From: Somniosus microcephalus
Lineage: Eukaryota
Assembly: GCA_052327205.1 (NCBI GenBank)
Contig: CM126220.1
Span: 48,422,001-48,486,000 of the forward strand
Length of the DNA: 64,000 nt
Direction of reading: 5' to 3'
Positions within the stretch are counted from its first letter, which is position 1; each line of letters opens with the position of its first letter. Shown here one piece after another: positions 1 to 64,000 of the stretch. The notes under the pieces were generated by a model. That model was not told the origin of the DNA and ran no database searches. It worked only from the letters and a program-made list of their open reading frames with translations. The translations under genes and the position numbers were made by a program.

Positions 1-334
1 CAAACAAGCTTTCAGCTGCCATGACACCTCTTTCAATGGGATAACTGATTGCCTTGGCCAAATACAGGGAACCATTAATGGGGGCTTCATCAATGTCGTT
101 GATGCCACAAAGTCTGTTCACCCACAGATTAGTGGGCAAAGTGGCACAGAAGCCGGGAGCAGGGGCAGGCTGGATCTGGCAATGGGTGATGGTATTGTCT
201 CTCCTAATGCCACCCCATTCACACCATTCTACCACCCCTTTCTGATGCACCAGAAAGTGGGCAGGGCCAGGTTGCCCACCAGACCTGCAGAAGTGCAGCA
301 GCCAAACTCTGCAAATTCCTTCCCTAAACCAGCC

Positions 335-520
335 TGCCTTTCCATCTCCATCTCTGCCTTTAAGAATGTACCTAAAGCCCACCTCTTTGACCAAGCTTTT
401 CATCATCTTTCCTAATCTATCCTTCTTTGGCTTGACATCCATTCTTCTTAACACTCTGTGAATAAGCGTGGGGTGTTTTATCTACATTGAAGGCATTATA
501 TAAATACAAGTTATTGGTGT
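335..520 (+). mobile_element. Degenerate L2-type LINE/SINE 3' tail
   Basis: Motif 'cctaaagcccacctctttgaccaagcttt...attatataaatacaagttattg' matches the L2 tail seen at 33000-33160 in this window. Confidence 0.6.
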
Positions 521-2299
521 ATAAATGTTATTTGTACAACTATATATTCAATTGAGTCAGAAATAAAAATGGTAGCTGAAACTATTTTGAAAAAATAACT
601 ACAGCCACATTAATGGCTGAAATTGCAGCCTTTCAAGCCGTTGTTTTTGTGTGGGTTTCTATGGGTTCTGTGCTGATCTTGATTTCAGTAATTCAGTGTG
701 TTTGGGTTACCTATTTGAGCACAAGTGAAAATGTTACACTTGTTTTTTTTTCTGCGACAGACATATTTAATGTGCCAACCATAGATTTAATTTGTATCAT
801 GCTCTATGTCAGCCTTTTAATTACATTTTTTTTAGTCAATTAAGATTCTGTTGCCCTAGATTTGATGCCTAAAGTATGATGACGACTCAAGGCATAGTGC
901 CATATATGAAAATGTTATTACTTAACTGTTTATGAATTGAATATTTACAGTTATTTTGCTTCAAAGGTACACAGTTTTATGTATGCATTTAAAAAATGTT
1001 TTCAAAAACTATTAAAAAAAGTCACTTATGCACATTTGAAAATAATATAAATATAAGGGGAAAATGTACATATACTGAGAGAAATACGCAATGATGTCTT
1101 GAAATGGCTTTCAGAAGCAGTCATGTTTTCGTGTTTGCTGTGCTCCAAGACTAATGCACCATATTGACATGACCTTATGGATTCTTGTGTTTGAAATGCA
1201 TTAAACAAACTGTTGACATATAGTATTGGTTTTTAGAATTTAAAATTGTATATGACCTTTTACGTGTGACTTAGTTGTACTTTGATAAAATGGTCACCTT
1301 ACACCTTCAGGTGTATTTAAATCTCCTTAGAGGCTAAGGGAGGCTGTAGTGTTTCAACTGACAGAGACTGCTAATAGTGTGGGTTTGGTTTCGATTGCAT
1401 GAATTCAGAAATCCCTAGTGGAAACTTTGGTCCTGGGCTGTGTCAAGAGTACTTGTGCTGTGTCAGAGGTACTTGTTCCTATCCTAGCAACCTCTTCAGT
1501 TAGAATTGTAACTAGTAGTATTCTGATTCCCTAGCAGCACCCCATCAATGCAACAGGTAGGGTCAGCAGGAGCTACTTGAAGCTGTAAGAGAACTTGGCC
1601 AGTGTTCCCAATTTAGCACAAGTGTTAGTCAGGAATGAATCAACCTTTGACCAAGGATGGAAGCTAAGACTTTTACATCAGGTGTCAGGTGCTTATTATA
1701 AGCCAAGAGGGACTCCCTGGAAGGGTGTTAGAAAATGTCAAAGACTCATTGATGTATTACTGTTCAAGTGAAAGAAAGATATTTATGTGCCAGTTATTGT
1801 TTTCGATATTGCATATAGCATTGAATATCAAAATTAATAAGTTTGGAAAATGAAAACCATGGAATTACAAACACATATAATTGAGAAGTAAGTTGCTTAT
1901 AATTACGGACGTATCAAGAAACTGTGGGGGCTAAATTGGGCCATGTAGCGCCCGTGTTTTAGATGTAACGTGGTCGCATAAGGATCGAAAATGGGGTCTG
2001 AGATGCGCATGTACACTTCCAACGGGAAGTGTGCAGGATGGCATCTTGGTAAAGGGGTTTGCATGCGTGTGCCTAATGACCACCAGCATCATGCAGAGCA
2101 GCGTGATGATAATGTAAATCAGTGTGCAACACTGATTTGACACCAGCGCTGCCATTTTTGAACAGTACACTATACTTTGCGAAAGTTTGAATACTCTACA
2201 GGGAGTGGTCTGGCTGGTGTTGAAGTACTTTTTTGGTCATTTAAAATCTTGTGCTGAAACAAGTTGCTTCTAGATTTTGGTGGCCTGGTAGGGCTTCCT

Positions 2300-3950
2300 C
2301 TGGGAATTGAGCATGACTGAACAATGAAGAGAGGCCATGCAAAGCAGGGCAAACTGCTAGAAGATGGAGAAGAAGAAGAGGGAGGAGGAGGAGGAGGAGG
2401 AGAAGGGCTCTCAGCAGGAGGCCATATACACCGAGGGTCTTCAGGGAACAATTCTCTTACCTCAACCTCAGCGAGGACCAATGCTTGAGATGTCTTTGCT
2501 TCACAAAAGAGGTCGTGACTGAAATCTGCCAACTGCTACAGCCACAACTGCAACCTCAAAGTAGGGCAAGGACTGCATTGTCTGTGACTGTCAAGGCGAC
2601 TGTGGCTCTTAACGTTTATGCGTCTGGCTCCTTCTCGGCTGCTGCTGGAGATATAAGCAACATCTCGAAGTTTGCAGTGTACTGCTACATAAGGGAGGCA
2701 ACTGAGGCTCTCTATACACAGAGAAATACTTTCATCTCATTCCTTCTCACCAGAGACAAGCAGGCGGAGTGAGCATGAGGGTTTGCATGGATTGCAGGCT
2801 TCCCCATGGTGCAGGGTGTCATTCACTGCATGCACATTGCCTTGTATGCGCCTCATGTGAACTCAGCCATTTTCATGAATAGAAAGGGATTTCACTCACT
2901 CAATGTGCAGCTGGTGTGCGACCACAGGTACTGCATCATGCAGATGAATGCCCGTTATCTCAGCAGCAGTCACGATTCCTTCATTCTGTGCCTGTCCTCT
3001 GTGTCACCTGTATTTGATCCACCACGGCAAGTCAAAGGCGGCTACTGGGAGACAAGGGCTATCCACACATGACATGGCTCATGACTCTGGTCCAGAATCC
3101 ATGCACATGTGCACAGCAGGCCTACACATGAGAGCCATGCTACCACAAGGGACACGAGATTGATTCCTGGGATGGCAGGACTGTCATATGAGAAGAGATT
3201 GAGTAAACTAGGCCTGTATTCTCTTGAATTCAGAAGAATGAGAGGGGATCTCATTGAAGCATACAAAATTATTACAGGGCTTGATAGGATGGATGCTGGG
3301 AGAATGTTTCCCTTGGCTGGGGAGCCTAGAACCAGGGGCCATAGCCTCAGGATAAAGGGTAGGCCATTCAGGACTGAGATGAGAAGAAATTTCTTCACAC
3401 AGAGGGTGGTGAATATTTGGAATTCTCTACCCCAGAGGGCTGTAGAGGCTCAGTCATTGGGTATATTCAAAACAGAAGTCGATAGATTTCTGACTAGTAA
3501 GGGCATCAAGAGATATGGCGATAGGGCTGGTGAATGGAGTTGAGGCAGAAGATCAGCCATGATCTCATTGAATGGTGGAGCAGGCTCGAAGGGCCGAATG
3601 GCCTACTCCTGCTCCTATTTCTTATTATAGAGCACACCATCGGCATCCTCAAGCAACGCTTCTGCTGCTTGGACTGCTCTAGAGGAGCTCTGCTGTACTC
3701 AGCTGAGCAGGTATCAAGATTTGTATTAGTATGCTGCACAACCTGGCCATAATGAGGGAACAGCCTGTGCCATCACCTATCAGGTGGGAAACTGAGGAAC
3801 AGGAGCATGAGGAAGAGGAGGAGGAAGTGGAGGAGTAGGAATGGCAACAGGATGTGGAGGAACTGTAAGAGGAAGGGAGGTTACACCGTAGGCAGCCCCT
3901 TTCTGCTCGGGCTCTACGTGACCAAATAATTCATGAGCGATACAAGTAAA
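2300..3950 (+). pseudogene. HARBI1-like (DDE_Tnp_4) transposase pseudogene
   Basis: Motifs FPMVQGVIHCMHIAL, NRKGFHSLNVQLVCD, SSHDSFIL, LLGDKGYP (shifted frame), IIEHTIGILKQRFCCLD; stops and frameshifts; split by CR1 at ~3146-3625. Confidence 0.85.
3146..3625 (+). mobile_element. 5'-truncated CR1 LINE (ORF2 C-terminus and 3' UTR)
   Basis: RLIPGMAGLSYEKRLSKLGLYSLEFRRMRGDLIE...FFTQRVVNIWNSLP; 3' end ctcctgctcctatttcttat; HARBI1 coding sequence resumes after it. Confidence 0.9.
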
Positions 3951-4167
3951 CTTAACCACAACTCCCCATTCACCAACAGTCCTACATTCCTTACATTTCC
4001 TCTATCACTGACCATCACATTGACCTCTTTCTGACAAAACAAAAATAAATAGCACCAAAAAATGCACATTCCAATCCAATTTTATAAATTCACTCATTAA
4101 ATAATGCATACAAAATTAAACAATCATCCTTGTGCATTTCCTCAGTGCTTGTTTCCTGTGTGCCTTT

Positions 4168-4358
4168 TGTAGTGTATGTACTTTGCAGAAGGAACTATAT
4201 TCTGCAGCCCCTGTATACTGCAGTCCCAGTAGTGACCACCCCTGTATATAAGCCTGTGTAGTAACTTTGCATAGTTAGTTCCCATTTGTCTCTACTCAGT
4301 AAGGACCTGTTATAACCAACTCCTGCAGTCCGTGTCTCAATTACACACGGACATAATA
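4168..4358 (+). repeat. 5' LTR of Gypsy A
   Basis: TG start; TATA-like GTATATAAG; shares gtgaccacccctgtata with the element D LTR; followed directly by the PBS. Confidence 0.8.
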
Positions 4359-4359
4359 C

Positions 4360-4369
4360 TGGCGACGAG
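4360..4369 (+). promoter_or_regulatory. Primer-binding site, probably tRNA-Ser(GCU)
   Basis: TGGCGACGAG is complementary to the ...CUCGUCGCCA 3' end of vertebrate tRNA-Ser(GCU); the same PBS occurs in elements C and D. Confidence 0.75.
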
Positions 4370-5046
4370 CGGATCCGAACTTACCTACAGTCTGCACCGC
4401 CTCATGGGGATCCATCCCTGAAGCGAAGTTGCCAGAGGTCGAGGCCAGAAGGAAGAAAGAAAAAAATAAATAAAACAATCAGAAGAAACGGGCGTCGACC
4501 ATGGGCAACCGCCTCTGATTCATCGGAGTGAAAGATTTGCAGGAGAGGCTGTCGAGAGCGGGGCTTGGTTATCCTGTCAATGGTGTTCCAGCTAATCGGG
4601 CTGGTGGCAGGTAGTACACTGATCCTTCCTGGGCTGTGGCGGGCTAGAGCTCGATCGGGTGGCTTTTCAACGGGATTGAGCAGCGTTGTCGGGAAGAGGA
4701 GAGAGAGAGAGAGGGTGGAGCACACAGGGCGCGGCCGGTGCTATGAAGCCGGGCAGCGTAGAGACCCGAGAAGAGGGAGGAAAGTGTCCCGCAGGGTTGC
4801 TCTGATGACGGGGAAATAAAAGAAATCAGAAGCGCAGACAGCCGCGAGGAGCTGCAGTTTGCCACGGGAACCGCGGAGAGTGGCGTTAGCGGGAAGTGCG
4901 CGAAGACCATAGGGCGTCGCCATCAAGGCATAAAACGCCAGCAACAGCGCTAGCAGCAGTGGAGAAGACGGAAAGCGCGGGAGGCGCCATTTTGTTAAAT
5001 CGGGGAAGAAGGCAAAGCGCGGGAGGCGCCATCTTAGATTTCCAAG

Positions 5047-8000
5047 ATGCCGAAGACTGGCAATATCACTGCCTTCGATAATGCAATAGAAGACTGGACC
5101 ACGTATGTGGAAAGAGTCGAAGTATTTTGCAAGGCAAACGAAGTAGCCGATGAGAAAAAGGCATCGGTACTACTCAACTTAATGGGCGCAAGAACGTACG
5201 GCCTATTGCGGAACCTGATTACTCCAGCCAAACCGATGGCGAAGAGTTTTAACGAAATTGTTGATATCCTACAGGAACACCTAAATCCTACACCGCTGCT
5301 GATAGCAGAAAGATTTAAATTCCACAGGAGAAATCAGCATAAAGATGAGAGCAATGCTGATTACCTTACGGAACTATGCAAGCTATTAAAGCACTGCCAG
5401 TTCGGAGCAGGACTGGCAGATACCCTATGGGACAAATTTGTCTGTGGACTCCTGAGTGAAGGAACCCAGAAGAGGTTACGCTCAGAGAAAGAGCTGACGC
5501 TAGATAAGGCTTTCAGCATGGCAGTATCGTATGAAGCAGCAGCAAGGGGAGCTGCGGAAATACAGCAAAAGCCACAGGAATACGGCACCCACGAAATGAC
5601 ACGGGGATTTGAAAAATGTTATCGCTGCGGCAGAACAACCCATGACCAGAAGGACTGCTGGTCCAAGGACAAAATATGCAGGCAATGCGGAAAGATGGGA
5701 CACATTGCATGAGTTTGCAGGTCTGGGAAGAAGACTAACGACAACAAAAAGGCTACTAAGGAACAGTACAGGAAAGTACAAAAGATGACAGACAGTAGTT
5801 CCGAAGACCAGATGAGCGATAGTGAATTCGGGAACAAGAGACTAAGCTGTCTCAAACTTCACAACGTAATCGCAAAAGAGGATTACCGAACCATTTGGGT
5901 CACCCTCACGATAGCAGGGTCCCAAGTCAAAATGGAATTGGATACAGGATCAGCCCTGACCATCATGAATCGACGAGACTACGAGCGGCTATTCTCACAC
6001 ATACCCTTGAAAGAGACATCCATTGTCTTGAAGACGTATACGGGGCAAAAAGTATACCCCAGAGGGAAAATAAGGGTGCCTGTCGAATACAACGGCAAGG
6101 AAGTACAGAAATTGTATCTGTACATACTGCAAGATGGTGGACCACCGTTATTGGGACGTGAATGGATCAGAAAGATAAGTTTAGACTGGCACTCCATTCA
6201 GGCACTGACGGTGGCTGGTAAAAAGGATGACAACATCACACCTGGACGATTGTCAAAAATCTTAGCTAATGCCAAAGAGGTATTTCAACAAGAACTGGGA
6301 ACTCTTAAAGGCGTAACCGCCTCGATAAAAATAGAAGAGAATGCAATTCCCAAGTTTTTCAAAGCAAGACCGGTACCATATGCAATTCGCCCAGCCGTCG
6401 AGGCAGAGCTGGAGAATCTGGAGAATGCAGGCATGTTATCTAAGGTAGACTGGAGCGAGTGGGTGACACCCATCGTTCCTGTCATGAAGAAAACGTTAAA
6501 CAATAAGTCTGAGGAGCCAAGGAAGGTTCGCATCTGTGGGGACTTCAAGGTGATGGTGAACCCAGTCCTTCACACAGTACAATATCCTCTCCCGAGGATA
6601 GAAGATATTTTCGCCTCACTATCTGGAGGGAAGCGTTTTACAAAAATTGACCTAGCACAAGCATATTTGCAGATGGAGGTTGAAGAATCCTCTAGGAAGT
6701 ATCTCACGATAAACACTCACAAAGGTCTTTACCAGTATAATCGACTGGTATTCGGAGTAGCATCAGCTCTGGCGATATGGCAAAGAGCGATGGAACAAGT
6801 CCTGCAAGGGATTCCGGGGACTCAGTGTTACTTGGACAACATCCTAGTGACAGGTGAAGATGACAGTGAACACCTTGCCAACCTAGAGCAGGTGCTCACT
6901 AGACTAAGAGAACATGGGCTACGAGCCAATCGCCCCAAGTGCGAGTTTTTTAAGAAACAGATATCGTATTGTGGCCACGTGATTGATGAAGAGGGGTTAC
7001 ATAAGTCCCCTGACAAAATTGAAGCGGTAGTTAAGGCTCCAGCGCCTGAAAATGTGTCGCAACTGAGGTCATTCCTCGCATTGGTGAATTACTACCATAA
7101 GTTTTTGCCGAATTTGTCCACAATTCTGCACCCACTGAACGCCCTACTACAAACTGGAGTAGCATGGAAATGGAGCGATGAATGTAAACGGGCCTTTCAG
7201 AAGAGTAAAGACCTAATCACTTGAGTATTGGCTCACTACAACCCATCACTACCGATAAGACTGGCGTGTGATGCGTCTCCCTACGACATTGGAGCGGTAC
7301 TGTCACGTAAATTCCTTGATGGTTCAGAGAGGCCGATAGCTTTTGCGTCACGCTCGTTAACTTCAGCCGAGCGTAACTACGCCCAGATTGACAGAGAGGC
7401 CCTCAGCCTGGTGTGGGGGGTGAAGAAGTTCAATCACTACCTGCACGGTCAGAAATTTACTCTACTAACTGATCATCAACCTCTTGTCTCCATTTTCAAC
7501 CCTCAGAAGGGCGTCCCGATAATGACAGCACAATGGCTACAGAGGTGGTCCCTTTTCCTAGGGGCACACCAATATGACATCGAGTACAAAGGAACTAAAC
7601 AGCATGGGAATGCTGATGGATTGTCGCGCCTACCGTTGCCGACGGTGGAAGAAGCACCTGCAGTGGATCCAGTGGAGATATTCCACTCGACCACAGTCGC
7701 ATGTCTACCTGTGATGAATGCAAACATAGAAAAGGAAACACAAAATGACTCGACACTCTCCTGGGTCTATGATTTAACGGTGAAGGGATGGCCAGCACAT
7801 GGCGGACCACTGTTGCCAGCATTCTCGCTGAGAAGAGAACAGCTGTCAGTGTGCAGAGGAACCTTGATGTGTGGATCCAGAGTAGTAATTCCACCCAAAT
7901 TGAAGGATAGAGTGCTCAATGAGCTTCATGAGGGTCATCGGGGAGGGGTAAAGATGAAGAACTTAGCCAGAGCGTTTATGTGGTGGCCGGGAATCGATAG

Positions 8001-8571
8001 AGAAATCGAAGAGATGACCAAGAGCTGTACAGGATGCCAGAAGGTCCAAAACGCCCCACCACAAGCCTCTCTACATCCATGGGAATGGCCCTCATCTCCA
8101 TGGCAAAGGGTGCACATTGATTTTGCTGGTCCATTTATGGACTCGATGTTTTTAATTGCGGTGGATGCACATTCAAAGTGGCCAGAGGTAATAAAAATGT
8201 CCTCAACCACCACAGAAAAAACTATCACAGTCTTACAAACCATATTCACCAGAAATGGGCTGCCTGAACAGATTTGCTCTGACAATGGACCACAGTTTGT
8301 GTCTGAAGAGTTCCGGAGGTTCTTAAAGAACAATGGTGTTAAGCATTACACATTCGCCCCATATCATCCAGCCACCAATGGATTGGCTGAGAGGTTCGTT
8401 CAAACATTCAAGAAGGCTATCAAGGCAATGTGTAATGAAGACATACCCCTACAACACAAGGTGGATAACTTCTTGTTTGCCTACCGGAATGTGACACATG
8501 TGGTTACCAACCAAACTCCAGCCATGATGTTCTTCAATCGAAGACTACGATGCCGCTTGGATTTGGTTAAG
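5047..8571 (+). pseudogene. Gypsy gag-pol (Gag, CCHC x2, PR, RT, RNase H, IN) with in-frame stops at 5710 and 7222
   Basis: CYRCGRTTHDQKDC, MELDTGSA, CYLDNILV, ACDASPY, HEGH...CTGC, SDNGPQF, NGLAERFV; the three ORF segments share one frame. Confidence 0.92.
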
Positions 8572-9189
8572 CTGCAGTATGAGTGGCAGAAGGTTGCTGA
8601 CCTTCAATTGAGGAGACTGCAGATGACCTTGGAGGGCGGCCTCGAGCAGCTCTGGGCCTAGAGGGCCCGACTTCAGACTGCACCATCTCGACCTGGCCTG
8701 CAGCAGTCTGGCTGGCTGACAGGCAACAGCAAGGGCACTGGCAGGGTGTCAGGGGTCGGAGTAGGAATGCTGTCATCCTGAGAGACAGCAGCTTCATGTT
8801 CCATAGAGCCACTACCACTCTCTCAGGGCGGTGCCTCAGCAATCCTACTCATCTGTTGGAGAACAGATTGATGGGCTGCTGTGATGCCTGATAAGTGGGC
8901 TAGAGGGAACAACGCTTTTTTCCTGCCTGTACCTGTTACTATGCCATTCCACCACCTGGCAACAGACTTTGTTTCCTTCCTCTACATTAACTGTGCCAAC
9001 CCACTGGGTTTGCAAATATTTTGTTATCCAAACAACTTATTCCAGCTCTTTAAGGAATGTTTATACATGAGTTCCCGTCCCTCCACACTCCCCCTCTGGT
9101 AAGCTCCCAACACCAAGTCTGAGCCAAGGACCATTCACACGATGAAAATGAAGCTGATGCTGCAAAATCAGCCAGGATCCGCACACTTG

Positions 9190-9700
9190 GGGGGGAATTT
9201 TCCCAGCCCTGGGGCGGCGGGTAAGGAGGCGGGACTGCTGGGAAAATGGCAGAAACTGGGAGCAGGTACCAACCCCGCTCCCAACCCGCCTCAGTGCCAT
9301 CTTCCCTGGAGGCGGGTCCCCGACTCGAGCAGGGATCCATCTCCTCGAGGCGGGAAGGGGATTACAGCCAATTAACTGCCTGTTAACAGGTAGTTAACAG
9401 GCAGTTTTGAGGCTTATCCCCATTTTACCCCTGCAAGTGTGGGCTTCCCGACGTCGGGAAACCTCGCCAGGGTCACCGAGGCGAGCAGTGGGTCTGTGGG
9501 GGTGAGAGGGATCGAAAAGTCCGCTGTGGAGGTGAGTGATGGGTGCAAGTGTGGAGAGGTAAGTATGAGTGGTGAGTGTAAAGTGTTAGAAAAAGTTTAC
9601 TTACCTTTGCTTCTTCCTACAGGCCTGAACCCTTGGAGATCCGGAGGCTCCTCATCGCCATGGCAGACACTGACAATCTCTGTTTTAAGATGAGCCCTTG
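9190..9700. mobile_element. Non-autonomous Harbinger-like element fragment
   Basis: Shares 'gaggcgggaagggg att...gccaattaactgcctgttaacaggtagtt' and 'tttacttaccttt' with the element at 10700-11534. Confidence 0.55.
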
Positions 9701-10259
9701 CACAAAGACTCACCAAAACCTCTTTCGTCAGCAGAAATCAGGTGGTTTGTGGTTGTTTCCACTAGATTTCCTCCCAATAAGCCATATCGCAAAAGAGTGG
9801 ATGTGGCGCAGTGCTGACCACTGCCTCCATCATTAAGTGTAAAGGACTAACCACATTCTGCGAGAAGTGTAGAAGCAGCTAAACCGTTTTTATTCAAAAA
9901 GTTAGAAAATGAAGATCTTTCTTGGCAGCACTAGCCTGCCCATTAAAACAGAGAACCCAAACAGCAGCTCTGGAATCAGTAGTGCCAAGTCTTTCTTGGA
10001 GCAGATTACCCTTGAACCGCATCCAGTGTTGATTGAAAAAATTTGCGTGCAGAGGTCTGTGACATTCATTTGCAGGAAATTTACATTGCTGCAATATCTT
10101 CAGGTCCAACCAGGTGCAGACACTAGCAAAAGCCATAGAGGAATTTTTTGTGCAGTGCTATTCAGGTGAAAAATGGCAGCATAGTATTAACACCTATTTT
10201 CTCTCTGCACTGTGCCTATTTTTTGCATGTTATGTGGGAGTATGGCAGAGGCAAAATTA

Positions 10260-10385
10260 GCCCTGCTATGTTTGCCTACATAACATAAGTCTCTACACAT
10301 CAACGTAACTCACTGCATTTGAAGCACTTTGAGAAGTTTCTGAAAAAAGGGCATAAGCTGTTAGATAAATGCAAGTCTTTCTTCT
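10260..10385 (+). mobile_element. Deu-type SINE 3' fragment
   Basis: Similar to the reverse complement of the SINE at 60040-60490 (ctacataaca...ataaatgcaagtcttt). Confidence 0.5.
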
Positions 10386-10699
10386 TTGTGGAAAATTTTG
10401 TTTCATCATATTTTTTAAACTTGACTTGCACACAAAAGCTGCAGGTGGGGAGATTAACACAAGGCAATAAAATTATTGAAATAATTGCATGTTGCTAACA
10501 GCTCAGCTCGTTTAGTTTTTTTCTTGTGTATACAGTAATTAATCCAAAGATAAAGTTCTGTTCAAAGCTCAAAATAGTCAAATACCTTTAAATTATCTGA
10601 ATGATAATAGATCAACTTAAGAAGCTAAGGAGCTGCAGAGCGAAAATCCTGCACATATAACTTTATGTTAGAAATGCTTGCTGCATGTGGGAGACACTC

Positions 10700-11534
10700 T
10701 AGGCAGGATTTTCATTGGGCTGTGGAGGCGGGATTGGAGGCACGTGGGGGGTTAAAATCTCGAAATCGGGGGGGCACGAACCCATCCCGCCCCCAACCTG
10801 CCTCCATGCCAGTTTCAAAGGAGGCGGATACCCGACCTGTGCTGGGACCCGCCTCCCCGAGGCGGGAAGGGGATTAGTGCCAATTAACTGCCTGTTAACA
10901 GGTAGTTGACAGGCAGTTTTTAGCCTAATCCCTATTTTTATTGGTAAAGTGTGGTACAATGGCTCCAAACCACGTCAAGTTAGCGAGGCGGACCGTCGGG
11001 CTGAAGGGCTTGGAGGGTTCGAGATGTCCAGTGTTCAGGTGGGTGCATGAGTGCAAAGGTAAATGTGTTTGGTGTGTGTAAAGTGTTTAAAGAAGTTTAA
11101 CTTCCTTTACTTACCTTTACAGCCTTCCTTCCTTCAGGTCTCGGGAGTCCCTCATCTCATTGGCACAGAAAGTAGAATGGCCGCGAGCTGTCAAAAGTTG
11201 CAGCATTCAGCTTTCTGTTCTGGAGAGATTTCTAAATCAGCCTGAGAGGAAGGAATTAACTTGGAGTGCAGATTGTCAGTGTTTGACAGCTTCAAAGAGC
11301 TGTCAAAAGCTGATATTTCATCTGTCAAAAGCTCTTGACAGATGAAATTTCAATCCCTGACGTCACCTGTTGCTGGGTGGCTCTTAATTGGCCTGCTGAA
11401 CACGCTGGGCGGGCTCAACAAGGTCAATCAAGTGAAAATCGCGTGGGTTGGCCACAACTCGATGGAGGCGGGACTATAACCCCGAAAGTTGTAGTCCCGC
11501 CTCCATCACGCCTCCAGTATCAAAATCTAGCCCT
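10700..11534. mobile_element. Non-autonomous Harbinger-like element with degenerate TIRs
   Basis: Left aggcaggattttc...tggaggcggg versus right cccgcctcc...aaaatctagccct (imperfect inverted termini); related to 9190-9700. Confidence 0.6.
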
Positions 11535-12024
11535 CTATAAAATGCTTGCGACAGGTTGTGTACAGTCCTGCAATGATTGGTTTTTCCTGCCAGCTAAATT
11601 CCATTTTATTATGCTTTATTCTTTGCTGTAACATCTGGATAACATTTGGAAATGTTTGTGAGTTTCCACTGTAAATATCTACTGCTTCATTATTGCTGTA
11701 CAGATACAGGGATGTGGGTCTGTTGTGCTTGCTTTTAAACATAAAATAAATATAAGGTACAATGTGTTGCAAACTCTTGGGGGCGTCTGATGGTGTCATT
11801 AGCAGCCAGAGCCAAGCTTAAGTAGTTTAAAAAGGTCACCTAAACCTGAAATGTACTGCTGACTTGAAGCACACTTTTCAGTATTTGTTATTCTTCATAA
11901 TTAAATCAAAATATTTACATGATAAAGGTCAGAAGTAATAGAAATGAGCAATGAACGCATAGATGTACTAATTGCATGCAGAGAATTCATTCCTATGACT
12001 CTATAAACTCTCTTTGACTCTATA

Positions 12025-12152
12025 AACTTGCAGGGCTACGGGGACAGAGCGGGGGAATGGGACTGACTGCATTGCTCTACAGAGAGCCGGCATGGACCCG
12101 ATGGGCCAAATGGCCTCCTTCTGTGCCATTATGACTCTCTATGACTCTATAA
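12025..12152 (+). mobile_element. CR1 3' tail
   Basis: cagggctacggggacagagcggggg...gatgggccaaatggcctccttctgtg followed by (tatgactc)n tail repeats like those at 17429-17446. Confidence 0.8.
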
Positions 12153-12224
12153 CTAACATTTTTGTAGTTTTCCTCATATATAAATAGCTACCTGGCAGAG
12201 GAAAGATGGTAAGGGAAATGGAAT

Positions 12225-12380
12225 GGTGGCGTGTGGGTCCAACAAAAACAGGGTCAAAGCGAAGGATTTTCAGAAAGTTTCGGAAGCAAGGTTGTTGGTG
12301 GCGAGGTGACAAGAATGAGGGAGCAAGTTTCAGAGGACGGGGTGTGGCAGAGCAGAGGGAGCAGGGTACAAGGAGTAACC
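12225..12380 (-). mobile_element. Old L2 LINE ORF2 C-terminal remnant (source of the adjacent minisatellite)
   Basis: Minus strand encodes SDTGLLLVPCSL...PLKLAP...FRNFLKILRFD, resembling the L2 end (RSSNSGLL.IP...LWNSLP...FK.LLKTYLFD) seen at 28430-33050. Confidence 0.6.
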
Positions 12381-14691
12381 CAGTATCAGAGGGGGCAGGG
12401 TACAAGGAGTAACCCGGTATCAGAGGGAGCAGGGTACAAGGAGTAACCACCGGTATCAGAGGAGAGGGAACAAGGGGAGAGGGAACAAGGAGTAACCTGG
12501 TATCAGAGGGAGCAGGGTACAAGGAGTAACCCAGTATCAGAGGAGAGGGAACAAGGAGTAACTCGGTATCAGAGAAGAGGGAACAAGGAGTAACCCCGGC
12601 ATCAGAGGGGAAGGTACAAGGAGTAACCCGGTATCAGAGGAGAGGGAACAAGGAGTAACCCGGTATCAGAGGAGAGGGAACAAGGAGTAACCTGGTATCA
12701 GAGGAGAGGGAACAAGGAGTAACCCCGGTATCAGAGGAGAGGGAACAAGGAGTAACCCCGGTATCAGAGGAGAGGGAACAAGGAGTAACCCCGGTATCAG
12801 AGGAGAGGGAACAAGGAGTAACCCCGGTATCAGAGGAGAGGGAACAAGGAGTAACCCGGTATCAGAGGAGAGGGAACAAGGAGTAACCCGGTATCAGAGG
12901 AGGGGGAACAAGGAGTAACCTGGTATCAGAGAAGAGGGAACAAGGAGTAACCCCGGTATCAGAGGAGAGGGAACAAGGAGTAACCCGGTATCAGAGGAGA
13001 GGGAACAAGGAGTAACCCGGTATCAGAGGAGAGGGAACAAGGAGTAACCCGGTATCAGAGGAAAGGGTACAAGGAGTAACCCGGTATCAGAGGAGAGGGA
13101 ACAAGGAGTAACCCGGTATCAGAGGAGAGGGAACAAGGGGAGAGGGAACAAGGAGTAACCCGGTATCAGAGGAGAGGGAACAAGGAGTAACCCGGTATCA
13201 GAGGAGAGGGAAGAAGGAGTAACCCGGTATCAGAGGAGAGGGAACAAGGAGTAACCCGGTATCAGAGGAGAGGGTACAAGTAGTAACCCTGGTATCAGAG
13301 GAGAGGGAACAAGGAGTAACCCGGTATCAGAGGAGAGGGTACAAGTAGTAACCCTGGTATCAGAGGAGAGGGAACAAGGAGTAACCCGGTATCAGAGGAG
13401 AGGGAACAAGGAGTAACCCCGGTATCAGAGGAGAGGGAACAAGGAGTAACCCGGTATCAGAGGAGAGGGAACAAGGAGTAACCCGGTATCAGAGGAGAGG
13501 GAACAAGGAGTAACCCGGTATCAGAGGAGAGGGAACAAGGAGTAACCCAGTATCAGAGGAGAGGGTACAAGGAGTAACCCCGGTATCAGAGGAGAGGGAA
13601 CAAGGAGTAACCTCGGTATCAGAGGAGAGGGAACAAGGAGTAACCCGGTATCAGAGGAGAGGGAACAAGGAGTAACCCCGGTATCAGAGGAGAGGGAACA
13701 AGGAGTAACCCAGTATCAGAGGAGAGGGTACAAGGAGTAACCCCGGTATCAGAGGAGAGGGAACAAGGAGTAACCCCGGTATCAGAGGAGAGGGAACAAG
13801 GAGTAACCCGGTATCAGAGGAGAGGGAACAAGGGGAGAGGGAACAAGGAGTAACCCGGTATCAGAGGAGAGGGAACAAGGAGTAACCCGGTATCAGAGGA
13901 GAGGGTACAAGGAGTAACCCGGTATCAGAGGAGAGGGAACAAGGAGTAACCCGGTATCAGAGGAGAGGGAACAAGGGGAGAGGGAACAAGGAGTAACCCG
14001 GTATCAGAGGAGAGGGAACAAGGAGTAACCCGGTATCAGAGGAGAGGGAAGAAGGAGTAACCCGGTGTCAGAGGAGAGGGAACAAGGAGTAACCCGGTGT
14101 CAGAGGAGAGGGTACAAGTAGTAACCCTGGTATCAGAGGAGAGGGAACAAGGAGTAACCCGGTATCAGAGGAGAGGGAACAAGGAGTAACCCGGTATCAG
14201 AGGAGAGGGAACAAGGAGTAACCCGATATCAGAGGAGAGGGAACAAGGAGTAACCCGGTATCAGAGGAGAGGGAACAAGGAGTAACCCGGTATCAGAGGA
14301 GAGGGAACAAGGAGTAACCCGGTATCAGAGGAGAGGGAACAAGGAGTAACCCGGTATCAGAGGAGAGGGTACAAGGAGTAACCCCGGTATCAGAGGAGAG
14401 GGAACAAGGAGTAATCCCGGTATCAGAGGAGAGGGAACAAGGAGTAACCCGGTATCGGAGGAGAGGGAACAAGGGGAGAGGGAACAAGGAGTAACCCGGT
14501 ATCAGAGGAGAGGGTACAAGGAGTAACCCGGTATCAGAGGAGACGGTACAAGGAGTAACCCGGTATCAGAGGAGAGGGAACAAGGGGAGAGTGAACAAGG
14601 AGTAACCCGGTATCAGAGGAGAGGGAACAAGGAGTAACCCGGTATCAGAGGAGAGGGTACAAGGAGTAACCCGGTATCAGAGGGAGCAGGG
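12355..14691 (+). repeat. ~32-33 bp minisatellite GGTATCAGAGGAGAGGGAACAAGGAGTAACCC, left part
   Basis: About 70 head-to-tail near-identical units with no unique spacers; occasional 14-bp sub-duplication GGGGAGAGGGAACAA. Confidence 0.97.
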
Positions 14692-14926
14692 TGATGCGCC
14701 ATCAATTACTCAAAAGACTGAGGTTAAGCGAGTAACAACCAGGCTTTTATTAACTAAAGAATGAAGGTCTAGTCTCGAGTGGTCGACCCGTCCAGAATAC
14801 TAAGGGACTGGGAGGTAGTCACTTATATACCTGGAATAGTGGGAGGAGTCAGCCGAGGCATGTCCAGACCTGTACCTAGTGGAATACACATACACATACA
14901 GACAGGTATAACAGTGGTTTACCACA
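14692..14926 (-). repeat. 3' LTR of Gypsy B
   Basis: Direct repeat of 21137-21371; TATA (GGTATATAAG) and AATAAA on the minus strand. Confidence 0.95.
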
Positions 14927-15450
14927 TTCACCCCTTGTTTAATAATGAGTCCGGCGGGGTGAAGTGTATTTAAAAGTTCGTGTATTGGAGTCTCTCCGGA
15001 GGTCTTGTCTGCCGCTGTGATCGACGTGGCGACGGCAGGGGTGGTGGAGCTTCTGGCGTCGCGTCCCGTGTAGGCTGGGGTACTGGAGTGTAGTCCTCGT
15101 GGGTGACGGTCCAAGGCGAGCCGGCTGCTGGGGTTGGATATCGGGCCGTGGGGGGGGTGGCAATGGGTAGTGGGTTACAGTGGTCCCCGAGAGTGTCGTG
15201 GGGGGGGGTGGTAATGGGTAGTGGGTTACAGCGGTCCCCGAGGGTGCGAGGTCTCGTATGGAGACTGTGTCCTCCCGCCCGTCCGGGTACGCAATGTAAG
15301 CGTACTGGGGGTTGGCGTGGAGGAGGTCAACCCTCTCGACCAGGGGGTCCGTTTTATTGGTCCTCACGTGTCTTCTCAGTAGTACCGGCCCTGGGGACGT
15401 CAGCCATGGCGGTAACGCTGTCCCCGATGTGGACTTCCTTGGGAAGACAA

Positions 15451-17360
15451 GGGATATACAAAAATGCATTAGAAATAAAAGAGGGGCTTTTGGCAGTTAC
15501 AAAAGACTAAAGACAGAAGAAGCCCTAGAGGAGTATAAAAAGTGCAGGGGCATACTTAAAAAAGAAATTAGGAGGGCGAGGAGGGGCCATGAAATAACAC
15601 TGGCGAGCAAAATAAAGGAAAATCCTAAGATGCTTTATAAGTATATTAAGGGCAAGAGGATAACCAGGGAAAGGGTAGGGCCCATTAGGGACCAAAGTGT
15701 AGAGCCAGAGGATGTAGGCGGGGTTTTAAATGAATTTTTTGCATCTGTGTTCACTATGGAGAAAGACGATGCAGACATAGAAATCGGGCAAGGGGACTGT
15801 GACATACTTGAACATATTAGCATCGAGAGGGAGGAGGTGCTAGCGGTTTTAGCGGGCCAAAAAGTGGATAAATCCCCAGGCCCGGACGAGATGTATCCCA
15901 GGCTGCTGTGGGAGGCAAGGGAGGAGATTGCAGGGGCTCTGACACTAATTTTCAGAACCTCTCTGGCCACAGGGGATGTACCAGAGGACTGGAGAACAGC
16001 TAACGTAGTACCATTATTCAAGAAGGGTAGCAGGGATAAACCAGGGAATTACAGGCCAGTGAGTCTAACATCTGTGGTGGGGAAATTATTGGAAAAAATT
16101 CTGAGGGACAAAATTAATCTCCACTTGGAGAGGCAAGGATTAATCGGGGATAGTCAGCATGGCTTTGTCAAGGGTAAATCATGTCTAACAAATCTGATCG
16201 AATTTTTCGAGGGGGTGACTAGTGGGGTGGATGAGGGAAATGCTGTGGATGTGGTTTACATGGACTTCAGTAAAGCTTTTGACAAAGTCCCGCATAGGAG
16301 ACTGGTCAAGAAGGTAAGAGCCCATGGGATCCAGGGTGCCTTGGCGCGTTGGATCCTAAACTGGCTGAGTGGCAGGAGGCAGAGGGTGATGGTCGAAGGT
16401 TGCTTTTGTGACTGGAAGCCTGTGTCCAGTGGGGTACCTCAGGGATCGGTGCTGGGTCCCTTATTGTTTGTGATCTACATAAATGATTTGGATGAGAATG
16501 TAAAAGGTATGATCAGTAAGTTCGCAGATGACACGAAAATTGGTGGGGTGGTAAATTGCGAGGAGGAAAGCCTCCGGCTACAGGACGATATAAACGGGTT
16601 GGTCAGATGGGCGGAAAAGTGGCAAATGGAATTTAACCCTGAAAAGTGCGAGGTGATGCATTTTGGACGGACAAATAAGGCAAGGGAATACACAATGAGT
16701 GGTAGGACCCTAGGAAGTACAGAGGGTCAGAGGGACCTTGGTGTACATGTACATAGATCCCTGAAGGCAGCGGAGCAGGTAGATAAGGTGGTTAAAAAGG
16801 CATATGGGATACTTGCCTTCATTAGCCGAGGCATAGAATATAAGAGCAGGGAGGTTATGATGGAGCTGTACAAAACGCTGGTGAGGCCACAGCTGGAGTA
16901 CTGTGTGCAGTTCTGGTCACCTCACTATAGGAAGGATGTGATTGCTTTGGAGAGGGTGCAGAGAAGATTCACCAAGATGTTACCTGGGATGGAGCGCCTC
17001 AGCTATGAAGAGAGGCTGGACAGGCTGGAGTTGTTTTCCTTGGAGCAGAGAAGGCTGAGGGGGGACCTGATTGAGGTGTACAAAATAATGAGGGGCATAG
17101 ATAGGGTAGATAAAGAGGAACTTTTCCCCTTAGTGGGGGGGTCAATAACAAGGGGGCATAGATTCAGGGTAAGGGGCAGGAGATTTAGAGGGGATTTGAG
17201 GAGGAACTTTTTCACCCAGAGGGTGGTTGGAATGTGGAACTCAATGCCTGAAAGGGTGGTGGAGGCAGGAACCCTCACAACATTCAAGAAGCATTTGGAT
17301 GAGCACTTGAAATGCCATTGCATACAAGGCTATGGACCAAATGCTGGAAAATGGGATTAG
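15451..17360 (+). pseudogene. CR1 ORF2 reverse transcriptase fragment (open frame, no endonuclease, no native start)
   Basis: KSPGPD, NYRPVSLTS, DFSKAFDKV, GVPQGSVLGP, KFADDTK; no internal stop over ~636 codons. Confidence 0.93.
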
Positions 17361-17446
17361 ACTGGACAGGGATGGATGGGCGGTGCAGACACGATGGGCC
17401 GAAGGGCCTCTTTCTGTGCTGTAAAACTCTATGACTCTATGACTCT
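15451..17446 (+). mobile_element. 5'-truncated CR1 LINE nested in the Gypsy B integrase; flanking AAGACAA repeat
   Basis: AAGACAA at 15444-15450 and 17447-17453; (ctctatga)n tail; removing it restores the integrase sequence HEKMF-VFPRKS. Confidence 0.95.
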
Positions 17447-17776
17447 AAGACAAACATTTTCTCGTGAGGGGTGGCATTGGTGGCAGTGCAGAGCAGTGAC
17501 CGAATCGAGTGGAGCGCATCGGGGAGCACCTCCTGCCAGCGGGAGGTCGGAAGGCCCCTAGACTTTAAGGCTAGTAGGGCGGCCTTCCAAACTGTTGCAT
17601 TCTCTCTTTCCACCTGTCCGTTCCCCCGGGGGTTGTAACTGGTGGTCCTGCTTGTGGCTATACCCCTAGCGAGCAGGTACTGGCGGAGTTCGTCGCTCAT
17701 AAACGATGAGCCCCGGTTGCTATGGATATAGCTGGGGAAACCGAACAGGGTGAAGAGGCTGTTCAGACATTTAATG

Positions 17777-17978
17777 GTGTGGAGATGCCGGAGTTGGACT
17801 GGGGTGGACAAATGTAAGAAATCACACAACACCAGGTTATAGTCCAACAGCTTTATTTGAAATCACAAGCTTTCGGGGCGCTGCTCCTTCTTCACCTGAA
17901 GAAGGAGCAGCGCCCCGAAAGCTTGTGATTTCAAATAAAGCTGTTGGACTATAACCTGGTGTTGTGTGATTTCTTACA
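17777..17978. mobile_element. Short Penelope-type inverted (foldback) insertion with a ~15-bp flanking duplication
   Basis: Perfect inverted arms 17811-17894 and 17897-17980; TTCAGACATTTAATG at 17762-17776 and 17979-17993; contains CTGAAGA...GAAA. Confidence 0.85.
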
Positions 17979-20900
17979 TTCAGACATTTAATGACTGTGG
18001 CACTGGTCATGTCCGGGCAGGGGATAGCGAACGGGAAATGGGAGTACTCGTCAATGATGTTGAGGAAGTACACATTGCGGTCGGAGGAGGGGAGAGGCCC
18101 TTTAAAATCGACGCTCAGGCGTTCGAAAGGGCGAGTGGCTTTTATCAGGTGGGCTCTGTCTGGTCTATAAAAGTGCGGTTTGCACTCAGCGCAGACTTGG
18201 CAGTTCTTGGTCATGGTCCTGACCTCCTCAATGGAGTAAGGCAGGTTGCGGGCCTTGATGAAGTGGAAGAACCTGGTGACCCCCGGGTGGCAGAGGTCAT
18301 TGTGGAGGGCCCTCAGCCTATCGATCTGCGCACTGGCGCAGGTGCCACGCGATAGGGCATCTGGGGGTTCATTGAGCTTCCCAGGCCGGTACAAGATCTC
18401 GTAATTGTAGGTGGAAAGTTCGATCCTCCACCTCAAGATCTTGTCATTTTTGATTTTGCCCCTCTGCTTGTTGTTGAACATAAAAGCAACTGAACGCTGG
18501 TCAGTGAGCAGGGTAAATCGTTTTCCGGCCAGTTAGTGCCTCCAATGACGCACAGCCTCCACAATAGCCTGGGCCTCCTTCTCGACCGCGGAGTGTCTGG
18601 TCTCCGGGCCCTGGAGGGTTCGTGAGAAGAATGCCACAGGTCTCCCCGCCTGATTAAGGGTGGCGGCCAGAGCGAAGTCGGACGCATCGCTTTCCACCTG
18701 GAAGGGGATGGATTCGTCCACTGCGTGCATGGTGGCTTTGGCAATGTCCTCCTTGATACGGTGGAAGGCCGAGCGGGCCTCTGCCATCAGGGGAAAAGAG
18801 GTGGATTTGATCAGCGGACGGGCTTTGTCTGCATAGTAGGGGACCCACTGGGCGTAGTAGGAAAAAAATCCTAGGCACCTCTTCAGAGCTTTTAGGCAGT
18901 GGGGCAGTGGGAGTTCCATAAGGGGACGCATCCGGTCCGGGTCGGGACCGATGACCCCGTGTTCCACAACACAGCCAAGGATGGCGAGGCGGTCTGTGCG
19001 GAATATGCACTTCTCCTTGTTATATGTCAGGTTCAGGAGTTGGGCGGTGCGGAGGAATTTCTCGAGGTTTGCGTCATGGTCCTGCAAGTCATGGCCGCAG
19101 ATGGTCACATTGTCTAGGTAAGGGAAAGTGGCCTGCAGCGCGTTTTGATCGACCATCCGGTCCATCTCCCTTTGGAAGGCGGAGACCCCGTTGGTAACGC
19201 CAAAGGGAACCCTAAGGAAGTGATAGAGGCGGCCGTTTGCCTCAAAAGCAGTATACTGGCGGTCTTCGGGGCGGATGGGGAGCTGGTGGTACGCTGATTT
19301 CAGGTCAATGGTCGGAAAGACGCGGTACTGCGCGATCTGGTTGACCATGTCAGCTATGCGGGGGAGTGGGTAGGCGTCCAGCAGGGTGTAGCGGTTTATT
19401 GTTTGGCTGTAGTCGATGACCAGGCGTTGTTTCTCGCCGGTCTTAACGACCACAACCTGGGCTCGCCAGGGGCTGGAGCTGCCCTCAATAATCCCCTCCT
19501 TCAGGAGCCGCTCCACTTCAGTTTTGATGAAAATCCTGTCCCCGGCACTGTATCGCCTGCTCTTTGTGGCGATGGGCTTACAGTCGGGGGTGAGGTTAGC
19601 AAACAGTAGCGGGGGTGGGACTCTGAGTGTGGAGAGGTTGCATCTGGTGCGCGGCGGGCAATTTGGAGGCTGCTGGCTGCAGACTGTGAGTGGGGGGAGG
19701 GGGCCACCGTACGCCATCGTAACGCTTTTGAGGTGGCACTGGAAATCCAACCCCAGTAGAACGGCAGCGCAAAGTTGGGGCAGGACCAGGAGTTTAAAAT
19801 TATTGAACACAGTCCCGTCTACTACTAGTGTCACCACGCAGTAGCTGCCAATGTCCGCTGACTGAGACTCGGCGGCCATAGAAATCCGCTGGTGCGCAGG
19901 CAGGACTGGGAGAGAGCAACGCCGCACCGTGTCGGGGTGGATGAAGCTCTCTGTGCTCCCGGAGTCAAAAAGGCAGTTTATTGCATGGCCGTTTACCTTA
20001 ACGTCCATTTTGGACCGAGCTAGTTGGTGCGGTCTCGTTTGGTCCAACGTAACAGAGGCCAGTGTAGGGGTCGGTGTGTCGCTGCGGGTATCAGATGGGG
20101 GGGGGTTGGCAGCCTGCTGCGTCCCGGCTGGTGTCCAAGATGGCGGCGTCCATGATTCCCATGTGGCTGGAGTCGTCCAAGATGGCTGCTGCTGCGGTGG
20201 TTCGCACATGGCTGGGGAGGCCCAAGATGGCGGCCCGCACGGCCCACACGCGGCGCTGTTGGGGGCCCAAGATGGCGGCTCGCACGGCCCACACGCGGCG
20301 CTGCTGGCGTTCGGGGTGGCTTTGGCCTTGCAGATGCTAGCGTAGTGTCCCTTTTTCCCGCAGCCCGAGCAGGTCGCATTCTTCGCCGGGCAGCGCGCTC
20401 TGGGGTGTTTGGCCTGGCCACAGAAGTAGCATTTCTGGCCTTGGGATACTGCTGTCTGGCTTTGGGACACTGCTGCAGTGGTTGGGCCGTTGTTGGGCTG
20501 TGGCTGGGGTGGCACGGTGCTATGGGGCTGTCCTACCGTGTCCCAGGTTGTCGTTCCCCGCGGCGTCCACGGTGCAGAGGACTAGGCATCCATGCCCCGG
20601 TAGGCTGCGTCCAGCGTTAGTGCGATTTCGGAGGCTTTGTCGAGGGTGAGGTCACTCTGCTCCAGCAGTCGCTGTCGGGTGTAGTTGGACCTGTGGCCCG
20701 CTACGAAGGCATCCCGGATCAGTTCCTCCGTGTACTTAGTGGACGTTACCACCTTACACCCACAGGCCCGGCCAAGCACGGACAGTGCTTGGAGGTATTC
20801 CTCAGTCGATTCCCCAGGTTGTTGCTTGCGACTCCCCAGGAGGTGCCTGGCGTAAACTTCGTTCACAGGGTGCGTGTACTGGGTCTTGAGGAGCTGGAGG

Positions 20901-21136
20901 GCGGCTGTGTACGAGGTCGCGTCCCGGATGACTGAGTACACTCGGTGGTTCACCTTGGAGATCAGGACAGACAGTTTGTTCGCATCCGTTACGACCGCAG
21001 TGGAGGCAGTCAGGAATGCCTCGAAGCACATGAGCCAGTGAGCAAACTTGGTGGAAGCGTCCGCTTCCCGACTGTCCAGGTCCAGGCATGCTGGTGTGAG
21101 GATCTTCTCCATTATAAAAAATTTAGTTAATAAAAT

Positions 21137-21371
21137 TGATGCGCCATCAATTACTCAAAAGACTGAGGTTAAGCGAGTAACAACCAAGCTTTTATTAACT
21201 AAAGAATGAAGGTCTAGTCTCGAGTGGTCGACCCGTCCAGAATACTAAGGGACTGGGAGGTAGTCACTTATATACCTGGAATAGTGGGAGGAGTCAGCTG
21301 AGGCATGTCCAGACCTGTACCTAGTGGAATACACATACACATACAGACAGGTATAACAGTGGTTTACCACA
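21137..21371 (-). repeat. 5' LTR of Gypsy B
   Basis: Direct repeat of 14692-14926; gag ATG lies only ~25 nt downstream. Confidence 0.95.
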
Positions 21372-22038
21372 CAGGGTACAAGGAGTAACCCGGTATCAGA
21401 GGAGAGGGAACAAGGAGTAACCCGGTATCAGAGGAGAGGGAACAAGGAGTAACCCGATATCAGAAGAGAGGGAACAAGGAGTAACCCGGTATCAGAGGAG
21501 AGGGAACAAGGAGTAACCCGGTATCAGAGGAGAGGGAACAAGGAGTAACCCGGTATCAGAAGAGAGGGAACAAGGAGTAACCCGGTATCAGAGGAGAGGG
21601 AACAAGGAGTAACCCGGTATCAGAGGGAGCAGGGTACAAGGAGTAACCCTGGTATCAGAGGAGAGGGAACAAGGAGTAACCCGGTATCAGAGGAGAGGGA
21701 ACAAGGAGTAACCCGGTATCAGAGGGAGCAGGGTACAAGGAGTAACCCTGGTATCAGAGGAGAGGGAACAAGGAGTAACCCGGTATCAGAAGAGAGGGAA
21801 CAAGGAGTAACCCGGTATCAGAAGAGAGGGAACAAGGAGTAACCCGGTATCAGAGGAGAGGGAACAAGGAGTAACCCGGTATCAGAGGAGAGGGAACAAG
21901 GAGTAACCCCGGTATCAGAGGGAGCAGGGTACAAGGAGTAACCCCGGTATCAGAGGAGAGGGAACAAGGAGTAACCCAGTATCAGAGGAGAGGGAACAAG
22001 GGGAGAGGGAACAAGGAGTAACCCGGTATCAGAGGAGA
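21372..22038 (+). repeat. ~32-bp minisatellite, right part
   Basis: About 20 further units; register continues across the CAGGG TSD. Confidence 0.97.
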
Positions 22039-23065
22039 TTAATTATTTTAAAAATACCTATTTAAAAAATTATTTATACAAGACATGTGCTTAACAAGAA
22101 ATATAAGCTTAGTGTCTACTTTAAAACAATGTTTACAGCACAGAAGGAGGCTATTTCACCCACTGTGTCTGTACCACCTCTGCTACAGAAAAATAAAATG
22201 AACCCCACTGCCCGGCTCTACCCACTCAGCCGGCTATCTTCCTAGTAATTTTGCTCTGGGATCATTGCACCTTTCTGGTTTTACAGAGGTAATCTACAGG
22301 CTTTGCTTCAGTCCGTCAACAGAACGGACTCAAATCAGTATTGTGAGTGCAGAAAAGCTGATATTAGAACATTGAGCCTCCACCTCTTCCAGCCTTTGTG
22401 CAGCTTCCTTGGGGATAATTTTCAACTTGCCACCTATGCACAACACTGGTGTTGCAGATCCTCCACCTTTTATAGAAACAGCATGGAACTCAATGGAATT
22501 ATAATTGGACAGTTTCTATAATGGGAAGTTTTATGTACAATGAAAATCTACGTTTTCCTATGTTGTGTACAGATGTTCTCTGTAGGTTCCTCACTGCATT
22601 ACTTCCACGTCGCTCCATAGTGGGATCACTCACGTCTGAGGATCTGGAGAACTCTGTATTTCCCTTTTTCAGGCTGTTTGGCGACCTTACCCCAGCCTCC
22701 AAAGAATTACAACTTCATCCCCAAGTTTTAACTTTAATTCTTTAGTTCCACCATTTTTCTTTCTTTCATCTTGTTGGCTTAACCTTTTTTGGGGATTTGG
22801 TCCCAGTTTTCACTTTTGATTTTGCCCTGAATTTTAATTATTTTTTCATGATGTCCATTTCAGGTTCCTGCAAGTTATGTTGGACTCACGGGACTTTATC
22901 TCAGCCCAATCTATTTCTGGGCCTGGCATTTCCTTCTGGTGGCAACACAAGTACATAGGATCTCCTTAGCCCCCTGGTTGTGTCACTGGATGTCTTCATT
23001 CTCATTTTATGTAATTTGCTGTTTATTCTTTCTCAAATGTTCCAGTTTAGGCAGCAATATCAGCA

Positions 23066-25520
23066 GTGGTTGATCCTTTCTCCCGCTTTCAGAATTCTCG
23101 TTCTACCTGGACCCCTCTCTCTGGCCTCTTACCCTCTCTAGATCTTTTCATTGCAAACTGCCACCGTGACATCGGCCGTCTCCATTTCTCTGCTCCCCTC
23201 ATTCACTCCAACCTACCTCCCTCTGAACTTGCAGCACTCCATTCTCTCAGATCCAACCCCGACATTGTCATTAAACCTGCTGACAAGGGTGGTGCTGTTG
23301 TTGTTTGGCGAACCGACATCTACCTAGCGGAAGCTGAACGCCAACTCTCCGACACCTCCTCCTATCTCCACCTGGACCATGACCACACTACCGAACATCA
23401 AGCCACCGTTTCCAAGACTGTCACTGTCTCATCTCCTCTGGAGATCTTCCCCCCACAGCCGCCAACCTCATAGTTCTCCAACCCTGCACAGCCCGCTTCT
23501 ACCTCCTTCCCAAGATCCACAAACAGGACTGCCCTGGTAGACCCATCATTTCAGCCTGTTCTTGCCCCATGGAACTTATCTCTTCCTATCTCAACTCTAT
23601 TTTTTCTCCCCTTGTCCAGTCTCTTCCCACCTACATGCGCGATTCTTCCGACGCCCTCCGCCACTTTAACAGTTTCCAGTTTCCCGGCCCCAACCACCTC
23701 CTTTTCACTATGGACGTACAATCCCTCTACACCTCCAACCCCCACCAGGATGGCCTGAGGGCGCTCCGCTTCTTCCTTGAACAGAGGCCCAACCAGTCCC
23801 CATTCACCACCACCCTCCTCCGCCTGGCTGAACTTGTTCTCACATTGAACAACTTCTCCTTTGACTCCACTCATTTCCTCCAAATCAAAGGTGTTGCTAT
23901 GGGTACCCGCATGGGTCCTAGCTATGCCTGTCTTTTCATGGGATATGTGGAACACCCTTTCTTCCAGTCCTACTCGGGTCCCCTCCCTCACCTCTTTTTC
24001 AAGTACATTGATGACTGTATCGGTGCTGCCTCCTGCTCTCGCCCTGAACTAGAAAATGTCATTCACTTTGTTTCCAATTTCCACCTTTCCTGCACCTTCA
24101 CATGGTCCATCTCTGACTCTTCCCTTCCCTTCCTCGACTTCTCCATCTCCATCTCTGGGGATAGGTTATTGACTAACATTCACTACAAGCCCACTGACTC
24201 CCACAGCTACCTGGACTACACTTCCTCCCACCCCACCTCCTGTAAGGACTCTATTCCAAACTCCCAGTTTCTCCGTCTCTGCTGCATCTGCTCTGACGAT
24301 GCCACCTTCCATACCACTGCTTCCGACATGTCTTCCTTTTTCCTCAACTGAGGATTCCCCTCTACTGTGGTTGATACGGCCCTCGACCGTGTCCGTTCTA
24401 TCTCCCGCACTTCTGCCCTCACCCCTGCCCCTCCCTCCCGGAACCACGATAGGGTTCTCTTTGTCCTCACCTTTCACCCCACTAGCCTCCACATTCAACG
24501 GCTCATCCTCCGCCATTTCCACCACCTCCAGCATGATCCCACCACCAAATGCATCTTCCCCTCATCTCCCCTTTCAGCATTCCGTAGGGACCGCTCCCTC
24601 CGCGACACCCTAGTCCACTCCTCTACCACCCCCAGCACCCCTTCCCCTTCGTCCGGCACCTTCCCGTGCAAGTGCAGGAGATGCAACACATGCCCTTATA
24701 CCTCCCCCCTTCCCACTGTCCAGGGCCCCAAACACCCCTTCCAGGTGAAACAGCGATTTACTTGTACTTCTTGCAATTTAGTATACTTTATTCACTGCTC
24801 ACGATGTGGTCTCCTCTACATTGGGGAGACCAAATGCAGATTGGGTGACCGCTTTGCGGAACACCTCCATTCAGTCCGTGAGGGTGACCCTGAGCTCCCG
24901 GTGGCCTGTCACTTTAATTCTCCGCTTCACTCCCACTCAGGTCTCACCGTCCTTGGCCTCTTGCATTGCTCCACGGAAGCTCAGCGTAAGCTCGAGGAAC
25001 AGCACCTCATCTTTTGATTAGGCACTCTACAGCCCTCTGGACTCAACATAGAGTTCAACAATTTCAGATCATAACCTCGGCTCCGATCACATATATATAT
25101 TTTCTTCATTTTTTTTATCCACAATTTTTGTTTGGCATTTTTCTTCCCTCCCACATGGCAGCTGTTCTTCATTCTGCCAATGCAATTCACACCCCATCTA
25201 GAGCCATCCTTTATTCCTTAACCTGTCCCATTACCACCTCCTCTCACCTTGAATATCTCTTAATGTCTCTCAATGTCTCTTAATCTCTCTTGCTTTCTAT
25301 CCTATCACTAACCTTCCCTTTTGTTCTTTCATCCCCTCCCCCTTTTCCCAGCCCCTAAACCTGCTTTCCATTTCCTGCTTTTTTCCAGTTCTGACAAAAG
25401 GCCATCGACCTGAAACGTTAACTCTATTTCTCCCTCCACGGATGTTGCCTGGCCTGCTGAGTTTTTCCAGCGTTTTCTGTTGTTATTTCGGATTTCCAGC
25501 ATCCGCAGTATTTTGCTATT
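23066..25520 (+). mobile_element. Penelope-like retroelement (RT plus GIY-YIG endonuclease), degraded
   Basis: IKPADKGGAVVV, TMDVQSLYT, GVAMGTRMGPSYACLFMG, KYIDDC, HYKPTDSHSYL, LVYFIHCSRCGLLYIGET; pLTR-type end ttctgacaaaaggccatcgacctgaaacgttaactc at ~25390. Confidence 0.93.
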
Positions 25521-26499
25521 ATATAAGCAGTGGAATGGGCATGCTAGAAATCATACTGGTGATCATGGATTAGGCTAGAACTTTGAAGACAGCAGATAGT
25601 TTGAAAGTTAGCAGCAGTTTTCATGTAGGGGCAACAGGGTGGTAGTTAGACTAGCAAGTGGAGTCACCATAGGGATAAGTGAAGGAAAGGTGGACTGAGA
25701 GCAAGATACCAAGAAATTCAATGACGCTGCACCCGTTTTTCGGGTGCTAAATGTGCGCCTAAGCCTCCAATACAACGGGCAAGAAGCGTGCACTCATTTC
25801 AAGCCAGAAGCGCGCTGCCCACCATATTGGATCAGGCTTCTCCATAGGCATCCAGAGCACACACCACAACTGTGAAAAACACTGAATAACTTATTTAGTT
25901 GAGTTTCGTGGCCAGAGAGTTTAAAGATACAGTATAGGAGATGGTTAAGTTCATGGAGGTGCATATCTTCAGCACTACAAGTCTTACTGGAGAACAGAAC
26001 TGGTGGGGATAAAATTTTATTTCACTTATAAATGGGTCAATTAAATGGGGTAATGGATGGAGATAGTTTATCAAGATCATTGTAATTAGAACCGGAGAAG
26101 AAATGGAGAACGACAACTGTACCATTAGCACAAAAGAGTAGAAAGGAAAACTTGTAAAAGTTGCAAGGGACAACTTGGCAAGAGCCAGAAGTAATGACTG
26201 CTCAAAAGGGAGGGAAATGGGAGTTGCCGCTTCTTTTCAACAAAGTTGTATTTGCAGCTACATTATTGGATTTACAGAAGTTGCGAACAGAAATAAAGTT
26301 GGCTTGGGATGTTTCAGACTGATTAAGATGCCAGGTGCGATAGACAGACTTTTTACGAGCAATGGCAGAATGACAGAACACGAGGAGTGAGCTATGAAAT
26401 TTTCAACGGCAACTGGAAAGACATCAGTTACTTCACTAGCACAGACAGAAGAGACAGAAGAGTGAAAGCAGCAGTTGGACCAGGGAAAGGCTGAATAAT

Positions 26500-26657
26500 A
26501 GGGGCCAATTTTAACTTAATCCGCCCATCGGGAAACTGACAGGATCGGGTGCAATGCTGACATCAATGGCGAGTAAAATTGGGCGGGGTGTAAAACCAGC
26601 GTTCCACCCGATCCCGTGGGTTTCCCGCCTGGCAAGTTATGTTACATTACCCCCATA
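26500..26657. mobile_element. Palindromic MITE (internally deleted copy)
   Basis: Imperfect long inverted termini; homologous to 28152-28333. Confidence 0.7.
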
Positions 26658-27704
26658 CTGTCAAACAAGAAGGGACTGCTGTAATGAGTGGGATTTTGTG
26701 CAAGGTATTCTGCAAGAGATATATACGAACATACACAGAAGACAAATAGAAAAAGACCAGCTGCTCCATCAAATCTGTCCCATTCAGCCATGTTGCAACA
26801 TGAACCCCAATAGATACGACTTTGGTCAGAAGAATCGAGCAGCGAGGTGACAGATACAGAGTAAGAGTTAGAATTGGAGGTGAAGAAACTGAATTACTGT
26901 CATGACCAGCAATACAAGTCGCTGATTGAACTTGTTTGCAGTTATTAAGGATTTGTCATTAGTGCTGGCCTGGTCAGTAGAAAAAGCAGAACCATAGTTG
27001 AAGATCAACAGGAAAGTCATCAAGAATTGTGATTTCAGGAGTGACTAAATTTGATTTAATTTGACGAAAAGTTGAAACGTTGTCAAGATCTGTCAACATT
27101 AGGAAAGTCATAGAGGCAGGAGATGAATTTAGTTAGGCGTGGTAGGCCGCACTATGGAACTGTTTGAGCACAGTGCCCTCCCATTGGAGCAGTCCTGATA
27201 CCTCGAGCAGTGATAGAGCACAAGGAGAAAAAGAGCAGAGCAAATAAATTGGATGAAGAAATGAGGAACAAAAATGATAAGGGAAGGAAGGCTTGTAACA
27301 CTGAAGAGTGTCATTATGAGAAACTTGGAGGGGGTGAAAAAGTGAAAAAGTGATCTAGCAACCATCAATAACACTGAAATGTCCTTATGAGACTTAGCAG
27401 TTTCAATGAGAGGAATGAAATGGGAGGAATCAGTGGCAGGAAATCAAACAGATCTACCAGCTATCTGTGTGCAAAAGTCTGTCTTTGTTCCTGGGACAGG
27501 AAGAGTTCCAAACCTATGTCTAGCATTTACTGGTCGAAAGAAGGGCTCCCAGTGCAATCCAGAATGTTTGCTGTAAATAACTCCTAATGGGGAAAGCACT
27601 ATGGAAGCTCTGTCAGCTCACTACACTGTTGACCATATCAATGGAGAAAGGGCTCACTGAGACTGACAACCCTTGGCTTAAGTAAACCACCAGGATTAAA
27701 AGAA

Positions 27705-27950
27705 AAAAAAGACTTGCATTTATATAGCGCCTTTCACAAGCTCAGGATGCCCCAAAGCGTTTACAATCAATGAGGTACTTTTGAAGTGGAGTCACTGTTG
27801 TAATGTAGGAAATGCAGCAGCCAATGAGCGCACAGCAAGGTAATGTGATAATAACCAGATAATCGTCTCATCCGAAAGACTGCCCCTCCGACAGTGCAGC
27901 TCTCCGTCAGTACTACACTGGAATGTCAGCCTGGGTTATGTGCTCATGCC
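27705..27950 (-). mobile_element. Deu-type tRNA-SINE with L2-like tail (deleted copy)
   Basis: gacttgcatttatatagcgcctttcac...gtaatgtaggaaa..cagccaat; homologous to 60040-60490. Confidence 0.75.
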
Positions 27951-28151
27951 TCCAGAGAAAGCACTTTCTAGGCTTACTTACTTTCCAAGTGAACTCCGTG
28001 GGCTACAGAAAAAAGCTCTCAAGGAGCTGGCATCTTTCTAATTGCACCATCTGGTGATTTCAGGGAAGAACCAGATCGTTGACATCTGTTTGTATTTACA
28101 TATAACTCCTGATGATCGCTGGCTTCCAGGAAACCAGGGACAGGACACAAA

Positions 28152-28333
28152 AGGGCGAATTTTAACCTAACCCACTCATTGGGAAACTAATGGGATCGGG
28201 TGCCACACTGGTTTTACAACCCGCCCGATTTTATTCTCCATTGAAGTGACTGGAGAGTAATATTGGGCGGGGAGTAAAACTGGTGTTCCACCCAATCCCA
28301 TAGGTTTCCTGCCCAGTGAGTTAGGTTAAAATG
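28152..28333. mobile_element. Palindromic MITE
   Basis: attttaacctaac...gttaggttaaaat termini, with further internal inverted blocks (cccgccc/gggcggg, ctcca/tggag). Confidence 0.75.
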
Positions 28334-28536
28334 AACTATTTTGTTTTCTCATCCTTGTTTTCACATCCCTCCATGGCCTCGCCCTCCCTTATCTCTATAA
28401 CCTCCTCCAGCCCTACAACCCTCCGAGATCTCTGTGCTCTTCAATTCTGGCCTCTTGCGCATCCCCGATTTGAATCGCTCCATCATTGGCGGCCGTGCCT
28501 TCAGCTGCTTTGGCCCTAATCTCTGGAACTCCCTTC

Positions 28537-28790
28537 TGTTAAGTCTGTGGGTTGTATTATAAATAATCACAGACTCCACTGTTAACAAAATAAAACACGT
28601 CTTTACTATTCAGAGGCTCGGGCGATTCCTGATCTAGTTAACGTATCACAACCCTTATATACTGGTGTGGTCACTATCGGTATTACAGTATACATGAGCC
28701 AATAAATAGTGCCACCCTAAAGTAGTGCTCTTAAAGGCGAACGGTCACATTCTATAGTTCCCTTAAAGGTAAACGGTTACATACACAACA
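28537..28790 (-). repeat. 3' LTR of element C
   Basis: 28629-28790 is identical to the 5' LTR; 28537-28628 is divergent. Confidence 0.93.
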
Positions 28791-29178
28791 CTCCTCCCTT
28801 CCTAGCTTATTACTTACAGAATCCCGTTAAACATACAATCTTCAATTTTATATAAACAGTTTGCAGATATACTCTCGATGGAGTCAACGTCATATAACAA
28901 TTTACAGATATACTCTCGATGGAGTCAACGTCATATAACTTCATGTTTAACATAACATAATAACATATATAACTTCATGTCAAAACAGATCACAGATTCA
29001 GTCTCTGTGGAAAACAGTTCATAGATTCAGTCTCTGTGGTGTAGTCGGTTCACATTGCTGGAGTGACTCATTCAATAGTCCTTCCATGGGTTTAACAGTT
29101 TGAACTTCCGAACTGAATTGGCTCCGTTCGGAGGGACCACGTGTGTGATCTGGTAGAGGTAATAATGGTTCAGATGGG

Positions 29179-31884
29179 TCATCTTCTGTTTCGACTTTTC
29201 CTTTTCTGCTTCTTGGAGACTCTCTGGGCTCCACTGTCAGCTGCCAGCTGCATGCGCAGTTCCTCCTTCTCTTCCTCCTTTTTCCGTAGTAGAGCCACCT
29301 TCTCCCGATGTTCCGTAGACTTTCGGTGCTCCTCCATGATTTCTGTATGGTGGGAGTCGAAGTTACAAGTTGGGCAGGACAGGACATAGTAATATTCGGA
29401 GTCGTCCTGAGCTAGGCCAGCGAGAGGGTCTTCTATGTCCTCCCTACCCAGCTGGACGTCAGCCAGCTTTTGTTCCAAATCCAGACATCTTTCCTGAAGA
29501 GACTTCTTCACGTGTTCCGCTTCCTCTAACTTTTTCTGGGCTTTCAGCAAGTTGTTTACTAATGACCTCATTTGTGATTTTAATACTTCAACTTCCTTTG
29601 GAGATTGATTGATCGGACTATTCAATCCCTCTACCGGAGCAGTTGTTTCAGCGTTCTGTTGTTCAACCTTGACATGAGTCAGCGTACTTTTGGTATCTAA
29701 GGGTTGCTCTGCTGCCATCTTCTCAGTCTGTGTTGCAACCTCGGCTATTTCAATAACTTTTGAGAGCTCCAAACCCTTCTCCTCTGACGATTTAAGCTCA
29801 TGTTCATGGCCCATTCTTACGGTCTCTGTGTTTCTTACAGTTCCCTTTTCTTCCACTGAAAAGATTTCCAGTTGCATCTGTTCTTCAAGTCGTTGGACCT
29901 CGGCCATTGCCGCTTCATATTTATTTTGTGTTTCCTTTAATAATTTAACGAGTTCTTGGACATCCTGTATTCCCTGTTCTGGTATGTCTTCCACCACTAA
30001 TTTTTTTCCTATGGATTTAATCCCTAACGATGAGTCAGCCTTGGCCTGAAGCTCATCAAACATTTCCTGCAGACTTTGTAATTCTTGCTTATGGTCAACC
30101 TTTAGTCGTTCATGTTCAACCTTTAGTTGCTCATATGCTTTCACTAACACGAGCTTTTCGGAAGTTGCCAAGTTAACCTCTTCCAGGATTGTAGTCCGAG
30201 CCTGTTCATACTGTTCTTTCAACTCGTTACACTCTGCTTGCAACAAGTCGTAGAGGTGAACTGGAATACCATCCTGACTTCTTGAAGATTCCTCTTCCTT
30301 TGGATCGTTCTGTGTATATTCTAGTTCCTGAACAGCCTCAGGGAGATGTGATTGGTACTTGGCCACGATGGCTCTATGGTCGCTCTCTGCTTGAGCGAGC
30401 TGTCTCTGTTGTCTTTCCAGGGACTCCCATTCGGTGTCCCAGAACTTTTTCACCTTTTCCATCTCTTGTAGGAGACGGGCACTCAACTGTTCTAATTGTC
30501 GTTGTACTTTGACATAACGTTGAGTTCTAGCCCGGTGTTCCTCCGTAATGCATATGTCTGTAGCTTGAACAGACTCAGAATTCTCTGTCTTTATGCACGC
30601 CATCGATTTCCCAACCTTAGTCCGTGAGTTCATGTTAATCTTGTTTTTCATACATAAGCTGGACTTATCGTCTTCCGGCTCGGAGTCTGAGCTGCTTGTC
30701 TGCACCGAGTCCTCACTCGTCATTGCTTGTCGGTAGTGCCATTCCATGTCTATTTTCTTGATCCACTCCCGTCCCAGAAGTGGTGGTCCTCCCTCAGGTA
30801 GTACGTACAGATACATTCGTGGGTGTTCTTTACCCCTATCTCTCACCTTGACTCGTATTTTTCCCAGGGGGTATACATGATGCCCCGTGTATGTCTGTAA
30901 TACGAATTTGGTATTTCTTAAGGGTATGTGAGAGAATAGCCGGTGATAGTCCTTTTGGTTGATGACGGATACAGCTGATCCCGTGTCCAGCTCCATTCGT
31001 ACTTGGACTCCCGCTATTTTTAGTGTGACCCAGATCAACTGTAGATCAGTTACTTTACCCACATGGTGGATTCTCAGACTATCCAGCTCCTGGCTGTTTG
31101 GGTCTGAGTCTGAATTTTGTTCGTCTGAACTCTTTTCAGCCACCTGATGCACCTTGTTGTACTTTCCTTGTGGTGGTGGCTTCCTTTGCTTGTTGGTCTT
31201 CTTTCCGGACCTGCATACCTTCGCGATGTGACCCAGTTTGCCACATTTCCTGCACTCTTGGTTCTTAAACCAGCACTGATTCTGGTCGTGCGTTGTCTTT
31301 CCACAACGGTAGCATTTGGGAGTGCTTGCTGTAATTTGGTCCACCCCGAGTGCCGCCGCCTTTAGCTGCATTTCCGCCGTCCCTTTCGCTGCGGCTTCGT
31401 GCGATGAAGCTATGAGGACAGCCCTGTCCAGTGTGAGGTCGTTTTCTTCCAGAAGTCGCTTCTGCGTTCCTTCTTTGGCCAAGCCGCATACGAACTTGTC
31501 CCGCAGCGCCTCTGTCAAATTCCCTCCAAACTGGCAGTATTTCGCTAGCTTACGCAGTTCGACTAAGTATTCCGCATTGCTTTCATCTTGCCTCTGGGTT
31601 CTGGCGTAAAATTTAAATCGTTCAGCCAGCATCAACGGTGTGGGGTTCAAGTGATCCTTCAACACTGTTACGATCTCTTCGAAGGTCTGGTCCACTGGTT
31701 TAACTGGTGCTATTAGATGTTTCAAAAGCCCGTATGTTTTTGCTCCCATCGAATTTAACAAAGTTATTGCCTTGTTGTCATCCTCAATTTCGTTGGCTAC
31801 GCAATATATTTCTATGCGTTCCACATACGTGGCCCAGTCTTCTATTTCTGCATTAAAGTCATTAATATTTCCTCGCTTAGGCAT
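29179..31884 (-). CDS. Gag-CCHC-protease fused to a ~500-aa coiled-coil and zinc-finger cargo (901 aa from ATG 31884)
   Basis: Uninterrupted ORF; MPKRGNINDF Gag homologous to elements A and D; CYRCGKTTHDQNQC; MELDTGSA; after GREWIKKIDMEW the sequence becomes E/K/Q/L-rich heptads, then CPTC-x12-H-x5-H. Confidence 0.88.
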   Translation of the reverse strand: MPKRGNINDFNAEIEDWATYVERIEIYCVANEIEDDNKAITLLNSMGAKTYGLLKHLIAPVKPVDQTFEEIVTVLKDHLNPTPLMLAERFKFYARTQRQDESNAEYLVELRKLAKYCQFGGNLTEALRDKFVCGLAKEGTQKRLLEENDLTLDRAVLIASSHEAAAKGTAEMQLKAAALGVDQITASTPKCYRCGKTTHDQNQCWFKNQECRKCGKLGHIAKVCRSGKKTNKQRKPPPQGKYNKVHQVAEKSSDEQNSDSDPNSQELDSLRIHHVGKVTDLQLIWVTLKIAGVQVRMELDTGSAVSVINQKDYHRLFSHIPLRNTKFVLQTYTGHHVYPLGKIRVKVRDRGKEHPRMYLYVLPEGGPPLLGREWIKKIDMEWHYRQAMTSEDSVQTSSSDSEPEDDKSSLCMKNKINMNSRTKVGKSMACIKTENSESVQATDICITEEHRARTQRYVKVQRQLEQLSARLLQEMEKVKKFWDTEWESLERQQRQLAQAESDHRAIVAKYQSHLPEAVQELEYTQNDPKEEESSRSQDGIPVHLYDLLQAECNELKEQYEQARTTILEEVNLATSEKLVLVKAYEQLKVEHERLKVDHKQELQSLQEMFDELQAKADSSLGIKSIGKKLVVEDIPEQGIQDVQELVKLLKETQNKYEAAMAEVQRLEEQMQLEIFSVEEKGTVRNTETVRMGHEHELKSSEEKGLELSKVIEIAEVATQTEKMAAEQPLDTKSTLTHVKVEQQNAETTAPVEGLNSPINQSPKEVEVLKSQMRSLVNNLLKAQKKLEEAEHVKKSLQERCLDLEQKLADVQLGREDIEDPLAGLAQDDSEYYYVLSCPTCNFDSHHTEIMEEHRKSTEHREKVALLRKKEEEKEELRMQLAADSGAQRVSKKQKRKSRNRR

Positions 31885-32724
31885 CTTCTTCTCTTTTTGA
31901 GAACAGTACAAGTATTACTTTACTTATTATTAATTTTCTTCTCTCTTCTTGAGAACACACCAGCCTTTCTGAAAAATCTTATTACTTTTCTGAAATTCTT
32001 AATAATTTCCAAGATGGCGGTTTCCCGCTTCTTCCTTCTTCTTCAGCGGTTTTCCCCGAAAAATGGCAGCTTTCCCGCGCTTCTCGCTCTCCCCGCCCAC
32101 TTCAATGGCGGTTTTCCCGCGCTTGGCGGTCTTCACCCGGTCCCCCGACGCCGTCTGTCAGCCCGAGTGCGGCCCTTATCTATAATGCGATCGCTGGATC
32201 GCGAAGCGGCTGCCGGCCCTTTATCTGTAGATCCGATCGCTCTCGCGGCTCTCGGCCCTTATCTGGAGATGCGATCGCTGGCTTGCAACGCCTCCCGCTC
32301 GGCTCTGGCTCCCCCGCTCGCGCGGCTCTCGGCTCTGACACTCTCGCGCCTACTCGCAGGCTCAGCGCTTCGTGGCAGCGGTTGCTGCACGGCTTCTCAC
32401 ATTGCCCGCGGTCCGGCTGTCACCCGACGCCGTTGGACCCGAATGCTTTGCCCTTCTCCTCCAAATACTTCTACCCCGTTTTTTTTTTTAAATTTATTTG
32501 TTTTAACTACTCACAGTCTCTTCGGCCGCCTTGTTTTAGGCTGATTGGCTCGCTCAAGATGTGGTAGCAGGGTAATCTGTGCCTGTTGCTGCCGCAGCTT
32601 TGCTGTTAATCTTCCAGCTTCCAGTAAGTACTATCCTTTTAGTAGACGGAGCCTCGTGTTTTCTTTTTGAAGCTCTCTGCTACTGGTTAGTCTTGCCGCA
32701 GGGTACGATCGGACTCGTCGCCAC

Positions 32725-32978
32725 TGTAAAGTCTGTAGGTTGTGCAGTAAATAACTTCAGAGACTTTAGAAGTACAAACAAAACAGGTCTTTACTATTCG
32801 GTGGTCTGGGCGATTTCTGATCTAGTTAACGTATCACAACCCTTATATACTGGTGTGGTCACTATCGGTATTACAGTATACATGAGCCAATAAATAGTGC
32901 CACCCTAAAGTAGTGCTCTTAAAGGCGAACGGTCACATTCTATAGTTCCCTTAAAGGTAAACGGTTACATACACAACA
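32725..32978 (-). repeat. 5' LTR of element C
   Basis: Adjacent to the PBS; ends TGTTGTGTATGTA...GACTTTACA (element sense) are shared with element D. Confidence 0.93.
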
Positions 32979-35900
32979 CCTTCCTAAACCTCTGCCTCTC
33001 CACTTCTCTCTCTTCCTTTAAGACGCTCCTTAAAACCTACCTCTTTGACCAAGCTTTTGGTCATCTGTCCTAATATCTCCTTATATGGCACAATGTCAAA
33101 TTTTGTTAGATAACGCTCCTGTGAAGCGCTATATAAATGCAAGCTGTAGTTGTTGTTGTTGTGTATGTATGTATTAATATATAAGTAATACGCCTTTCCT
33201 AACTTGGCTTGCTAAATCTTGATACAAATTTTAGAATTGTCTTGGATTGTAGTATTATTAGATTTAAACTCAAGCCCAGATAAAGGTTTTCTATCCCTCC
33301 GGGCATTTTATATATCTGGCAATAATGGGCCAAGTGATGAGATTTAATAAAGCAACAATTTTGCCAAACGTTTGCATGCTCGAGAGTGATGAATGATATT
33401 CCACTTTGGAAGCAAGTTCCTTTGTTAAAATGACAGCAATGTTGGATTAATTGCATCATGTGCTCTCCAAGAACTGTAATTCTGTATTTAGGGGCCAATG
33501 GGATTTAATGGCTACACTGTGTAACACTAACAGGAATTGCTTCATAATTCAGAGACTTTAGGTTTATATGTTGCTAATGTCTGACATGTGAACCTGCCTT
33601 TGTTATGAATGTTGTCCGTTCTCAGCCAGGATATTTGGTGGAGTGTTTCATGACTATGGAGAATCTTGCTGCATGGGGAAAAACTAAAGGTAAGTCCATT
33701 TACTCATTTCACTTTCCATTTCTGGCATTTGTGCAGAGGTCCAGGGTTTGGAGCTCAACTATTGCCCACGCTGCTCAAAGAAGCTGTGTGAGATAAGCAG
33801 TTTCATGTGTTGTGCTGTGTTGTGTGGTTAGGGGAGAGAAGACACAGAAATTTTAAAAAACCACATAAATCAAATGATGTTATCAGGGATCGATGTACAT
33901 ATTTAACGAAGGACCCCACTGATTTTCAGCAGGTATCCCTCTCACCTGCTCAGAAGAGCAAATTAAAACCGAAGACTGGTGAAATGAGAGGGTCGTCAGC
34001 GGGTAAGTCCCCTGGGTCTTTATAACTGCCTGCCCACCTGGTTTCCGTAAAGAAGATGGTGGTGGTTATTCTGTCAATCACTTCATTTTTCTTGTTAAGT
34101 CTTCACCGATAGAGGATCCCAATCAGTTTTTATAAAGAGGAAGTAGCAGTTTTATACTAGATCATCATAAGGCAGTCCTAATGGGGAACGATAACTTATG
34201 TCTTAACCCCTTTTACATGCAGGAACAAAACCACTAACCTCTTGACTTTAAGCAACTAAGGGATTTGACGTCTACAGCATTTATTTGAAAATGGTAAATT
34301 CAGAAGCTTTATCAGAATCTTTTAGAATCAAGACCAAGTCATTTTACCAACTTAACAAACAAAAGGAGGTGGAGGAGGATGGGTGGGGAGACCACAATAA
34401 ACTGACAACACAAACTCTATTATGAAATTATTAACTAAATATGGACCAAACATCTTCTTCAGATTAAATGGATTTATTCTAATGAGTCCAAGAAATAAAT
34501 AACATCTGTTCTTTCAATGACAAATTCTAGTAAAATTAATTCCTTATAATAATATAAAATTAATAACATATAAAGCAGAAAAATAGTACAGAAAGTATTT
34601 TATAATGCTTTTTATGTTCTTTAACTGCAGATCCAACTTCGGATTCAGCACAAATTCTCATTGGCCTGTGTCACACCATCGTAATTCTCATCTTGATGAA
34701 CCTGGATGAACAGCAAGGGCCCATAGTGCAGAACACCACCAGGGCACTGTATCTTGGATTCAACAAAATGAGGATGCAAAGCAAGAAAGATCAATTCCAT
34801 TCAGTGCCGCTGCCATGCCAATGTTAACACTCCTGCTTAGTCACTCACCGATTTGAAATACAGATGCTCTGGATAAATTGTGCAGCATGTTTCTCGAACG
34901 ATGGATGTTCTCAAATGATTAAATATAAGATCACAAGGATTTTATGACTTCCACAGTATGGGAAAGGAGAAACAGGATAGGGGGAGAGAAAAAGAGGAGA
35001 TTCGAACTACCCCACCCCCATCCAGTATTGTTACACCCATGACAGACTTGGGGTCAATGTGCGATTGTGGATGCTACTCGCATATTGTTGGTCTGTAACA
35101 ATTTGCAGTGGGGTCTTTTACACACAATTTGTGTTGTGAAGAATGTTCCTTTGCAACCTTTGTTTCCAATGTTGGCTGCTGGCTAAGGAGCCCAAGGACC
35201 AAGATCTCAGGAGCCCAGCCTTTAAAAGAACCTATGATTCAGGAACATAGATCCCATGTGCAATCAGTGGAGACAGTCTCCTCTCATATGGTGCGGGTGA
35301 TGGGAAAGTTGGAGAAATCTACAACTTGTATTTGCAATACAATGCAGGAGGGATGGCATAATAGCTAATGGCATAGTTAGCTGCAACTTCTGATGAAGTA
35401 TTTGCATAATATTTTTGATAATACAGAAAGACAGAGATAATCCCATCTTTAATATACAATCAGCATATTAAGTTGGCATAGACATCAGCGCAGTTACTTA
35501 AAAACTGCAGACTTGGGATGGGGTTGATTGGTGCATTGAGTCAGCACACTTATTTTTTTGCTTCAGGTAGTTGGATTAGAATCAAACCCAGACTGGTGGG
35601 CTGAAAGTCTGCTCTCTCTATCCTGGCTGTAGGAGGCGATAGGTTTGCAAAGTCTCAAACCAGTTCCTAGTGCGTATGCATCCACCGCATAAAATTACCC
35701 ATATTTCAGCATAAATTGGCACCAAAATGGCAATTTAACCCCGTTCACAAGAATGTTGATGCAGTACAGGGCACCGTAATAGATTAAACAACAGTGAGCG
35801 GAGTAAAGGGAGCATTAGTCTGAACTGGGTCATGCTGTACCTGATTTGAGAATGCTCCATGTTGATACTGGATACCAAAAGAAGTGGTTAATTCCCGAGC

Positions 35901-36979
35901 ACTGCCATCCTCCACCTGGAGTGAGTACAAAAAGTCACCAAATAATCTAACGTTTTATAAAGTCAAGCTTTCAGAATTGTGTAACTGTTTCTCACTGATG
36001 ATAACTTCCTCCTGAGTGACTTATTCTGTATGAGAATGTTGCCGGTACGCATTCTATATGGGAAAAGGTATCACTTGAGAAAAGTACGTTAGGACTAAAC
36101 AGCTTACAATTGTGTCACTGATCTCCAAGAACTTTGGGTCAAATTTATTCAAATGGTTAACGCATACGGGGAAAAAAAACAAAGGTTTTATGAAGTAAAT
36201 AAAAGTAAAAACCAGCCAAGGACCTGGTAAATGTCTGACCGAATGCCTCAGGCCAAACTCTGTCAGTAGTTTGTAAAGATTAGTTTAAGCTGTTTGTATA
36301 AAATACAAAGGAGACCACTTCAGACTTTACTGTATGTCTGCATACAACTACTGCATAGAAATGTTTATTTTAACTCAGGGACATTAATTAACATTTTGTC
36401 TTACTTCCATTCTACAAGGAATAATAAAATTTGTGCTGGAACCCATTTAAATAAAATGGCAGGCCCATGCCCTTGTCGAGCTGAAAGAGACTGTCTAATG
36501 TATCCACGTTGCATAGCACTAATTACCTTCACCTGACATCTCACTTCACAGCAGCACGTCTTCCCTGCAGCAATCTAATTGGCCATTATTATACACAAAG
36601 GGACTTGCTACACCAACTTAACTTGTCACAATATATTTCCTGTGTTGCTAGTAATAGATGTTTTGATTGAATTTGAAGATTGTAAGCTGTTGTAATCACG
36701 TTACTGAATTTACTTAAGAATATTGGATCAGTAATTGTGTATTCTTTGATTATACTGGAGACTGTGAATCATCTTTTCTTTAAATTGAGAAGCGTACCTG
36801 AAAGGTCAAAGCCCATAGTGCAGGTTGCCAGCAAGGTTGAAAAGAGTAATAAGAAAAGGTAGTGGTTAGATAATGGCCAGTTTAAGAACTTGTAGCTTGG
36901 AAGACAAGTGATGTCTAAAAGTGGTAAGAAATGTCATACTCTGGAAAATGAGAGCGGACATTGTAGTCCTTAAAATCCA

Positions 36980-37105
36980 CAGGGGTTCTCCGATCTCCAG
37001 CCATAACTTCGGCAGGAGACTGGCGGAACCTCCAGAGAAACTCCATAGATCCGGTGGTTCCACCGATCTCCTGCCAAAGTTACAGCAGGAAACCGAGAAC
37101 CTCGA
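36980..37105. mobile_element. Short palindromic MITE
   Basis: ggttctc...taacttcggcaggaga versus tctcctgccaaagtta...gagaacc, imperfect inverted repeat. Confidence 0.65.
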
Positions 37106-37117
37106 CAGAATATCCGG

Positions 37118-37500
37118 TAAAATTCTTACAGGGCTTGACAGGGTAGATGCTGGGAGGATGTTTCCCCTGGCTGGGGAGTCTAGAACCAGGGGTCACAGTC
37201 TCAGAATAAGGGGTCGGCCATTTAGGACTGAGATGGGGAGTAATTTCTTCACTCAGAGGGTGGTGAATCTTTAGAATTCTCTACCCCAGAGAGCTGTGGT
37301 TGCTCAGTCGTTGTGTATATTCAAGACAGAGATCAATAGATTTTTTGGATAGAATGGGAATCAAGGGATATGGGGATAGTGCGGGAAGGTGGAGTTGAGG
37401 TTGAAGATCAGCCATGATCTTATTGAATGGTGGAGCAGGCTCAAAGGGCCAAATGGCCTACTCCTGCTCCTATTTCTTATGTTTCTGTTCTTATGTTTCT
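37118..37500 (+). mobile_element. CR1 3' fragment (same family as 3146-3625)
   Basis: KILTGLDRVDAGRMFPLAGESRTRGHSL...FFTQRVVNL; tail ctcctgctcctatttcttatgtt. Confidence 0.9.
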
Positions 37501-37677
37501 AAGCTCAGACCAGAGCTCTCCCTGTGCCAGCTTTGAATGTGGCTAAATTGATGCAGGCACATTTTTACTGCCACGAGAAAGAGCAGCATTTCTACCCACT
37601 TCTAACAGCCCACATGAGCTGGGCACGGGGTCAGTTGGGCTAACTGTTTGGGTGAGAGCAGGACAAATAGTCTCATT

Positions 37678-38370
37678 GGGGGAAAAATTGTGTCGCGCCC
37701 CCTTTGGGGCGCTAACTTAGCTGGGGCGCTACTATTAGCGTCCCAAATAAGTTAGTGTCCCGTGCCCAAAATTGAATGGTAGCGCCCCAAGCAGGAGGCA
37801 GGCGCACTGCTGGAAGTGCTCCCCCTCCCTTTTGGGGTGCTCCCATTGAATATCATAGCGTGGTTTGCAACAGCACCACGCGCATTGGCACGTAGCGCCT
37901 GTGTACTGCAGGCCTCCCTCCCCTGATTAAAGGGGAGGAGCCTAGTGCTGCACACACCGGAGCCCTGCTGGACCACCAGGGAGCAGGGTGCCGGCAAAAG
38001 AGCCCGGCACTCAAGAGGAGTACCGGGATGAGCGATCACAGCCGGCACCCTGCAGGGGGAGGCGAGAGAGGGTATGTGCTGTCAGGCAGCCCAAAAAAAA
38101 TGGCCGCCCAGCACCTGCCCTTTCATTTGTGTCACCCCGGCTGCAAAAACGCCACCTGACCCTGTCAGACACAGCGTCCGGTGGTAGGTCAAAGGGGCAC
38201 AAGCCAGGTTTGCGGTTGGGGTGCGAGCGGGGCACTGCACACGGCAATGATGCCATCGCCGGAGGCACAGCACCGCGGGGTGCTATCGGCTACTGTTGCC
38301 GCTAACCTCCTGCTGATTTTCGCAGGAGGCGTTAGCGGCGCCGCACCTTGGCGCGAGGTGCTTTGCCTCC
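37678..38370. mobile_element. GC-rich non-autonomous DNA transposon (Harbinger-like)
   Basis: Starts ggggaaaaattg; repeated gcgct/agcgc motifs similar to 45530-46520; no coding signature. Confidence 0.45.
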
Positions 38371-38384
38371 AGAAGGACCCTTTC

Positions 38385-41171
38385 TCCATTTGATTCAGCC
38401 ACTCAGACATTGGCACCATACTTACAGCCTTGGTCCAAACATAGACAAAAGAATTGAATTCCAGAGGTGAGGTGAGTGTGACTGCCCTTGACATCAAGGC
38501 AGCATTTGATCGAGTATGGCATCAAGGAGCCTGTAAGATTCGCAATTTTCAGCAAAAATCACGCAAGAAAACTGGATAAAATTAAGACTGTTTATTGACC
38601 AAAGTAAGCTTGCACAGAAAAACCTTTGATAAAAGGGCATACAAAATGGCCGCCAGGCCCCGTGATCAGTTTATGAACCATTTTATTTCTGTTACTGCAA
38701 GCCAGACAGGCTTGTGGATTGAAGACAGTGAGCCCACGAAAGCCAGTCTCTGGGAACCAAAACTCAGAGCAACAGCATACATATTCAATGGATTATAAGT
38801 ACAGGATGGGGCCCATCAAGATATGGGCGGACAATGTAAAAACACTTATACCCATTTATCGTACAAAGGAAAAACCGTTTAGCAGCCATCAAGGAAAATG
38901 TCCGGACCGATCAATATGCGAACCGAGCCACGGTGACAATGCAAAAGACATTGAAAGACATTATCAGCCAGGAAGGCCAGTTTAAGTTATCACCGGCTCC
39001 GTTACAAGACAAAGCGCCCCTGCAGAGATTTCTGCCCGCCAAAATTAATACAAAGACAGGACTATGATTTGGCGGGAGATAAGACTGTCCCAAAAGAGTA
39101 TAACTATGGATTGAAAGTCCATCTAAGTTACTTCGGACTCCGGGTTACTTGAACAACTTCTTCTTCACTGCCACGGCTTTTTGTTGGGCGACTTCAGGCT
39201 TCCATTTCTTCAAGAACTTTCTTCTACGAGGAATGAACGAAGGGCGGACGGTGCCCGGATCGGTGCCTCTTCCACTTCGGCAGATCGATGAAAACGTTTT
39301 CGTTTTTTTTTTAAAGACGGACGGTTTCGGTAAAAGGACAACGTGGTCGGTGTTCAGCCAAAACAAGGCTCGGCCACGACGAGAAGACGACGAGGGTGGC
39401 CCGGGTACTGGGGTCGGGAGATCATCGACGACCCAGGCCGACGGAGAAGAAACCCTCTGGAGAACCGGCGATCGATGCCACAAGATTCTCCCAAGTGCAT
39501 AGCCTGCATCTGGGTCTGCTTCATGAACCCAAATTGACTTGGTGGATCTCAACCTTAACGAGCGCTCATCGAGGCTGGGTCTACCCCACCGCCTCGAGGG
39601 AGGAGAGAATATCGACTGCGCCAGAAGTTTCCAAATCCACGTGACGACGGAAAGCGGTGCCAAAAAGGCTGCGAACCCCCTTTCTCGCGATTTCGAGAGT
39701 GGTGAGCATGATCCCAAGTTCCCCAGGTCGAAACTTAGTTTAGGTATAGGGGAGGGAGTTAAGGGAAATCGTAATGTGTTTCCCCTTTTTCGATGTGCCG
39801 TGTGTTCCCCATTTCCATAGAGTCAAGTTCATAAATTTGTGCATGATTGTAGTAACTTTAATCTGTGCCTATGACATGTATTTTGTAATGCTTCAAACTG
39901 TTTAAAAATAAAAGCATCCATTTCGTGCTATTCAACCTGGTCTATTGAGTTCTTTCTCTGCACTACTGTTCTCTGCACCTAAGTCCAAGGTCTAGAACCG
40001 TAGGGGGGAGTGGGTCGAACCACTCCAGGGTAATTATTGCACGAAGCCTGGCAGGAGACCAGAAAGAGCAAGAGAAACCCCCTACAAGCCCTAGTAAAAC
40101 TGATGTCAATGGGAATCGGGGGAAAACTCTCCACTGGCTGGAGTCATACCTAGCACAAAGGAAGATGGTTGTGGTTGTTGGAGGTCAATCATCACAGCCC
40201 CAGGACATCGCTGCAGGAGTTCCTCAGAGCAGTGTCCTAGGCCCAATCATCTTCAACTGCTTCATCAATGACCTTCCCTCCATCATAAGGTCAGAAGTGG
40301 GGATGTTCACTGATGACTGCACCGTGTTCAGTGCCATTTGCAACTCCTCAGACGCATGCAGCAAGACCTGGACGACATTCAGGCTTGGGCTGATAAGTGG
40401 CAGATAACATTCACGCCACAGAAGTGCCAGGCAATGACTATCTCCAACAAGCGAGAGTCTAACCACCTCCCCTTGACATTCAATGGCATTACGATCGCCA
40501 AATCCCCCACCATCAACATCCTGGGGGTCACCATTGATCAGAAACTTAACTGAACCAGCCACATAAATACAGTGGCAACAAGAGCAGGTCAGAGGCTAGG
40601 TATTATGTGGCGAGTGTCTCACCTCCTGACTCCCCAAAGCCTTTCCACCATTTACAAGGCACAAGTAAGGAGTGTGATGGAATACTCTCCACTTGCCTGG
40701 ACGAGTGCAGCCCCAACAACACTCAAGAAGCTCGACACCATCCAGGACAAAGCAGCCCGCTTGATTGGCACCCATCCACCACTGGCGTACCGTGGCTGCA
40801 GTGTGTACCATCTACAAGATGCACTGCACTGCAGCAATTCGCCAAGGCTTCTTCGGCAGCACTTCCCAAACACGCAACCTCTTCCACCTAGAAGGACAAG
40901 GGCAGCAGGCACATGGGAACACCACCATCTCCAAGTTCCCCTCCAAGTCACACACCATCCTGACTTAGAAGTATATCACCGATCCTTAATCGTCGCTGGG
41001 TCAAAATCCTGGAGCTCCCTCCCTAACAGCACTGTGGGGGTACCTTCACCACACGGACTGCAGCGGTTCAAGAAGGCAGCTTACCACCACCTTCTCAAGG
41101 GCAACTAGAGATGGGCAATAAATGCTGGCCTTGCCAGTGATGCCCACATCCCATAAACAAATTAAAAAAAA
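38385..41171 (+). mobile_element. CR1-group LINE family 2 (RT and 3' end), interrupted by a solo LTR
   Basis: DIKAAFDRVWHQGA|LVKL, GVPQSSVLGP, MEYSPLAW...LDTIQDKAARLI; 3' end gggcaataaatgctggccttgccag...poly(A). Confidence 0.88.
38532..40086 (+). mobile_element. 1555-bp solo LTR-like insertion with 4-bp TSD AGCC (retroviral or Gmr1-like origin unresolved)
   Basis: TGTAAG...CCTACA termini; AGCC at 38528-38531 and 40087-40090; removal restores caaggagccctagtaaaac of the LINE; AATAAA at ~39907. Confidence 0.85.
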
Positions 41172-43077
41172 GACAAGTTCAGCTTGTTACTTCATCATGC
41201 TTAATTTCTATTCAATAAGGGATTTGAAAGAAGACTCTTATTTTGCTTATTAATGAATGGAATTTAGTTCCATTCCACATGCAGTAACTTTGATTAAACT
41301 TTGAGGAATTGCTATTCTATCTGGAATACATAGAAATTTATTCTGCAGGTTAAGTGAGATGAAGAATTCCTTACATATATGCTTTCTATGGCTGTGGAGC
41401 TCATCAGTTAAATGGTTCTTGTTCATTTTGAAAAAGGGGGAATGCTCATTTTTCACAAGCCCAATTATTTAGGGCTGACACTAAAACTATTATAAAACAG
41501 TTAAGAGGTGAAGAATATTCTTGATCACACATTAGAAAACGACTTTAGAATAAGCATTTGTTAATCCAATGGATTCTTTGCAAAGTGGGCTGCTGAAGGA
41601 TGAGAGGAGGCAGTGGAGACACTGACCTCTGTAAAAGATTTAAGTACAAATTGCCCATTTCTAGCTATTTAGTGACGACAAATCACATCAGCTTTTGAAA
41701 GTAACCGGGCAGAAATGCTTGTGGTTATGAAGTGCATGTCAGTGATGCAAACTTATGAAGATGAAGCTTTCAGAACTGATTCCTGCCACTGCATTGACTG
41801 TCTTTTAGCTCATGTTGAAATCAGACCTCGCTTGGCCCCTTGCCTGTGCATTAGAAAAGTCAAGTGTGCTTCTTCTTAAAGTTGATGATTTCCAGTCAAA
41901 AGTTCTGTTTCACATTCAAAACCGCACTTCAAAACGATGTGGCATTTGTATATGTAATCTTTACTTACTGTCAAACGACAATATTTATTGATTGGAATCT
42001 GTCAGCAATAATGCACTTGCAGGTTGACCGCCAATTACAAATCATCTATATATGTTCTCAACATCATTATTTGCCTACTTTGGTGAATATTTAACTTTAA
42101 GGAGGATTGGCAGTGTGGTGACCAAAAGATCAGCAAAAGTGGAGAACACAGAAAATTCCAGCACTATTAATACTCATTTTTTTTTCATGCTATGGTGGCA
42201 ATTTCTTTATTATTTTCATCTGATATTGTTGGCTTGATTTTCGTATTCTCTCTTCGTACTACTGCTCATTTGCGTATGCATTCGGGCACAATGATTGAAT
42301 TTTATATCGCCTAGCACTGTATCCTTCATCCCTGTGGTTTCCATCTTCAGAAATACAGTTATATACAATTACAATACATGGCTGGATCACTGTGACCCGT
42401 TTTAAAATGCAGTCCCAGGGAGGAATGGCTAGCCAAGGTGTATGGAGTTTCAGGGCATTCTCTGTGGTATTTTATATGTTCCTGGATCATATTTGACATT
42501 ACAGAGAAACCATAACTATTTAGAAGGACTTGAACCTTCTAGGACAAGAGTTCTTCACCAACTCTGTTATATCTGTTTTTAATAAAAACGTGTTCACCAG
42601 CTCACTGCCTCGTCTATGCTATCAGACTGTATGTCACTGGTCCAAAGCATTTCCAAGACTCTTTTTTTCCAAATAAAATTGTTATGGTGGCACTTGTCAA
42701 GGCACAATATAAGTAACTTGGATTCCTTTCCTCCTGAATATCTGCAAGGTAAAATTATAGCATGACAATATTAAAGTAGCTATGTCATTGTTCTCAGTAC
42801 GGACAAATTTGAGCTCCATGTTTCAATGGCTTCAGTTTTGAGTCCCATCTAATCTTATGATCAGTGTTTCCTATAAGCTACTCGCATGCACGGCCATGCA
42901 GTATCCTGCAAGATCCCGTGCAGGCCGCTCACAAGCTTTTATTTTGGAAATACCGAACATGCACAGAAATTTAAAGGGACCGCACATTTAAAGGGACAGA
43001 CTGCGCCGAACAAAGTGCAGCTTACAGGGAACATTGCTTATGATGATTTCAAAACATTATTTTTTATATCATAAATT

Positions 43078-43300
43078 GTGACAGATAAACAGCTTAAGGA
43101 GTTAAGGATAGTATTAGATTAAAAGAAAAGGCTTACAAAGTTGCCAAAAAGAGTAGTAAGTCTGAGAATTGGGAGGGTTTTAAAAATCAGCAAAGGATGA
43201 CCAAGAAATTGATAAAGAGGGTGAAAATTGAATATGAGAATAAACTAGCAGGAAATATAAACACAGATTGTAAGAGCTTTTACAAGTGTGTAAAAAGGAA
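43078..43300 (+). mobile_element. CR1 ORF2 internal fragment
   Basis: Encodes KDSIRLKEKAYKVAKKSSKSENWE...EYENKLAGNINTDCKSFYK, the region upstream of the CR1 RT domain. Confidence 0.7.
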
Positions 43301-43301
43301 G

Positions 43302-43397
43302 ACAAAAAATGCTGGAAATATTCAGCGGGTCAGGCAGCATCTGTGGAGAGAGAAGCAGAGTTAACATTTCAGGTCGATGACCTTTTGTCAGAACTGA
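43302..43397 (-). mobile_element. Penelope pLTR fragment
   Basis: Reverse complement resembles 25386-25480 (cagttctgacaaaaggtcatcgacctgaaatgttaactc...). Confidence 0.8.
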
Positions 43398-44679
43398 ACT
43401 GGAAGACACTTTAAGATTTTACCCTCTTCTCTGGCTATCTCCTAACAGACATAGACCTGGTTTTTTTCCCCTCTTTTGTTTAGCATCTGTCGCTGTGCTC
43501 ATTTCTAAATTCCTCTTTGCCCATCTAAACACCATCCTAATGTGTTTCTGGAGGCTCTTATATTCATCATAGCACTCCTCCTTAACTTTCTCCCTGAAGG
43601 ATCTTTAGATTTCTTTTTTCCTCCTTATTTCACTTCAGATTTAGGGCAGGGTTGCGCAACCTTTTGGAACCGTGGGGCTGATCTATGTGCCATGACTAGT
43701 AATTAAATGCTTGTGATCAGGCAAAATCAGGATTAAACACAATTTTCTGTTCTGGAACACAGAATTGTTACGTGAAACCATTCTTGACTCAACATTGCCA
43801 ACAATTGTGATTCAGTCCTGCAATTGTCAAGATTTTCTTTAAAGCTTACAACTCACACAAGAAATGTAAACATGTAGGAAACTGAATTAAAAATTCCCAT
43901 GTGACGCACAAGCAAGTAATTCCAAAATTCGCAGAACTCTTAAGTGTTTGCACCATCATGTGCATTGCTGAGACCAGATATAAAAATTCACTTCTACATG
44001 TAAAAATTCAAACACAAATATAAAAATTCATTGACTGCCCACTCCTCACTCACCCTTTTGCTGGCTAGTGCTCCCGACTCTCTTCCTGGTTCTCTCCATT
44101 GCCCACCACCCACTGTTTCCTCCATTTTCTCTTCAGCGTTGCCTTGCTAGAATTTTTTCTGCCATTTTCAGCTTTTTAAACTTTATCGTTGTAACATAGT
44201 GTGTCACGTCAGTGGTTATCCAGTGCTACAAATTTCTGTAGGTAACTGAGAGCTTCTTTGGCAGTAGTTGCGAACTTCATTTTATTATTTTCATGGTAAA
44301 AGTATACAAGAGTACATTTTCTGAATGTGTGCTCCCTCCAAGAGTGGATGTCAGAAAATCACTCGCACACCCCGCTAACAAAATGGTGGAGGAGGTACGT
44401 GCAAATTCCTGATATATTCTCCCGTGCCAGGAGCTCATATTAATAACATTTGCCCTACAGCACAAACTTACACATCACAACTGAATAGTAATACATTTTC
44501 AGTTCCATTAAACAGTCTGAGAGTTTGCAATATAGAGCAAAGAATCACTGCATTCAAAAAATTGTTGATAAAAATTAACTGAAAAATATGCCCCAATGCA
44601 AGGCCTCTTGGGTATAACAGACTTTTTGCACTTGCTGCTCAACCATTTTGCACAAATATTTTGCTCTCCAGACCTGTTA

Positions 44680-44765
44680 GCAAAATTAAAGCCCATGGGA
44701 TTAAAGGGACAGTGGCAGTATGGATTAAAAAAAATTGGCTAATTGACAGAAAGCAGAGAGTCAAC
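44680..44765 (+). mobile_element. CR1 RT short fragment
   Basis: KIKAHGIKGTVAVWI...WL.DRKQRV. Confidence 0.65.
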
Positions 44766-45529
44766 CTCAGCTGGATGTATTGCTGATCTCCTGGGCTGTT
44801 GCGGCAATGCTCGGGAGAGGAAGCCCCAATTCCGGCAAACTCATTCTGGGAGGGTTGGGAACCCTCGTGAAGGATACAATAATTTTCAGCCATATTAAAT
44901 TCAGTTTCAGCCTTTAATTGTTGCTTACTTTGCTTGCTTAGCTTCAATTGAATCCTTTACCTTTCTTACTTTTAGTGTGCTGTGCATTGAAAAAAAATGT
45001 AATGCAGCACTGGGGAATGGAACTGACAAAACAAGTCAACTGTAAAAGATGTCCTTTCAGCCAAAACATGTAAACTTCAAAAGCTCTTCCTCCAGCCAAA
45101 GCTCGTTTGAATTTATTGAAAAACATATACATAAGAAGTACATTTTAAGGTTGTTTTGGTTAGACATCAGCTGCGATCGATATAAAAATCAAGATGAAGT
45201 CCAATTTTTCTATCATAATGCCAAATATCTCCATTATGATAGAAAATTATGATACTTTTAAAATAATAAAAAATATTTTAATTTTTTTTTAAAGTTTGTG
45301 CATGATATTTCAGCTTCGACCTTAACCCCATGTGTATGTCCCAATCTTTATTTTGCTCTCTGTAAAAATTTTTAAAGTGAATTGAATCAGTGCTTTTTAT
45401 TTCCTGGTTTGCTGTCTGTGAGAATTATTTGACATGATTGGATGCTTGGACAGCTTGATGATGCCACTGCTGCAACACACTGAGGATACACTTTTGATAG
45501 TGCTACAATCAATTTAACGTTGAGAAACC

Positions 45530-46520
45530 TAAAGGGAGATAAATTCGGTATTGCCCTGTTTGGGGTGCAATTATCGGCCGGGTGCAAAGTTTAGCACCTG
45601 GCGCTAATTATCGACTCTGACTGCAAACTTGGCTTCTATCGCCCCTGGAGGTGATCGGAGCACTAAATCAAGTGCTACACACCTCTCTTAAGCCGCTAAC
45701 GCTGAGGAGCAAGGCGCTACCTCAGAACACTGGCGAAGCTCATGTGATGTCAGTCAACAATGGATCACAGACCTACTGGCATTGGTCAGTTCCTATAGGG
45801 GAGGGTCGATTTTTGCTCTCCATCCACACCCTGCTCATTGCAGCCTTGAATCTCGGCCTGGAGAGACCTGTACATCAAATCTGCTGGAAAGAACAATGGA
45901 GAGACCCGGGGAAAGAGCTCAGGGTGCAGCCCCCATAGTCTCTAATAAATCGATGCAAGGAAGGTCAAATCAAAATGAACCTGCAAAGTGCTGCTCAGCA
46001 CCCAAAACTCCTTGACACAGTGTTGATTCTCTCCAGAAGTCTCTCTCTCTCTCTCTCTCAGAATGTGTGGTGCAAAAATGTCGCTGACAAAAAATGGCAG
46101 GAAGCGGTCGCCTTTAAATAGCGCTCCCCCAGTCCCTTCCCGACTGCAAACCGCTCCCCTCAACCTGTCATTGCTAGCGGCAGGCGATAGGGCAGGGGGC
46201 GCCACTCAATATCCAGTCCGGGGCAGTACCGGGGCGTTGCACGCTCGACTGACGTCACGATCGGCGGACGCAGGAGATCATGGCAGTAGTGCTTAGCGCT
46301 GCCACAAAAACTCTGGTCAATTTCGCGAGCGGCACAAACTTCGCCGTGCCCGGGCGCTAGTTGCTTTGTGCCCTGTTAGCGCCCTCTTAGGGAGGCACTA
46401 ATCAACTGCATTTTTCCCCCAAAGTTTTCGCCACAGGGATCTCTAGATCTTTGTGGGCAGCTTTCTTCGTGGTGTGCAGTGATCGCCTTCGCTTCACTGC
46501 TGACGCCAAATTCTGGGCCA
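45530..46520. mobile_element. Non-autonomous DNA transposon(s), Harbinger-like
   Basis: GC-rich island with motifs resembling 37678-38370; ends aaattctgggcc, similar to the TIR at 54756-54768. Confidence 0.45.
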
Positions 46521-48238
46521 AGGTGTTTCAATAATGGGTAGGTTATGCTGAAATGAACATTGTTTAAAGCTACATTGTCCTCTGAGTGAGTCTTCATTCG
46601 TCAACTAGGCAGCCTCCAATTTCAAAAAAATAAAACTGGTAGTCTGAAATAAAAGTGAAAAAATGATGAAAATACACAGCTGGTTCATCTGTAAGGAGAA
46701 ATTTGAGGTTAACATTCCAACGCAGCTGGAAACTGAAAGATATACAAGCCCCTCCAGAGGAGTGATCAAAATAGAGAGATAGCAGAAATGTCAGCAATCC
46801 AAACTTTTGACTTTTGACTTTTACCTGTCACATAGGGGGGAATTTTTCAGGGGGTCAGCAGGGGCATTTGGAGGCGGGTCAGCTGGGAAAAAAATTTTTG
46901 ACAGTGGGTATGGAGCCCGCTGTCAACCCGTATTCACGCTAGTCTCCCAGATGTTGGGTCTGTCATCGTTGAACAGACCTGACACCAAGCGGCGAGGGAG
47001 GCAATTTACATCATTAGAGAGATTATAAAGAGGCAATTAACTAGTATTTTATGCTTAGCTTTAGATTTTTAGAGTTTGCCAACGGCTTCCCCACAGCTAG
47101 GGGATCACGTCAGGTAAGGAGGTCGGGTGTTGTGTCAGCATGTGATGATTTACTAACTTGACAGCTGCAAATGGTCTATAAAAGCTCCCATTTCATAGGT
47201 GTTCACTCTCCAAGATGAGAAGCTGTTTCTTACTGCATTTGGAAGACACAGTGCGCTTTATGCAGGTTGCAAGTGTTTGGAGCAAACTCTCTATCCAGTG
47301 TCACCTCATTGGAACAACCTCTCTCACCACTGACAGATCGCTTCTGTCATCTCAACCTCACCTGCCAGCTATTCCATCAGCATCGTTGCCCTTGAAAAAA
47401 TCTCACCTTGATCCTCAGAATCCCACCACGATCAGCCCCAACACCAGCAGCACCAGCAGCACCATGAAAAAAACACCAACCTTCTCCGCAATCAGCTGGT
47501 GCTGAACAGGACCGAGGGCATCAGCACCTGACCACATTGCTGCCTTGGAGGCCAGGGATGGCCTCACCATGGCCAGATTTACTTCACTTGACGCTGTACA
47601 CCCTGGCTGCCATATGATGAGCCAGGTTGGCACCACTCCACACTAACACCATAAAGCATCTCTACAATGCCCAAACCATTCTTTTCACACTCATGGCCAT
47701 TGCGGGGGATACTGTTATATCTCACCATTCACTGCAACTCACTAAGCCACTTCCAAAGGTGCACACAAATCTGTCCAAGAATGCAAATTGTTGACAATAA
47801 AGATTCCAATGTTTGACAGCACATTAACAGAAACTTCACATGAACATTAGCTAAAACACACAAGTGCCTACCCTTGTGTACTGTTAGTTGGTATGATTGG
47901 ACTATGATGAGGGTGAGTGTGAGGGGCGGATAGTGAGATGTGGAAGTTGTAAAGTCCGCGCCTCAATAATACACGGACTTCGGGAGAACAGTTTAACAGG
48001 TACTTTACTGAACAAGAGGCAGCTTGAAACTGAAACTACAGAAGCCTGCTAGGGCCTTTTATACAGGGGTGGTCACTGCCGGTACTGCAGTCTAAGACCA
48101 GTTATTCCCTTAAAGGTACATACACAACAATTCCTCCCCTTTTAGATAAACAGTACATAACATTCATTTAACAACTAAATAATAACTAATTACAATTACA
48201 ATTTTCTCAGTAATATATACATCAACTGAAATAGTCAT

Positions 48239-51200
48239 TTATAAGTTCAGTCTTTGAGGAGGCTTCCTGATCCGGACTGGATAGCGCCTTTCTCGAGTAT
48301 CCTGTTCTGGCGGTGGAGTCAATTCTGGCTCATTGTCATTGGTTGGTTCGTCAGCTTCCAATACCACTGCTTCTGAGGTAGACGCAATCTGTACTTCGGG
48401 CTCATTACCAGGTGCACATGCTTGTGGTACAGGTTTGGCTTGTTCCTGGGACTTTAGAATCTGGTCAGCATGGCATCTCACGATGCTCTCTCCAACGTCC
48501 ACTGTGTACATTAGTGGTCCCTGCTGTGTGCATATCGTGCCTGGCTGCCATTTTTCTGTTCGGTAGTCGCGGGCCAAGACTGGTTGCCCTATCTTGAAGC
48601 TCCTGGTTGGCTTCTCATTTATGTGTTGGAACTGCTTATCCTCAACATCTCATCTTATGTTTGGTTTGAGCAAATCCAAACGACATCTTAGTCTCCGGTT
48701 GAAAAACAGTACAGCTGGAGTTTGGTTGGTTACTGCATGTGTCGCATTCCGGTAAGCAAACAGGAAGTTATCCACCTTGTGTTGCAGTGGTATGTTGTCA
48801 TTATACATTGCCTTTATGGCCTTTTTAAAGGTCTGAACAAACCTCTCAGCCAATCCATTTGTGGCTGGATGATATGGGGCAGATGTGTAATGTTTCACCC
48901 CATTATTCTTCAGGAACCTCCGGAAATCCTCAGACACAAACTGTGGGCCATTGTCGGAACAGATCTGTTCTGGCAACCCATTCCTGGTGAAGATGGTCCT
49001 TAGGACTGCAATAGTTTTCTCTGTGGTGGTGGAGGACATTTTAATGACCTCTGGCCATTTTGAATGGGCGTCCACAGCGATTAGAAACATTGAGTCCATA
49101 AATGGACCAGCGAAATCAATGTGTACCCATTGCCATGGAGATGAGGGCCACTCCCATGGATGTAGCGGGGCCTGTGGTGGAGCGTTTTGGACCTTCTGGC
49201 ATCCTGTGCATCTCTTGGTCATATCCTCGATTTCTTTATCGATTCCCGGCCACCACACAAACACCCTGGCTAGGCTCTTCATTTTTACCCCTCCCAGATG
49301 ACCCTCGTGAAGCTCATTGAGTACTCTATCTCTCAATTTGGGTGGAATTACCACTCGGGATCCACACATCAAGGTTCCCCGGCACACTGACAGCTGTTCC
49401 CTCCTTGGCGAGAATGCTGGCAACAGTGAGTCGCCATATGCTGGCCATCCCTTCACCGTCAAATCATAGACCCGAGAGAGTGTTGGGTCATTTCGGGTTT
49501 CCTTCTCAATACTTGCGTTTGTAACAGGCAAACATTCGACTATGGTCGCATGGAATATCTCCACCGGGTCCACTGCAGGTGCTTCTTCCGCCGTAGGCAA
49601 CGGTAGGCGCGACAGCCCATCAGCATTTCCATGTTGTTTCGTACCTTTGTACTCTATGTCATACTGATGTGCCCCTAGAAAAAGTGACCATCTTTGCAGC
49701 CGTTGCGCCGTCATCACCGGAACGCCCTTCTTTGGGTTAAAAATTGAGACCAGGGGTTGATGATCAGTCAGTAGGGTGAATTTCTGCCCGTGCAGATAGT
49801 GATTGAACTTCTTCACCCCCCACACCAGGCTGAGGGCCTCCCTGTCAATCTGGGCGTAGTTACGCTCGGCTGAGGTTAGCGAGCGTGACGCAAAGGCTAT
49901 TGGCCTCTCTGAACCGTCACAGAATTTGTGTGACAGCACCACTCCAATGCCGTAAGGTGACGCATCACATGCCAACCGAATCGGTAGTGTTGGGTTGTAG
50001 TGGGCCAATACTTCTTTTGAAGTGATTTGGCATTTACATTCCTGAAAGGCACGCTTACACTCATCACTCCATTTCCATGTTACACCAGTTTGAAGGAGGG
50101 CGTTCAGTGGGTGCAGAATTGTAGATAAATTCGGCAAGAACTTATGGTAGTAGTTCACCAACCCGAGGAACGACCTCAGTTGCGACACATTTTCTGGTGC
50201 TGGAGCCTTGACTACAGCCTCAATCTTGTCCGGCGACTTATGCAACCCTTCCTCATCAATCATGTGGCCACAATACGAGATTTGTCTCCTGAAGAACTCG
50301 CATTTGGGACGGTTGGCTCGTAGCCCGTATTCCTGCAATCTCGTGAGCACCTGTTCCAGGTTGGCAAGGTGTTCATTGTCATTTTCGCCCGTGACCAAGA
50401 TGTTGTCCAAATAACACTGGGTCCCCGGGATCCCTTGCAGGACTTGTTCCATTGCCCTCTGCCACATAGCCGGGGCCGATGCTACCCCAAATACCAGTCG
50501 ATTGTACTGGTAAAGGCCTTTGTGAGTGTTTATCGTGAGGTATTTCCTAGATGCTTCTTCCACCTCCATTTGTAGATACGCTTGAGCCAGGTCAATCTTT
50601 GAAAAACATTTCCCTCCAGATAGTGAGGCGAAAATATCTTCTATCCGCGGAAGCGGATACTGTACTGTGTGCAGGACTGGGTTCACAGTCACCTTGAAGT
50701 CCCCACAGATGCGAACCTTCCTTGGCTCCCCAGGCATGCTGCTCAATGCTTTCTTCATTACAGGAACGATGGGTGTGGCCCACTTGCTCCAGTCCACCTT
50801 AGACAGCACCCCCGAATGCTCCAGACTCTCCAGTTCAGCTTCCACAGCTGGGCGTATCGCGTATGGCACTGGTCTGGCCTTGAAAAATTTTGGGGTTGCG
50901 TTATCCTCAATCTTTATGGTTGCCTTTACTCCTTTTAGAGTCCCAAGTCCTTGTTGGAACACCTCTTCCGCGTCAGATAGAATTTGTGACAGACGTCCAG
51001 GTGCGACGTCATCATCTTTTTTGTCAGTCACAGTTAGTGCCAGAATGGAATGCCAATCCAATTGTAGTCTTCGGATCCATTCACGTCCCAATAATGGTGG
51101 TCCTCCATCTCGTAGTATATACATGTATAGTTTCTGTGTTTCCTTTCCGTTATATTCAACTGGCACCCTTATTTTTCCTCTGGGGTAGACCTTTTGCCCC

Positions 51201-52192
51201 GTGTATGTCTTCAATACAATGGACGTGTCCTTTAAGGGTATGTGTGAGAATAGCCGCTCATAGTCTCGTCGATTCATGACAGTTAGGGCTGATCCTGTGT
51301 CCAATTCCATCTTCACTGGGGACCCTGCTATCATGAGGGTGACCCAAATGGTTCGGTGATCTTCTTTTGCGATCACATTGTGTAACTTTAAACAACTTAG
51401 TCGCCTGCTCCCGGAGTCCTTATCACTCTCCTGATCTTCTGAACTACTATCTGTCAGTTTCTTTACTTTCCTATACTGTTCCTTAGTAGTTCTTGTCGTG
51501 TTGGTCTTCTTTCCCGACCTGCAGACTCTTGTTATATGTCCCATTTTCCCGCATTGCCTGCATATTTTGTCTTTAAACCAGCAGTCCTTCTGCTCATGGG
51601 TTGTTCTGCCGCAGCGATAGCACTTTCCGGCTCCATACGCCATTTCGTTAGCGCTGTATTCTTGTGGTTTCTGTTGTATTTCCGCAGCTCCCCGTGCTGC
51701 TGCTTCGTAGGATACTGCCACGCTGAAAGCCTGTTGTAGCGTCAGGTCCTTTTTTGAAAGTAGTCGTCTCTGGGTTCCTTCACTCTGGAGCCCGCAGACA
51801 AACTTATCCCGTAAGGTGTCTGCCAGTCCTGCTCCGAACTGGCACTGCTTCGATAACTTGCGTAGTTCCGTAAGATAGTCAACATTGCTCTCATCTTTGT
51901 GCTGGTTTCTTTTATGGAACTTGAATCTTTCTGCTATCAGCAGTGGTGTAGGGCTTAGATGTTCCTGTAAGATATGAACAATCTCCTCAAAACTTTTCTC
52001 CATTGGTTTAGCTGGGGTAATTAAATTCCGCAATAGGCCGTACGTACTCGCACCCATCAGATTTAATAATACCGACGCCCTCTTTCCATCAGCCACCTCA
52101 TTTGCCTTGCAGTACACTTCAATTCTTTCCACATACGTGGTCCATTCTTCTACCTCATTGTCAAAAGCAGTGATACTGCCACTTTTCGGCAT
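48239..52192 (-). pseudogene. Gypsy D gag-pol polyprotein, nearly intact (one in-frame TGA at 48650; RT motif YLDN)
   Basis: Gag, 2x CCHC, DTGS, RT, RNase H, HHCC-DDE integrase; the downstream ORF 48577-48239 (GPLMYTV...RKPPQRLNL) is in the same frame. Confidence 0.93.
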
Positions 52193-52204
52193 CTTGGGCA
52201 TTTT

Positions 52205-52322
52205 AAAATGGCGCCTCCCGTGCTTTTGCTTCTTCCCCAATGGAATAAAATGGCGCCTCCCGCGCTTTTGCTTCTTCCCCAATGGGATAAAATGGCGCCT
52301 CCCGCACTTTTGCTTCTTCCCC
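52205..52322. repeat. Three ~43-bp tandem repeats in the Gypsy D leader
   Basis: aaaatggcgcctcccg(c/t)(g/a)cttttgcttcttcccc x3; two related copies in the element A leader (4960-5035). Confidence 0.9.
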
Positions 52323-53717
52323 TTACTGCCACGCTGCTCCTAGCGTTCTACGGGGTAATGGCGACGACCCGCAGCTTCGGCGCGTCTCGCTTTCCTTCCC
52401 CCCCGTTTAGTTTCTCTCCGCTGTCCTGTTCTCGAGCACCGACCGCGCCCCGTGCGCTCCACCCTCTCTCTCTTGTTTTCTTTTCCCGGCGACGCTGCGC
52501 AGCCCGATTTGTAGAGCCGCTCGATCGAGCTTGAGCCCGCCGCAGTCCGGAAGGGTCAGCGCGCTACCTGCTACCAGCACGATTCACTGGAACCACAGTC
52601 TCTCCCGCAATTCTCCAAACACCGATGGATTCTTTGGGCGGTTGCCCTCGGTCGACGCCCGTTGCTCAGACTACGACCTTCCAGGACCTTTCTTTCAGGT
52701 GAGATCCCCGTGAGATGATGCCATGCTGCAGGTGAGTTCGAACTTACTCGTCGCCACTGTAAAGTCCGCGCCTCAATAAAACATGGACTTCAGGAGAACA
52801 GTTTAACAGGTACTTTACTGAACAAGAGGCAGCTTGAAACTGAAACTACAGAAGCCTGCTAGGGCCTTTTATACAGGGGTGGTCACTGCCGGTACTGCAG
52901 TCTAAGACCAGTTATTCCCTTAAAGGTACATACACAACAGAAGTGATAATGTAGTTAGAGAGGGATGGGTGAAGGTGCAATGTAAGTTGGTGTGAGTAAG
53001 GATGTGCAGGAGTAGTGTAGGAAAGGCAGAATAATGGGGATGTGATGAGAGGCACAGCAGGATGAGGTTGAGTGTGGCTTGGCAGTGACATTTCGTGATC
53101 TACTGAGATCATTGAAAGGTTTGCGTCACTGCAGCCTGGTCCTCCTGATGACATCCCTGCTTGTGCCCTCCTGTGCAATGTGCAACCAGGATGCACATTG
53201 CACAGGAGGGCACAAGTATTTGGAGGGAGTCATAGGAGAGCCTGGGTGCAGCCGTGTACCTTTGTGCAGTGCTTGTCGGTGTTTGCAGCACCTCAATGCT
53301 GTAGAACACTGACAGCAGAACTGTCAAAATCAATTTGCACATGGTCCCTTTAAGGAAACCGGCTGATGACATGTCATCAAGTGATGTCATCAGACCCGCT
53401 TCCTTCAATTGGCCGTCAAATGCGCTGGGCTGGCTTAACCAGCCCAATCAGCGTAAAATTCTTTTCACAGAGTGGGATGGAGCCAGCAGCGGGGTTGCAC
53501 CTTGCCATTGACCCTGGCCACACCAGATCCACCTCGGAAGGGGAAATCACAGCCATAGAGGCAGGAAATGGGTTTACTAGCCTGTGAATAAGTTTTTTAA
53601 TAAACTATAACTAGATGAAAAAGTGATGGATGAAATACAAAGATTATCTGAATCAACCCGTGAAATAACGTTGGACAGACAGAAAGGATTAAACACAGCT
53701 TCAAAATAGAGGGGCTC

Positions 53718-53945
53718 CACAACAACAACAACAACAACTTCTATTTATATAGCACCTTTAACGTAGTAAAACTTCACAGGAGTATTATAAGACAAATATT
53801 TGACACCGAGCCACATAAGGAGAAAATTGGGCAGATGACCAAAAGCTTGGACAAAGAGGTAAGTTTTAAGGAGTGTCTTAAAGGAGGAAAGAGAGGTAGC
53901 GAGGCGGAGAGGTTTAGGGAGGGAGTTCCAGAGCTTAGGGCCTCA
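53718..53945 (-). mobile_element. L2 LINE 3' tail with (CAA)n end
   Basis: Reverse complement of the L2 end at 32984-33160 (accaaaagcttgg.caaagaggt..gttttaagg). Confidence 0.85.
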
Positions 53946-54056
53946 AAGTGGAAGGTAGAAGAGAGAAATCGGTAAGAAAATGGGGAGCGAGCTGAGGTCT
54001 GAAGTTGTTAAAGACAATGATGAGACCAGAGCACCACAAAGAGAAAATTGAGCTAC

Positions 54057-54768
54057 TGGCCCGGAATTTACGATCAGCAGCGAAATGAAGGCATTCACTG
54101 CTGGTCCCGAAGTTTGCTTCGCACAAGGATCTCGCGATCCCTTTGTCGAGAACTTTGGGTTTTCCGACCTTCAATTCAAATCAATTGAAGTTAATGGGGA
54201 TCCCCTTGTGCGAACTGCTGTGATGTCAACAAGCTGTCTAAGCAGCCAATCAAAAGGCAGAATTCTCACAGAAAAAGGAAGTGAGTAAGCTCTTAAAATG
54301 TTAGAGAGAGCAGAACAAAGATTGGGGTTCTCACATGGGGAAAAGGCAAACCTGAAATAAAGATGGACAAATTAAAAAAACACCTTTTGAAAAGTTTCTT
54401 AAAAATTGTAATTTTTATTCAAATGTACAAGTTTCACACCGCACAAAATTAAAATTAGTTTTCCAGGCCCATAACATTTGTTTAGCAGTAACAATTTTGT
54501 CAAAACCCCAGTTACACCCAATCCCTTTGGGTCTAACATTTAGTGGGGAATTTAACAATGTACTTACTGCAGAAGAGTCGAAGTTTTCAGCAGTTTCCCT
54601 GATTACACGGATTACCAGCTCTGTCAGGGGCACAGCGCAGCCTGTTTTGGAGCTGTCAATGACTGACCGCAACTTCAGGATTTCTGTATGCGCCTGCGTC
54701 AGTTTCAAAGGCAGAATGACGGCGAATGTTACCAGTTCGCTGGCATACCGACCACAAATTCCAGGCCA
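54057..54768. mobile_element. Non-autonomous TIR element
   Basis: TGGCCCGGAATTT ... AAATTCCAGGCCA termini (12 of 13 bases match as inverted repeats). Confidence 0.7.
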
Positions 54769-55809
54769 CTGTCTTTGAATTTTGCATTGGGCTTGGTTGA
54801 AACTGTGTAGGAGGCCAAAGACAGAAAGGTCAGAGTAATACTGGGAGGGGAAATTGAAGAGTCAAGTCATGAGAGGGAGGATCGGGCTCATGCTTTTGGA
54901 CAGAATAGAGATGTTTGGCAAAACAGTTGTCCAATCTACATTTGGTATTTTCAATGTATAAGAGATCACACTGTAAGCAAGATACTAGATTGAGGAAGTA
55001 CATGTAAGTCACTGTCTCACCTGGAAGGAATATTAGGGACCCTGGACAATACTGCAGGGAATGGTGACCAGTAGCAGGGACTAAGAGAGTTGGAAGCAGG
55101 AGTTTAACTAGAGAGACTGAGTCTGAGCATGAGGCCTGCATGAATAGCCCCACCAGAACTCATCGGAGTTCCAAGAGGAAGCCAAGAACCAGACAATAGG
55201 GACAGTCTGTGCTACTTTACAATTGCAAGATTAAGCAACCTAGTCAAGTCGTGAAAAATGTTGGTTATGGCGAGGTTTACTGAACAGTGTATAACTTTGC
55301 AGAGGAAATCGGGACGGTGTGTGCGTGACACTTGGCCATGGCTGCTAAGCCTTTCGATTGACAATTCAATTGAAATATTTTTGGGCAGATTGTCAACTTA
55401 GGGACATTATTCTGGATACCGCCCTTTCTAATCCTTCCCTCGCCCTTCCCGATTTTACAAAACATTCCTTCAGTATTATTAGGGGCAGATTTTCCTCCAT
55501 TTACCAATAGCAAAAATGTTGACATCTCTGCTCTCCATTCGCACCAGCTGTTTTATAAATATTAGCAAATGGAAGAAAATGTACACCTCTGCCCTCAACC
55601 ATAGATAATCTCCCACAGCATCTGGTTTTATTCCCTGTGCTGGCACTGCTGTAAACCAGAGATATTGTTTGACATGCTTGTCCCAGCAGTGTTAATTAAG
55701 CTGAATGAAGCCAGTGTAACAAAGAATATAATATCCCATCTTTTATGATGTAACTGAGGAGGAGGAATCCCTCTCCACAGACACATGAAACTGGACTCCA
55801 ACATTGTTT

Positions 55810-56032
55810 TTTTGTTCCTCCAATATTCTCCTCTCCCTTACCAACATCCCTCAACCAACATCACTAAAACAGATTATCTGGTCATTACTCTCATTGCTAG
55901 TTGTTGGACTTTGCTGTGTGTAGATTGGCTGCTTTGTTTCGCTACATTACAACATTTACTACACTTCAAAAGTATTTTGTTAGCTGTGAAACACTTTGGA
56001 ATGACCTGAGGACTATATAAGTGCAAGTTTTA
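55810..56032 (+). mobile_element. Deu-type SINE 3' half
   Basis: atccctcaaccaacatcactaaaacagattatctggtcatt...tatataagtgcaag is the reverse complement of the 60040-60490 copy. Confidence 0.8.
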
Positions 56033-57689
56033 ACTTTACTTCACGGAAAAATTGTATTGAAGCATGCTGAAATCTGGCCTATTCTCATGTGCAGCAAGGT
56101 GATTCAGACCCGAGTCTGGACCACTTAGTAATGCTGTTCGGCATCATCGCCACATAGTTCTTGAGATATGAGTAGCTGCAGGGAAGGTAAGTGGTCTTAC
56201 AGGTTATATACTTTATTGTGGATCAAAAATCTTCATGGACGATTTGAGTACATATCTGCAATTATTAGTAGAACCCTTATCTATGAAGAGAAATTCATCT
56301 AGGTAATGAAATCTAACAGACTGACGTCAGATTAATGAGTAGTTTAACTGTTTGAAAGCATCACTTGGCATAATTTGGGTTCATAGATACAAAAGTGTAA
56401 GGAAGAGGTCAAGTAAGTCATTAACCTACTCATCCACAGGTGTTCACTGATAATGTATGATCCTGAATTATGCTGGGAATTTGGGGAATTCTGTAAACTG
56501 TGGTTTCTTTAAATTGTTGATAACTATTTTTGATAAAAAATACTTCTGTGTTGCTGATGACGTGTATCTGGCTCATTGTGGTTTTAATTCACAGTGGTGC
56601 TCGTGGCTGGTTTGCTGAGCCAACTGCTTTGTATTTTGAGTTATATTTGTTGGTGACCACTTGTGCAATTATCCTGGGATTTGGAAGCCTCACCATGAAC
56701 TCAGAAGTGTAGGCAGAAGCACTGATGTGACGAACATCAACCACATACACGCTTGCACAATATTAGTGTGCATTTATCATGCAACTACTGATTGAAACAG
56801 ACAATAATTGACTCTGGTAACAGATTTCACAAACGCAAGGGCAGACGTTCCCCTTTTCATGAAGCTTCATTAACAAATCGATTCGCGGAAAGACTGCTGA
56901 AATGATGAAGAAAATGGCAATGCTTAATTCACATTCTTACAGTCATTGTTCAGGAATGGGCTGTGCTGTTGCAATTTTGTTAGCCAATCTGTCAAAAGTT
57001 TGAAAAACAGGCTTTACATATGTATTTTTATGAGGGGTGTCAGGCCCATTGTATCACAGAAAGTGGCTATTAAGTAAGATGTAGTTCGAATGCACGTACT
57101 CATATAAAGGGTTCTGATGAAGGAGGCTCTAGAAATGAAATGTTTACAAGCTGAAACATGATGTAGAGATGCTGCTGAAAAGCATAAACTTGTTCATCTG
57201 TTGGCTCGGGAATCTAAAGTCAAATTACAATTAAATCTGATACAAAAAGGATAGAACAATGTATGTGTACACTTTGGAAAAAGAAGAATATTTAAGACAA
57301 TTGGAAGCGTGTAAATTAAACCATGTACTCAATCATTTACCTGTGCTGAAATATAGCTCTAAATTATAGTGACTGGCAAACTGAATGATGTGGTTCTTTC
57401 ATACACTTGCAGAATTGCCGCAGTTTACTGATGCTCTATGTTGTCATAAACTCTGTATTGTAATCTTTAATATAGTGCAGGTTACACTTAACACATGGCA
57501 CAGACAATGGAAATATTCAAAAGCAACTGTAATAAAAGCAATGTATAAATGTCAACATTGATGGTGGATAAAGATGTCATTGGAAAATTTAAGTGCAGCC
57601 ATTAAAAGTATTTTTAAAGCTATTTATCACAATTTGGCTGTTCCTAGTCTATACTCCAAAACCCTGAATCAGGGTAGAGAGCAGAGAGT

Positions 57690-59268
57690 ATAGCTGTTCC
57701 AGTACACCTACAACACTGGCATCTACCCGACAATGTGGAAAACTGCCTAGGTATGTCCTGTCCACAAAAAGCAGGACAAATCTAATGTGGCCAATTACCG
57801 CTACATCAGTCTACTCTCAATCATCAGCAAGTGATGGAAGGTGTCGTCGACAGTGCTATCAAGTGGCACTTACTCACCAATAACCTTCTAAACAATGCTC
57901 AGTTTGGGTTCTGCCAGGAACACTCGGCTCCCGACCTCATTACAGCCTTGGTCCAAACATGGACAGAAGAGCTGAATTCCAGAGGTGAGGTGAGAGTGAT
58001 TGCCCTTGACATCAAGGCAGCATTTGACCGAGTGTGGCATCAAGGAGCCCTAATAAAACTGAAGTCAATGGGAATCAGGGGAAAACTAACCACTGGCTAG
58101 AGTCATACCTAGCACAATGGAAGATGGTTGTGCTTGTTGGAGGTCAATCATCACAGCTCCAGGACATCACTGCAGGAGTTCAGTTAATTCGCAACTCCTC
58201 AGATAATGAAGCAGTCTATGCCTGCACGCAACAAGACCTGAATGACATTCAGGCTTGGGCTGATAACTGGCATGTAGCATTCACACCACACAAGTGCCAG
58301 GCAATGACTATCTCCAACAAGTGAGATGCCATGAACAGAGGGACAACCAGTAAACTAAGAAAAGAATATATATAAACAATGCGAATGTATATTTATACAC
58401 TCAGGGATATACCTGTTTATACACTGTATGAATAGAACTGCGTTTATGTGCTAAACCATAAATGTATTTTGATGCTTTGGCAACATAAGATGTAACTTAT
58501 CATGCCAATAAAGCGATTTAAATTGTAAATTGTAAATTGAGAGTCTAACCACTGCCCCTTGACATTCAATGGCATTACCATTGCCAAATCACCCACCATC
58601 AATATCCTGGGGGTCATCATTGACCAGAAACTTAACTGGACCAGCGACATAAATACTGTGGCCACAAGAGCAGGCCAGAGGCTGGGTATTCTGCGGCGAG
58701 TGTCTCACCTCCTGACTCCCCAAAGCATTTCCACAATCTACAAGGCACAAGTAAGGAGTGTGATGGAATACTCTCCACTTGCCTGGATGAATGCAGCTCC
58801 AACAACACTCAAGAAGCTTGACACCATCCAGGACAAAGCAGCCCACTTGATTGGCACCCCATCCATCACCTTAAACATTTACTCCCTCCACCACGGGCTG
58901 CAGTGTGTACCATCTACAAGATGCACTGCAGCAACTCGACAAGGCTTCTTCGACAGCACCTCCCAAACTTGCGATCTCTTCCACGTAGAAGGACAATAGC
59001 AGCAGGCACATGGGAACACCATCACCTTCAAGTTCCCCTCCAAGTCACACATCATCCTGACTTGGAAATATATCGCCGATCCTTCATCGTCGCTGGGTAA
59101 AAATCCTGGGACTCCCTCCTTAACAGCACTGTGGGAGTACCTTCACCACACGGACTGCAGCGGTTCAAGAAGGTGGCTCACCACCAGCTTCTCAAGGGCA
59201 ATTAGGGATGGGCAATAAATGCTGGCCTTGCCAGCAACTCACACATCCCAAGAACGAATAAAAAAAAA
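57690..59268 (+). mobile_element. CR1-group LINE family 2 copy with an internal deletion and a nested insertion
   Basis: Collinear with 38385-41171 and 60788-63480; 3' end aacgaataaaaaaaa. Confidence 0.9.
58327..58537 (+). mobile_element. Short 5'-truncated non-LTR retroposon 3' end (possibly RTE-X-like) nested in the LINE
   Basis: TGAGA flanks (58322-58326 and 58538-58542); ends AATAAAGC...(TAAATTG)3; the host reads ccaacaag.gagagtctaacc when it is removed. Family assignment is from memory only. Confidence 0.7.
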
Positions 59269-60039
59269 CATGGATAGTTAGGATCACTTTAGGATAAATT
59301 AAAGCTGCACCCCAGGAAATTTGAAAAACAGTAGAATTTTGATTTGTTTGTCTGCGTGGGTGAGGGGGGCCTACCGACAAATGCCATTTTTGGATTTTTC
59401 TTGAAGTTTTATTTGTGCTGGCTGATGTACGCCAACAGTTTGAAACCTGGAGTGTTCAAGGGAAATACTTAAATACAAATTGCTGTCTTTTCTAGACTTT
59501 GCTTATCGTATTTAAGGTTTTGGTGCATAATTAACCTTTCTAAGGACTTTTCAACTTGCATTTGCTGTGCTTGTCTCCTGATTATCTAGCATGCAATATT
59601 GGGGAATTATACGTAAATAATTGTTTAATCAATTAAACATTCAACATAAACTGCTCCCTGGCTAGATTATCATCGTTAAAGCTTGCCATTTTAGGCATAG
59701 TTAATGGCACCCGTTAATAGTGACTCACCACATGTAGAGCCTGTTTTTTGAGTGTTAGTTTGAACTGGCAATTTGATGCAATGGAGAAAGTAACAAATTC
59801 CAATACAGTTACAGAGAAGCAGCAGGCAGCTCTAAAGCGCTGCTTCCTTGCTGTGGGAGCTGACAAGGCACACATGCATTTAAAACTTGAATGAGACTTC
59901 ATTAGTGCACAGAAATCAATATTTTATGATTGAAGAACATCAGTTTGATCAACTTTATAGGTGAATAGGAGCTCAACCTTCAAGATAATCTATTATAATG
60001 TGAATTGTAATTGTATTCATTTGCAATTATAGAAAGATA

Positions 60040-60490
60040 GAAAAACTTGCATTTATAAAGCACCTTTCACAACCTCAGGAGCTCCAAAAGTGCTTTACAG
60101 CCAATGGAAGTGTCGCCATTGTTGTAATGTAGGAAACGCAGCAGCCAATTTGTGCACAGCAAGATCTCACAAACAACAATGAGATAATGACCAGATAATC
60201 TGTTTTAGTGATGTTGATTGAGGGATAAATATTATCCAGGACACCAGGACTATCTCCCATGCTCTTCTTCAAAATAATGCCATGGGATCTTTTACGTCCA
60301 CATGAGAGGGCAGACAAGGCCTGGTTTTACCGTCTCTTCCAAAAGTCAGCACCTCCAACAGTGCAGCACTCCCTCAGTACTGTACTGGAGTGTCTGCTTA
60401 AATTTTTGTGCTCAAGTTTCTGGAGTGGGACATGAACCCGTGACTTTCTGACTCAGAGGCGAGAGTGCTACCGATTGAAGCATGGCTGAA
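60040..60490 (-). mobile_element. Near full-length tRNA-derived SINE with Deu-like central domain and L2-like tail
   Basis: Minus-strand head tcagccatgcttcaatcggtagcactc...gggttcatgtccc (A/B box-like); central gtgtcctgg..aatatttatccctcaa; tail ataaatgcaag. Confidence 0.8.
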
Positions 60491-60529
60491 ATGGCTGAAT
60501 TATGAAGAAATTATTTAGTGCCTCAGAAC

Positions 60530-60785
60530 ACCCTATAACTTTTGAAGTGCTATTTTGTAGGAAACCCAGCAGACAATTTGTGCACGACAGGGTCTTACAG
60601 ACAGCAATGTGATAAATGACCGGATAATCTGTTTTTAGTGATGTTGGTTGAGCGATAAATATTGGCCAGGACATAAGAGGAACTCCCTCATCTTTTTTGA
60701 ATAGTGCCATGTCATATGAAAGACGTCATCTCCAACACTGCAGCATTCTCTCAGTGCTGCACTGAAGTGTCAGCCTAGATAATGT
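60530..60785 (-). mobile_element. Second copy of the same SINE, partial
   Basis: Tandem homolog of 60110-60400. Confidence 0.75.
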
Positions 60786-60787
60786 AT

Positions 60788-63480
60788 TCTTTTTATTCGT
60801 TCATGGGATGTGGGCATCACTGACAAGGCCAACATTTATTGCCCATCCCTAGTTGCCCTTGAGAAGGTGGTGGTGAGCTGAATTCTTGAACCGCTGCAGT
60901 CCGTGTGGTGAAGGTACTCCCACAGTGCTGTTAGGGAGGGAGTTCCAGGATTTTGATCCAGCGACGATGAAGGAGCAGCGATATACTTCCAAGTCAGGAT
61001 GGTGTGTGACTTGGAAGGGAACTTGGAGGTGGTGGTGTTCCCATGCACCTGCTGCCCTTGTCCTTCTAGGTGGTAGAGGTTGCGGGTTTGGGAGGTGCTG
61101 AAGAGGCCTTGGCGAGATGCTGCAGTGTATCTTGTAGATGGTACAAACTGTAGCCACGGTACGCCGGTGGTGGAGGGAATAAATGTTTAAGGTGATGGAT
61201 GGGGTGCCAATCAAGTGGGCTGCTTTGTCCTGGATGGTGTCGAGCTTTTTGAGTTGTTGGAGCTGCACTCATCCAGGCAAGTGGAGAGTATTCCATCACA
61301 CTCCTTAATTGTGCCTTGTAGATGGTGGAAAGGCTTTGGGGAGTCAGGAGGTGAGACACTCACCGCAGAATACCTAGCCTCTGACCTGTTTTTGTTGCCG
61401 CAGTATTTATGTCACTGGTCCAGTTAAGTTTCTGGTCAATGGTGTCCCCCCAGGACATTGATGGAGGGGGATTCTGCGATGGTAATGCCGCTGAATGTCA
61501 AGGGGCAGTGATTAGATGCTCACTTGTTGGAGATAGTCATTGCCTGGCACTTGTTTCGCGCGAATGTTACCTGCCACTTATCAGTCCAAGCCTGAATGTC
61601 GTCCAGGTCTTGCTGCATTCGGGCATGAACTGCTTCATTTTCTGAGGAGTTGCAAATGGCACTGAACACCGTGCAGTCATCAGCGAACATTCCCACTTCT
61701 GACCTTATGATGGAGGGAAGGTCATTGATGAAGCAGCTGAAGATGGTTGGGCCTAGGACACTGCCCCGAGGAATTCCTGCAGTGATGTCCTGGGGTTGTG
61801 ATGATTGACCTCCAACCACCACAACCATCTTCCTTTGTGTTAGGTATGACTCCAGCCAATGGAGTGTTTTCCCTCCGATTCCCATTAACTTCAGTTTTAC
61901 TAGGGCTCCTTGATGCCACACTTGGTCAAATGCTGCCTTGATGTCAAGGGCAGTCACACTCACCTCACCATGGAATTCACCTCTTTTGTTCATGTTTGGA
62001 CCAAGGCTGTAACGAGGTCTGGTGTCAAGTGGTCCTGGCGGAACCCAAACTGGGCATCAGTGAGCAGGTTATTGATGAGTAAGTGCCGCTTGATAGTACT
62101 GTCGATGACACCTTCCATCACTTTGCTGATGATTGAGAGTAGACTGATGCGAAAGTAATTGATCGGATTGGATTTATCCTGCTTTTTGTGAACAGGACAT
62201 ACCTGGGCAGTTTTCCACATTGTCGGATAGATGCCAGTGTTATAGCTGTCTTGGACAGCTTGGCTAGAGGCACGGCTAGTTCTGGGGCATAAGTCTTCAG
62301 CACAACAGCCGGGATGTTGTCGAGGCCCACAGCCTTTGCTGTATCCAGTGCTTCCAGCCGTTTTTTAATATCACTTGGAGTGAACCGAATTGGCTGAAGA
62401 CTGGCTTCTGTGGTGGTATGGACCTCAGGAGGAGGCCGACATGGATCATCCACTCAGCAATTCTGGCTGAAGATGGTGGCAAACAGTTCAGCTTTGTCTT
62501 TTGCACACATATGCTAGGCTCCACCATCATTGAGGATGGGGATATTCATGGAGCCTCCTCCTCCCATTAGTTGTTTAATGGTCCACCACCATTCACGACT
62601 GGATGTGGCAGGACTGCAGAGCTTTGATCTGATCCGTTGATTGTGGGATTGCTTAGCTCTGTCTATTGCATGCTGCTTCCACTTTTTAGCATGCATTTTT
62701 AGGTACACCTGGTGCTGCTCCTGGCATGCTCTTCTACACTCCTTGTTGAACCAGGGTTGGTCCTCTGGCTTGATGGTAATGGTAGAGTGAGGGATATGTT
62801 GGGCCATGAGTTTACAGATTGTGGTGAAATACAATTCTGCTGTTGCTGATGGCCCACAGCACCTCAGGGATGCCCAACTTTGAGCTGCTAGATCTGTACT
62901 GAATCTATCCCATTTAGCACAGTGGTAGTGCCACACAACACGATGGAGGGTATCCTCAGTGTGAAGACAGGACTTCGTCTCCACAATGGCCGTACGATGG
63001 TCACTGCTACCACTGCTGTCCTGGACAGATGTCTCTGTGACAGGTAGGTTGGTGAGGACGAGGTCAAGTAGGTTTTTCCCCTCATGTTTCTTTGCAGGGC
63101 AAAAGTGGTAAGAAAGACTGGGCGTGTCATTGTCATGTCCATAGCCAGTGCCATGGTCAATGCCGGTTGTTCCATTCGGTTTTATTCTTACTGTTATTTG
63201 TAGTGGCTTGCTAGGCCATTTCAGAGTCAACCACATTGCTGTGGGTCTGGAGTCACATATAGGACAGACTAAGTAAGGACATTAGTGAACCAGATGGGTT
63301 TTTACGACAATCCGATAGCTTCACCATTATTGACAGTAACTTTTTATTCCAGATTGATTTAATTAACTGAATTTAAATTCATCAGCTGCTGTGGTTGAAT
63401 TTGAACTCATCTCTCCAGCTCATTAGCCCAGGCCTGTGGATTACTAGCCCAGTAACATAACCACTATGCTACCATTCCCA
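60788..63480 (-). mobile_element. CR1-group LINE family 2, long copy (partial endonuclease and RT) with tRNA-like 5' head
   Basis: GKNLLDLVLTN...GSSDHR (APE endonuclease C-terminus), DQPWFNKEC, KAVGLDNIP, DIKAAFDQVWH, MFADDCT; frameshifted. Confidence 0.9.
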
Positions 63481-63524
63481 TGTGGTAAATGAACTGGCGC
63501 ATTTAGTAGATCACTGTACTCACT

Positions 63525-64000
63525 GGGGTAGAGTTTCCACTTTGGGGTCAATCGGCGATTCTGACTCAAATTGCGCCCAAAATTGTGCCCGTTTTAGAAA
63601 GTGTTTTTTTCCCCTCAAGTTTCCACTCACACTGATTTGCATATCACCTAACCCAAAATCTGCCACGAACCAGCGCAATCGGGCAGCGTTTTAAAACGTA
63701 ACTTTAAAAAAAACGTTGCTTTGAAAAAGATTCCTTGATATATTTAAGAGTGGTAACTTGGTAAAGTTTGATTAGTAAAGCTGAAAATGGGTTTATCACA
63801 AAAAATAAGCGTTTTAAATCACAGTGTCAATCCACCACCTGTGAATAACCCGATTTTAAATTACTGTAAATGACTTCTAAAAAATATACAAAACTATTTT
63901 CTAGTTAGATTGGGGTACAGCAGGGAGTTCCATAGTAAATTTTAAAAATAATCATTCAAAACCTGTCCAAATGCACTTATTAGTGTCCTCGCACCCAAAA
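63525..64000. mobile_element. Probable start of another Harbinger-like non-autonomous element
   Basis: Begins ggggtagagtttccact; the other end lies outside the window. Confidence 0.35.

Follow-up and report, generated by a model that had tools for sequence, protein, structure and literature searches.

A candidate primer site complementary to the LTR is conserved across a Gypsy clade present in Somniosus microcephalus and points to probable self-primed reverse transcription

The whole stretch of DNA analysed here (64,000 nt of the Somniosus microcephalus genome, hereafter the window) contains on its minus strand a Gypsy LTR retrotransposon, in which the place of a tRNA primer site is taken by 14 nt that perfectly complement a segment within the element's own LTR. 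Such an LTR-complement primer site was confirmed to be real, conserved, and clade-wide. It is held in a fixed register to the LTR end, its two strands covary between families, and these families constitute a lineage separate from the chromoviruses of the same genome. We consider it very likely that the clade self-primes its reverse transcription in some form. This would be a known kind of process (self-primed reverse transcription) with a new geometry, in a lineage that is not filed under Tf1/sushi.

Layout of the element and its two complementary arms

The features of the element are compiled in Table 1. In the sense of the element, the 5' LTR is followed by one A, the 14-mer, nine bases, and the gag ATG at 21112. 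The order protease-RT-RNase H-integrase was detected with Pfam in the window frames and in 11 full-length relatives, and the Ty3 RT was the best PDB match (E = 4e-40). Together with the TG...CA LTR pair, the target-site duplication, and the polypurine tract, this identifies the element as Ty3/Gypsy. The near-identity of the LTRs indicates a young element, and the studied copy contains in-frame stops at 20584-20582 and 18535-18533. The three bases directly following the arm, denoted the RCC position, are GCT in the 5' LTR and GCC in the 3' LTR as well as in 25 of the 30 closest copies. The insertion site of the element is a 32-bp minisatellite array with 15/17-nt subunits (~12300-14690 and 21377-22040). 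Its integrase is broken by a hairpin insertion (17762-17993) comprising an 84-bp perfect inverted repeat (17811-17894 / 17897-17980) bordered by a 15-nt direct repeat, which we take to resemble a Penelope-like terminal hairpin. A LINE fragment (~15447-17445) also sits in the integrase in the opposite orientation; it includes an RT (open frame 15300-17360, + strand) and has a short tail of tandem repeats. Other Gypsy elements of the window were located at 47948-52939 (-), 28536-32979 (-), and 5038-8661 (+), the first two having a TGG primer site; the LTRs of the one at 47948-52939 measure 182 nt and are 98% identical, and its open frame has 1,229 codons.

Table 1. Positions of the features of the studied element in the window.
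Feature	Position	Strand	Remarks
5' LTR	21137..21371	-	235 nt, TG...CA; 233/235 identical to 3' LTR
3' LTR	14692..14926	-	arm and AATAAA present; complementary partner downstream absent
TATA box (TATATAAG)	21267..21274 (LTR 98-105)	-	sequence
LTR arm, candidate self-primer	21190..21203 (LTR 169-182)	-	predicted priming end is its 3' end, 21190
AATAAA inside arm	21196-21191 (LTR 176-181)	-	
RCC position directly after arm	21187..21189	-	in most relatives the 5' strand of another hairpin
Single-base spacer, LTR end to primer site	21136	-	base is A
Candidate primer-binding site, 14-mer	21122..21135	-	perfect complement of arm; TGG absent
gag-protease-RT-RNase H-integrase, one frame	17840..21112	-	
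Remainder of integrase	14942..17808	-	broken by hairpin insertion (~17777-17978) and LINE fragment
Polypurine tract	14927..14940	-	purine-rich run abutting 3' LTR
Target-site duplication CCCTG	21372..21376 and 14691-14687	-	

The sequences 21122-21135 and 21190-21203 are exact reverse complements over 14 nt, without extension on either side, and enclose a 54-nt loop. The sequence-only reading of the window, which had given the letters of the + strand, was correct in describing this complement as spanning AATAAA. It had also placed the partner beyond the start predicted from the TATA box, and the LTR coordinates agree: transcription would start at ~21244 as judged from the TATA spacing, and the arm begins ~40 nt beyond TATA+30. 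A perfect 14-mer complement anywhere in the LTR has a chance probability of ~2e-6, or ~1e-5 when six start offsets are allowed. Folding of the entire 176-nt region gave a z-score of only -1.39, with 20 of 200 shuffles folding equally well, and further perfect 14-nt inverted repeats exist elsewhere in the repeat-rich 64-kb window. Folding energy was hence dropped as evidence for the duplex, and the case stands on position and covariation. A normal TGG site in other copies, which had been named beforehand as evidence against the idea, was found in none of the copies and relatives examined. It is likewise missing from the studied copy, and its masking or mutation in that copy alone was rejected, all relatives lacking it.

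Conservation and covariation of the arms

A DNA search of the same genome gave 1,511 candidates, of which 40 were scored and 30 loci were returned, and both arms were unchanged in all 30. As these are the closest copies, they only show that the state is not peculiar to the studied insertion. Gag searches of this genome with three distant proteins added 90 further loci of six families (B, C, D, D2, E, and F), and a metagenome scan provided the best 80 of 502 confirmed loci, 48 of which had a gag start. An unanchored scan was applied to the 51 loci with enough upstream DNA (7 own-genome and 44 metagenome; four were too short), and in 40 of them the longest perfect inverted repeat exceeded those of every one of 30 dinucleotide shuffles (means of 5.9-7.8 nt). 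One representative per family was hand-picked, giving 35 in total (7 own-genome and 28 metagenome); the 20 metagenome loci omitted from the 48 comprised four short ones, one false gag call, and 15 extra copies of included families. The primer site was anchored on the letters CA-N-T-rich, and the arm was taken as the best complement 20-80 nt upstream. Under this rule, 31 of the 35 representatives scored at least 10 of 12 arm-primer-site pairs, a match count that is inflated by choosing the best complement and that includes related families, which are not independent. The remaining four were L117 and L136, which had no anchor (the former has little upstream DNA and the latter a 9-bp repeat), L164 (6/12), and L165 (7/12). 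A bulged 13-bp stem was found for L164 in the unanchored scan; L164 and L167 represent a family with an apparent 4-5 nt bulge near the priming end of the duplex, followed by a 13-bp perfect stem.

Watson-Crick pairs occupied 369 of the 372 cells of the 31 families and G-U pairs none, and 29 distinct primer-site 12-mers were counted. For pairs 5-12, the match was 7.94 of 8 within the own family and 4.25 of 8 between families, and the conserved end covaries too (L116 and L140). A compensatory swap was present in the RNA reads at 21125 and its partner 21200. Covariation of the two 14-mers, which the sequence-only reading had put forward as a check, was thus observed, with compensatory changes keeping the complementarity across families whose RT identity goes down to ~53%. 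The stem length was 11-19 bp, varying at the distal end, and the loop was 24-69 nt. A spacer of one base after CA was obtained with the anchor rule in all 31 scored families, and LTR ends were checked from LTR pairs. In loci holding the end of the second LTR, the repeat stops at CA or about one base later, except for a few tandem or chance extensions. Since this stop fixes the LTR end, the register to it is independent of the pairing. L092, L093, L103, L120, and L091 form a related family set whose arm ends in GTTAAA or TTTAAA. Three metagenome contigs (L114, L118, and L138) carry internal or LTR-leader sequence at both ends, like head-to-tail tandems or circular assemblies.

In the predicted arm helices, 0 of 394 pairs were G-U as compared with 47 of 336 in the loop helices, and many of the swaps between arm and primer site are of the transversion type. 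Both features are what a primer site copied from the primer would show. It is established for tRNA-primed elements that the primer serves as a template during plus-strand synthesis and that its sequence is thereby written into the primer site in each cycle, and we infer that the same occurs in the studied clade. Arm changes were examined in 136 copies, and those in the 129 scorable ones were mostly single mismatches, as expected post-insertion. One single copy (L106) has one change in both LTRs with a matching primer-site change, and in another (L098) both LTRs share a change that the primer site lacks; these single cases fit a two-cycle route.

The bases after the arm were R in 30, C at +2 in 28, and C at +3 in 27 of the 31 families, a motif that was not used in arm placement. 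These three bases pair above loop shuffles in 25 of the 31 families (mean 0.70 vs. 0.32), and the pairing usually corresponds to a predicted RCC/GGY hairpin stacked on the arm helix. The inner hairpin of family A was not above the control (0.41 vs. 0.36). A tRNA scan gave 63 genome matches, mostly in one tandem array, and the 30 loci taken from these matches represent three distinct tRNA genes; the longest run complementary to tRNA was 5 nt, for which three genes are too thin a set to count. The tandem array lies on contig C24 of this genome (~42.91-43.16 Mb) with ~1.6-kb spacing, and the loci examined are tRNA-Cys(GCA).

The arm ends in AATAAA or ATTAAA in 19 of the 31 families. Among the other 12, a signal-like hexamer is located in the loop in six, and none of the hexamers searched was found in six. 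For the studied element, AAUAAA was predicted to be paired with a probability of 0.93-1.0 in the 5' context, against 0.03-0.10 in the 3' context. The sequence-only reading had suggested masking of the 5' poly(A) signal beside or in place of self-priming. Masking stays plausible as a second role; it did not hold as the common core, since arm and signal do not overlap in 12 of the 31 families. A separate AATAAA is located 26-28 nt into the loop in L093 and L120, which makes the priming role separable from the poly(A) signal.

Lineage and position of the arm in the transcript

In an RT-RNase H tree, 61 non-redundant rows of the clade formed one branch (SH-aLRT 99), apart from the chromoviruses of the same genome. 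This was a quick, unrooted tree with two outgroup sets, made without named references, in which 95 rows were reduced to 65 at 90% identity. The RT identity of the clade was ~30% to two chromodomain-bearing chromovirus families and 26-29% to two TGG-/Mag-like rows. At E 0.01, no Chromo match was detected in the 11 full-length relatives (11/11) or in the two integrase pieces of the window, consistent with the earlier remark that no chromodomain is visible. Some chromoviruses have lost the chromodomain, so its absence alone does not exclude kinship. The clade may be sister to the chromoviruses and hence share a self-priming origin with them.

According to the protein labels, relatives occur in cartilaginous fishes, cnidarians, echinoderms, tunicates, insects, and nematodes. 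The closest proteins point to a cartilaginous fish as the host of the studied element. The relatives, known here as proteins, are labeled Mustelus, Scyliorhinus, Hypanus, Mobula, Oculina, Actinostola, and Anneissia, and further Apostichopus, Styela, Ischnura, Vanessa, Cyamophila, Trichinella, and Trichuris. A first look gave 162,000-187,000 Gag candidates in the 6.4 Gb genome, and 1,115 RT relatives were detected at E 1e-60. A pattern scan of viral contigs gave 16 matches, none of which was a relative, and the Atlas gave just generic retrotransposon Gag clusters. The sequence YLDN at the RT active site was considered as a mark of the clade and rejected, since YLDD occurs in some relatives and YLDN is shared by TGG-bearing elements of the window. 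It occurs in the Gypsy at 47948-52939 and a 5-kb copy, as in the studied element, and a literature search on YLDN gave nothing relevant. Clade motifs were not found in the searched supplement files of PMC6238403, PMC13524379, and PMC8556966. Motif searches of papers and supplements matched no named clade; Repbase and GyDB may already name it.

The distance from the TATA box to the arm end was 85 nt in families A and B, 86 nt in C, 103-104 nt in D, and 99-101 nt in D2, all in the own genome. Families E and F have just a weak TATA-like motif, at 76-77 nt, and such a motif is located upstream in only 3 of 24 metagenome families, so that the case for an internal arm comes from five families of a single genome. 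Chromodomain-bearing Gypsy elements of the same genome were used as a control, for which LTR pairs were usable in three of seven stretches; the remaining four had no usable pair owing to tandem repeats or inserts. In all three chromoviruses (L233, L234, and L235), an 11-nt complement begins exactly 30 nt downstream of the first T of TATTTAAG, matching at 11, 10, and 9 of 11 positions. With one base separating their LTR end and primer site, this is the Tf1 layout; the loop is 155-161 nt, and AGTAAA follows 70-76 nt beyond the arm. In contrast, the arm of the studied clade is 11-19 nt long and ends at the poly(A) signal 85-104 nt after TATA, with the much shorter loop described above. The arm being so far from TATA, together with the missing chromodomain and the separate RT clade, supports the earlier suspicion of a route differing from Tf1/sushi.

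Two RNA runs (X7 and X8) were selected by species label, and their short reads are mostly 90-95% alike to the window and hence represent mixed families. When the sense strand was defined as the first mate on +, strong sense transcription was observed across gag in both runs. Two bins upstream of the arm, at bin 21229-21247, the sense depth increases from 49 to 82 in X7 and from 65 to 117 in X8. The sense/antisense ratio of X8 climbs from 0.20-0.26 to 0.36, 0.47, and 0.63; that of X7 is noisy. This depth pattern is suggestive of a start upstream of the arm. If the complement were the first ~11 nt of the transcript, the start would coincide with it; TATA spacing and RNA depth point to a putative start ~40 nt earlier. 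No start pile-up appeared in the LTR among the RNA rows listed for X7 and X8, and no poly(A) end among the 24 of 138 loose read ends listed. Antisense reads are abundant over the LTR (21137-21371) in both runs and outnumber sense reads in X8, and they probably originate from solo LTRs within host transcripts.

Known systems and models of priming

The tRNA-primed Gypsy elements of the window, which we take to be Mag-like, resemble the studied element in their short LTRs, single gag-pol frame, and host. They differ in having a TGG primer site, which the studied clade lacks, and in belonging to another RT branch (29% identity). The poly(A) hairpin of HIV-1 conceals AAUAAA by base pairing close to the 5' end of its genomic RNA, and a similar masking is predicted here. 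Unlike in HIV-1, the partner strand in the studied element lies outside the LTR and coincides with the primer site, so that the masking helix is possible only at the 5' end. As in Tf1 and Tf2 of S. pombe, Tj1 of S. japonicus, and Tf1/sushi, there is no tRNA site, and a primer site adjacent to the LTR perfectly complements an LTR segment. For Tf1, the accessible parts of PMC7175516 and PMC4600332 describe the first 11 bases as pairing with the primer site and RNase H as cutting between bases 11 and 12. The second helix at the junction also resembles the U5 stem-loop that is mentioned in a cited title. The studied clade differs from Tf1/sushi in lacking a chromodomain and in its RT, which is ~30% identical and lies on a separate branch.

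In plants, self-priming was predicted where complementarity of 10 bp or more begins 0-5 nt beyond the LTR (PMC6317226, in the excerpts available), an arrangement that the studied element shares with Tcn1 (Gypsy) and TAR/Houba/Osr-1 (Copia). Unlike the studied element, these are plant lineages, of which Tcn1 belongs with Tf1/sushi and TAR is a Copia. TAR is hence a precedent outside Tf1/sushi, making a further origin of self-priming less surprising. The fungal Copia element GalEa, with its Conserved Hairpin Site, likewise has no tRNA site and an inverted repeat at the primer position. As far as the available text of PMC5445492 goes, both of its arms are internal and an LTR complement was not found, whereas the partner is in the LTR in the studied element. 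The published accounts consulted, in their accessible portions, tie Gypsy self-priming to Tf1/sushi chromoviruses (PMC3601003, PMC6934838, PMC6238403, PMC4600332, PMC6317226, PMC7175516, PMC13524379, and PMC5445492), and a full-text literature search did not find self-priming in an animal Gypsy clade outside Tf1/sushi.

We favor, as reasonably probable, self-priming from an internal primer, a segment of R whose end is the arm/RCC junction at the 5' end of the RNA. Transcription would start ~30 nt after TATA, some 40 nt upstream of the arm. The arm would fold onto the primer site to form an 11-19 bp duplex, which would end one base from the LTR end and be stacked on the RCC-led hairpin. The RNA would then be cut at the arm/RCC junction, probably by the RT/RNase H of the element in analogy with Tf1, leaving a primer of ~55-75 nt with an unpaired 5' leader. 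Minus strong-stop DNA would copy the 54-nt loop and be transferred via the stretch of ~10-25 nt that separates the cut from the poly(A) site, and plus-strand synthesis would rewrite the primer site from the primer, by which the two arms would evolve together. As a side benefit, the duplex may hide AAUAAA in the 5' LTR only.

The position of the arm can also be read as Tf1-type priming, in which the copied RNA begins at or just before the arm from a second start, the 5' end of the transcript is the primer, and only the lineage is new. Bases that we presume to be initiator-like do precede the arm by a few bases in families A and C, and a TATA-like motif that would fix a start upstream is missing from 21 of the 24 metagenome families. 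It is also the sole mechanism with experimental support, as given in the available parts of PMC7175516 and PMC4600332. In five families, however, a canonical TATA is retained 85-104 nt upstream of the arm end, whereas the same-genome chromoviruses have TATA+30; the sense RNA depth already climbs two bins upstream of the arm, and the stem varies in length at its distal end. We hence regard this reading as unlikely. An upstream start is no obstacle to another proposal, that priming occurs from a 3' end: the 3' LTR copy of the arm (R), or a short LTR transcript, would be trimmed to a protected run of three or four A by host 3'-end processing or exonucleases and not by RNase H, and all of R would be used for transfer. 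This proposal fits the templated covariation equally, and arms do end in three or four A in most families, as AATAAA/ATTAAA in 19 of 31. It is nevertheless improbable, since L116 and L140 have the duplex although their arms do not end in an A run, and family A lacks a second poly(A) signal 10-30 nt before the arm end, so that cleavage should fall downstream of the arm. The short, bounded loop and the junction hairpin further suggest local folding at the 5' end.

It may also be supposed that the duplex acts merely in masking the 5' poly(A) signal or in regulating gag translation, and that a tRNA fragment or another host RNA is the primer. G-U pairs, which were absent, should be tolerated in a helix of purely structural function, and such a helix would explain neither the 29 different 12-mers, each matching its own LTR, nor the register fixed to the LTR end; moreover, 12 of the 31 arms lack a canonical signal. 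This explanation is thus very improbable, even though the masking is predicted to be strong and confined to the 5' LTR, the ATG is 9 nt beyond the duplex in the studied element, and the tRNA scan of three distinct genes is too thin to exclude internal tRNA matches. A chance inverted repeat in an A+T-rich stretch, amplified with one family, has practically no probability. Although 12 of the 14 bases are A or T and the folding z-score is low, its expectation of ~1e-5 is against it, and the compensatory changes across distant families refute it. The competing models predict sharply different RNA ends.

The internal-primer model can be extended to a full combination, namely an independent origin of self-priming in an animal-wide Gypsy clade, a long capped leader as the primer, an internal cut at a helix junction located on the poly(A) signal, one duplex both priming and silencing 5' polyadenylation, and two strands matched by copying. 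This combination is offered tentatively, as it may well not hold in its entirety. The present finding accounts for some of the elements that annotation classes as 'no PBS found' and provides a simple rule to find such elements. If true, it would bear on how LTR elements avoid ending at their own 5' poly(A) signal, and possibly on their escape from tRNA-fragment control. A second, very abundant and animal-wide self-priming clade would also inform the question, raised in the accessible part of PMC3601003, of which of the two, tRNA priming or self-priming, is the ancestral state.

Follow-up and report, generated by a model that had tools for sequence, protein, structure and literature searches.

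Defective oncogene-transducing retroviruses have lost pol, depend on an env-bearing helper and join Gag in frame to host sequence that had been spliced. Among LTR elements, the animal cases of LTR-mediated retroposition cited here from Tan et al. 2016 (PMC5131818) comprise partial spliced host RNAs within an LTR element, with microhomology where templates switch, multiple parent genes, repeat transposition and a sense and in-frame bias, all in single-copy or few-copy young retrocopies. Maize Bs1, as summarized in PMC5131818 and PMC13317346, is a non-autonomous LTR element whose hybrid ORF combines three host genes; it is built of colinear mRNA pieces and present in 1–5 copies that share switch points. 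Genomic copies with back-splice junctions are described as circRNA-derived pseudogenes (Dong et al. 2016, PMC4897178), among them 33 mouse circRFWD2 copies enriched for flanking LTR sequence; the sections cited here leave the mechanism open.

The element reported here shares the listed features of these animal cases and of Bs1, but it belongs to families with thousands of candidate copies, its pol is cleanly replaced, its Gag–protease is under purifying selection and three donors of its lineage are apparently back-spliced; unlike Bs1, the lineage is vertebrate, of very high copy number and still adding and swapping modules. Unlike the circRNA-derived pseudogenes, it holds a circle in frame inside an intact element. 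The preliminary description had drawn an analogy to oncogene-transducing retroviruses, which holds for non-autonomous uptake of host RNA, in-frame fusion to Gag and loss of pol, but fails in other respects: the backbone is Gypsy-type without env, the element is a germline transposon with a multi-gene mosaic, and its cargo residues are near-neutral rather than conserved, with ω not different from 1. Among the papers searched we found no description of the lineage, and nothing at such scale or with one-turn captures.

The window, a 64,000-nt stretch of Somniosus microcephalus DNA, carries the element on its minus strand with the TG...CA LTRs, target-site duplication (TSD), primer-binding site (PBS) and polypurine tract of a Ty3/Gypsy LTR retrotransposon. 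Sequence inspection places the unstranded TSD CCTTC at 32979..32983 (5′ side) and 28532..28536 (3′ side). Between these lie a 254-nt 5′ LTR (32725..32978; 96–99.6% identity to the 3′ LTRs of other family copies), a PBS-like TGGCGACGAG one base inside it (32714..32723), an 840-nt leader with one upstream ATG (31885..32724), a single Gag–protease–cargo ORF, a 3′ UTR (28946..29187) and a polypurine tract (28791..28806) abutting a 254-nt 3′ LTR (28537..28790). Sister family S and the two pol-bearing elements nearby have the same PBS, which we take to match tRNA-Ser. The cis signals first reported around the ORF are thus all present, although the LTRs differ from each other: they agree at positions 1–162, and the final ~92 nt on the U5 side (28537–28628 in the 3′ LTR, from another relative) diverge, by ~23% over a 110-nt comparison, with this 3′ LTR end seen in 0 of 29 other copies. 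The single open frame is confirmed as 901 codons from an ATG at 31884 (29179..31884), within a stop-to-stop frame of 911 aa (29179–31914).

Translation, Pfam and alignment define Gag at 31036..31884, with two CCHC knuckles (~31213–31314), followed by an aspartic protease at 30739..31035 (translation and Pfam; DTG motif intact at ~30979–30987). As had been proposed, this part is homologous to the window's pol-bearing elements and the cargo starts after their GREWI motif: identity is 57% over 396 aa to the element at 48650–52339, and the likeness stops just past GREWI. Pfam returned no match to RT, RNase H or integrase in the window element, which therefore does not encode what an autonomous Ty3/Gypsy element does; a pol-bearing relative (P0002) has the order PR-RT-RH-IN without env, whereas only Gag and PR remain here. 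Two CCHC arrays are described for the Mag clade of Ty3/Gypsy (PMC2577118), a feature not unique to Mag, and the pol-bearing relatives also resemble that clade in their one gag-pol frame of order PR-RT-RH-IN; the window element itself lacks RT and integrase, and its placement as Mag-like is tentative.

The cargo consists of spliced host RNA, its donors being STK10, an ANKRD24-like gene, optineurin and a gene with a jazz-type zinc finger. An STK10 exon circle remnant (30398..30718, 76–84% identity to host exons) consists of exon b (30718–30590 and 30589–30540), exon d (30544–30460) and exon e (30451–30398). The final ~16 nt of ANKRD24-like exon n+1 then precede the entire 66-nt exon n+2 (30328..30393, 88% identity to host), which joins at 30327..30328, donor to upstream acceptor, to exon n, a giant exon of which the initial 512 nt are present (29795..30327, 81% identity, with a 21-nt in-frame duplication). 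An optineurin coiled-coil piece follows (29434..29805, 68% aa identity to shark optineurin residues 253–384), and the frame ends, as first described, in a zinc finger and basic tail (29182..29433), the jazz/matrin-type finger reading C-x2-C-x12-H-x5-H at ~29308–29376. The return junction from the zinc-finger piece to STK10 exon a breaks the frame, and the ORF ends ~90 codons early; the 3′ UTR holds untranslated STK10 relics (exon a, 29187–29162; start of exon b, 29159–29067), downstream of exon e as in a circle, followed by a remnant of the 3′ end of pol (29006–28946).

Protein searches returned named host genes, in keeping with the original view of the cargo as host-like; a known accessory ORF of a Gypsy family was rejected, as Pfam gave nothing real for the cargo. 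No Gag–cargo protein of another species was among the protein matches, a weak negative with the best 8,000 word-sharing candidates scored. The initial 105 cargo residues had no match among 1.84 billion representatives and were traced to STK10 via sister families. EVI5 exons were located in this genome; the optineurin gene was not. DNAJC21 is a candidate donor of the zinc finger. Two loci did not bear this out: C17 lacks a match and seems to be a different DnaJ gene, and C1 has DnaJ exons 1–2 with no matching finger within 100 kb; a PDB search gave weak finger matches only. The heptad periodicity first described for the cargo was compared with 300 shuffles, of which 0 reached the observed value for optineurin, 6 for STK10, 19 for the ANKRD24-like piece (marginal) and 153 for the Gag control. 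Coiled coil is not the rule, being ruled out as a general property by sister families that carry Ig domains.

Sister families show where the cargo came from. In the simplest, RT-RNaseH-IN is swapped for a single complete turn of an STK10 exon circle (1,245 nt, 415 codons, stop-free in frame); its copy L068 (family S) runs from mid-exon b through c, d, e, a and b to the same 14 nt, at 96–100% identity to host. The e-to-a joint falls exactly on a GT donor and an AG acceptor, and the entry site has 10 nt in common with the pol-bearing relative L100(-). The ANKRD24-like joint from donor n+2 to acceptor n occurs in each of families A, B and C, and its 1,743-nt circle is likewise stop-free. Family C has gained one turn of an EVI5 circle, starting at DLEIQ, continuing at HK and ending at QQKIA; annotated isoforms among the EVI5 proteins compared differ just before HK and just after LEIQ, so both mark exon ends, as taken from other species' isoforms rather than from this genome's DNA. 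Exact donor-to-upstream-acceptor joints are therefore seen on host DNA for STK10 and the ANKRD24-like gene and via isoform ends for EVI5, two inserts are exactly one turn long, and microhomology at switch points spans the 10 nt of the pol-to-STK10 entry and short shared words elsewhere (scored without a null model). Inserts of exactly one turn that enter and leave at one site suggest template switching by RT, and the joints indicate that at least part of the donors were probably back-spliced RNAs, which modifies the earlier proposal of transduced host mRNA: host RNA within a non-autonomous element stands, plain mRNA as its only form does not. The optineurin piece is colinear, so not every capture requires a circle.

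Scrambled exons could also arise by trans-splicing, from an earlier tandem duplication of exons, or if template switches on linear mRNA had landed on exon ends by chance. Exon ends carry CAG/G-like words, and the ANKRD24-like joint has a 4-nt microhomology (CAG/G) on linear mRNA, so that this junction alone could be a template switch; tandem-repeat linear RNA would equally permit entry and exit at one motif, and PMC4897178, in the part cited here, cautions about other routes to non-colinear junctions. We consider these origins unlikely, given donor-to-upstream-acceptor joints in three independent genes, only 2 nt (AG) in common at the STK10 joint on linear mRNA and two inserts of exactly one turn; each exon is also single in the fetched host stretches of 140 kb and 60 kb, where no tandem exon duplication was seen.

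The window element is one member of a young family. A cargo search of the genome gave 5,072 candidates, and a rough density estimate suggests tens of thousands of cargo elements. The ORF is kept in 22 of 30 fetched loci (stops in the other 8), 5-bp TSDs flank 19 of 20 other copies (18 distinct flanks) and the LTR pair is identical in 14 of 19 measurable copies. Copies with shared junctions have thus transposed secondarily, and the STK10 and ANKRD24-like exons are intronless and joined at splice sites, as in LTR-mediated retrocopies. The search for further copies thereby bore out the preliminary description, and the situation that would have counted against it, a cargo confined to one locus, was not found: the cargo occurs in many copies, and its frame is open in most of them. 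An assembly chimera was rejected, with many copies on many contigs and reads along the entire length. Public RNA reads from run X7 are sense-biased and cover 30 of 30 bins, and those from X8 are weakly strand-biased. Most of these reads are 90–99% alike and their label is organism B, so that what they show is a close subfamily rather than the window locus. Element transcripts carry the same back-splice junctions as host circles would.

The element has transposed in this form, probably with a helper, as first suggested, but the window's own pol-bearing copies, each of the three confirmed to carry premature stops, are not the closest helpers: their proteases form a separate clade in a midpoint-rooted tree of one short 124-aa region, built without a clade test. 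The helper candidate is only 72–82% identical and itself carries stops.

Cargo residues drift near-neutrally while stop codons are purged. The Gag–protease is conserved (ω 0.235, LRT 254), whereas dN/dS across copies, the check originally proposed for the cargo, gave ω not different from 1: 0.90 for STK10 (p 0.65; codon tree lacking families A and C), 0.75 for the ANKRD24-like piece (p 0.27) and 0.69 for optineurin (p 0.17). Between host exons and the window copy we counted 164 substitutions in 296 codons and 0 stops, against a mean of 7.1 in neutral simulation (P(0)=0.0015), a test biased because the window copy was noticed for its openness; sister loci, picked for long frames, are a further biased sample. 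In other copies, 54 private cargo mutations include 4 stops. Between-family indels inside the ORF all keep the frame, and all 5 length variants listed from public reads sit outside it, in UTRs. A neutral passenger kept open by luck and youth would suit ω near 1, in-frame circles that were stop-free at capture and the stops already present in 8 of the 30 loci, yet the missing stops and the placement of indels and length variants make this very improbable.

A cargo of the same origin might instead work as protein, a hydrophilic rod with a basic tail taking over non-catalytic Pol jobs such as nuclear import or RNA binding (tail) or protease dimerisation (coiled coils). Each family whose cargo was inspected has a basic tail at its end, arrived at by different routes: the integrase tail in S, a poly-arginine variant in the Ig families and, in A, B and C, a lysine/arginine stretch that follows the zinc finger. 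In these last three families the finger keeps its C and H ligands, and pairwise cargo dN/dS between A and B is 0.55, or 0.79 once transitions are corrected for. Long helices dominate a predicted structure of the cargo, a low-confidence single-sequence model (mean pLDDT 58.6). With codon-model ω of three cargo pieces not different from 1, donors that range as far as Ig domains, the integrase tail lost in A, B and C and a single candidate precedent for protease dimerisation in the literature searched, we regard this reading as possible but somewhat doubtful. Less probable still is a benefit at the RNA or decoy level, blunting small-RNA silencing or disturbing autophagy or innate sensing via host domains such as that of optineurin. 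Drosophila telomeric elements with captured host fragments do have higher copy number in the account cited here (PMC13534243), and an intermediate copy, L100(+), holds optineurin residues 131–384; the window copy, however, has lost the N-terminal optineurin part and drifted 18% from host DNA, no common pathway could be shown among the donors, and an RNA-level effect needs no open frame.

The explanation we favour, at a probability of roughly three in four, is that pol was replaced by host RNA, part of it circular, copied during reverse transcription, and that this translated spacer is mobilised by a relative, making the element a non-autonomous, Mag-like Ty3/Gypsy member of a large, recently active lineage. 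RT would use a short microhomology to move from element RNA to a host circular RNA packaged with it, read through the back-splice junction and switch back; in these putative particle and RNase H steps, entry and exit would fall at one site because after one turn the RNase-H-degraded circle gives no further template. The founding event would have exchanged RT-RNaseH-IN for one turn of the STK10 circle, and later switches would have added the zinc-finger piece, optineurin and a partial ANKRD24-like circle and, in sisters, the EVI5 circle, Ig domains and others (the lineage also has BAZ1A-like and KMT2A-like donors), with deletions and between-family recombination trimming and reshuffling the pieces. 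For its spread the element would supply its own Gag and protease and borrow RT and integrase from a pol-bearing relative, a putative helper with the same PBS and a related PPT and LTR. That the cargo serves as a translated spacer in pol's place has, to our minds, about even odds: selection would act on translation reaching near the 3′ end and not on the host proteins' functions, the likely reason being avoidance of decay of RNA with a long untranslated tail.

This account would offer a concrete mechanism for the entry of circular RNA into genomes, the question left open in the cited sections of PMC4897178, and shows that LTR transduction in a vertebrate can grow to the size of a major repeat lineage instead of being a rare accident. 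It also separates two types of selection, one that keeps residues in Gag–protease and one that in the cargo keeps the frame open and nothing more. A practical consequence is that STK10, optineurin, EVI5 and ANKRD24-like exons, present in thousands of nearly identical copies, will inflate gene-family counts, cause RNA reads to be mis-mapped and mimic circRNA calls in this animal group. More tentatively, circular RNAs may be the preferred substrate of LTR transduction, since a single microhomology suffices for entering and leaving the template, and circles that stay in frame carry no stops, with cargo and basic tail standing in for Pol. If so, the lineage would be a genome-scale exon-shuffling engine, with tens of thousands of expressed Gag–protease fusions sampling host domains, and would both preserve germline circRNAs as a fossil record and make up a real part of the genome's size.

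The element at 28537–32978 (minus strand) bears every cis signal originally described for it (TG...CA LTRs of 254 nt, the TSD CCTTC, a PBS and a PPT), and its single open frame of 901 codons was borne out. Gag, with its two CCHC knuckles, and a protease that looks intact share 57% identity over 396 aa with a pol-bearing element at 48650–52339; the likeness ends at the start of RT, and no Pfam match to RT, RNase H or integrase was found in the window element. As also noted before, all three pol-bearing Gypsy copies of the window carry premature stops. Over its final ~92 nt (28537–28628, U5 side) the 3' LTR differs from that of each of 29 other copies examined and is only ~77% like the 5' LTR of the same element; no fetched family exceeds 79% here, which points to strand transfer or to conversion by a different relative. 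A single-sequence structural model predicts five long helices at low confidence and adds little. Elsewhere in the window, a pol-bearing Gypsy (47948–52939, LTRs 98% identical) has one premature stop, late in integrase. A second Gypsy family (14692–21371, LTRs 99% identical) holds a LINE-type RT frame of 686 aa on the opposite strand (15300–17360) and a perfect 84-nt inverted repeat (17811–17980), its LTR adjoining a long array of 32–34-nt tandem repeats (12300–14700).

Protein searches with the cargo confirm the proposed host origin, identifying an ANKRD24-like gene (annotated ankycorbin or ANKRD24-like) and optineurin; the remaining donors emerged through sister families. Twelve of the 14 loci fetched by ANKRD24 search are cargo elements and one is a host paralogue; families B and C have frames of 984 and 1,123 aa, C with an extra EVI5 piece. 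The PKK-domain search, whose 20 loci were chosen for long frames, gave 18 Gag-protease-STK10 fusions, one Gag-protease whose cargo was not printed and one processed STK10 copy; Pfam PKK, PDB chains and the host locus form the basis of the STK10 assignment. An intronless 3' coding part of STK10 (L069, G000:C3:354.658 Mb; 89–98% protein identity to host exons) has no LTR pair. The zinc-finger tail is of jazz type, weak in families B and C and above cut-off in other long-frame loci. We take DNAJC21 to be its candidate donor; candidate host loci and PDB gave no confirmation. Other cargo families contain Ig I-set domains and further pieces that are presumably BAZ1A and KMT2A. Four loci (L055, L061, L062 and L065) have an insert with a putative taspase-1 cleavage-like motif, preceded by a C2HC finger; around this motif we assume a resemblance to KMT2A.

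Several junctions have the anatomy of back-spliced exons. The host ANKRD24-like gene has an AG ahead of exon n and a GT where exon n+1 ends, and its 66-nt exon n+2 is flanked by AG and GT; in families A, B and C the sequence runs from the end of n+1 through the whole of n+2 to the first base of n (97% identity to host in B, 81–88% in the window copy). Host STK10 exons a–e total 1,245 nt, and L068, of the simplest family (S), enters mid-exon b, continues through c, d and e to a, and exits in b at the 14 nt of its entry, with 96–100% identity to host. The e-to-a joint falls at the exact splice donor and acceptor, which on linear mRNA have AG alone in common. The entry word shares 10 nt with the RT start of a relative that bears pol; at the exit the sequence returns to the integrase tail. 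The two circles verified on DNA (STK10, ANKRD24-like) have lengths divisible by three and contain no stop. The EVI5 insert shows a circular permutation where isoforms place exon ends, and makes one turn, less an internal deletion; the BAZ1A-like piece, of 462 nt, was inserted cleanly, with 3 nt duplicated. The window copy still has STK10 exons b, d and e in the ORF, with a and b in the 3' UTR, and so derives from the S type. Intermediates (L100(+), L039) have STK10, optineurin and finger without the ANKRD24-like piece; the optineurin piece, being colinear, may come from linear mRNA. At L100:1733–3500 (+) it spans residues 131–384, among them a stretch that we take to be the LC3-interacting motif and that later families lost. 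The intron between STK10 exons c and d begins GC, not GT, at L088.

The lineage is mobile, as predicted, and abundant. In this 6.45-Gb genome a 1,950-nt cargo query returned 5,072 candidates, and the 40 scored were all full length, near-identical and spread over many contigs. With 5' ends fetched for 20 of 29 other copies (one not recovered), 19 have a perfect 5-bp TSD, in 18 distinct flanks, and 14 of 19 LTR pairs are identical (7 mismatches in ~4,800 nt overall); these copies are those nearest to the query, so the youth of the family is overstated. The whole frame is kept in 22 of 30 fetched loci, window locus included, with stops or shifts in eight. Four cargo elements in the 480 kb fetched for host genes scale to ~54,000 (95% range 15,000–138,000), a coarse estimate based on five gene regions. 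Related genome searches gave 27,337, 16,571 and 21,271 candidates, which are not copy counts, and the best protein matches are sharks and rays. Family A copies also lie head-to-tail with one LTR in common (L020; G000:C5 near 138.42 and 138.55 Mb), neighbouring matches being ~4.2 kb apart. At L041:1–1290, a pol-bearing element whose LTR is related (73%) stops a few bases short of a family B element, and at L053 a pol piece adjoins the family B copy; shared target preference or linked integration could account for both. Insertions in or beside two donor genes (L036–L037, ANKRD24-like intron; L100, STK10 region) are probably chance, given the density of cargo elements.

Runs labelled as organisms A, B and C (three studies) contain 48–71% of sampled words. 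Reads from two RNA runs of organism B span all 30 bins. In X7 the orientation that sense RNA would have in most stranded libraries is favoured roughly tenfold, in X8 weakly; because most reads are 90–99% alike to the element, the transcribed source is a close subfamily. Within gag, 43 reads from both runs skip 315 nt (31337–31651; 105 codons, in frame), a gap with no canonical splice sites at its ends and found in neither of two contig sets.

Gag-protease is conserved (omega 0.235; 15 sequences, 373 codons; LRT 254 against 1). In the cargo, which the preliminary description envisaged as possibly released as a separate protein, codon models give omega 0.90 for STK10 (12 sequences, without families A and C), 0.75 for ANKRD24-like (six) and 0.69 for optineurin (five), none different from 1. 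A protein role for the rod and basic tail is possible but doubtful. Stops, by comparison with expectation, are purged. The 164 substitutions separating host exons from the window copy over 296 codons include none, against 7.1 expected by simulation (3 of 2,000 runs without any), and we consider an open frame by drift highly improbable. Among private cargo mutations of other copies, 4 of 54 are stops. Indels between A, B and C within the ORF all keep frame, and all five length variants listed from public reads lie in UTRs. One joint departs from this pattern: where the finger piece gives way again to STK10 exon a, the frame is lost and a new stop arises after a basic tail. Between A and B, synonymous distance in gag is ~2x that in cargo, and the L039 protease groups with a pol-bearing copy, so that cargo moves between gag backgrounds.

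We propose that host circles would be co-packaged with element RNA, that RT would switch template at microhomologies and that, once round, it would be forced back, the circle having been consumed by RNase H. A relative such as L100(-) could provide Pol in trans; its gag-protease is 82% alike to that of S, with which it also has pol tail, PPT and LTR (77–80%) in common. In searches of published papers rather than repeat databases, no description was found of this lineage, of a one-turn circle in place of pol or of comparable copy numbers, although supplementary tables of PMC5131818 and PMC4897178 could hold closer cases. The lineage works like LTR-mediated retroposition (PMC5131818) and maize Bs1 (PMC5131818, PMC13317346), and overlaps with circRNA-derived pseudogenes (PMC4897178). 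A decoy or camouflage role of the cargo seems unlikely. To explain the open frame we favour, at a probability of about 0.5, a putative translated spacer protecting the RNA over the protein, decoy and drift readings.

Follow-up and report, generated by a model that had tools for sequence, protein, structure and literature searches.

A complete non-autonomous Ty3/Gypsy element with a host-derived cargo

The window (the whole 64,000-nt stretch of Somniosus microcephalus DNA analyzed) contains a complete non-autonomous Ty3/Gypsy element of 4,442 nt on the minus strand (28537-32978), within which lie three coiled-coil motifs singled out in a preliminary description and the remainder of a cargo derived from host genes (Table 1). 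Two TG...CA long terminal repeats (LTRs), a primer-binding site, a purine tract, a 5-bp target-site duplication, and homologous Gag and protease place it among Ty3/Gypsy elements. More specifically, the Gag-protease part of its open reading frame (ORF) is 57% identical over 396 amino acids (aa) to that of a gag-pol frame at 48650-52339, in which Pfam domains follow the Ty3/Gypsy order of protease, reverse transcriptase (RT), RNase H, and integrase.

The ORF, which as an open stretch covers 29179-31914 on the minus strand, carries two CCHC knuckles in Gag. Pfam detected only Gag and protease in its 901 aa, with no RT, RNase H, integrase, or env, and the ~515 aa after the protease were without a Pfam match; likewise, a PDB sequence search with the window cargo and an Rfam search of 28500-33000 each returned 0 matches. 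An autonomous Ty3/Gypsy class was rejected for this element, as its own RT, RNase H, and integrase are absent. The lineage thus appears to make its own Gag and protease and would have to borrow RT and integrase from an autonomous relative. The gag-pol copy at 48650-52339 is a poor candidate for this helper, at only 57% identity over Gag-protease and with LTRs that share ~40 nt with those of the window element. The variant 94-nt end of the 3' LTR is also present in copy L094; systematic LTR discordance in the family was rejected, the discordance being peculiar to the window copy.

Table 1. Features of the element and of its cargo (positions in the window; identities are at the DNA level)
Feature	Position	Strand	Remarks
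5-bp target-site duplication	28532..28536	.	repeated at 32979-32983
3' LTR	28537..28790	-	first 160 nt identical to 5' LTR; last 94 nt variant, 22 mismatches
Polypurine tract before 3' LTR	28791..28802	-	assigned by position
Remnants of two STK10-like exons (a, b) that now lie largely in the 3' UTR	29067..29187	-	84-92% to host
Tail of two spliced exons of a zinc-finger host gene at C1:4.79 Mb	29179..29338	-	78% and 89%
Single ORF: Gag, aspartyl protease, host cargo	29179..31884	-	901 aa from first Met
Optineurin cargo, colinear, introns absent	29435..29806	-	three host exons matched, 81-89%
Later crossover, ANKRD24-carrying with ANKRD24-free subfamily	29795..29806	-	at ~12-nt similarity
Start of big ANKRD24-like exon, with motifs 2 and 3 and a 21-nt internal duplication	29795..30327	-	81% to host
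Back-splice-type junction joining the 3'-terminal base of exon N-1 to the 5'-terminal base of the big exon, which lies upstream in the host gene	30327..30328	-	
Complete exon N-1 (66 nt, penultimate in the ANKRD24-like gene), with most of motif 1	30328..30393	-	88% to host
Left switch point: 7-nt homology between older cargo and end of exon N-2, plus 4 nt exclusive to N-2	30394..30404	-	sister L034, L046, and host compared
Eroded STK10-like exons b, d, e; PKK coiled coil	30398..30718	-	76-84% to host
Aspartyl protease, residues 296-386	30757..31029	-	Pfam PF13975/PF13650, scores just under curated cut-offs
Primer-binding site, directly after 5' LTR	32714..32723	-	assigned by position and known LTR anatomy
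5' LTR	32725..32978	-	254 nt, TG...CA

The ANKRD24-like cargo joins two exons of one donor gene in reverse order

The preliminary description had attributed the three motifs to the ANKRD24/RAI14/UACA family and regarded them as out of order. Motif 1 (30343-30405) and motif 2 (30199-30273) were found exactly where described, and motif 3 (29848-29922) within 3 nt, all in one minus-strand frame. The family assignment was upheld both by protein matches (13 of 13 obtained with residues 400-740 are ankyrin proteins of elasmobranchs that bear the name ankycorbin or ANKRD24-like; best E value, 2.6e-43) and by DNA identity to host exons. The nearest protein relatives of the donor carry conflicting database names (ankycorbin versus ANKRD24-like); we refer to it as ANKRD24-like.

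A search with part of the protein located the donor to one gene of the window's own genome (C13, 62.85-62.88 Mb), the last five exons of which were mapped and their splice sites read. The window is 81% identical over 538 columns to a big exon of 1,512 nt and 88% identical over 67 nt to the penultimate exon, N-1; for sister copies, the corresponding values against these two host exons are 97.0% and 97.7%. All three motifs map to this single gene, so the UACA part of the proposed resemblance fell away: UACA was rejected as donor of motif 3, and no part of the element matched the next paralog found (C2) at the DNA level. Residues 427-508 weakly resemble ankyrin repeats, a reading that was likewise rejected, this stretch being STK10-derived.

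The unusual order of the motifs was confirmed. Residues 528-709 are 58% identical to the middle of an ankyrin protein (P0003, 573-747), and residues 510-529 match 15 of 20 positions near its C-terminus (1136-1155), so that a near-C-terminal piece precedes a middle piece. In the host gene, the big exon lies two places upstream of exon N-1; in the element, the two are joined base-exactly, with zero bases gained or lost. Host exon N-1 is bordered by AG and GT, and a pyrimidine tract and AG precede the big exon. The ordinary N-2/N-1 joint is also kept in the element, where four N-2-only bases precede N-1. Exon N-4 and the last exon of the donor gene gave no match to the window element or to sister copy L034, and the ANKRD24-like piece ends at internal switch points, without a poly(A) tail. 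Each ANKRD24-like host exon was seen once in 160 kb around the gene, with no second copy there.

The alignment to the host gene spans exon-exon junctions, and the breakpoints were mapped together with their microhomologies (7 nt left, 4 nt right, in sister L034). An origin from spliced RNA, which the preliminary description had based on the lack of introns, is borne out by the exon-exon joints at 30394/30393 and 30328/30327; the lack of introns is itself uninformative for motifs 2 and 3, because both lie inside one 1,512-nt exon.

The introns around the putative ANKRD24-like circle (big exon, N-2, and N-1) share an inverted repeat of ~450 nt (80% identity, 408 bits), and two inner-intron controls against the same upstream intron gave 70 bits for one and nothing for the other. 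This sign is modest, as 3 of 45 optineurin intron pairs reach at least 170 bits, one of them 389.

Copies and mobility of the family

In the window's own genome, the window-subfamily form of the junction had 488 matches and the sister-subfamily form 3,363, and reversed controls had 0. The best 40 of 4,121 candidate cargo matches were all at 99-100% identity, and 20 loci drawn from these top 40 held 18 full-length and 3 partial copies. Among the full-length copies, 15 of 18 have perfect 5-bp target duplications, 12 of 18 have identical LTRs, and all 18 carry the junction. The 901-aa ORF was present in 13 of 18 (one more was not scorable), a share biased upward since the examined copies were chosen among the best matches; with the frame open in these 13, a dead-pseudogene class was rejected for the element. 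The family is young and has spread by retrotransposition.

Subfamilies carry nested sets of host cargos

Read from their nesting, the subfamilies suggest an order in which cargos may have been added. STK10-like cargo alone is found in L105, L107, and L108; L072-L076 carry it together with six colinear optineurin exons; L101 and L046 have in addition the zinc-finger tail, two spliced exons from C1; L069-L071 add the ANKRD24-like piece (97-98% to host); and L066-L068 and L077 add EVI5. A side branch, L104, has I-set Ig domains. The donor of the zinc-finger tail may be DNAJC21-like. J-domain exons of this donor were not found in 70 kb, and in the ESM Atlas every score for the tail was <0.9, which yields no name.

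Copy L046, which lacks the ANKRD24 piece, shows both of its switch points, between which 44 nt were replaced. Comparison of sister L034 with L046 gave a left homology of 7 nt and a right homology of 4 nt exact inside a 7-nt near match. The window subfamily is a later mosaic: 5' of ~29800 it is nearest to ANKRD24-carrying sisters, and 3' of ~29800 it is 92.5% identical to L046, the right joint of the ANKRD24 piece having later been replaced in the window copy by the crossover. The optineurin and EVI5 cargos are both colinear, with no back-splice junction. The six-exon optineurin piece starts 9 nt past one exon border and ends at another, and introns 2 and 8, which border the optineurin block, showed no inverted repeats.

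A relative carries one full turn of STK10-like exons

Relative L105 holds exons b(part)-c-d-e-a-b(part) of an STK10-like gene (C8, 167.19-167.20 Mb) where RT-RNase H-integrase used to be. Its e/a joint leads base-exactly from the donor of exon e (GT) to the acceptor of exon a (AG), and exon a, the end of the STK10 kinase domain, stands after the PKK coiled coil. The five exons total 1,245 nt, with no stop codon around the circle; the insert measures 1,259 nt (1,245 + 14), that is, one full turn ending 14 nt beyond its start point, and differs from one turn plus 14 nt of the circle by 12 mismatches and no gap. The turn is flanked by sequence that matches the autonomous element, from ahead of RT on one side and from the element's 3' end on the other. 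The STK10-like turn would thus have replaced Pol and founded the lineage.

The e/a joint is also carried by L104, L107, and L108; the window copy retains eroded remnants of what would be the founding capture (Table 1) and is without the joint. Each host exon was seen once in 100 kb, with no second copy of the STK10-like exons, and no inverted repeat flanking the circle was found within 5 kb on either side. A stretch after optineurin in subfamily A was rejected as an integrase tail, as it consists mostly of STK10 exons a and b.

Constraint on the cargo and its presence in RNA

Gag and protease are under strong purifying selection, with dN/dS of 0.04-0.18 between the window subfamily and its sisters, a comparison in which Gag dS is near saturation. 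Plant TR-GAG-type non-autonomous LTR elements likewise keep Gag under purifying selection and are without RT and integrase; by comparison, the shark element also retains protease, and its Pol space is filled with host cargo. For the cargo, the estimate of constraint depends on the transition bias assumed: dN/dS of the ANKRD24 part against the host is 0.41, rising to 0.68 (0.44-1.07) at kappa 4, and the pooled cargo gives 0.40 (0.28-0.57) at kappa 1, 0.63 (0.45-0.88) at kappa 4, and 0.74 (0.53-1.01) at kappa 8.

RNA runs X7 and X8 were compared with the host big exon at a 95% cut-off, below which the window subfamily (81%) falls. In both, the part of the big exon shared with the element was covered up to ~500-fold by element alleles, mostly in sense in X7, and the host-only part was at a depth of 0-0.12, exon N-1 lying outside the stretch compared. 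The host gene is silent in X7 and X8, and sister subfamilies are transcribed under the organism label of these runs, which may not be the window's species. A contig of run X3 departs from the host exon at the same joint as the element. Six RNA-run rows under three organism labels contain 0.46-0.70 of the words of the window cargo; the run search listed no RNA run as holding the window cargo.

As to what the cargo does, we lean, within the origin proposed below, towards a translatable filler that replaces Pol under weak constraint rather than a working host protein. The cargo could instead be retained since a cut-off cargo protein is useful to the host or to the element itself (an optineurin or coiled-coil decoy is one example), a matter of function alone that is compatible with an origin from circles. 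Every cargo observed is in sense and in frame, across at least 6 donors; dN/dS is <1 at kappa 1-4; and sister-subfamily cargo is present in RNA, mostly in sense in X7 (depth 334-503 versus 10-35 in three bins). We nonetheless consider retention for function unlikely, because selection for an open frame alone favors host frames, the confidence intervals reach 1 at higher kappa, the donors are unrelated (Ig domains among them), and cargo is trimmed, swapped, and shifted out of frame into the UTR between subfamilies.

Template switching onto circular host RNAs as the probable origin

Judged from the genomic copies, the cargos were very probably acquired by repeated template switching at microhomologies onto co-packaged host RNAs, twice onto circular RNAs. 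For the ANKRD24-like piece, a host circular RNA of the big exon, N-2, and N-1 (1,743 nt, a multiple of three) would have been packaged with the element RNA. During minus-strand synthesis, RT would leave the element at a short homology within the optineurin cargo, land ~640 nt into the big exon, run back to its first base, cross the back-splice junction into N-1, read the end of N-2, and rejoin the element at the 7-nt homology. One event with two switches would in this manner yield the inverted order of the ANKRD24-like exons. In the captured product the frame stayed open, and it integrated and multiplied as an ordinary element. The lineage would have been founded likewise, by one complete STK10-like turn in place of RT-RNase H-integrase; RNase H may destroy the circle behind RT, which would force a switch back after one turn. 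The preliminary description had taken the odd order to imply more than one capture or shuffling. A second capture is unneeded, because one capture across a back-splice junction explains that order.

The same joints could be derived from linear RNAs with repeated exons, arising by trans-splicing of two pre-mRNAs or from a genomic tandem duplication of the exon block, lost or absent from the assembly. Such RNAs would produce the same exact donor-to-acceptor joint, and a warning that non-colinear joints may have other sources has been given (PMC4897178); we infer the host circles, and the host-only big exon is at a depth of 0-0.12 in X7/X8. Yet no second exon copy lies in the host regions examined, the repeats would be required twice, in two genes, and they offer no cause for the STK10 entry and exit to fall within 14 nt of one period, the chance of which we estimate at ~2% (28/1,245). 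We therefore regard this source as improbable.

Alternatively, the packaged RNA was linear mRNA alone, and RT changed templates a third time, at the shared CAGG, by chance joining the end of N-1 to the start of the big exon. Of the readings weighed here, this one comes closest to the shuffling of the preliminary description. The letters at the junction can be reproduced by such a switch because the junction sits in this 4-nt homology; the lineage changes templates often, at short homologies, and more than one switch can take place according to Tan et al. (2016, PMC5131818). For the ANKRD24 piece, a circle suffices with two switches, whereas linear mRNA needs three, one of them landing on two splice sites. 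We counted the in-frame backward homology blocks of at least 4 nt across the five spliced exons (1,956 nt) at the 3' end of the gene; only 1 of 3,968 lies on two exon boundaries, and it is the one observed (a post hoc count). The STK10 joint likewise coincides with splice sites to the base, and it closes a full turn. The other mapped switch points lie inside exons, although both optineurin ends are within ~10 nt of exon borders. A third switch is accordingly very improbable.

Finally, a generic low-complexity coiled-coil resemblance or an assembly artifact can be dismissed: off-register coiled-coil alignments at ~20% identity do occur and the ANKRD24 part itself has no Pfam or PDB match, but the cargo matches a single host locus at the nucleotide level (81-98% DNA identity), exactly to the exon borders; its copies number in the thousands, at separate sites and with target duplications; and it is joined in the same way in the X3 contig.

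Beyond template switching as such, particles of this Gypsy lineage might prefer host circles, with RT completing at most one turn and most cargos, optineurin included, so derived. We put forward such a collector of circular RNAs tentatively and hold it to be rather doubtful. If it were true, the subfamilies would amount to dated fossils of circular RNAs from the germ line, and any circle whose length is divisible by three could readily supply in-frame proteins with permuted exons.

Relation to known systems

Two phenomena, each already known, come together in the element: gene capture mediated by LTRs and retrocopies derived from circRNAs. LTR-mediated retroposition through template switching at microsimilarities has been described by Tan et al. 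(2016, PMC5131818). As in the retrocopies treated in their main text, a host RNA piece replaces part of the internal ORF in the shark lineage, with short similarity at both fusion points; introns are absent, the pieces are in sense and in frame, several parent genes are involved, and further rounds of copying as a non-autonomous element follow. Loss-of-function changes are given there for 14 of 21 older retrocopies, whereas the long open frame persists in shark subfamilies that differ by 15-30%; unlike that set, these subfamilies reach hundreds to thousands of copies. The word "circular" occurs 0 times in that main text. Maize Bs1 is similarly an LTR element, the hybrid ORF of which combines pieces of several host genes that are unlinked; it belongs to a plant and has three donors, and the passages on it make no mention of a back-splice joint (PMC5131818, PMC5408686).

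Pseudogenes derived from circRNAs are exemplified by 33 mouse circRFWD2 copies (Dong et al. 2016, PMC4897178). In common with these, the shark pieces have a reversed exon-exon joint (ANKRD24-like, and STK10-like in relatives) exact to the splice sites, sequence limited to the exons inside the putative circle, no poly(A) tail, an LTR context, and many copies. The circles of Dong et al. are known from RNA-seq, whereas we infer the shark circles; their products are pseudogenes, and their mechanism was called mysterious (PMC4897178). In contrast, a subfamily from before the capture survives in the shark lineage, as do the switch points and one whole turn; its pieces lie in frame behind Gag-protease, and two different circles would be represented in one lineage. 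The route by which circular RNAs return to genomes was left open in that study; here, before and after states, switch points, and one complete turn at 97-99% identity support template switching inside LTR particles. The limit of one turn is a testable prediction. Back-splicing would in this way have supplied a mobile element with in-frame coding sequence in permuted exon order, which the element then spread to ~3,850 sites.

No published description of this element family was found in the open-access literature, and repeat libraries or supplements could contain one. In a shark genome, OPTN copies that consist of a single exon and have LINEs or LTRs beside them have been read as retrogene duplications (10.1101/2024.09.09.611499); these intronless optineurin copies near LTRs resemble ours, and the main text of that preprint contains 0 occurrences of "circular" and "Gypsy". 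Shark studies that count intronless OPTN, STK10, EVI5, and ANKRD24 copies as adaptive duplications must exclude transposon cargo.

Optineurin, Ig and EVI5 cargo of related copies

Comparison of one related element copy (L072) with the host optineurin locus revealed that its cargo takes in six exons almost completely, starting 9 nt past an acceptor and stopping at the end of the last exon. This cargo may represent one nearly full turn around a third circle, but it lacks the back-splice joint. In another subfamily (L104, L106, and L109), the STK10-like exon a piece is interrupted by an in-frame insertion of several I-set Ig domains. In the host STK10-like gene, exon c has a GC donor. The 1,123-aa subfamily (L066-L068 and L077) carries an EVI5 coiled-coil piece ~12 nt past the ANKRD24 back-splice-type joint, with internal deletions relative to EVI5.

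LTR variants and genomic setting

In the window element, the final 94 nt of the 3' LTR differ at 22 positions from its own 5' LTR, and another copy (L094) matches this end exactly over 92 nt. This one insertion combines two LTR variants, the outcome expected if strand transfer took place among co-packaged RNAs or if conversion followed later.

In the host ANKRD24-like gene, the intron that separates exon N-2 from exon N-1 contains a sister copy (L043) in antisense orientation. A copy free of ANKRD24 cargo (L046) follows ~15 kb downstream; given such copy density, their placement in or near this gene is probably due to chance. Elsewhere (L096), two full-length copies with the same shortened frame stand in tandem; they share a 5-bp spacer, and their outer flanks differ.

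The window also includes a pair of related Ty3/Gypsy copies with full gag-pol, 82-87% alike, and a satellite array interrupted by an insert of ~6.4 kb, which has a 235-nt direct repeat at each end.

Locations of cargo, element copies and other features
Feature	Location	Strand	Remark
Optineurin cargo	L072 3019-3897		compared with C17:85879057-85890333
3' LTR end	window 28537-28630		
Sister copy	L043 7068-10000	antisense	
ANKRD24-free copy	L046 329-2800		
Exon c donor	L120, C8:167193683		
gag-pol copy	window 48650-52339	-	long open frame
Its LTR parts	window 47948-48129 / 52758-52939		98% identical
gag-pol copy	window 5038-8661	+	stops present
Satellite array	window 12353-22016		32-bp unit
Long frame in insert	window 15300-17360	+	
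Long frame in insert	window 17837-21154	-	
Inverted repeat in insert	window 17811-17980		84 nt, perfect

Follow-up and report, generated by a model that had tools for sequence, protein, structure and literature searches.

Why should a retroelement in a shark genome carry part of optineurin (OPTN), and does that part do anything for the element? The locus lies in the window, the 64,000-nucleotide stretch of Somniosus microcephalus DNA that was analysed. A sequence-only reading had flagged a 44-residue peptide (residues 773-816 of the frame P0001; 29467-29598, minus strand, inside 29455..29600) as optineurin coiled coil carried by a retroelement, and had proposed that it serves as a decoy or trafficking adaptor.

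The element and the origin of its optineurin piece

The peptide is retroelement cargo, as had been supposed, and sits in a Gag-protease-cargo frame between two LTRs. Its host is a 4.4-kb LTR element on the minus strand with one frame of 911 codons (29179-31914; P0001); the parts are collected in Table 1. The LTRs, target-site duplication, primer-binding site, polypurine tract, Gag and protease identify a Ty3/Gypsy LTR retrotransposon, which may belong to the Mag clade, judging from its single frame, primer site and 5-bp duplication. It is non-autonomous. About 510 residues follow the protease, and RT, RNase H, integrase and env were looked for in P0001 and none was found, including the RT, RNase H and integrase of its own that an autonomous Ty3/Gypsy element has. 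The Pfam matches of Gag and protease in P0001 fall just below the cut-off, and the Gag-protease part is 50% identical to that of a neighbouring RT-RH-IN element. The primer site is presumably of the tRNA-Ser type, and no tRNA matching it was found in the window. Its 10 bases are common to the Pol-bearing Gypsy elements of the window, one of which also has the first 11 LTR bases. Since LTR ends and primer site are common to Pol-bearing elements, we infer dependence on a helper: the element would still make Gag and protease and would be copied in trans by its Pol-bearing relatives.

Table 1. Features of the optineurin-bearing element, in the order of its own strand (window coordinates).
Feature	Position	Strand	Remarks
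Target-site duplication, upstream copy, 5 bp	32979..32983	(-)	same 5 bases on both flanks
5' LTR, 254 bp, TG...CA	32725..32978	(-)	
Primer-binding site	32714..32723	(-)	same 10 bases as in the window's Pol-bearing elements (4360, 52747)
One open Gag-protease-cargo frame; 901 aa counted from the first Met (P0001 residues 11-911)	29179..31884	(-)	
Gag: capsid region and two CCHC knuckles	31210..31884	(-)	purifying selection, capsid dN/dS 0.14-0.15
Aspartic protease, DTG intact	30742..31038	(-)	dN/dS 0.22-0.25
Two joined host STK10 pieces (about 385-478, acidic linker; 616-685, PKK coiled coil)	30406..30717	(-)	borders approximate; diverged and trimmed in the window's subfamily
Two ANKRD24/ankycorbin-family pieces, order swapped (donor 1011-1047, then 465-646)	29797..30405	(-)	borders approximate
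Optineurin piece (OPTN 253-384)	29434..29805	(-)	parts of four spliced exons; 18-base deletion common to the clan; flagged peptide within
C2H2 (jaz-type) zinc finger, charged helix and basic tail	29197..29427	(-)	spliced host gene; two donor exons at G000:C1, L183 and L186
Remnant of third STK10 piece (donor 307-388)	29030..29200	(-)	borders approximate; in frame in older copies, here mostly past the stop
Polypurine tract	28791..28800	(-)	
3' LTR	28537..28790	(-)	final ~50 bases differ from the 5' LTR
Target-site duplication, downstream copy, 5 bp	28532..28536	(-)	

The identification of the peptide as optineurin held up when shark OPTN was compared with it at the protein and the DNA level. 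Of 74 candidates in a database query with the region, 4 proteins were returned, and all four are shark optineurins (best E 8.6e-28, 74% identity). Read off the alignment, the peptide matches sawshark OPTN (P0004) without gaps at 34 of 44 residues. The true match is larger than had been stated: residues 704-827 of P0001, a piece of 124 codons and a fifth of the OPTN protein in size, align to sawshark OPTN 253-384 with 90/132 residues identical (68%, E 3e-44). The genome has one OPTN gene (G000:C17, about 85.87-85.91 Mb) and, in a family search, one NEMO-like gene. Its OPTN exons match the piece at 24/31, 157/171, 101/116 and 48/54 bases (77-92% per exon), and the exon-exon joints (29776|29775, 29605|29604 and 29489|29488) fall exactly at the host splice sites with no introns between. 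Since four host exons are joined without introns, the piece came from spliced mRNA; it is a copy of the spliced host optineurin mRNA within an LTR element.

Could the match be a chance likeness between coiled coils? Such sequences do match one another weakly, and a PDB sequence search with the OPTN segment gave only weak coiled-coil matches and no optineurin match. That search is silent because this part of OPTN is unsolved, the solved parts lying elsewhere, and the PDB searches that used the segment, the finger or the entire cargo as query, in which nothing was significant, are uninformative for the same reason. An E value of 3e-44, the DNA identity of every exon and joints at host splice sites refute a chance likeness, the probability of which is practically nil.

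Older copies hold OPTN 131-428, that is, six exons with five exon joints, at 96-99% identity per exon except for the exon with an 18-base deletion. This deletion is present in older copies and window copy alike and points to one capture, by which the clan would have acquired OPTN a single time. A spliced donor is also evident for the zinc finger, at one joint. Host OPTN mRNA most likely entered a Ty3/Gypsy-type LTR element in the course of reverse transcription, probably by template switching in the particle. Overlaps that may reflect short shared words at the switch points are seen at the protein level at the STK10/OPTN borders and in DNA at one joint.

Mosaic cargo, copies and transcription

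The cargo is an in-frame mosaic of STK10, OPTN, ANKRD24/ankycorbin-family and zinc-finger pieces, and sister copies add EVI5, the pieces of which lie in the cargo of a sister subfamily. STK10 took the place of SLK, which had been considered as the kinase donor; compared with sawshark STK10, the three STK10 pieces of an old copy show 93%, 84% and 85% identity. In older copies Pol is followed slightly beyond the protease, then comes STK10, and the frame ends in a basic, integrase-like tail, so that host pieces replace internal coding sequence between the LTRs. The OPTN and STK10 pieces would thus have come to stand where RT, RNase H and most of integrase had been, and pieces of a zinc-finger gene, an ANKRD24-family gene and EVI5 were probably captured later. 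One copy preserves an intermediate state in which the zinc finger runs on into the older basic integrase-like tail, and later copies end in a new basic tail from the donor of the finger.

The finger donor was traced with a pattern including the splice acceptor, which matched one genomic site, 95% identical to the least diverged copy, with the next exon downstream; a search of the 30 kb upstream of L183 did not recover the finger's first half. The donor may be DNAJC21. A DNAJC21 family search was tried and rejected, as the exons it matched look, we presume, like DNAJC2, and no finger exon lies in the 60 kb behind them.

The clan has gone through further rounds of copying. Exact genome matches number at least 4,625 for the spliced-junction motif (control 0), at least 7,850 for the tail motif and at least 373 for a motif of the window's subfamily, all three counts being lower bounds. 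The best 40 matches to the window's cargo are 99-100% identical. In 17 of 40 loci both LTRs were found by script, with 0-4 mismatches between them, and 16 of these 17 have a matching 5-bp duplication. The identity of the copies and the few LTR mismatches indicate that the clan was active recently. Several layouts coexist; among the first 66 junction matches on contig 1, the long OPTN piece occurs in 24, two kinds of deletion in 18 and 13, the window's layout in 7 and the EVI5 layout in 4. Among 40 full-length loci, picked in order of position, 19 have a frame open all the way from Gag to the tail, as do 23 of the 29 best-matching copies of the window's subfamily.

Transcription was followed in four sequencing runs aligned to 28300-33200 at 92% likeness, in which the reads come from many copies and the RNA organism may not be the species of the window. 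RNA run X21 covers the element. Its first mates lie on the plus strand over the flagged segment (692 vs 36), which in most stranded libraries means sense RNA, and the ANKRD24 part, which is specific to the subfamily, has a depth of 33-67. In run X22 the strands are less uneven (229 vs 142), and the run of organism C has almost no depth inside the element.

What selection keeps

Selection was estimated on copies taken in positional order together with the window copy and three old copies. Thirty copies found by protein similarity were kept out of the tests because they had been picked for few amino-acid changes; three of them were used as relatives. The codon models had separate rates for shared and tip branches, with stops masked, identical rows merged, branch lengths fixed from the nucleotide tree and no recombination or CpG terms. 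Gag and protease are under purifying selection (values in Table 1; p<1e-18) and the cargo is near neutral. Three cargo estimates do not differ from 1: 0.80-0.87 for the OPTN core (111 codons), 1.0-1.14 for the OPTN part upstream of it and 0.84-0.96 for STK10. On shared branches of 78 copies, 58 of them distinct, the flagged helix gives 1.04 (95% 0.60-1.88); constraint is undetected in its heptad a/d core (0.78, 0.33-1.91) and the finger gives 0.88 in the same number of copies. The linker (0.67, 0.41-1.12) and one OPTN helix (0.50, 0.24-1.02) have intervals that leave room for mild constraint. Purifying selection on the retained OPTN residues was thus not found in helix or linker, where the intervals include 1. 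A pairwise dN/dS of 0.3-0.6 for the core, taken against one old copy, was rejected as a sign of selection; tree estimates with a fitted transition bias are those given above and equal those of the tips.

On the decoy or adaptor reading, host optineurin or one of its partners would be bound by the fragment, which would so shield or route the particles. Solved complexes place the TBK1 site at OPTN 29-106, the Rab8 site at 144-178, UBAN at 504-591 and the zinc finger at 636-667. The window piece (OPTN 253-384) misses every mapped binding part: the TBK1 site, the Rab8 site, the LC3 motif, UBAN and the zinc finger. The TBK1-binding N-terminal coiled coil was in no copy examined, and in pairwise alignments the captured range ends at OPTN 428 at most, short of UBAN and the C-terminal ubiquitin-binding finger. 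The roles of these binding parts are in part set out in one source (PMC12651866). In favour of an OPTN-specific role, older copies with OPTN 131-428 do include the Rab8-binding stretch and the LC3 motif, the clan is transcribed, its OPTN core is nearly always retained, and the LC3 motif is intact in 23 of the 30 best-scoring copies, a sample biased to similarity. Yet among 67 sampled copies the motif is intact in just 12, changed in 10 and absent from 45, and dN/dS is about 1 in the part that holds it. On these sequences a decoy for mapped sites appears largely refuted, and a decoy or adaptor specific to OPTN is very improbable; the role proposed for the flagged helix found no support. Neutral decay of the segment among copies, against which the sequence-only reading had set its idea, is present at the amino-acid level, where dN/dS is near 1, but there is no pseudogene decay and the frame is open.

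What is retained is the frame. Shared branches have 2 stops where 20.3 are expected, and the tips have 9 where 14.2 are expected; with the tips as control, 2 of 11 stops lie on shared branches (p=0.007). Two further tests were picked after inspection of the data: among shared changes in the finger none of 4 zinc ligands changed, against 16 of 19 other positions (p=0.004), and the basic tail is present in 63 of the 65 copies where it is readable. As a matter of statistics, selection either keeps the frame open from Gag to the C-terminal zinc finger and basic tail or opposes an early stop, while the OPTN sequence itself is free. Because the OPTN dN/dS is neutral, stops are in deficit, and the zinc ligands and basic tail are kept, the OPTN residues are probably, and we say so with some reserve, transduced filler in a selected frame. 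Read-through would most likely be needed to reach an RNA-binding or nuclear-import tail that succeeds the integrase tail.

Some observations count against filler. The OPTN core is present in 29 of 30 copies sampled through the independent tail motif (8 of 9 among the new ones), while its flanking pieces have repeatedly undergone deletion or replacement. Pure filler would have no need of such stability. The helical cargo, its few helix breakers and the intervals that allow mild constraint count in the same direction, as do small groups of copies that moved while carrying a stop.

Does any long helix serve, then? A generic coiled-coil module might be a dimerising stand-in for RT and integrase that activates the embedded protease or co-assembles with a helper Gag-Pol; sequence would drift, helicity would stay and coiled coils would be captured repeatedly. 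Four of the five donors gave coiled-coil pieces, and a single-sequence model predicts the cargo as five long helices with no strands (mean pLDDT 60), all of it helix or disorder. The two retained helices gained proline or glycine 2 times against 13.5 expected (one of the 2 read from old copies). The linker, used as control, is also low (5 vs 8.9), the scaled p values are 0.02-0.09, and for the four helices taken together the deficit does not reach significance when set against the control (p=0.19). The helix-breaker deficit, being weak against its control, therefore leaves a generic helical role conceivable. Against such a role, the heptad positions discussed above are free of detectable constraint and prolines have become fixed in another OPTN helix. 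The capture bias can also be explained in part without selection: in a simulation, in-frame 8-base matches to the existing cargo were 1.8-3.4x more numerous in coiled-coil mRNAs than in globular domains of the same proteins, although the codon usage of OPTN exons was used and the bias may be overstated. The idea has a precedent: in the accessible part of an HIV-1 study a leucine zipper placed after protease raised Gag cleavage, with conformation outweighing sequence, but the effect reduced particle yield (PMC3291649). On balance, a generic module is unlikely.

The stretch could instead be retained at the RNA level, as a camouflage that raises the cost of silencing to the host or as a new signal for packaging or export. 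Retention of the core while its amino acids change freely would fit, as would a conflict model for captured fragments in maize, as set out in the consulted portion of that study, which itself saw no gain in copy number (10.1101/777037). The core is not slower than the STK10 piece in total substitutions (internal tree length 0.39 vs 0.43), young subfamilies have diverged from the host (its 21-mers recur 9-12 times in the window's and one other large subfamily as against 455 in an old copy), and in the clearly stranded run sense RNA predominates. These results make an RNA-level role decidedly unlikely.

Filler in a selected frame is the preferred reading, and the element makes one question testable: what does a Pol-less element need behind its protease? 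If an open frame to the basic tail or any coiled coil suffices, this would be a general statement on the assembly of single-frame Ty3/Gypsy elements. A bolder and fairly doubtful proposal is that the element is a Pol-less vertebrate retrotransposon parasite with an interchangeable, sequence-free coiled-coil spacer, repeatedly harvested from host mRNAs, with an RNA-binding finger and basic tail, also captured, at the end. If true, protease activation or co-assembly with a helper Gag-Pol would depend on the helical spacer, and the element would select a physical property of host proteins and not their function.

Relation to known captures of host sequence

Transducing retroviruses form gag-onc fusions, in which spliced host sequence lies in frame behind gag; they depend on helpers, and the captured protein works and is selected. 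The shark element is like them in its in-frame host fusion behind gag and unlike them in having no env and in a cargo whose sequence is unselected. The direct source of the segment is host optineurin, no mapped binding site of which is held by the window piece.

What has taken place is LTR-mediated retroposition, like that of Bs1 but in a vertebrate and at an unusual scale. Bs1 of maize, in the parts of the sources available, similarly has several spliced host fragments in one LTR element with a chimeric frame (PMC5131818, PMC13317346). The shark element differs in its vertebrate host, in at least five donors, in thousands of recent copies and in cargo that is swapped between subfamilies, as well as in the strong purifying selection on Gag and protease while the cargo drifts. 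The LTR-mediated retrocopies of animals described by Tan et al. 2016, so far as the accessible text goes, are alike in that partial mRNAs replace internal retrotransposon coding sequence, with several parents, recopying and sense transcription; they have short shared words at switch points, as the shark element may have (PMC5131818). In that text they amount to a handful of loci per genome, whereas the shark chimera forms a major clan of repeats in which the Gag-protease-cargo frame is retained. The clan's datable captures, deletions and Gag swaps, together with its thousands of young copies, offer a natural series for exon shuffling in a vertebrate. A literature search at the level of titles and listings found no description of a Gag-protease-OPTN clan.

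OPTN copies in a shark genome preprint, as far as its available main text goes, are similar in being intronless, in joining several exons and in adjoining LINE or LTR repeats, but are treated there as duplicated genes or retrogenes, and their species or element may differ from the window's (10.1101/2024.09.09.611499). STK10, EVI5 and DNAJC21 go unnamed in its main text, and the portion consulted has no mention of Gag fusion, copy number or a selection test (10.1101/2024.09.09.611499). In annotation, the thousands of intronless OPTN, STK10, EVI5 and ANKRD24-like pieces, with their long open frames and RNA support, will be mistaken for duplicated host genes. Such pieces are the cargo of a selfish element in neutral drift, which bears on adaptive stories built on shark 'retrogenes'.

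Cargo order and transfer between Gag backbones

Another theme that emerges from the related copies is that the host-derived cargo varies in both composition and order. Copies L106, L111, L119 and L124 (loci elsewhere in the same genome) represent an EVI5 subfamily, in which EVI5 coiled-coil pieces lie between two ANKRD24-family pieces; this layout accounts for 4 of the 66 sampled copies. L172, a copy of greater divergence, has a different ANKRD24-like piece fused to OPTN, and it contains a short stretch in another frame after which the original frame resumes. At a further locus (L045:1240-2830) the STK10 order is permuted to 385-478, 616-685, OPTN, 307-388, and the STK10 pieces start and stop at the same few residues. 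This arrangement fits repeated switching or circular RNA capture.

When representatives of four subfamilies were compared with one old copy, the synonymous distance was 1.0-1.5 for the capsid but 0.15-0.28 for the OPTN core. The disparity between these distances indicates that the cargo has been transferred onto different Gag backbones.

The 5' and 3' LTRs of the window copy are 90% alike overall but differ over their final ~50 bases (window 28537-28590 and 32725-32780). The target duplication matches despite this difference. The clan of related copies has LTR ends of two types, so the unequal ends here look like the product of recombination or conversion.

The host OPTN gene and the range of the clan

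As assembled, the host OPTN exons (L034:4780-5400, contig G000:C17) carry two single-base insertions and, close by, two base changes that are absent from the element copies, and the spliced frame of the host gene shifts in the assembly as it stands. Proteins of other sharks agree with the element's reading and not with these exons. The insertions are likely an assembly error, but they may instead be a genuine lesion in the sole OPTN gene found in the genome.

In a relative, organism C, one quarter of the sequence words from the host OPTN region are also present, but its reads (run X6, with 55% of that run covered and matches taken at 92% likeness) give almost no depth within the element, with any depth in 8 of 30 bins. 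The clan therefore seems to be restricted to a narrower lineage.

Other repeats in the window

The two Pol-bearing Gypsy elements are 82-87% alike and, judged by the features that they have in common with the cargo-bearing element, are a candidate helper family for it.

Other repeats and retroelement pieces in the window
Feature	Position	Strand	Remarks
Pol-bearing Gypsy element	about 4360-8900	+	broken by stops; primer site in common with cargo-bearing element
Pol-bearing Gypsy element	about 47940-52940	-	broken by stops; primer site and LTR start in common with cargo-bearing element
Gypsy-type element	17837-20581	-	protease, RT, RNase H and integrase pieces, frames broken
Perfect inverted repeat, 84 bases	17811-17980		at the Gypsy-type element 17837-20581
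Reverse-transcriptase frame	15300-17360	+	without Gypsy domains; probably a LINE piece
Reverse-transcriptase frame	23383-24351	+	without Gypsy domains; probably a LINE piece
Purine-rich tandem array, 32-34-base units	about 12300-14900 and 21100-21400		split by inserted elements
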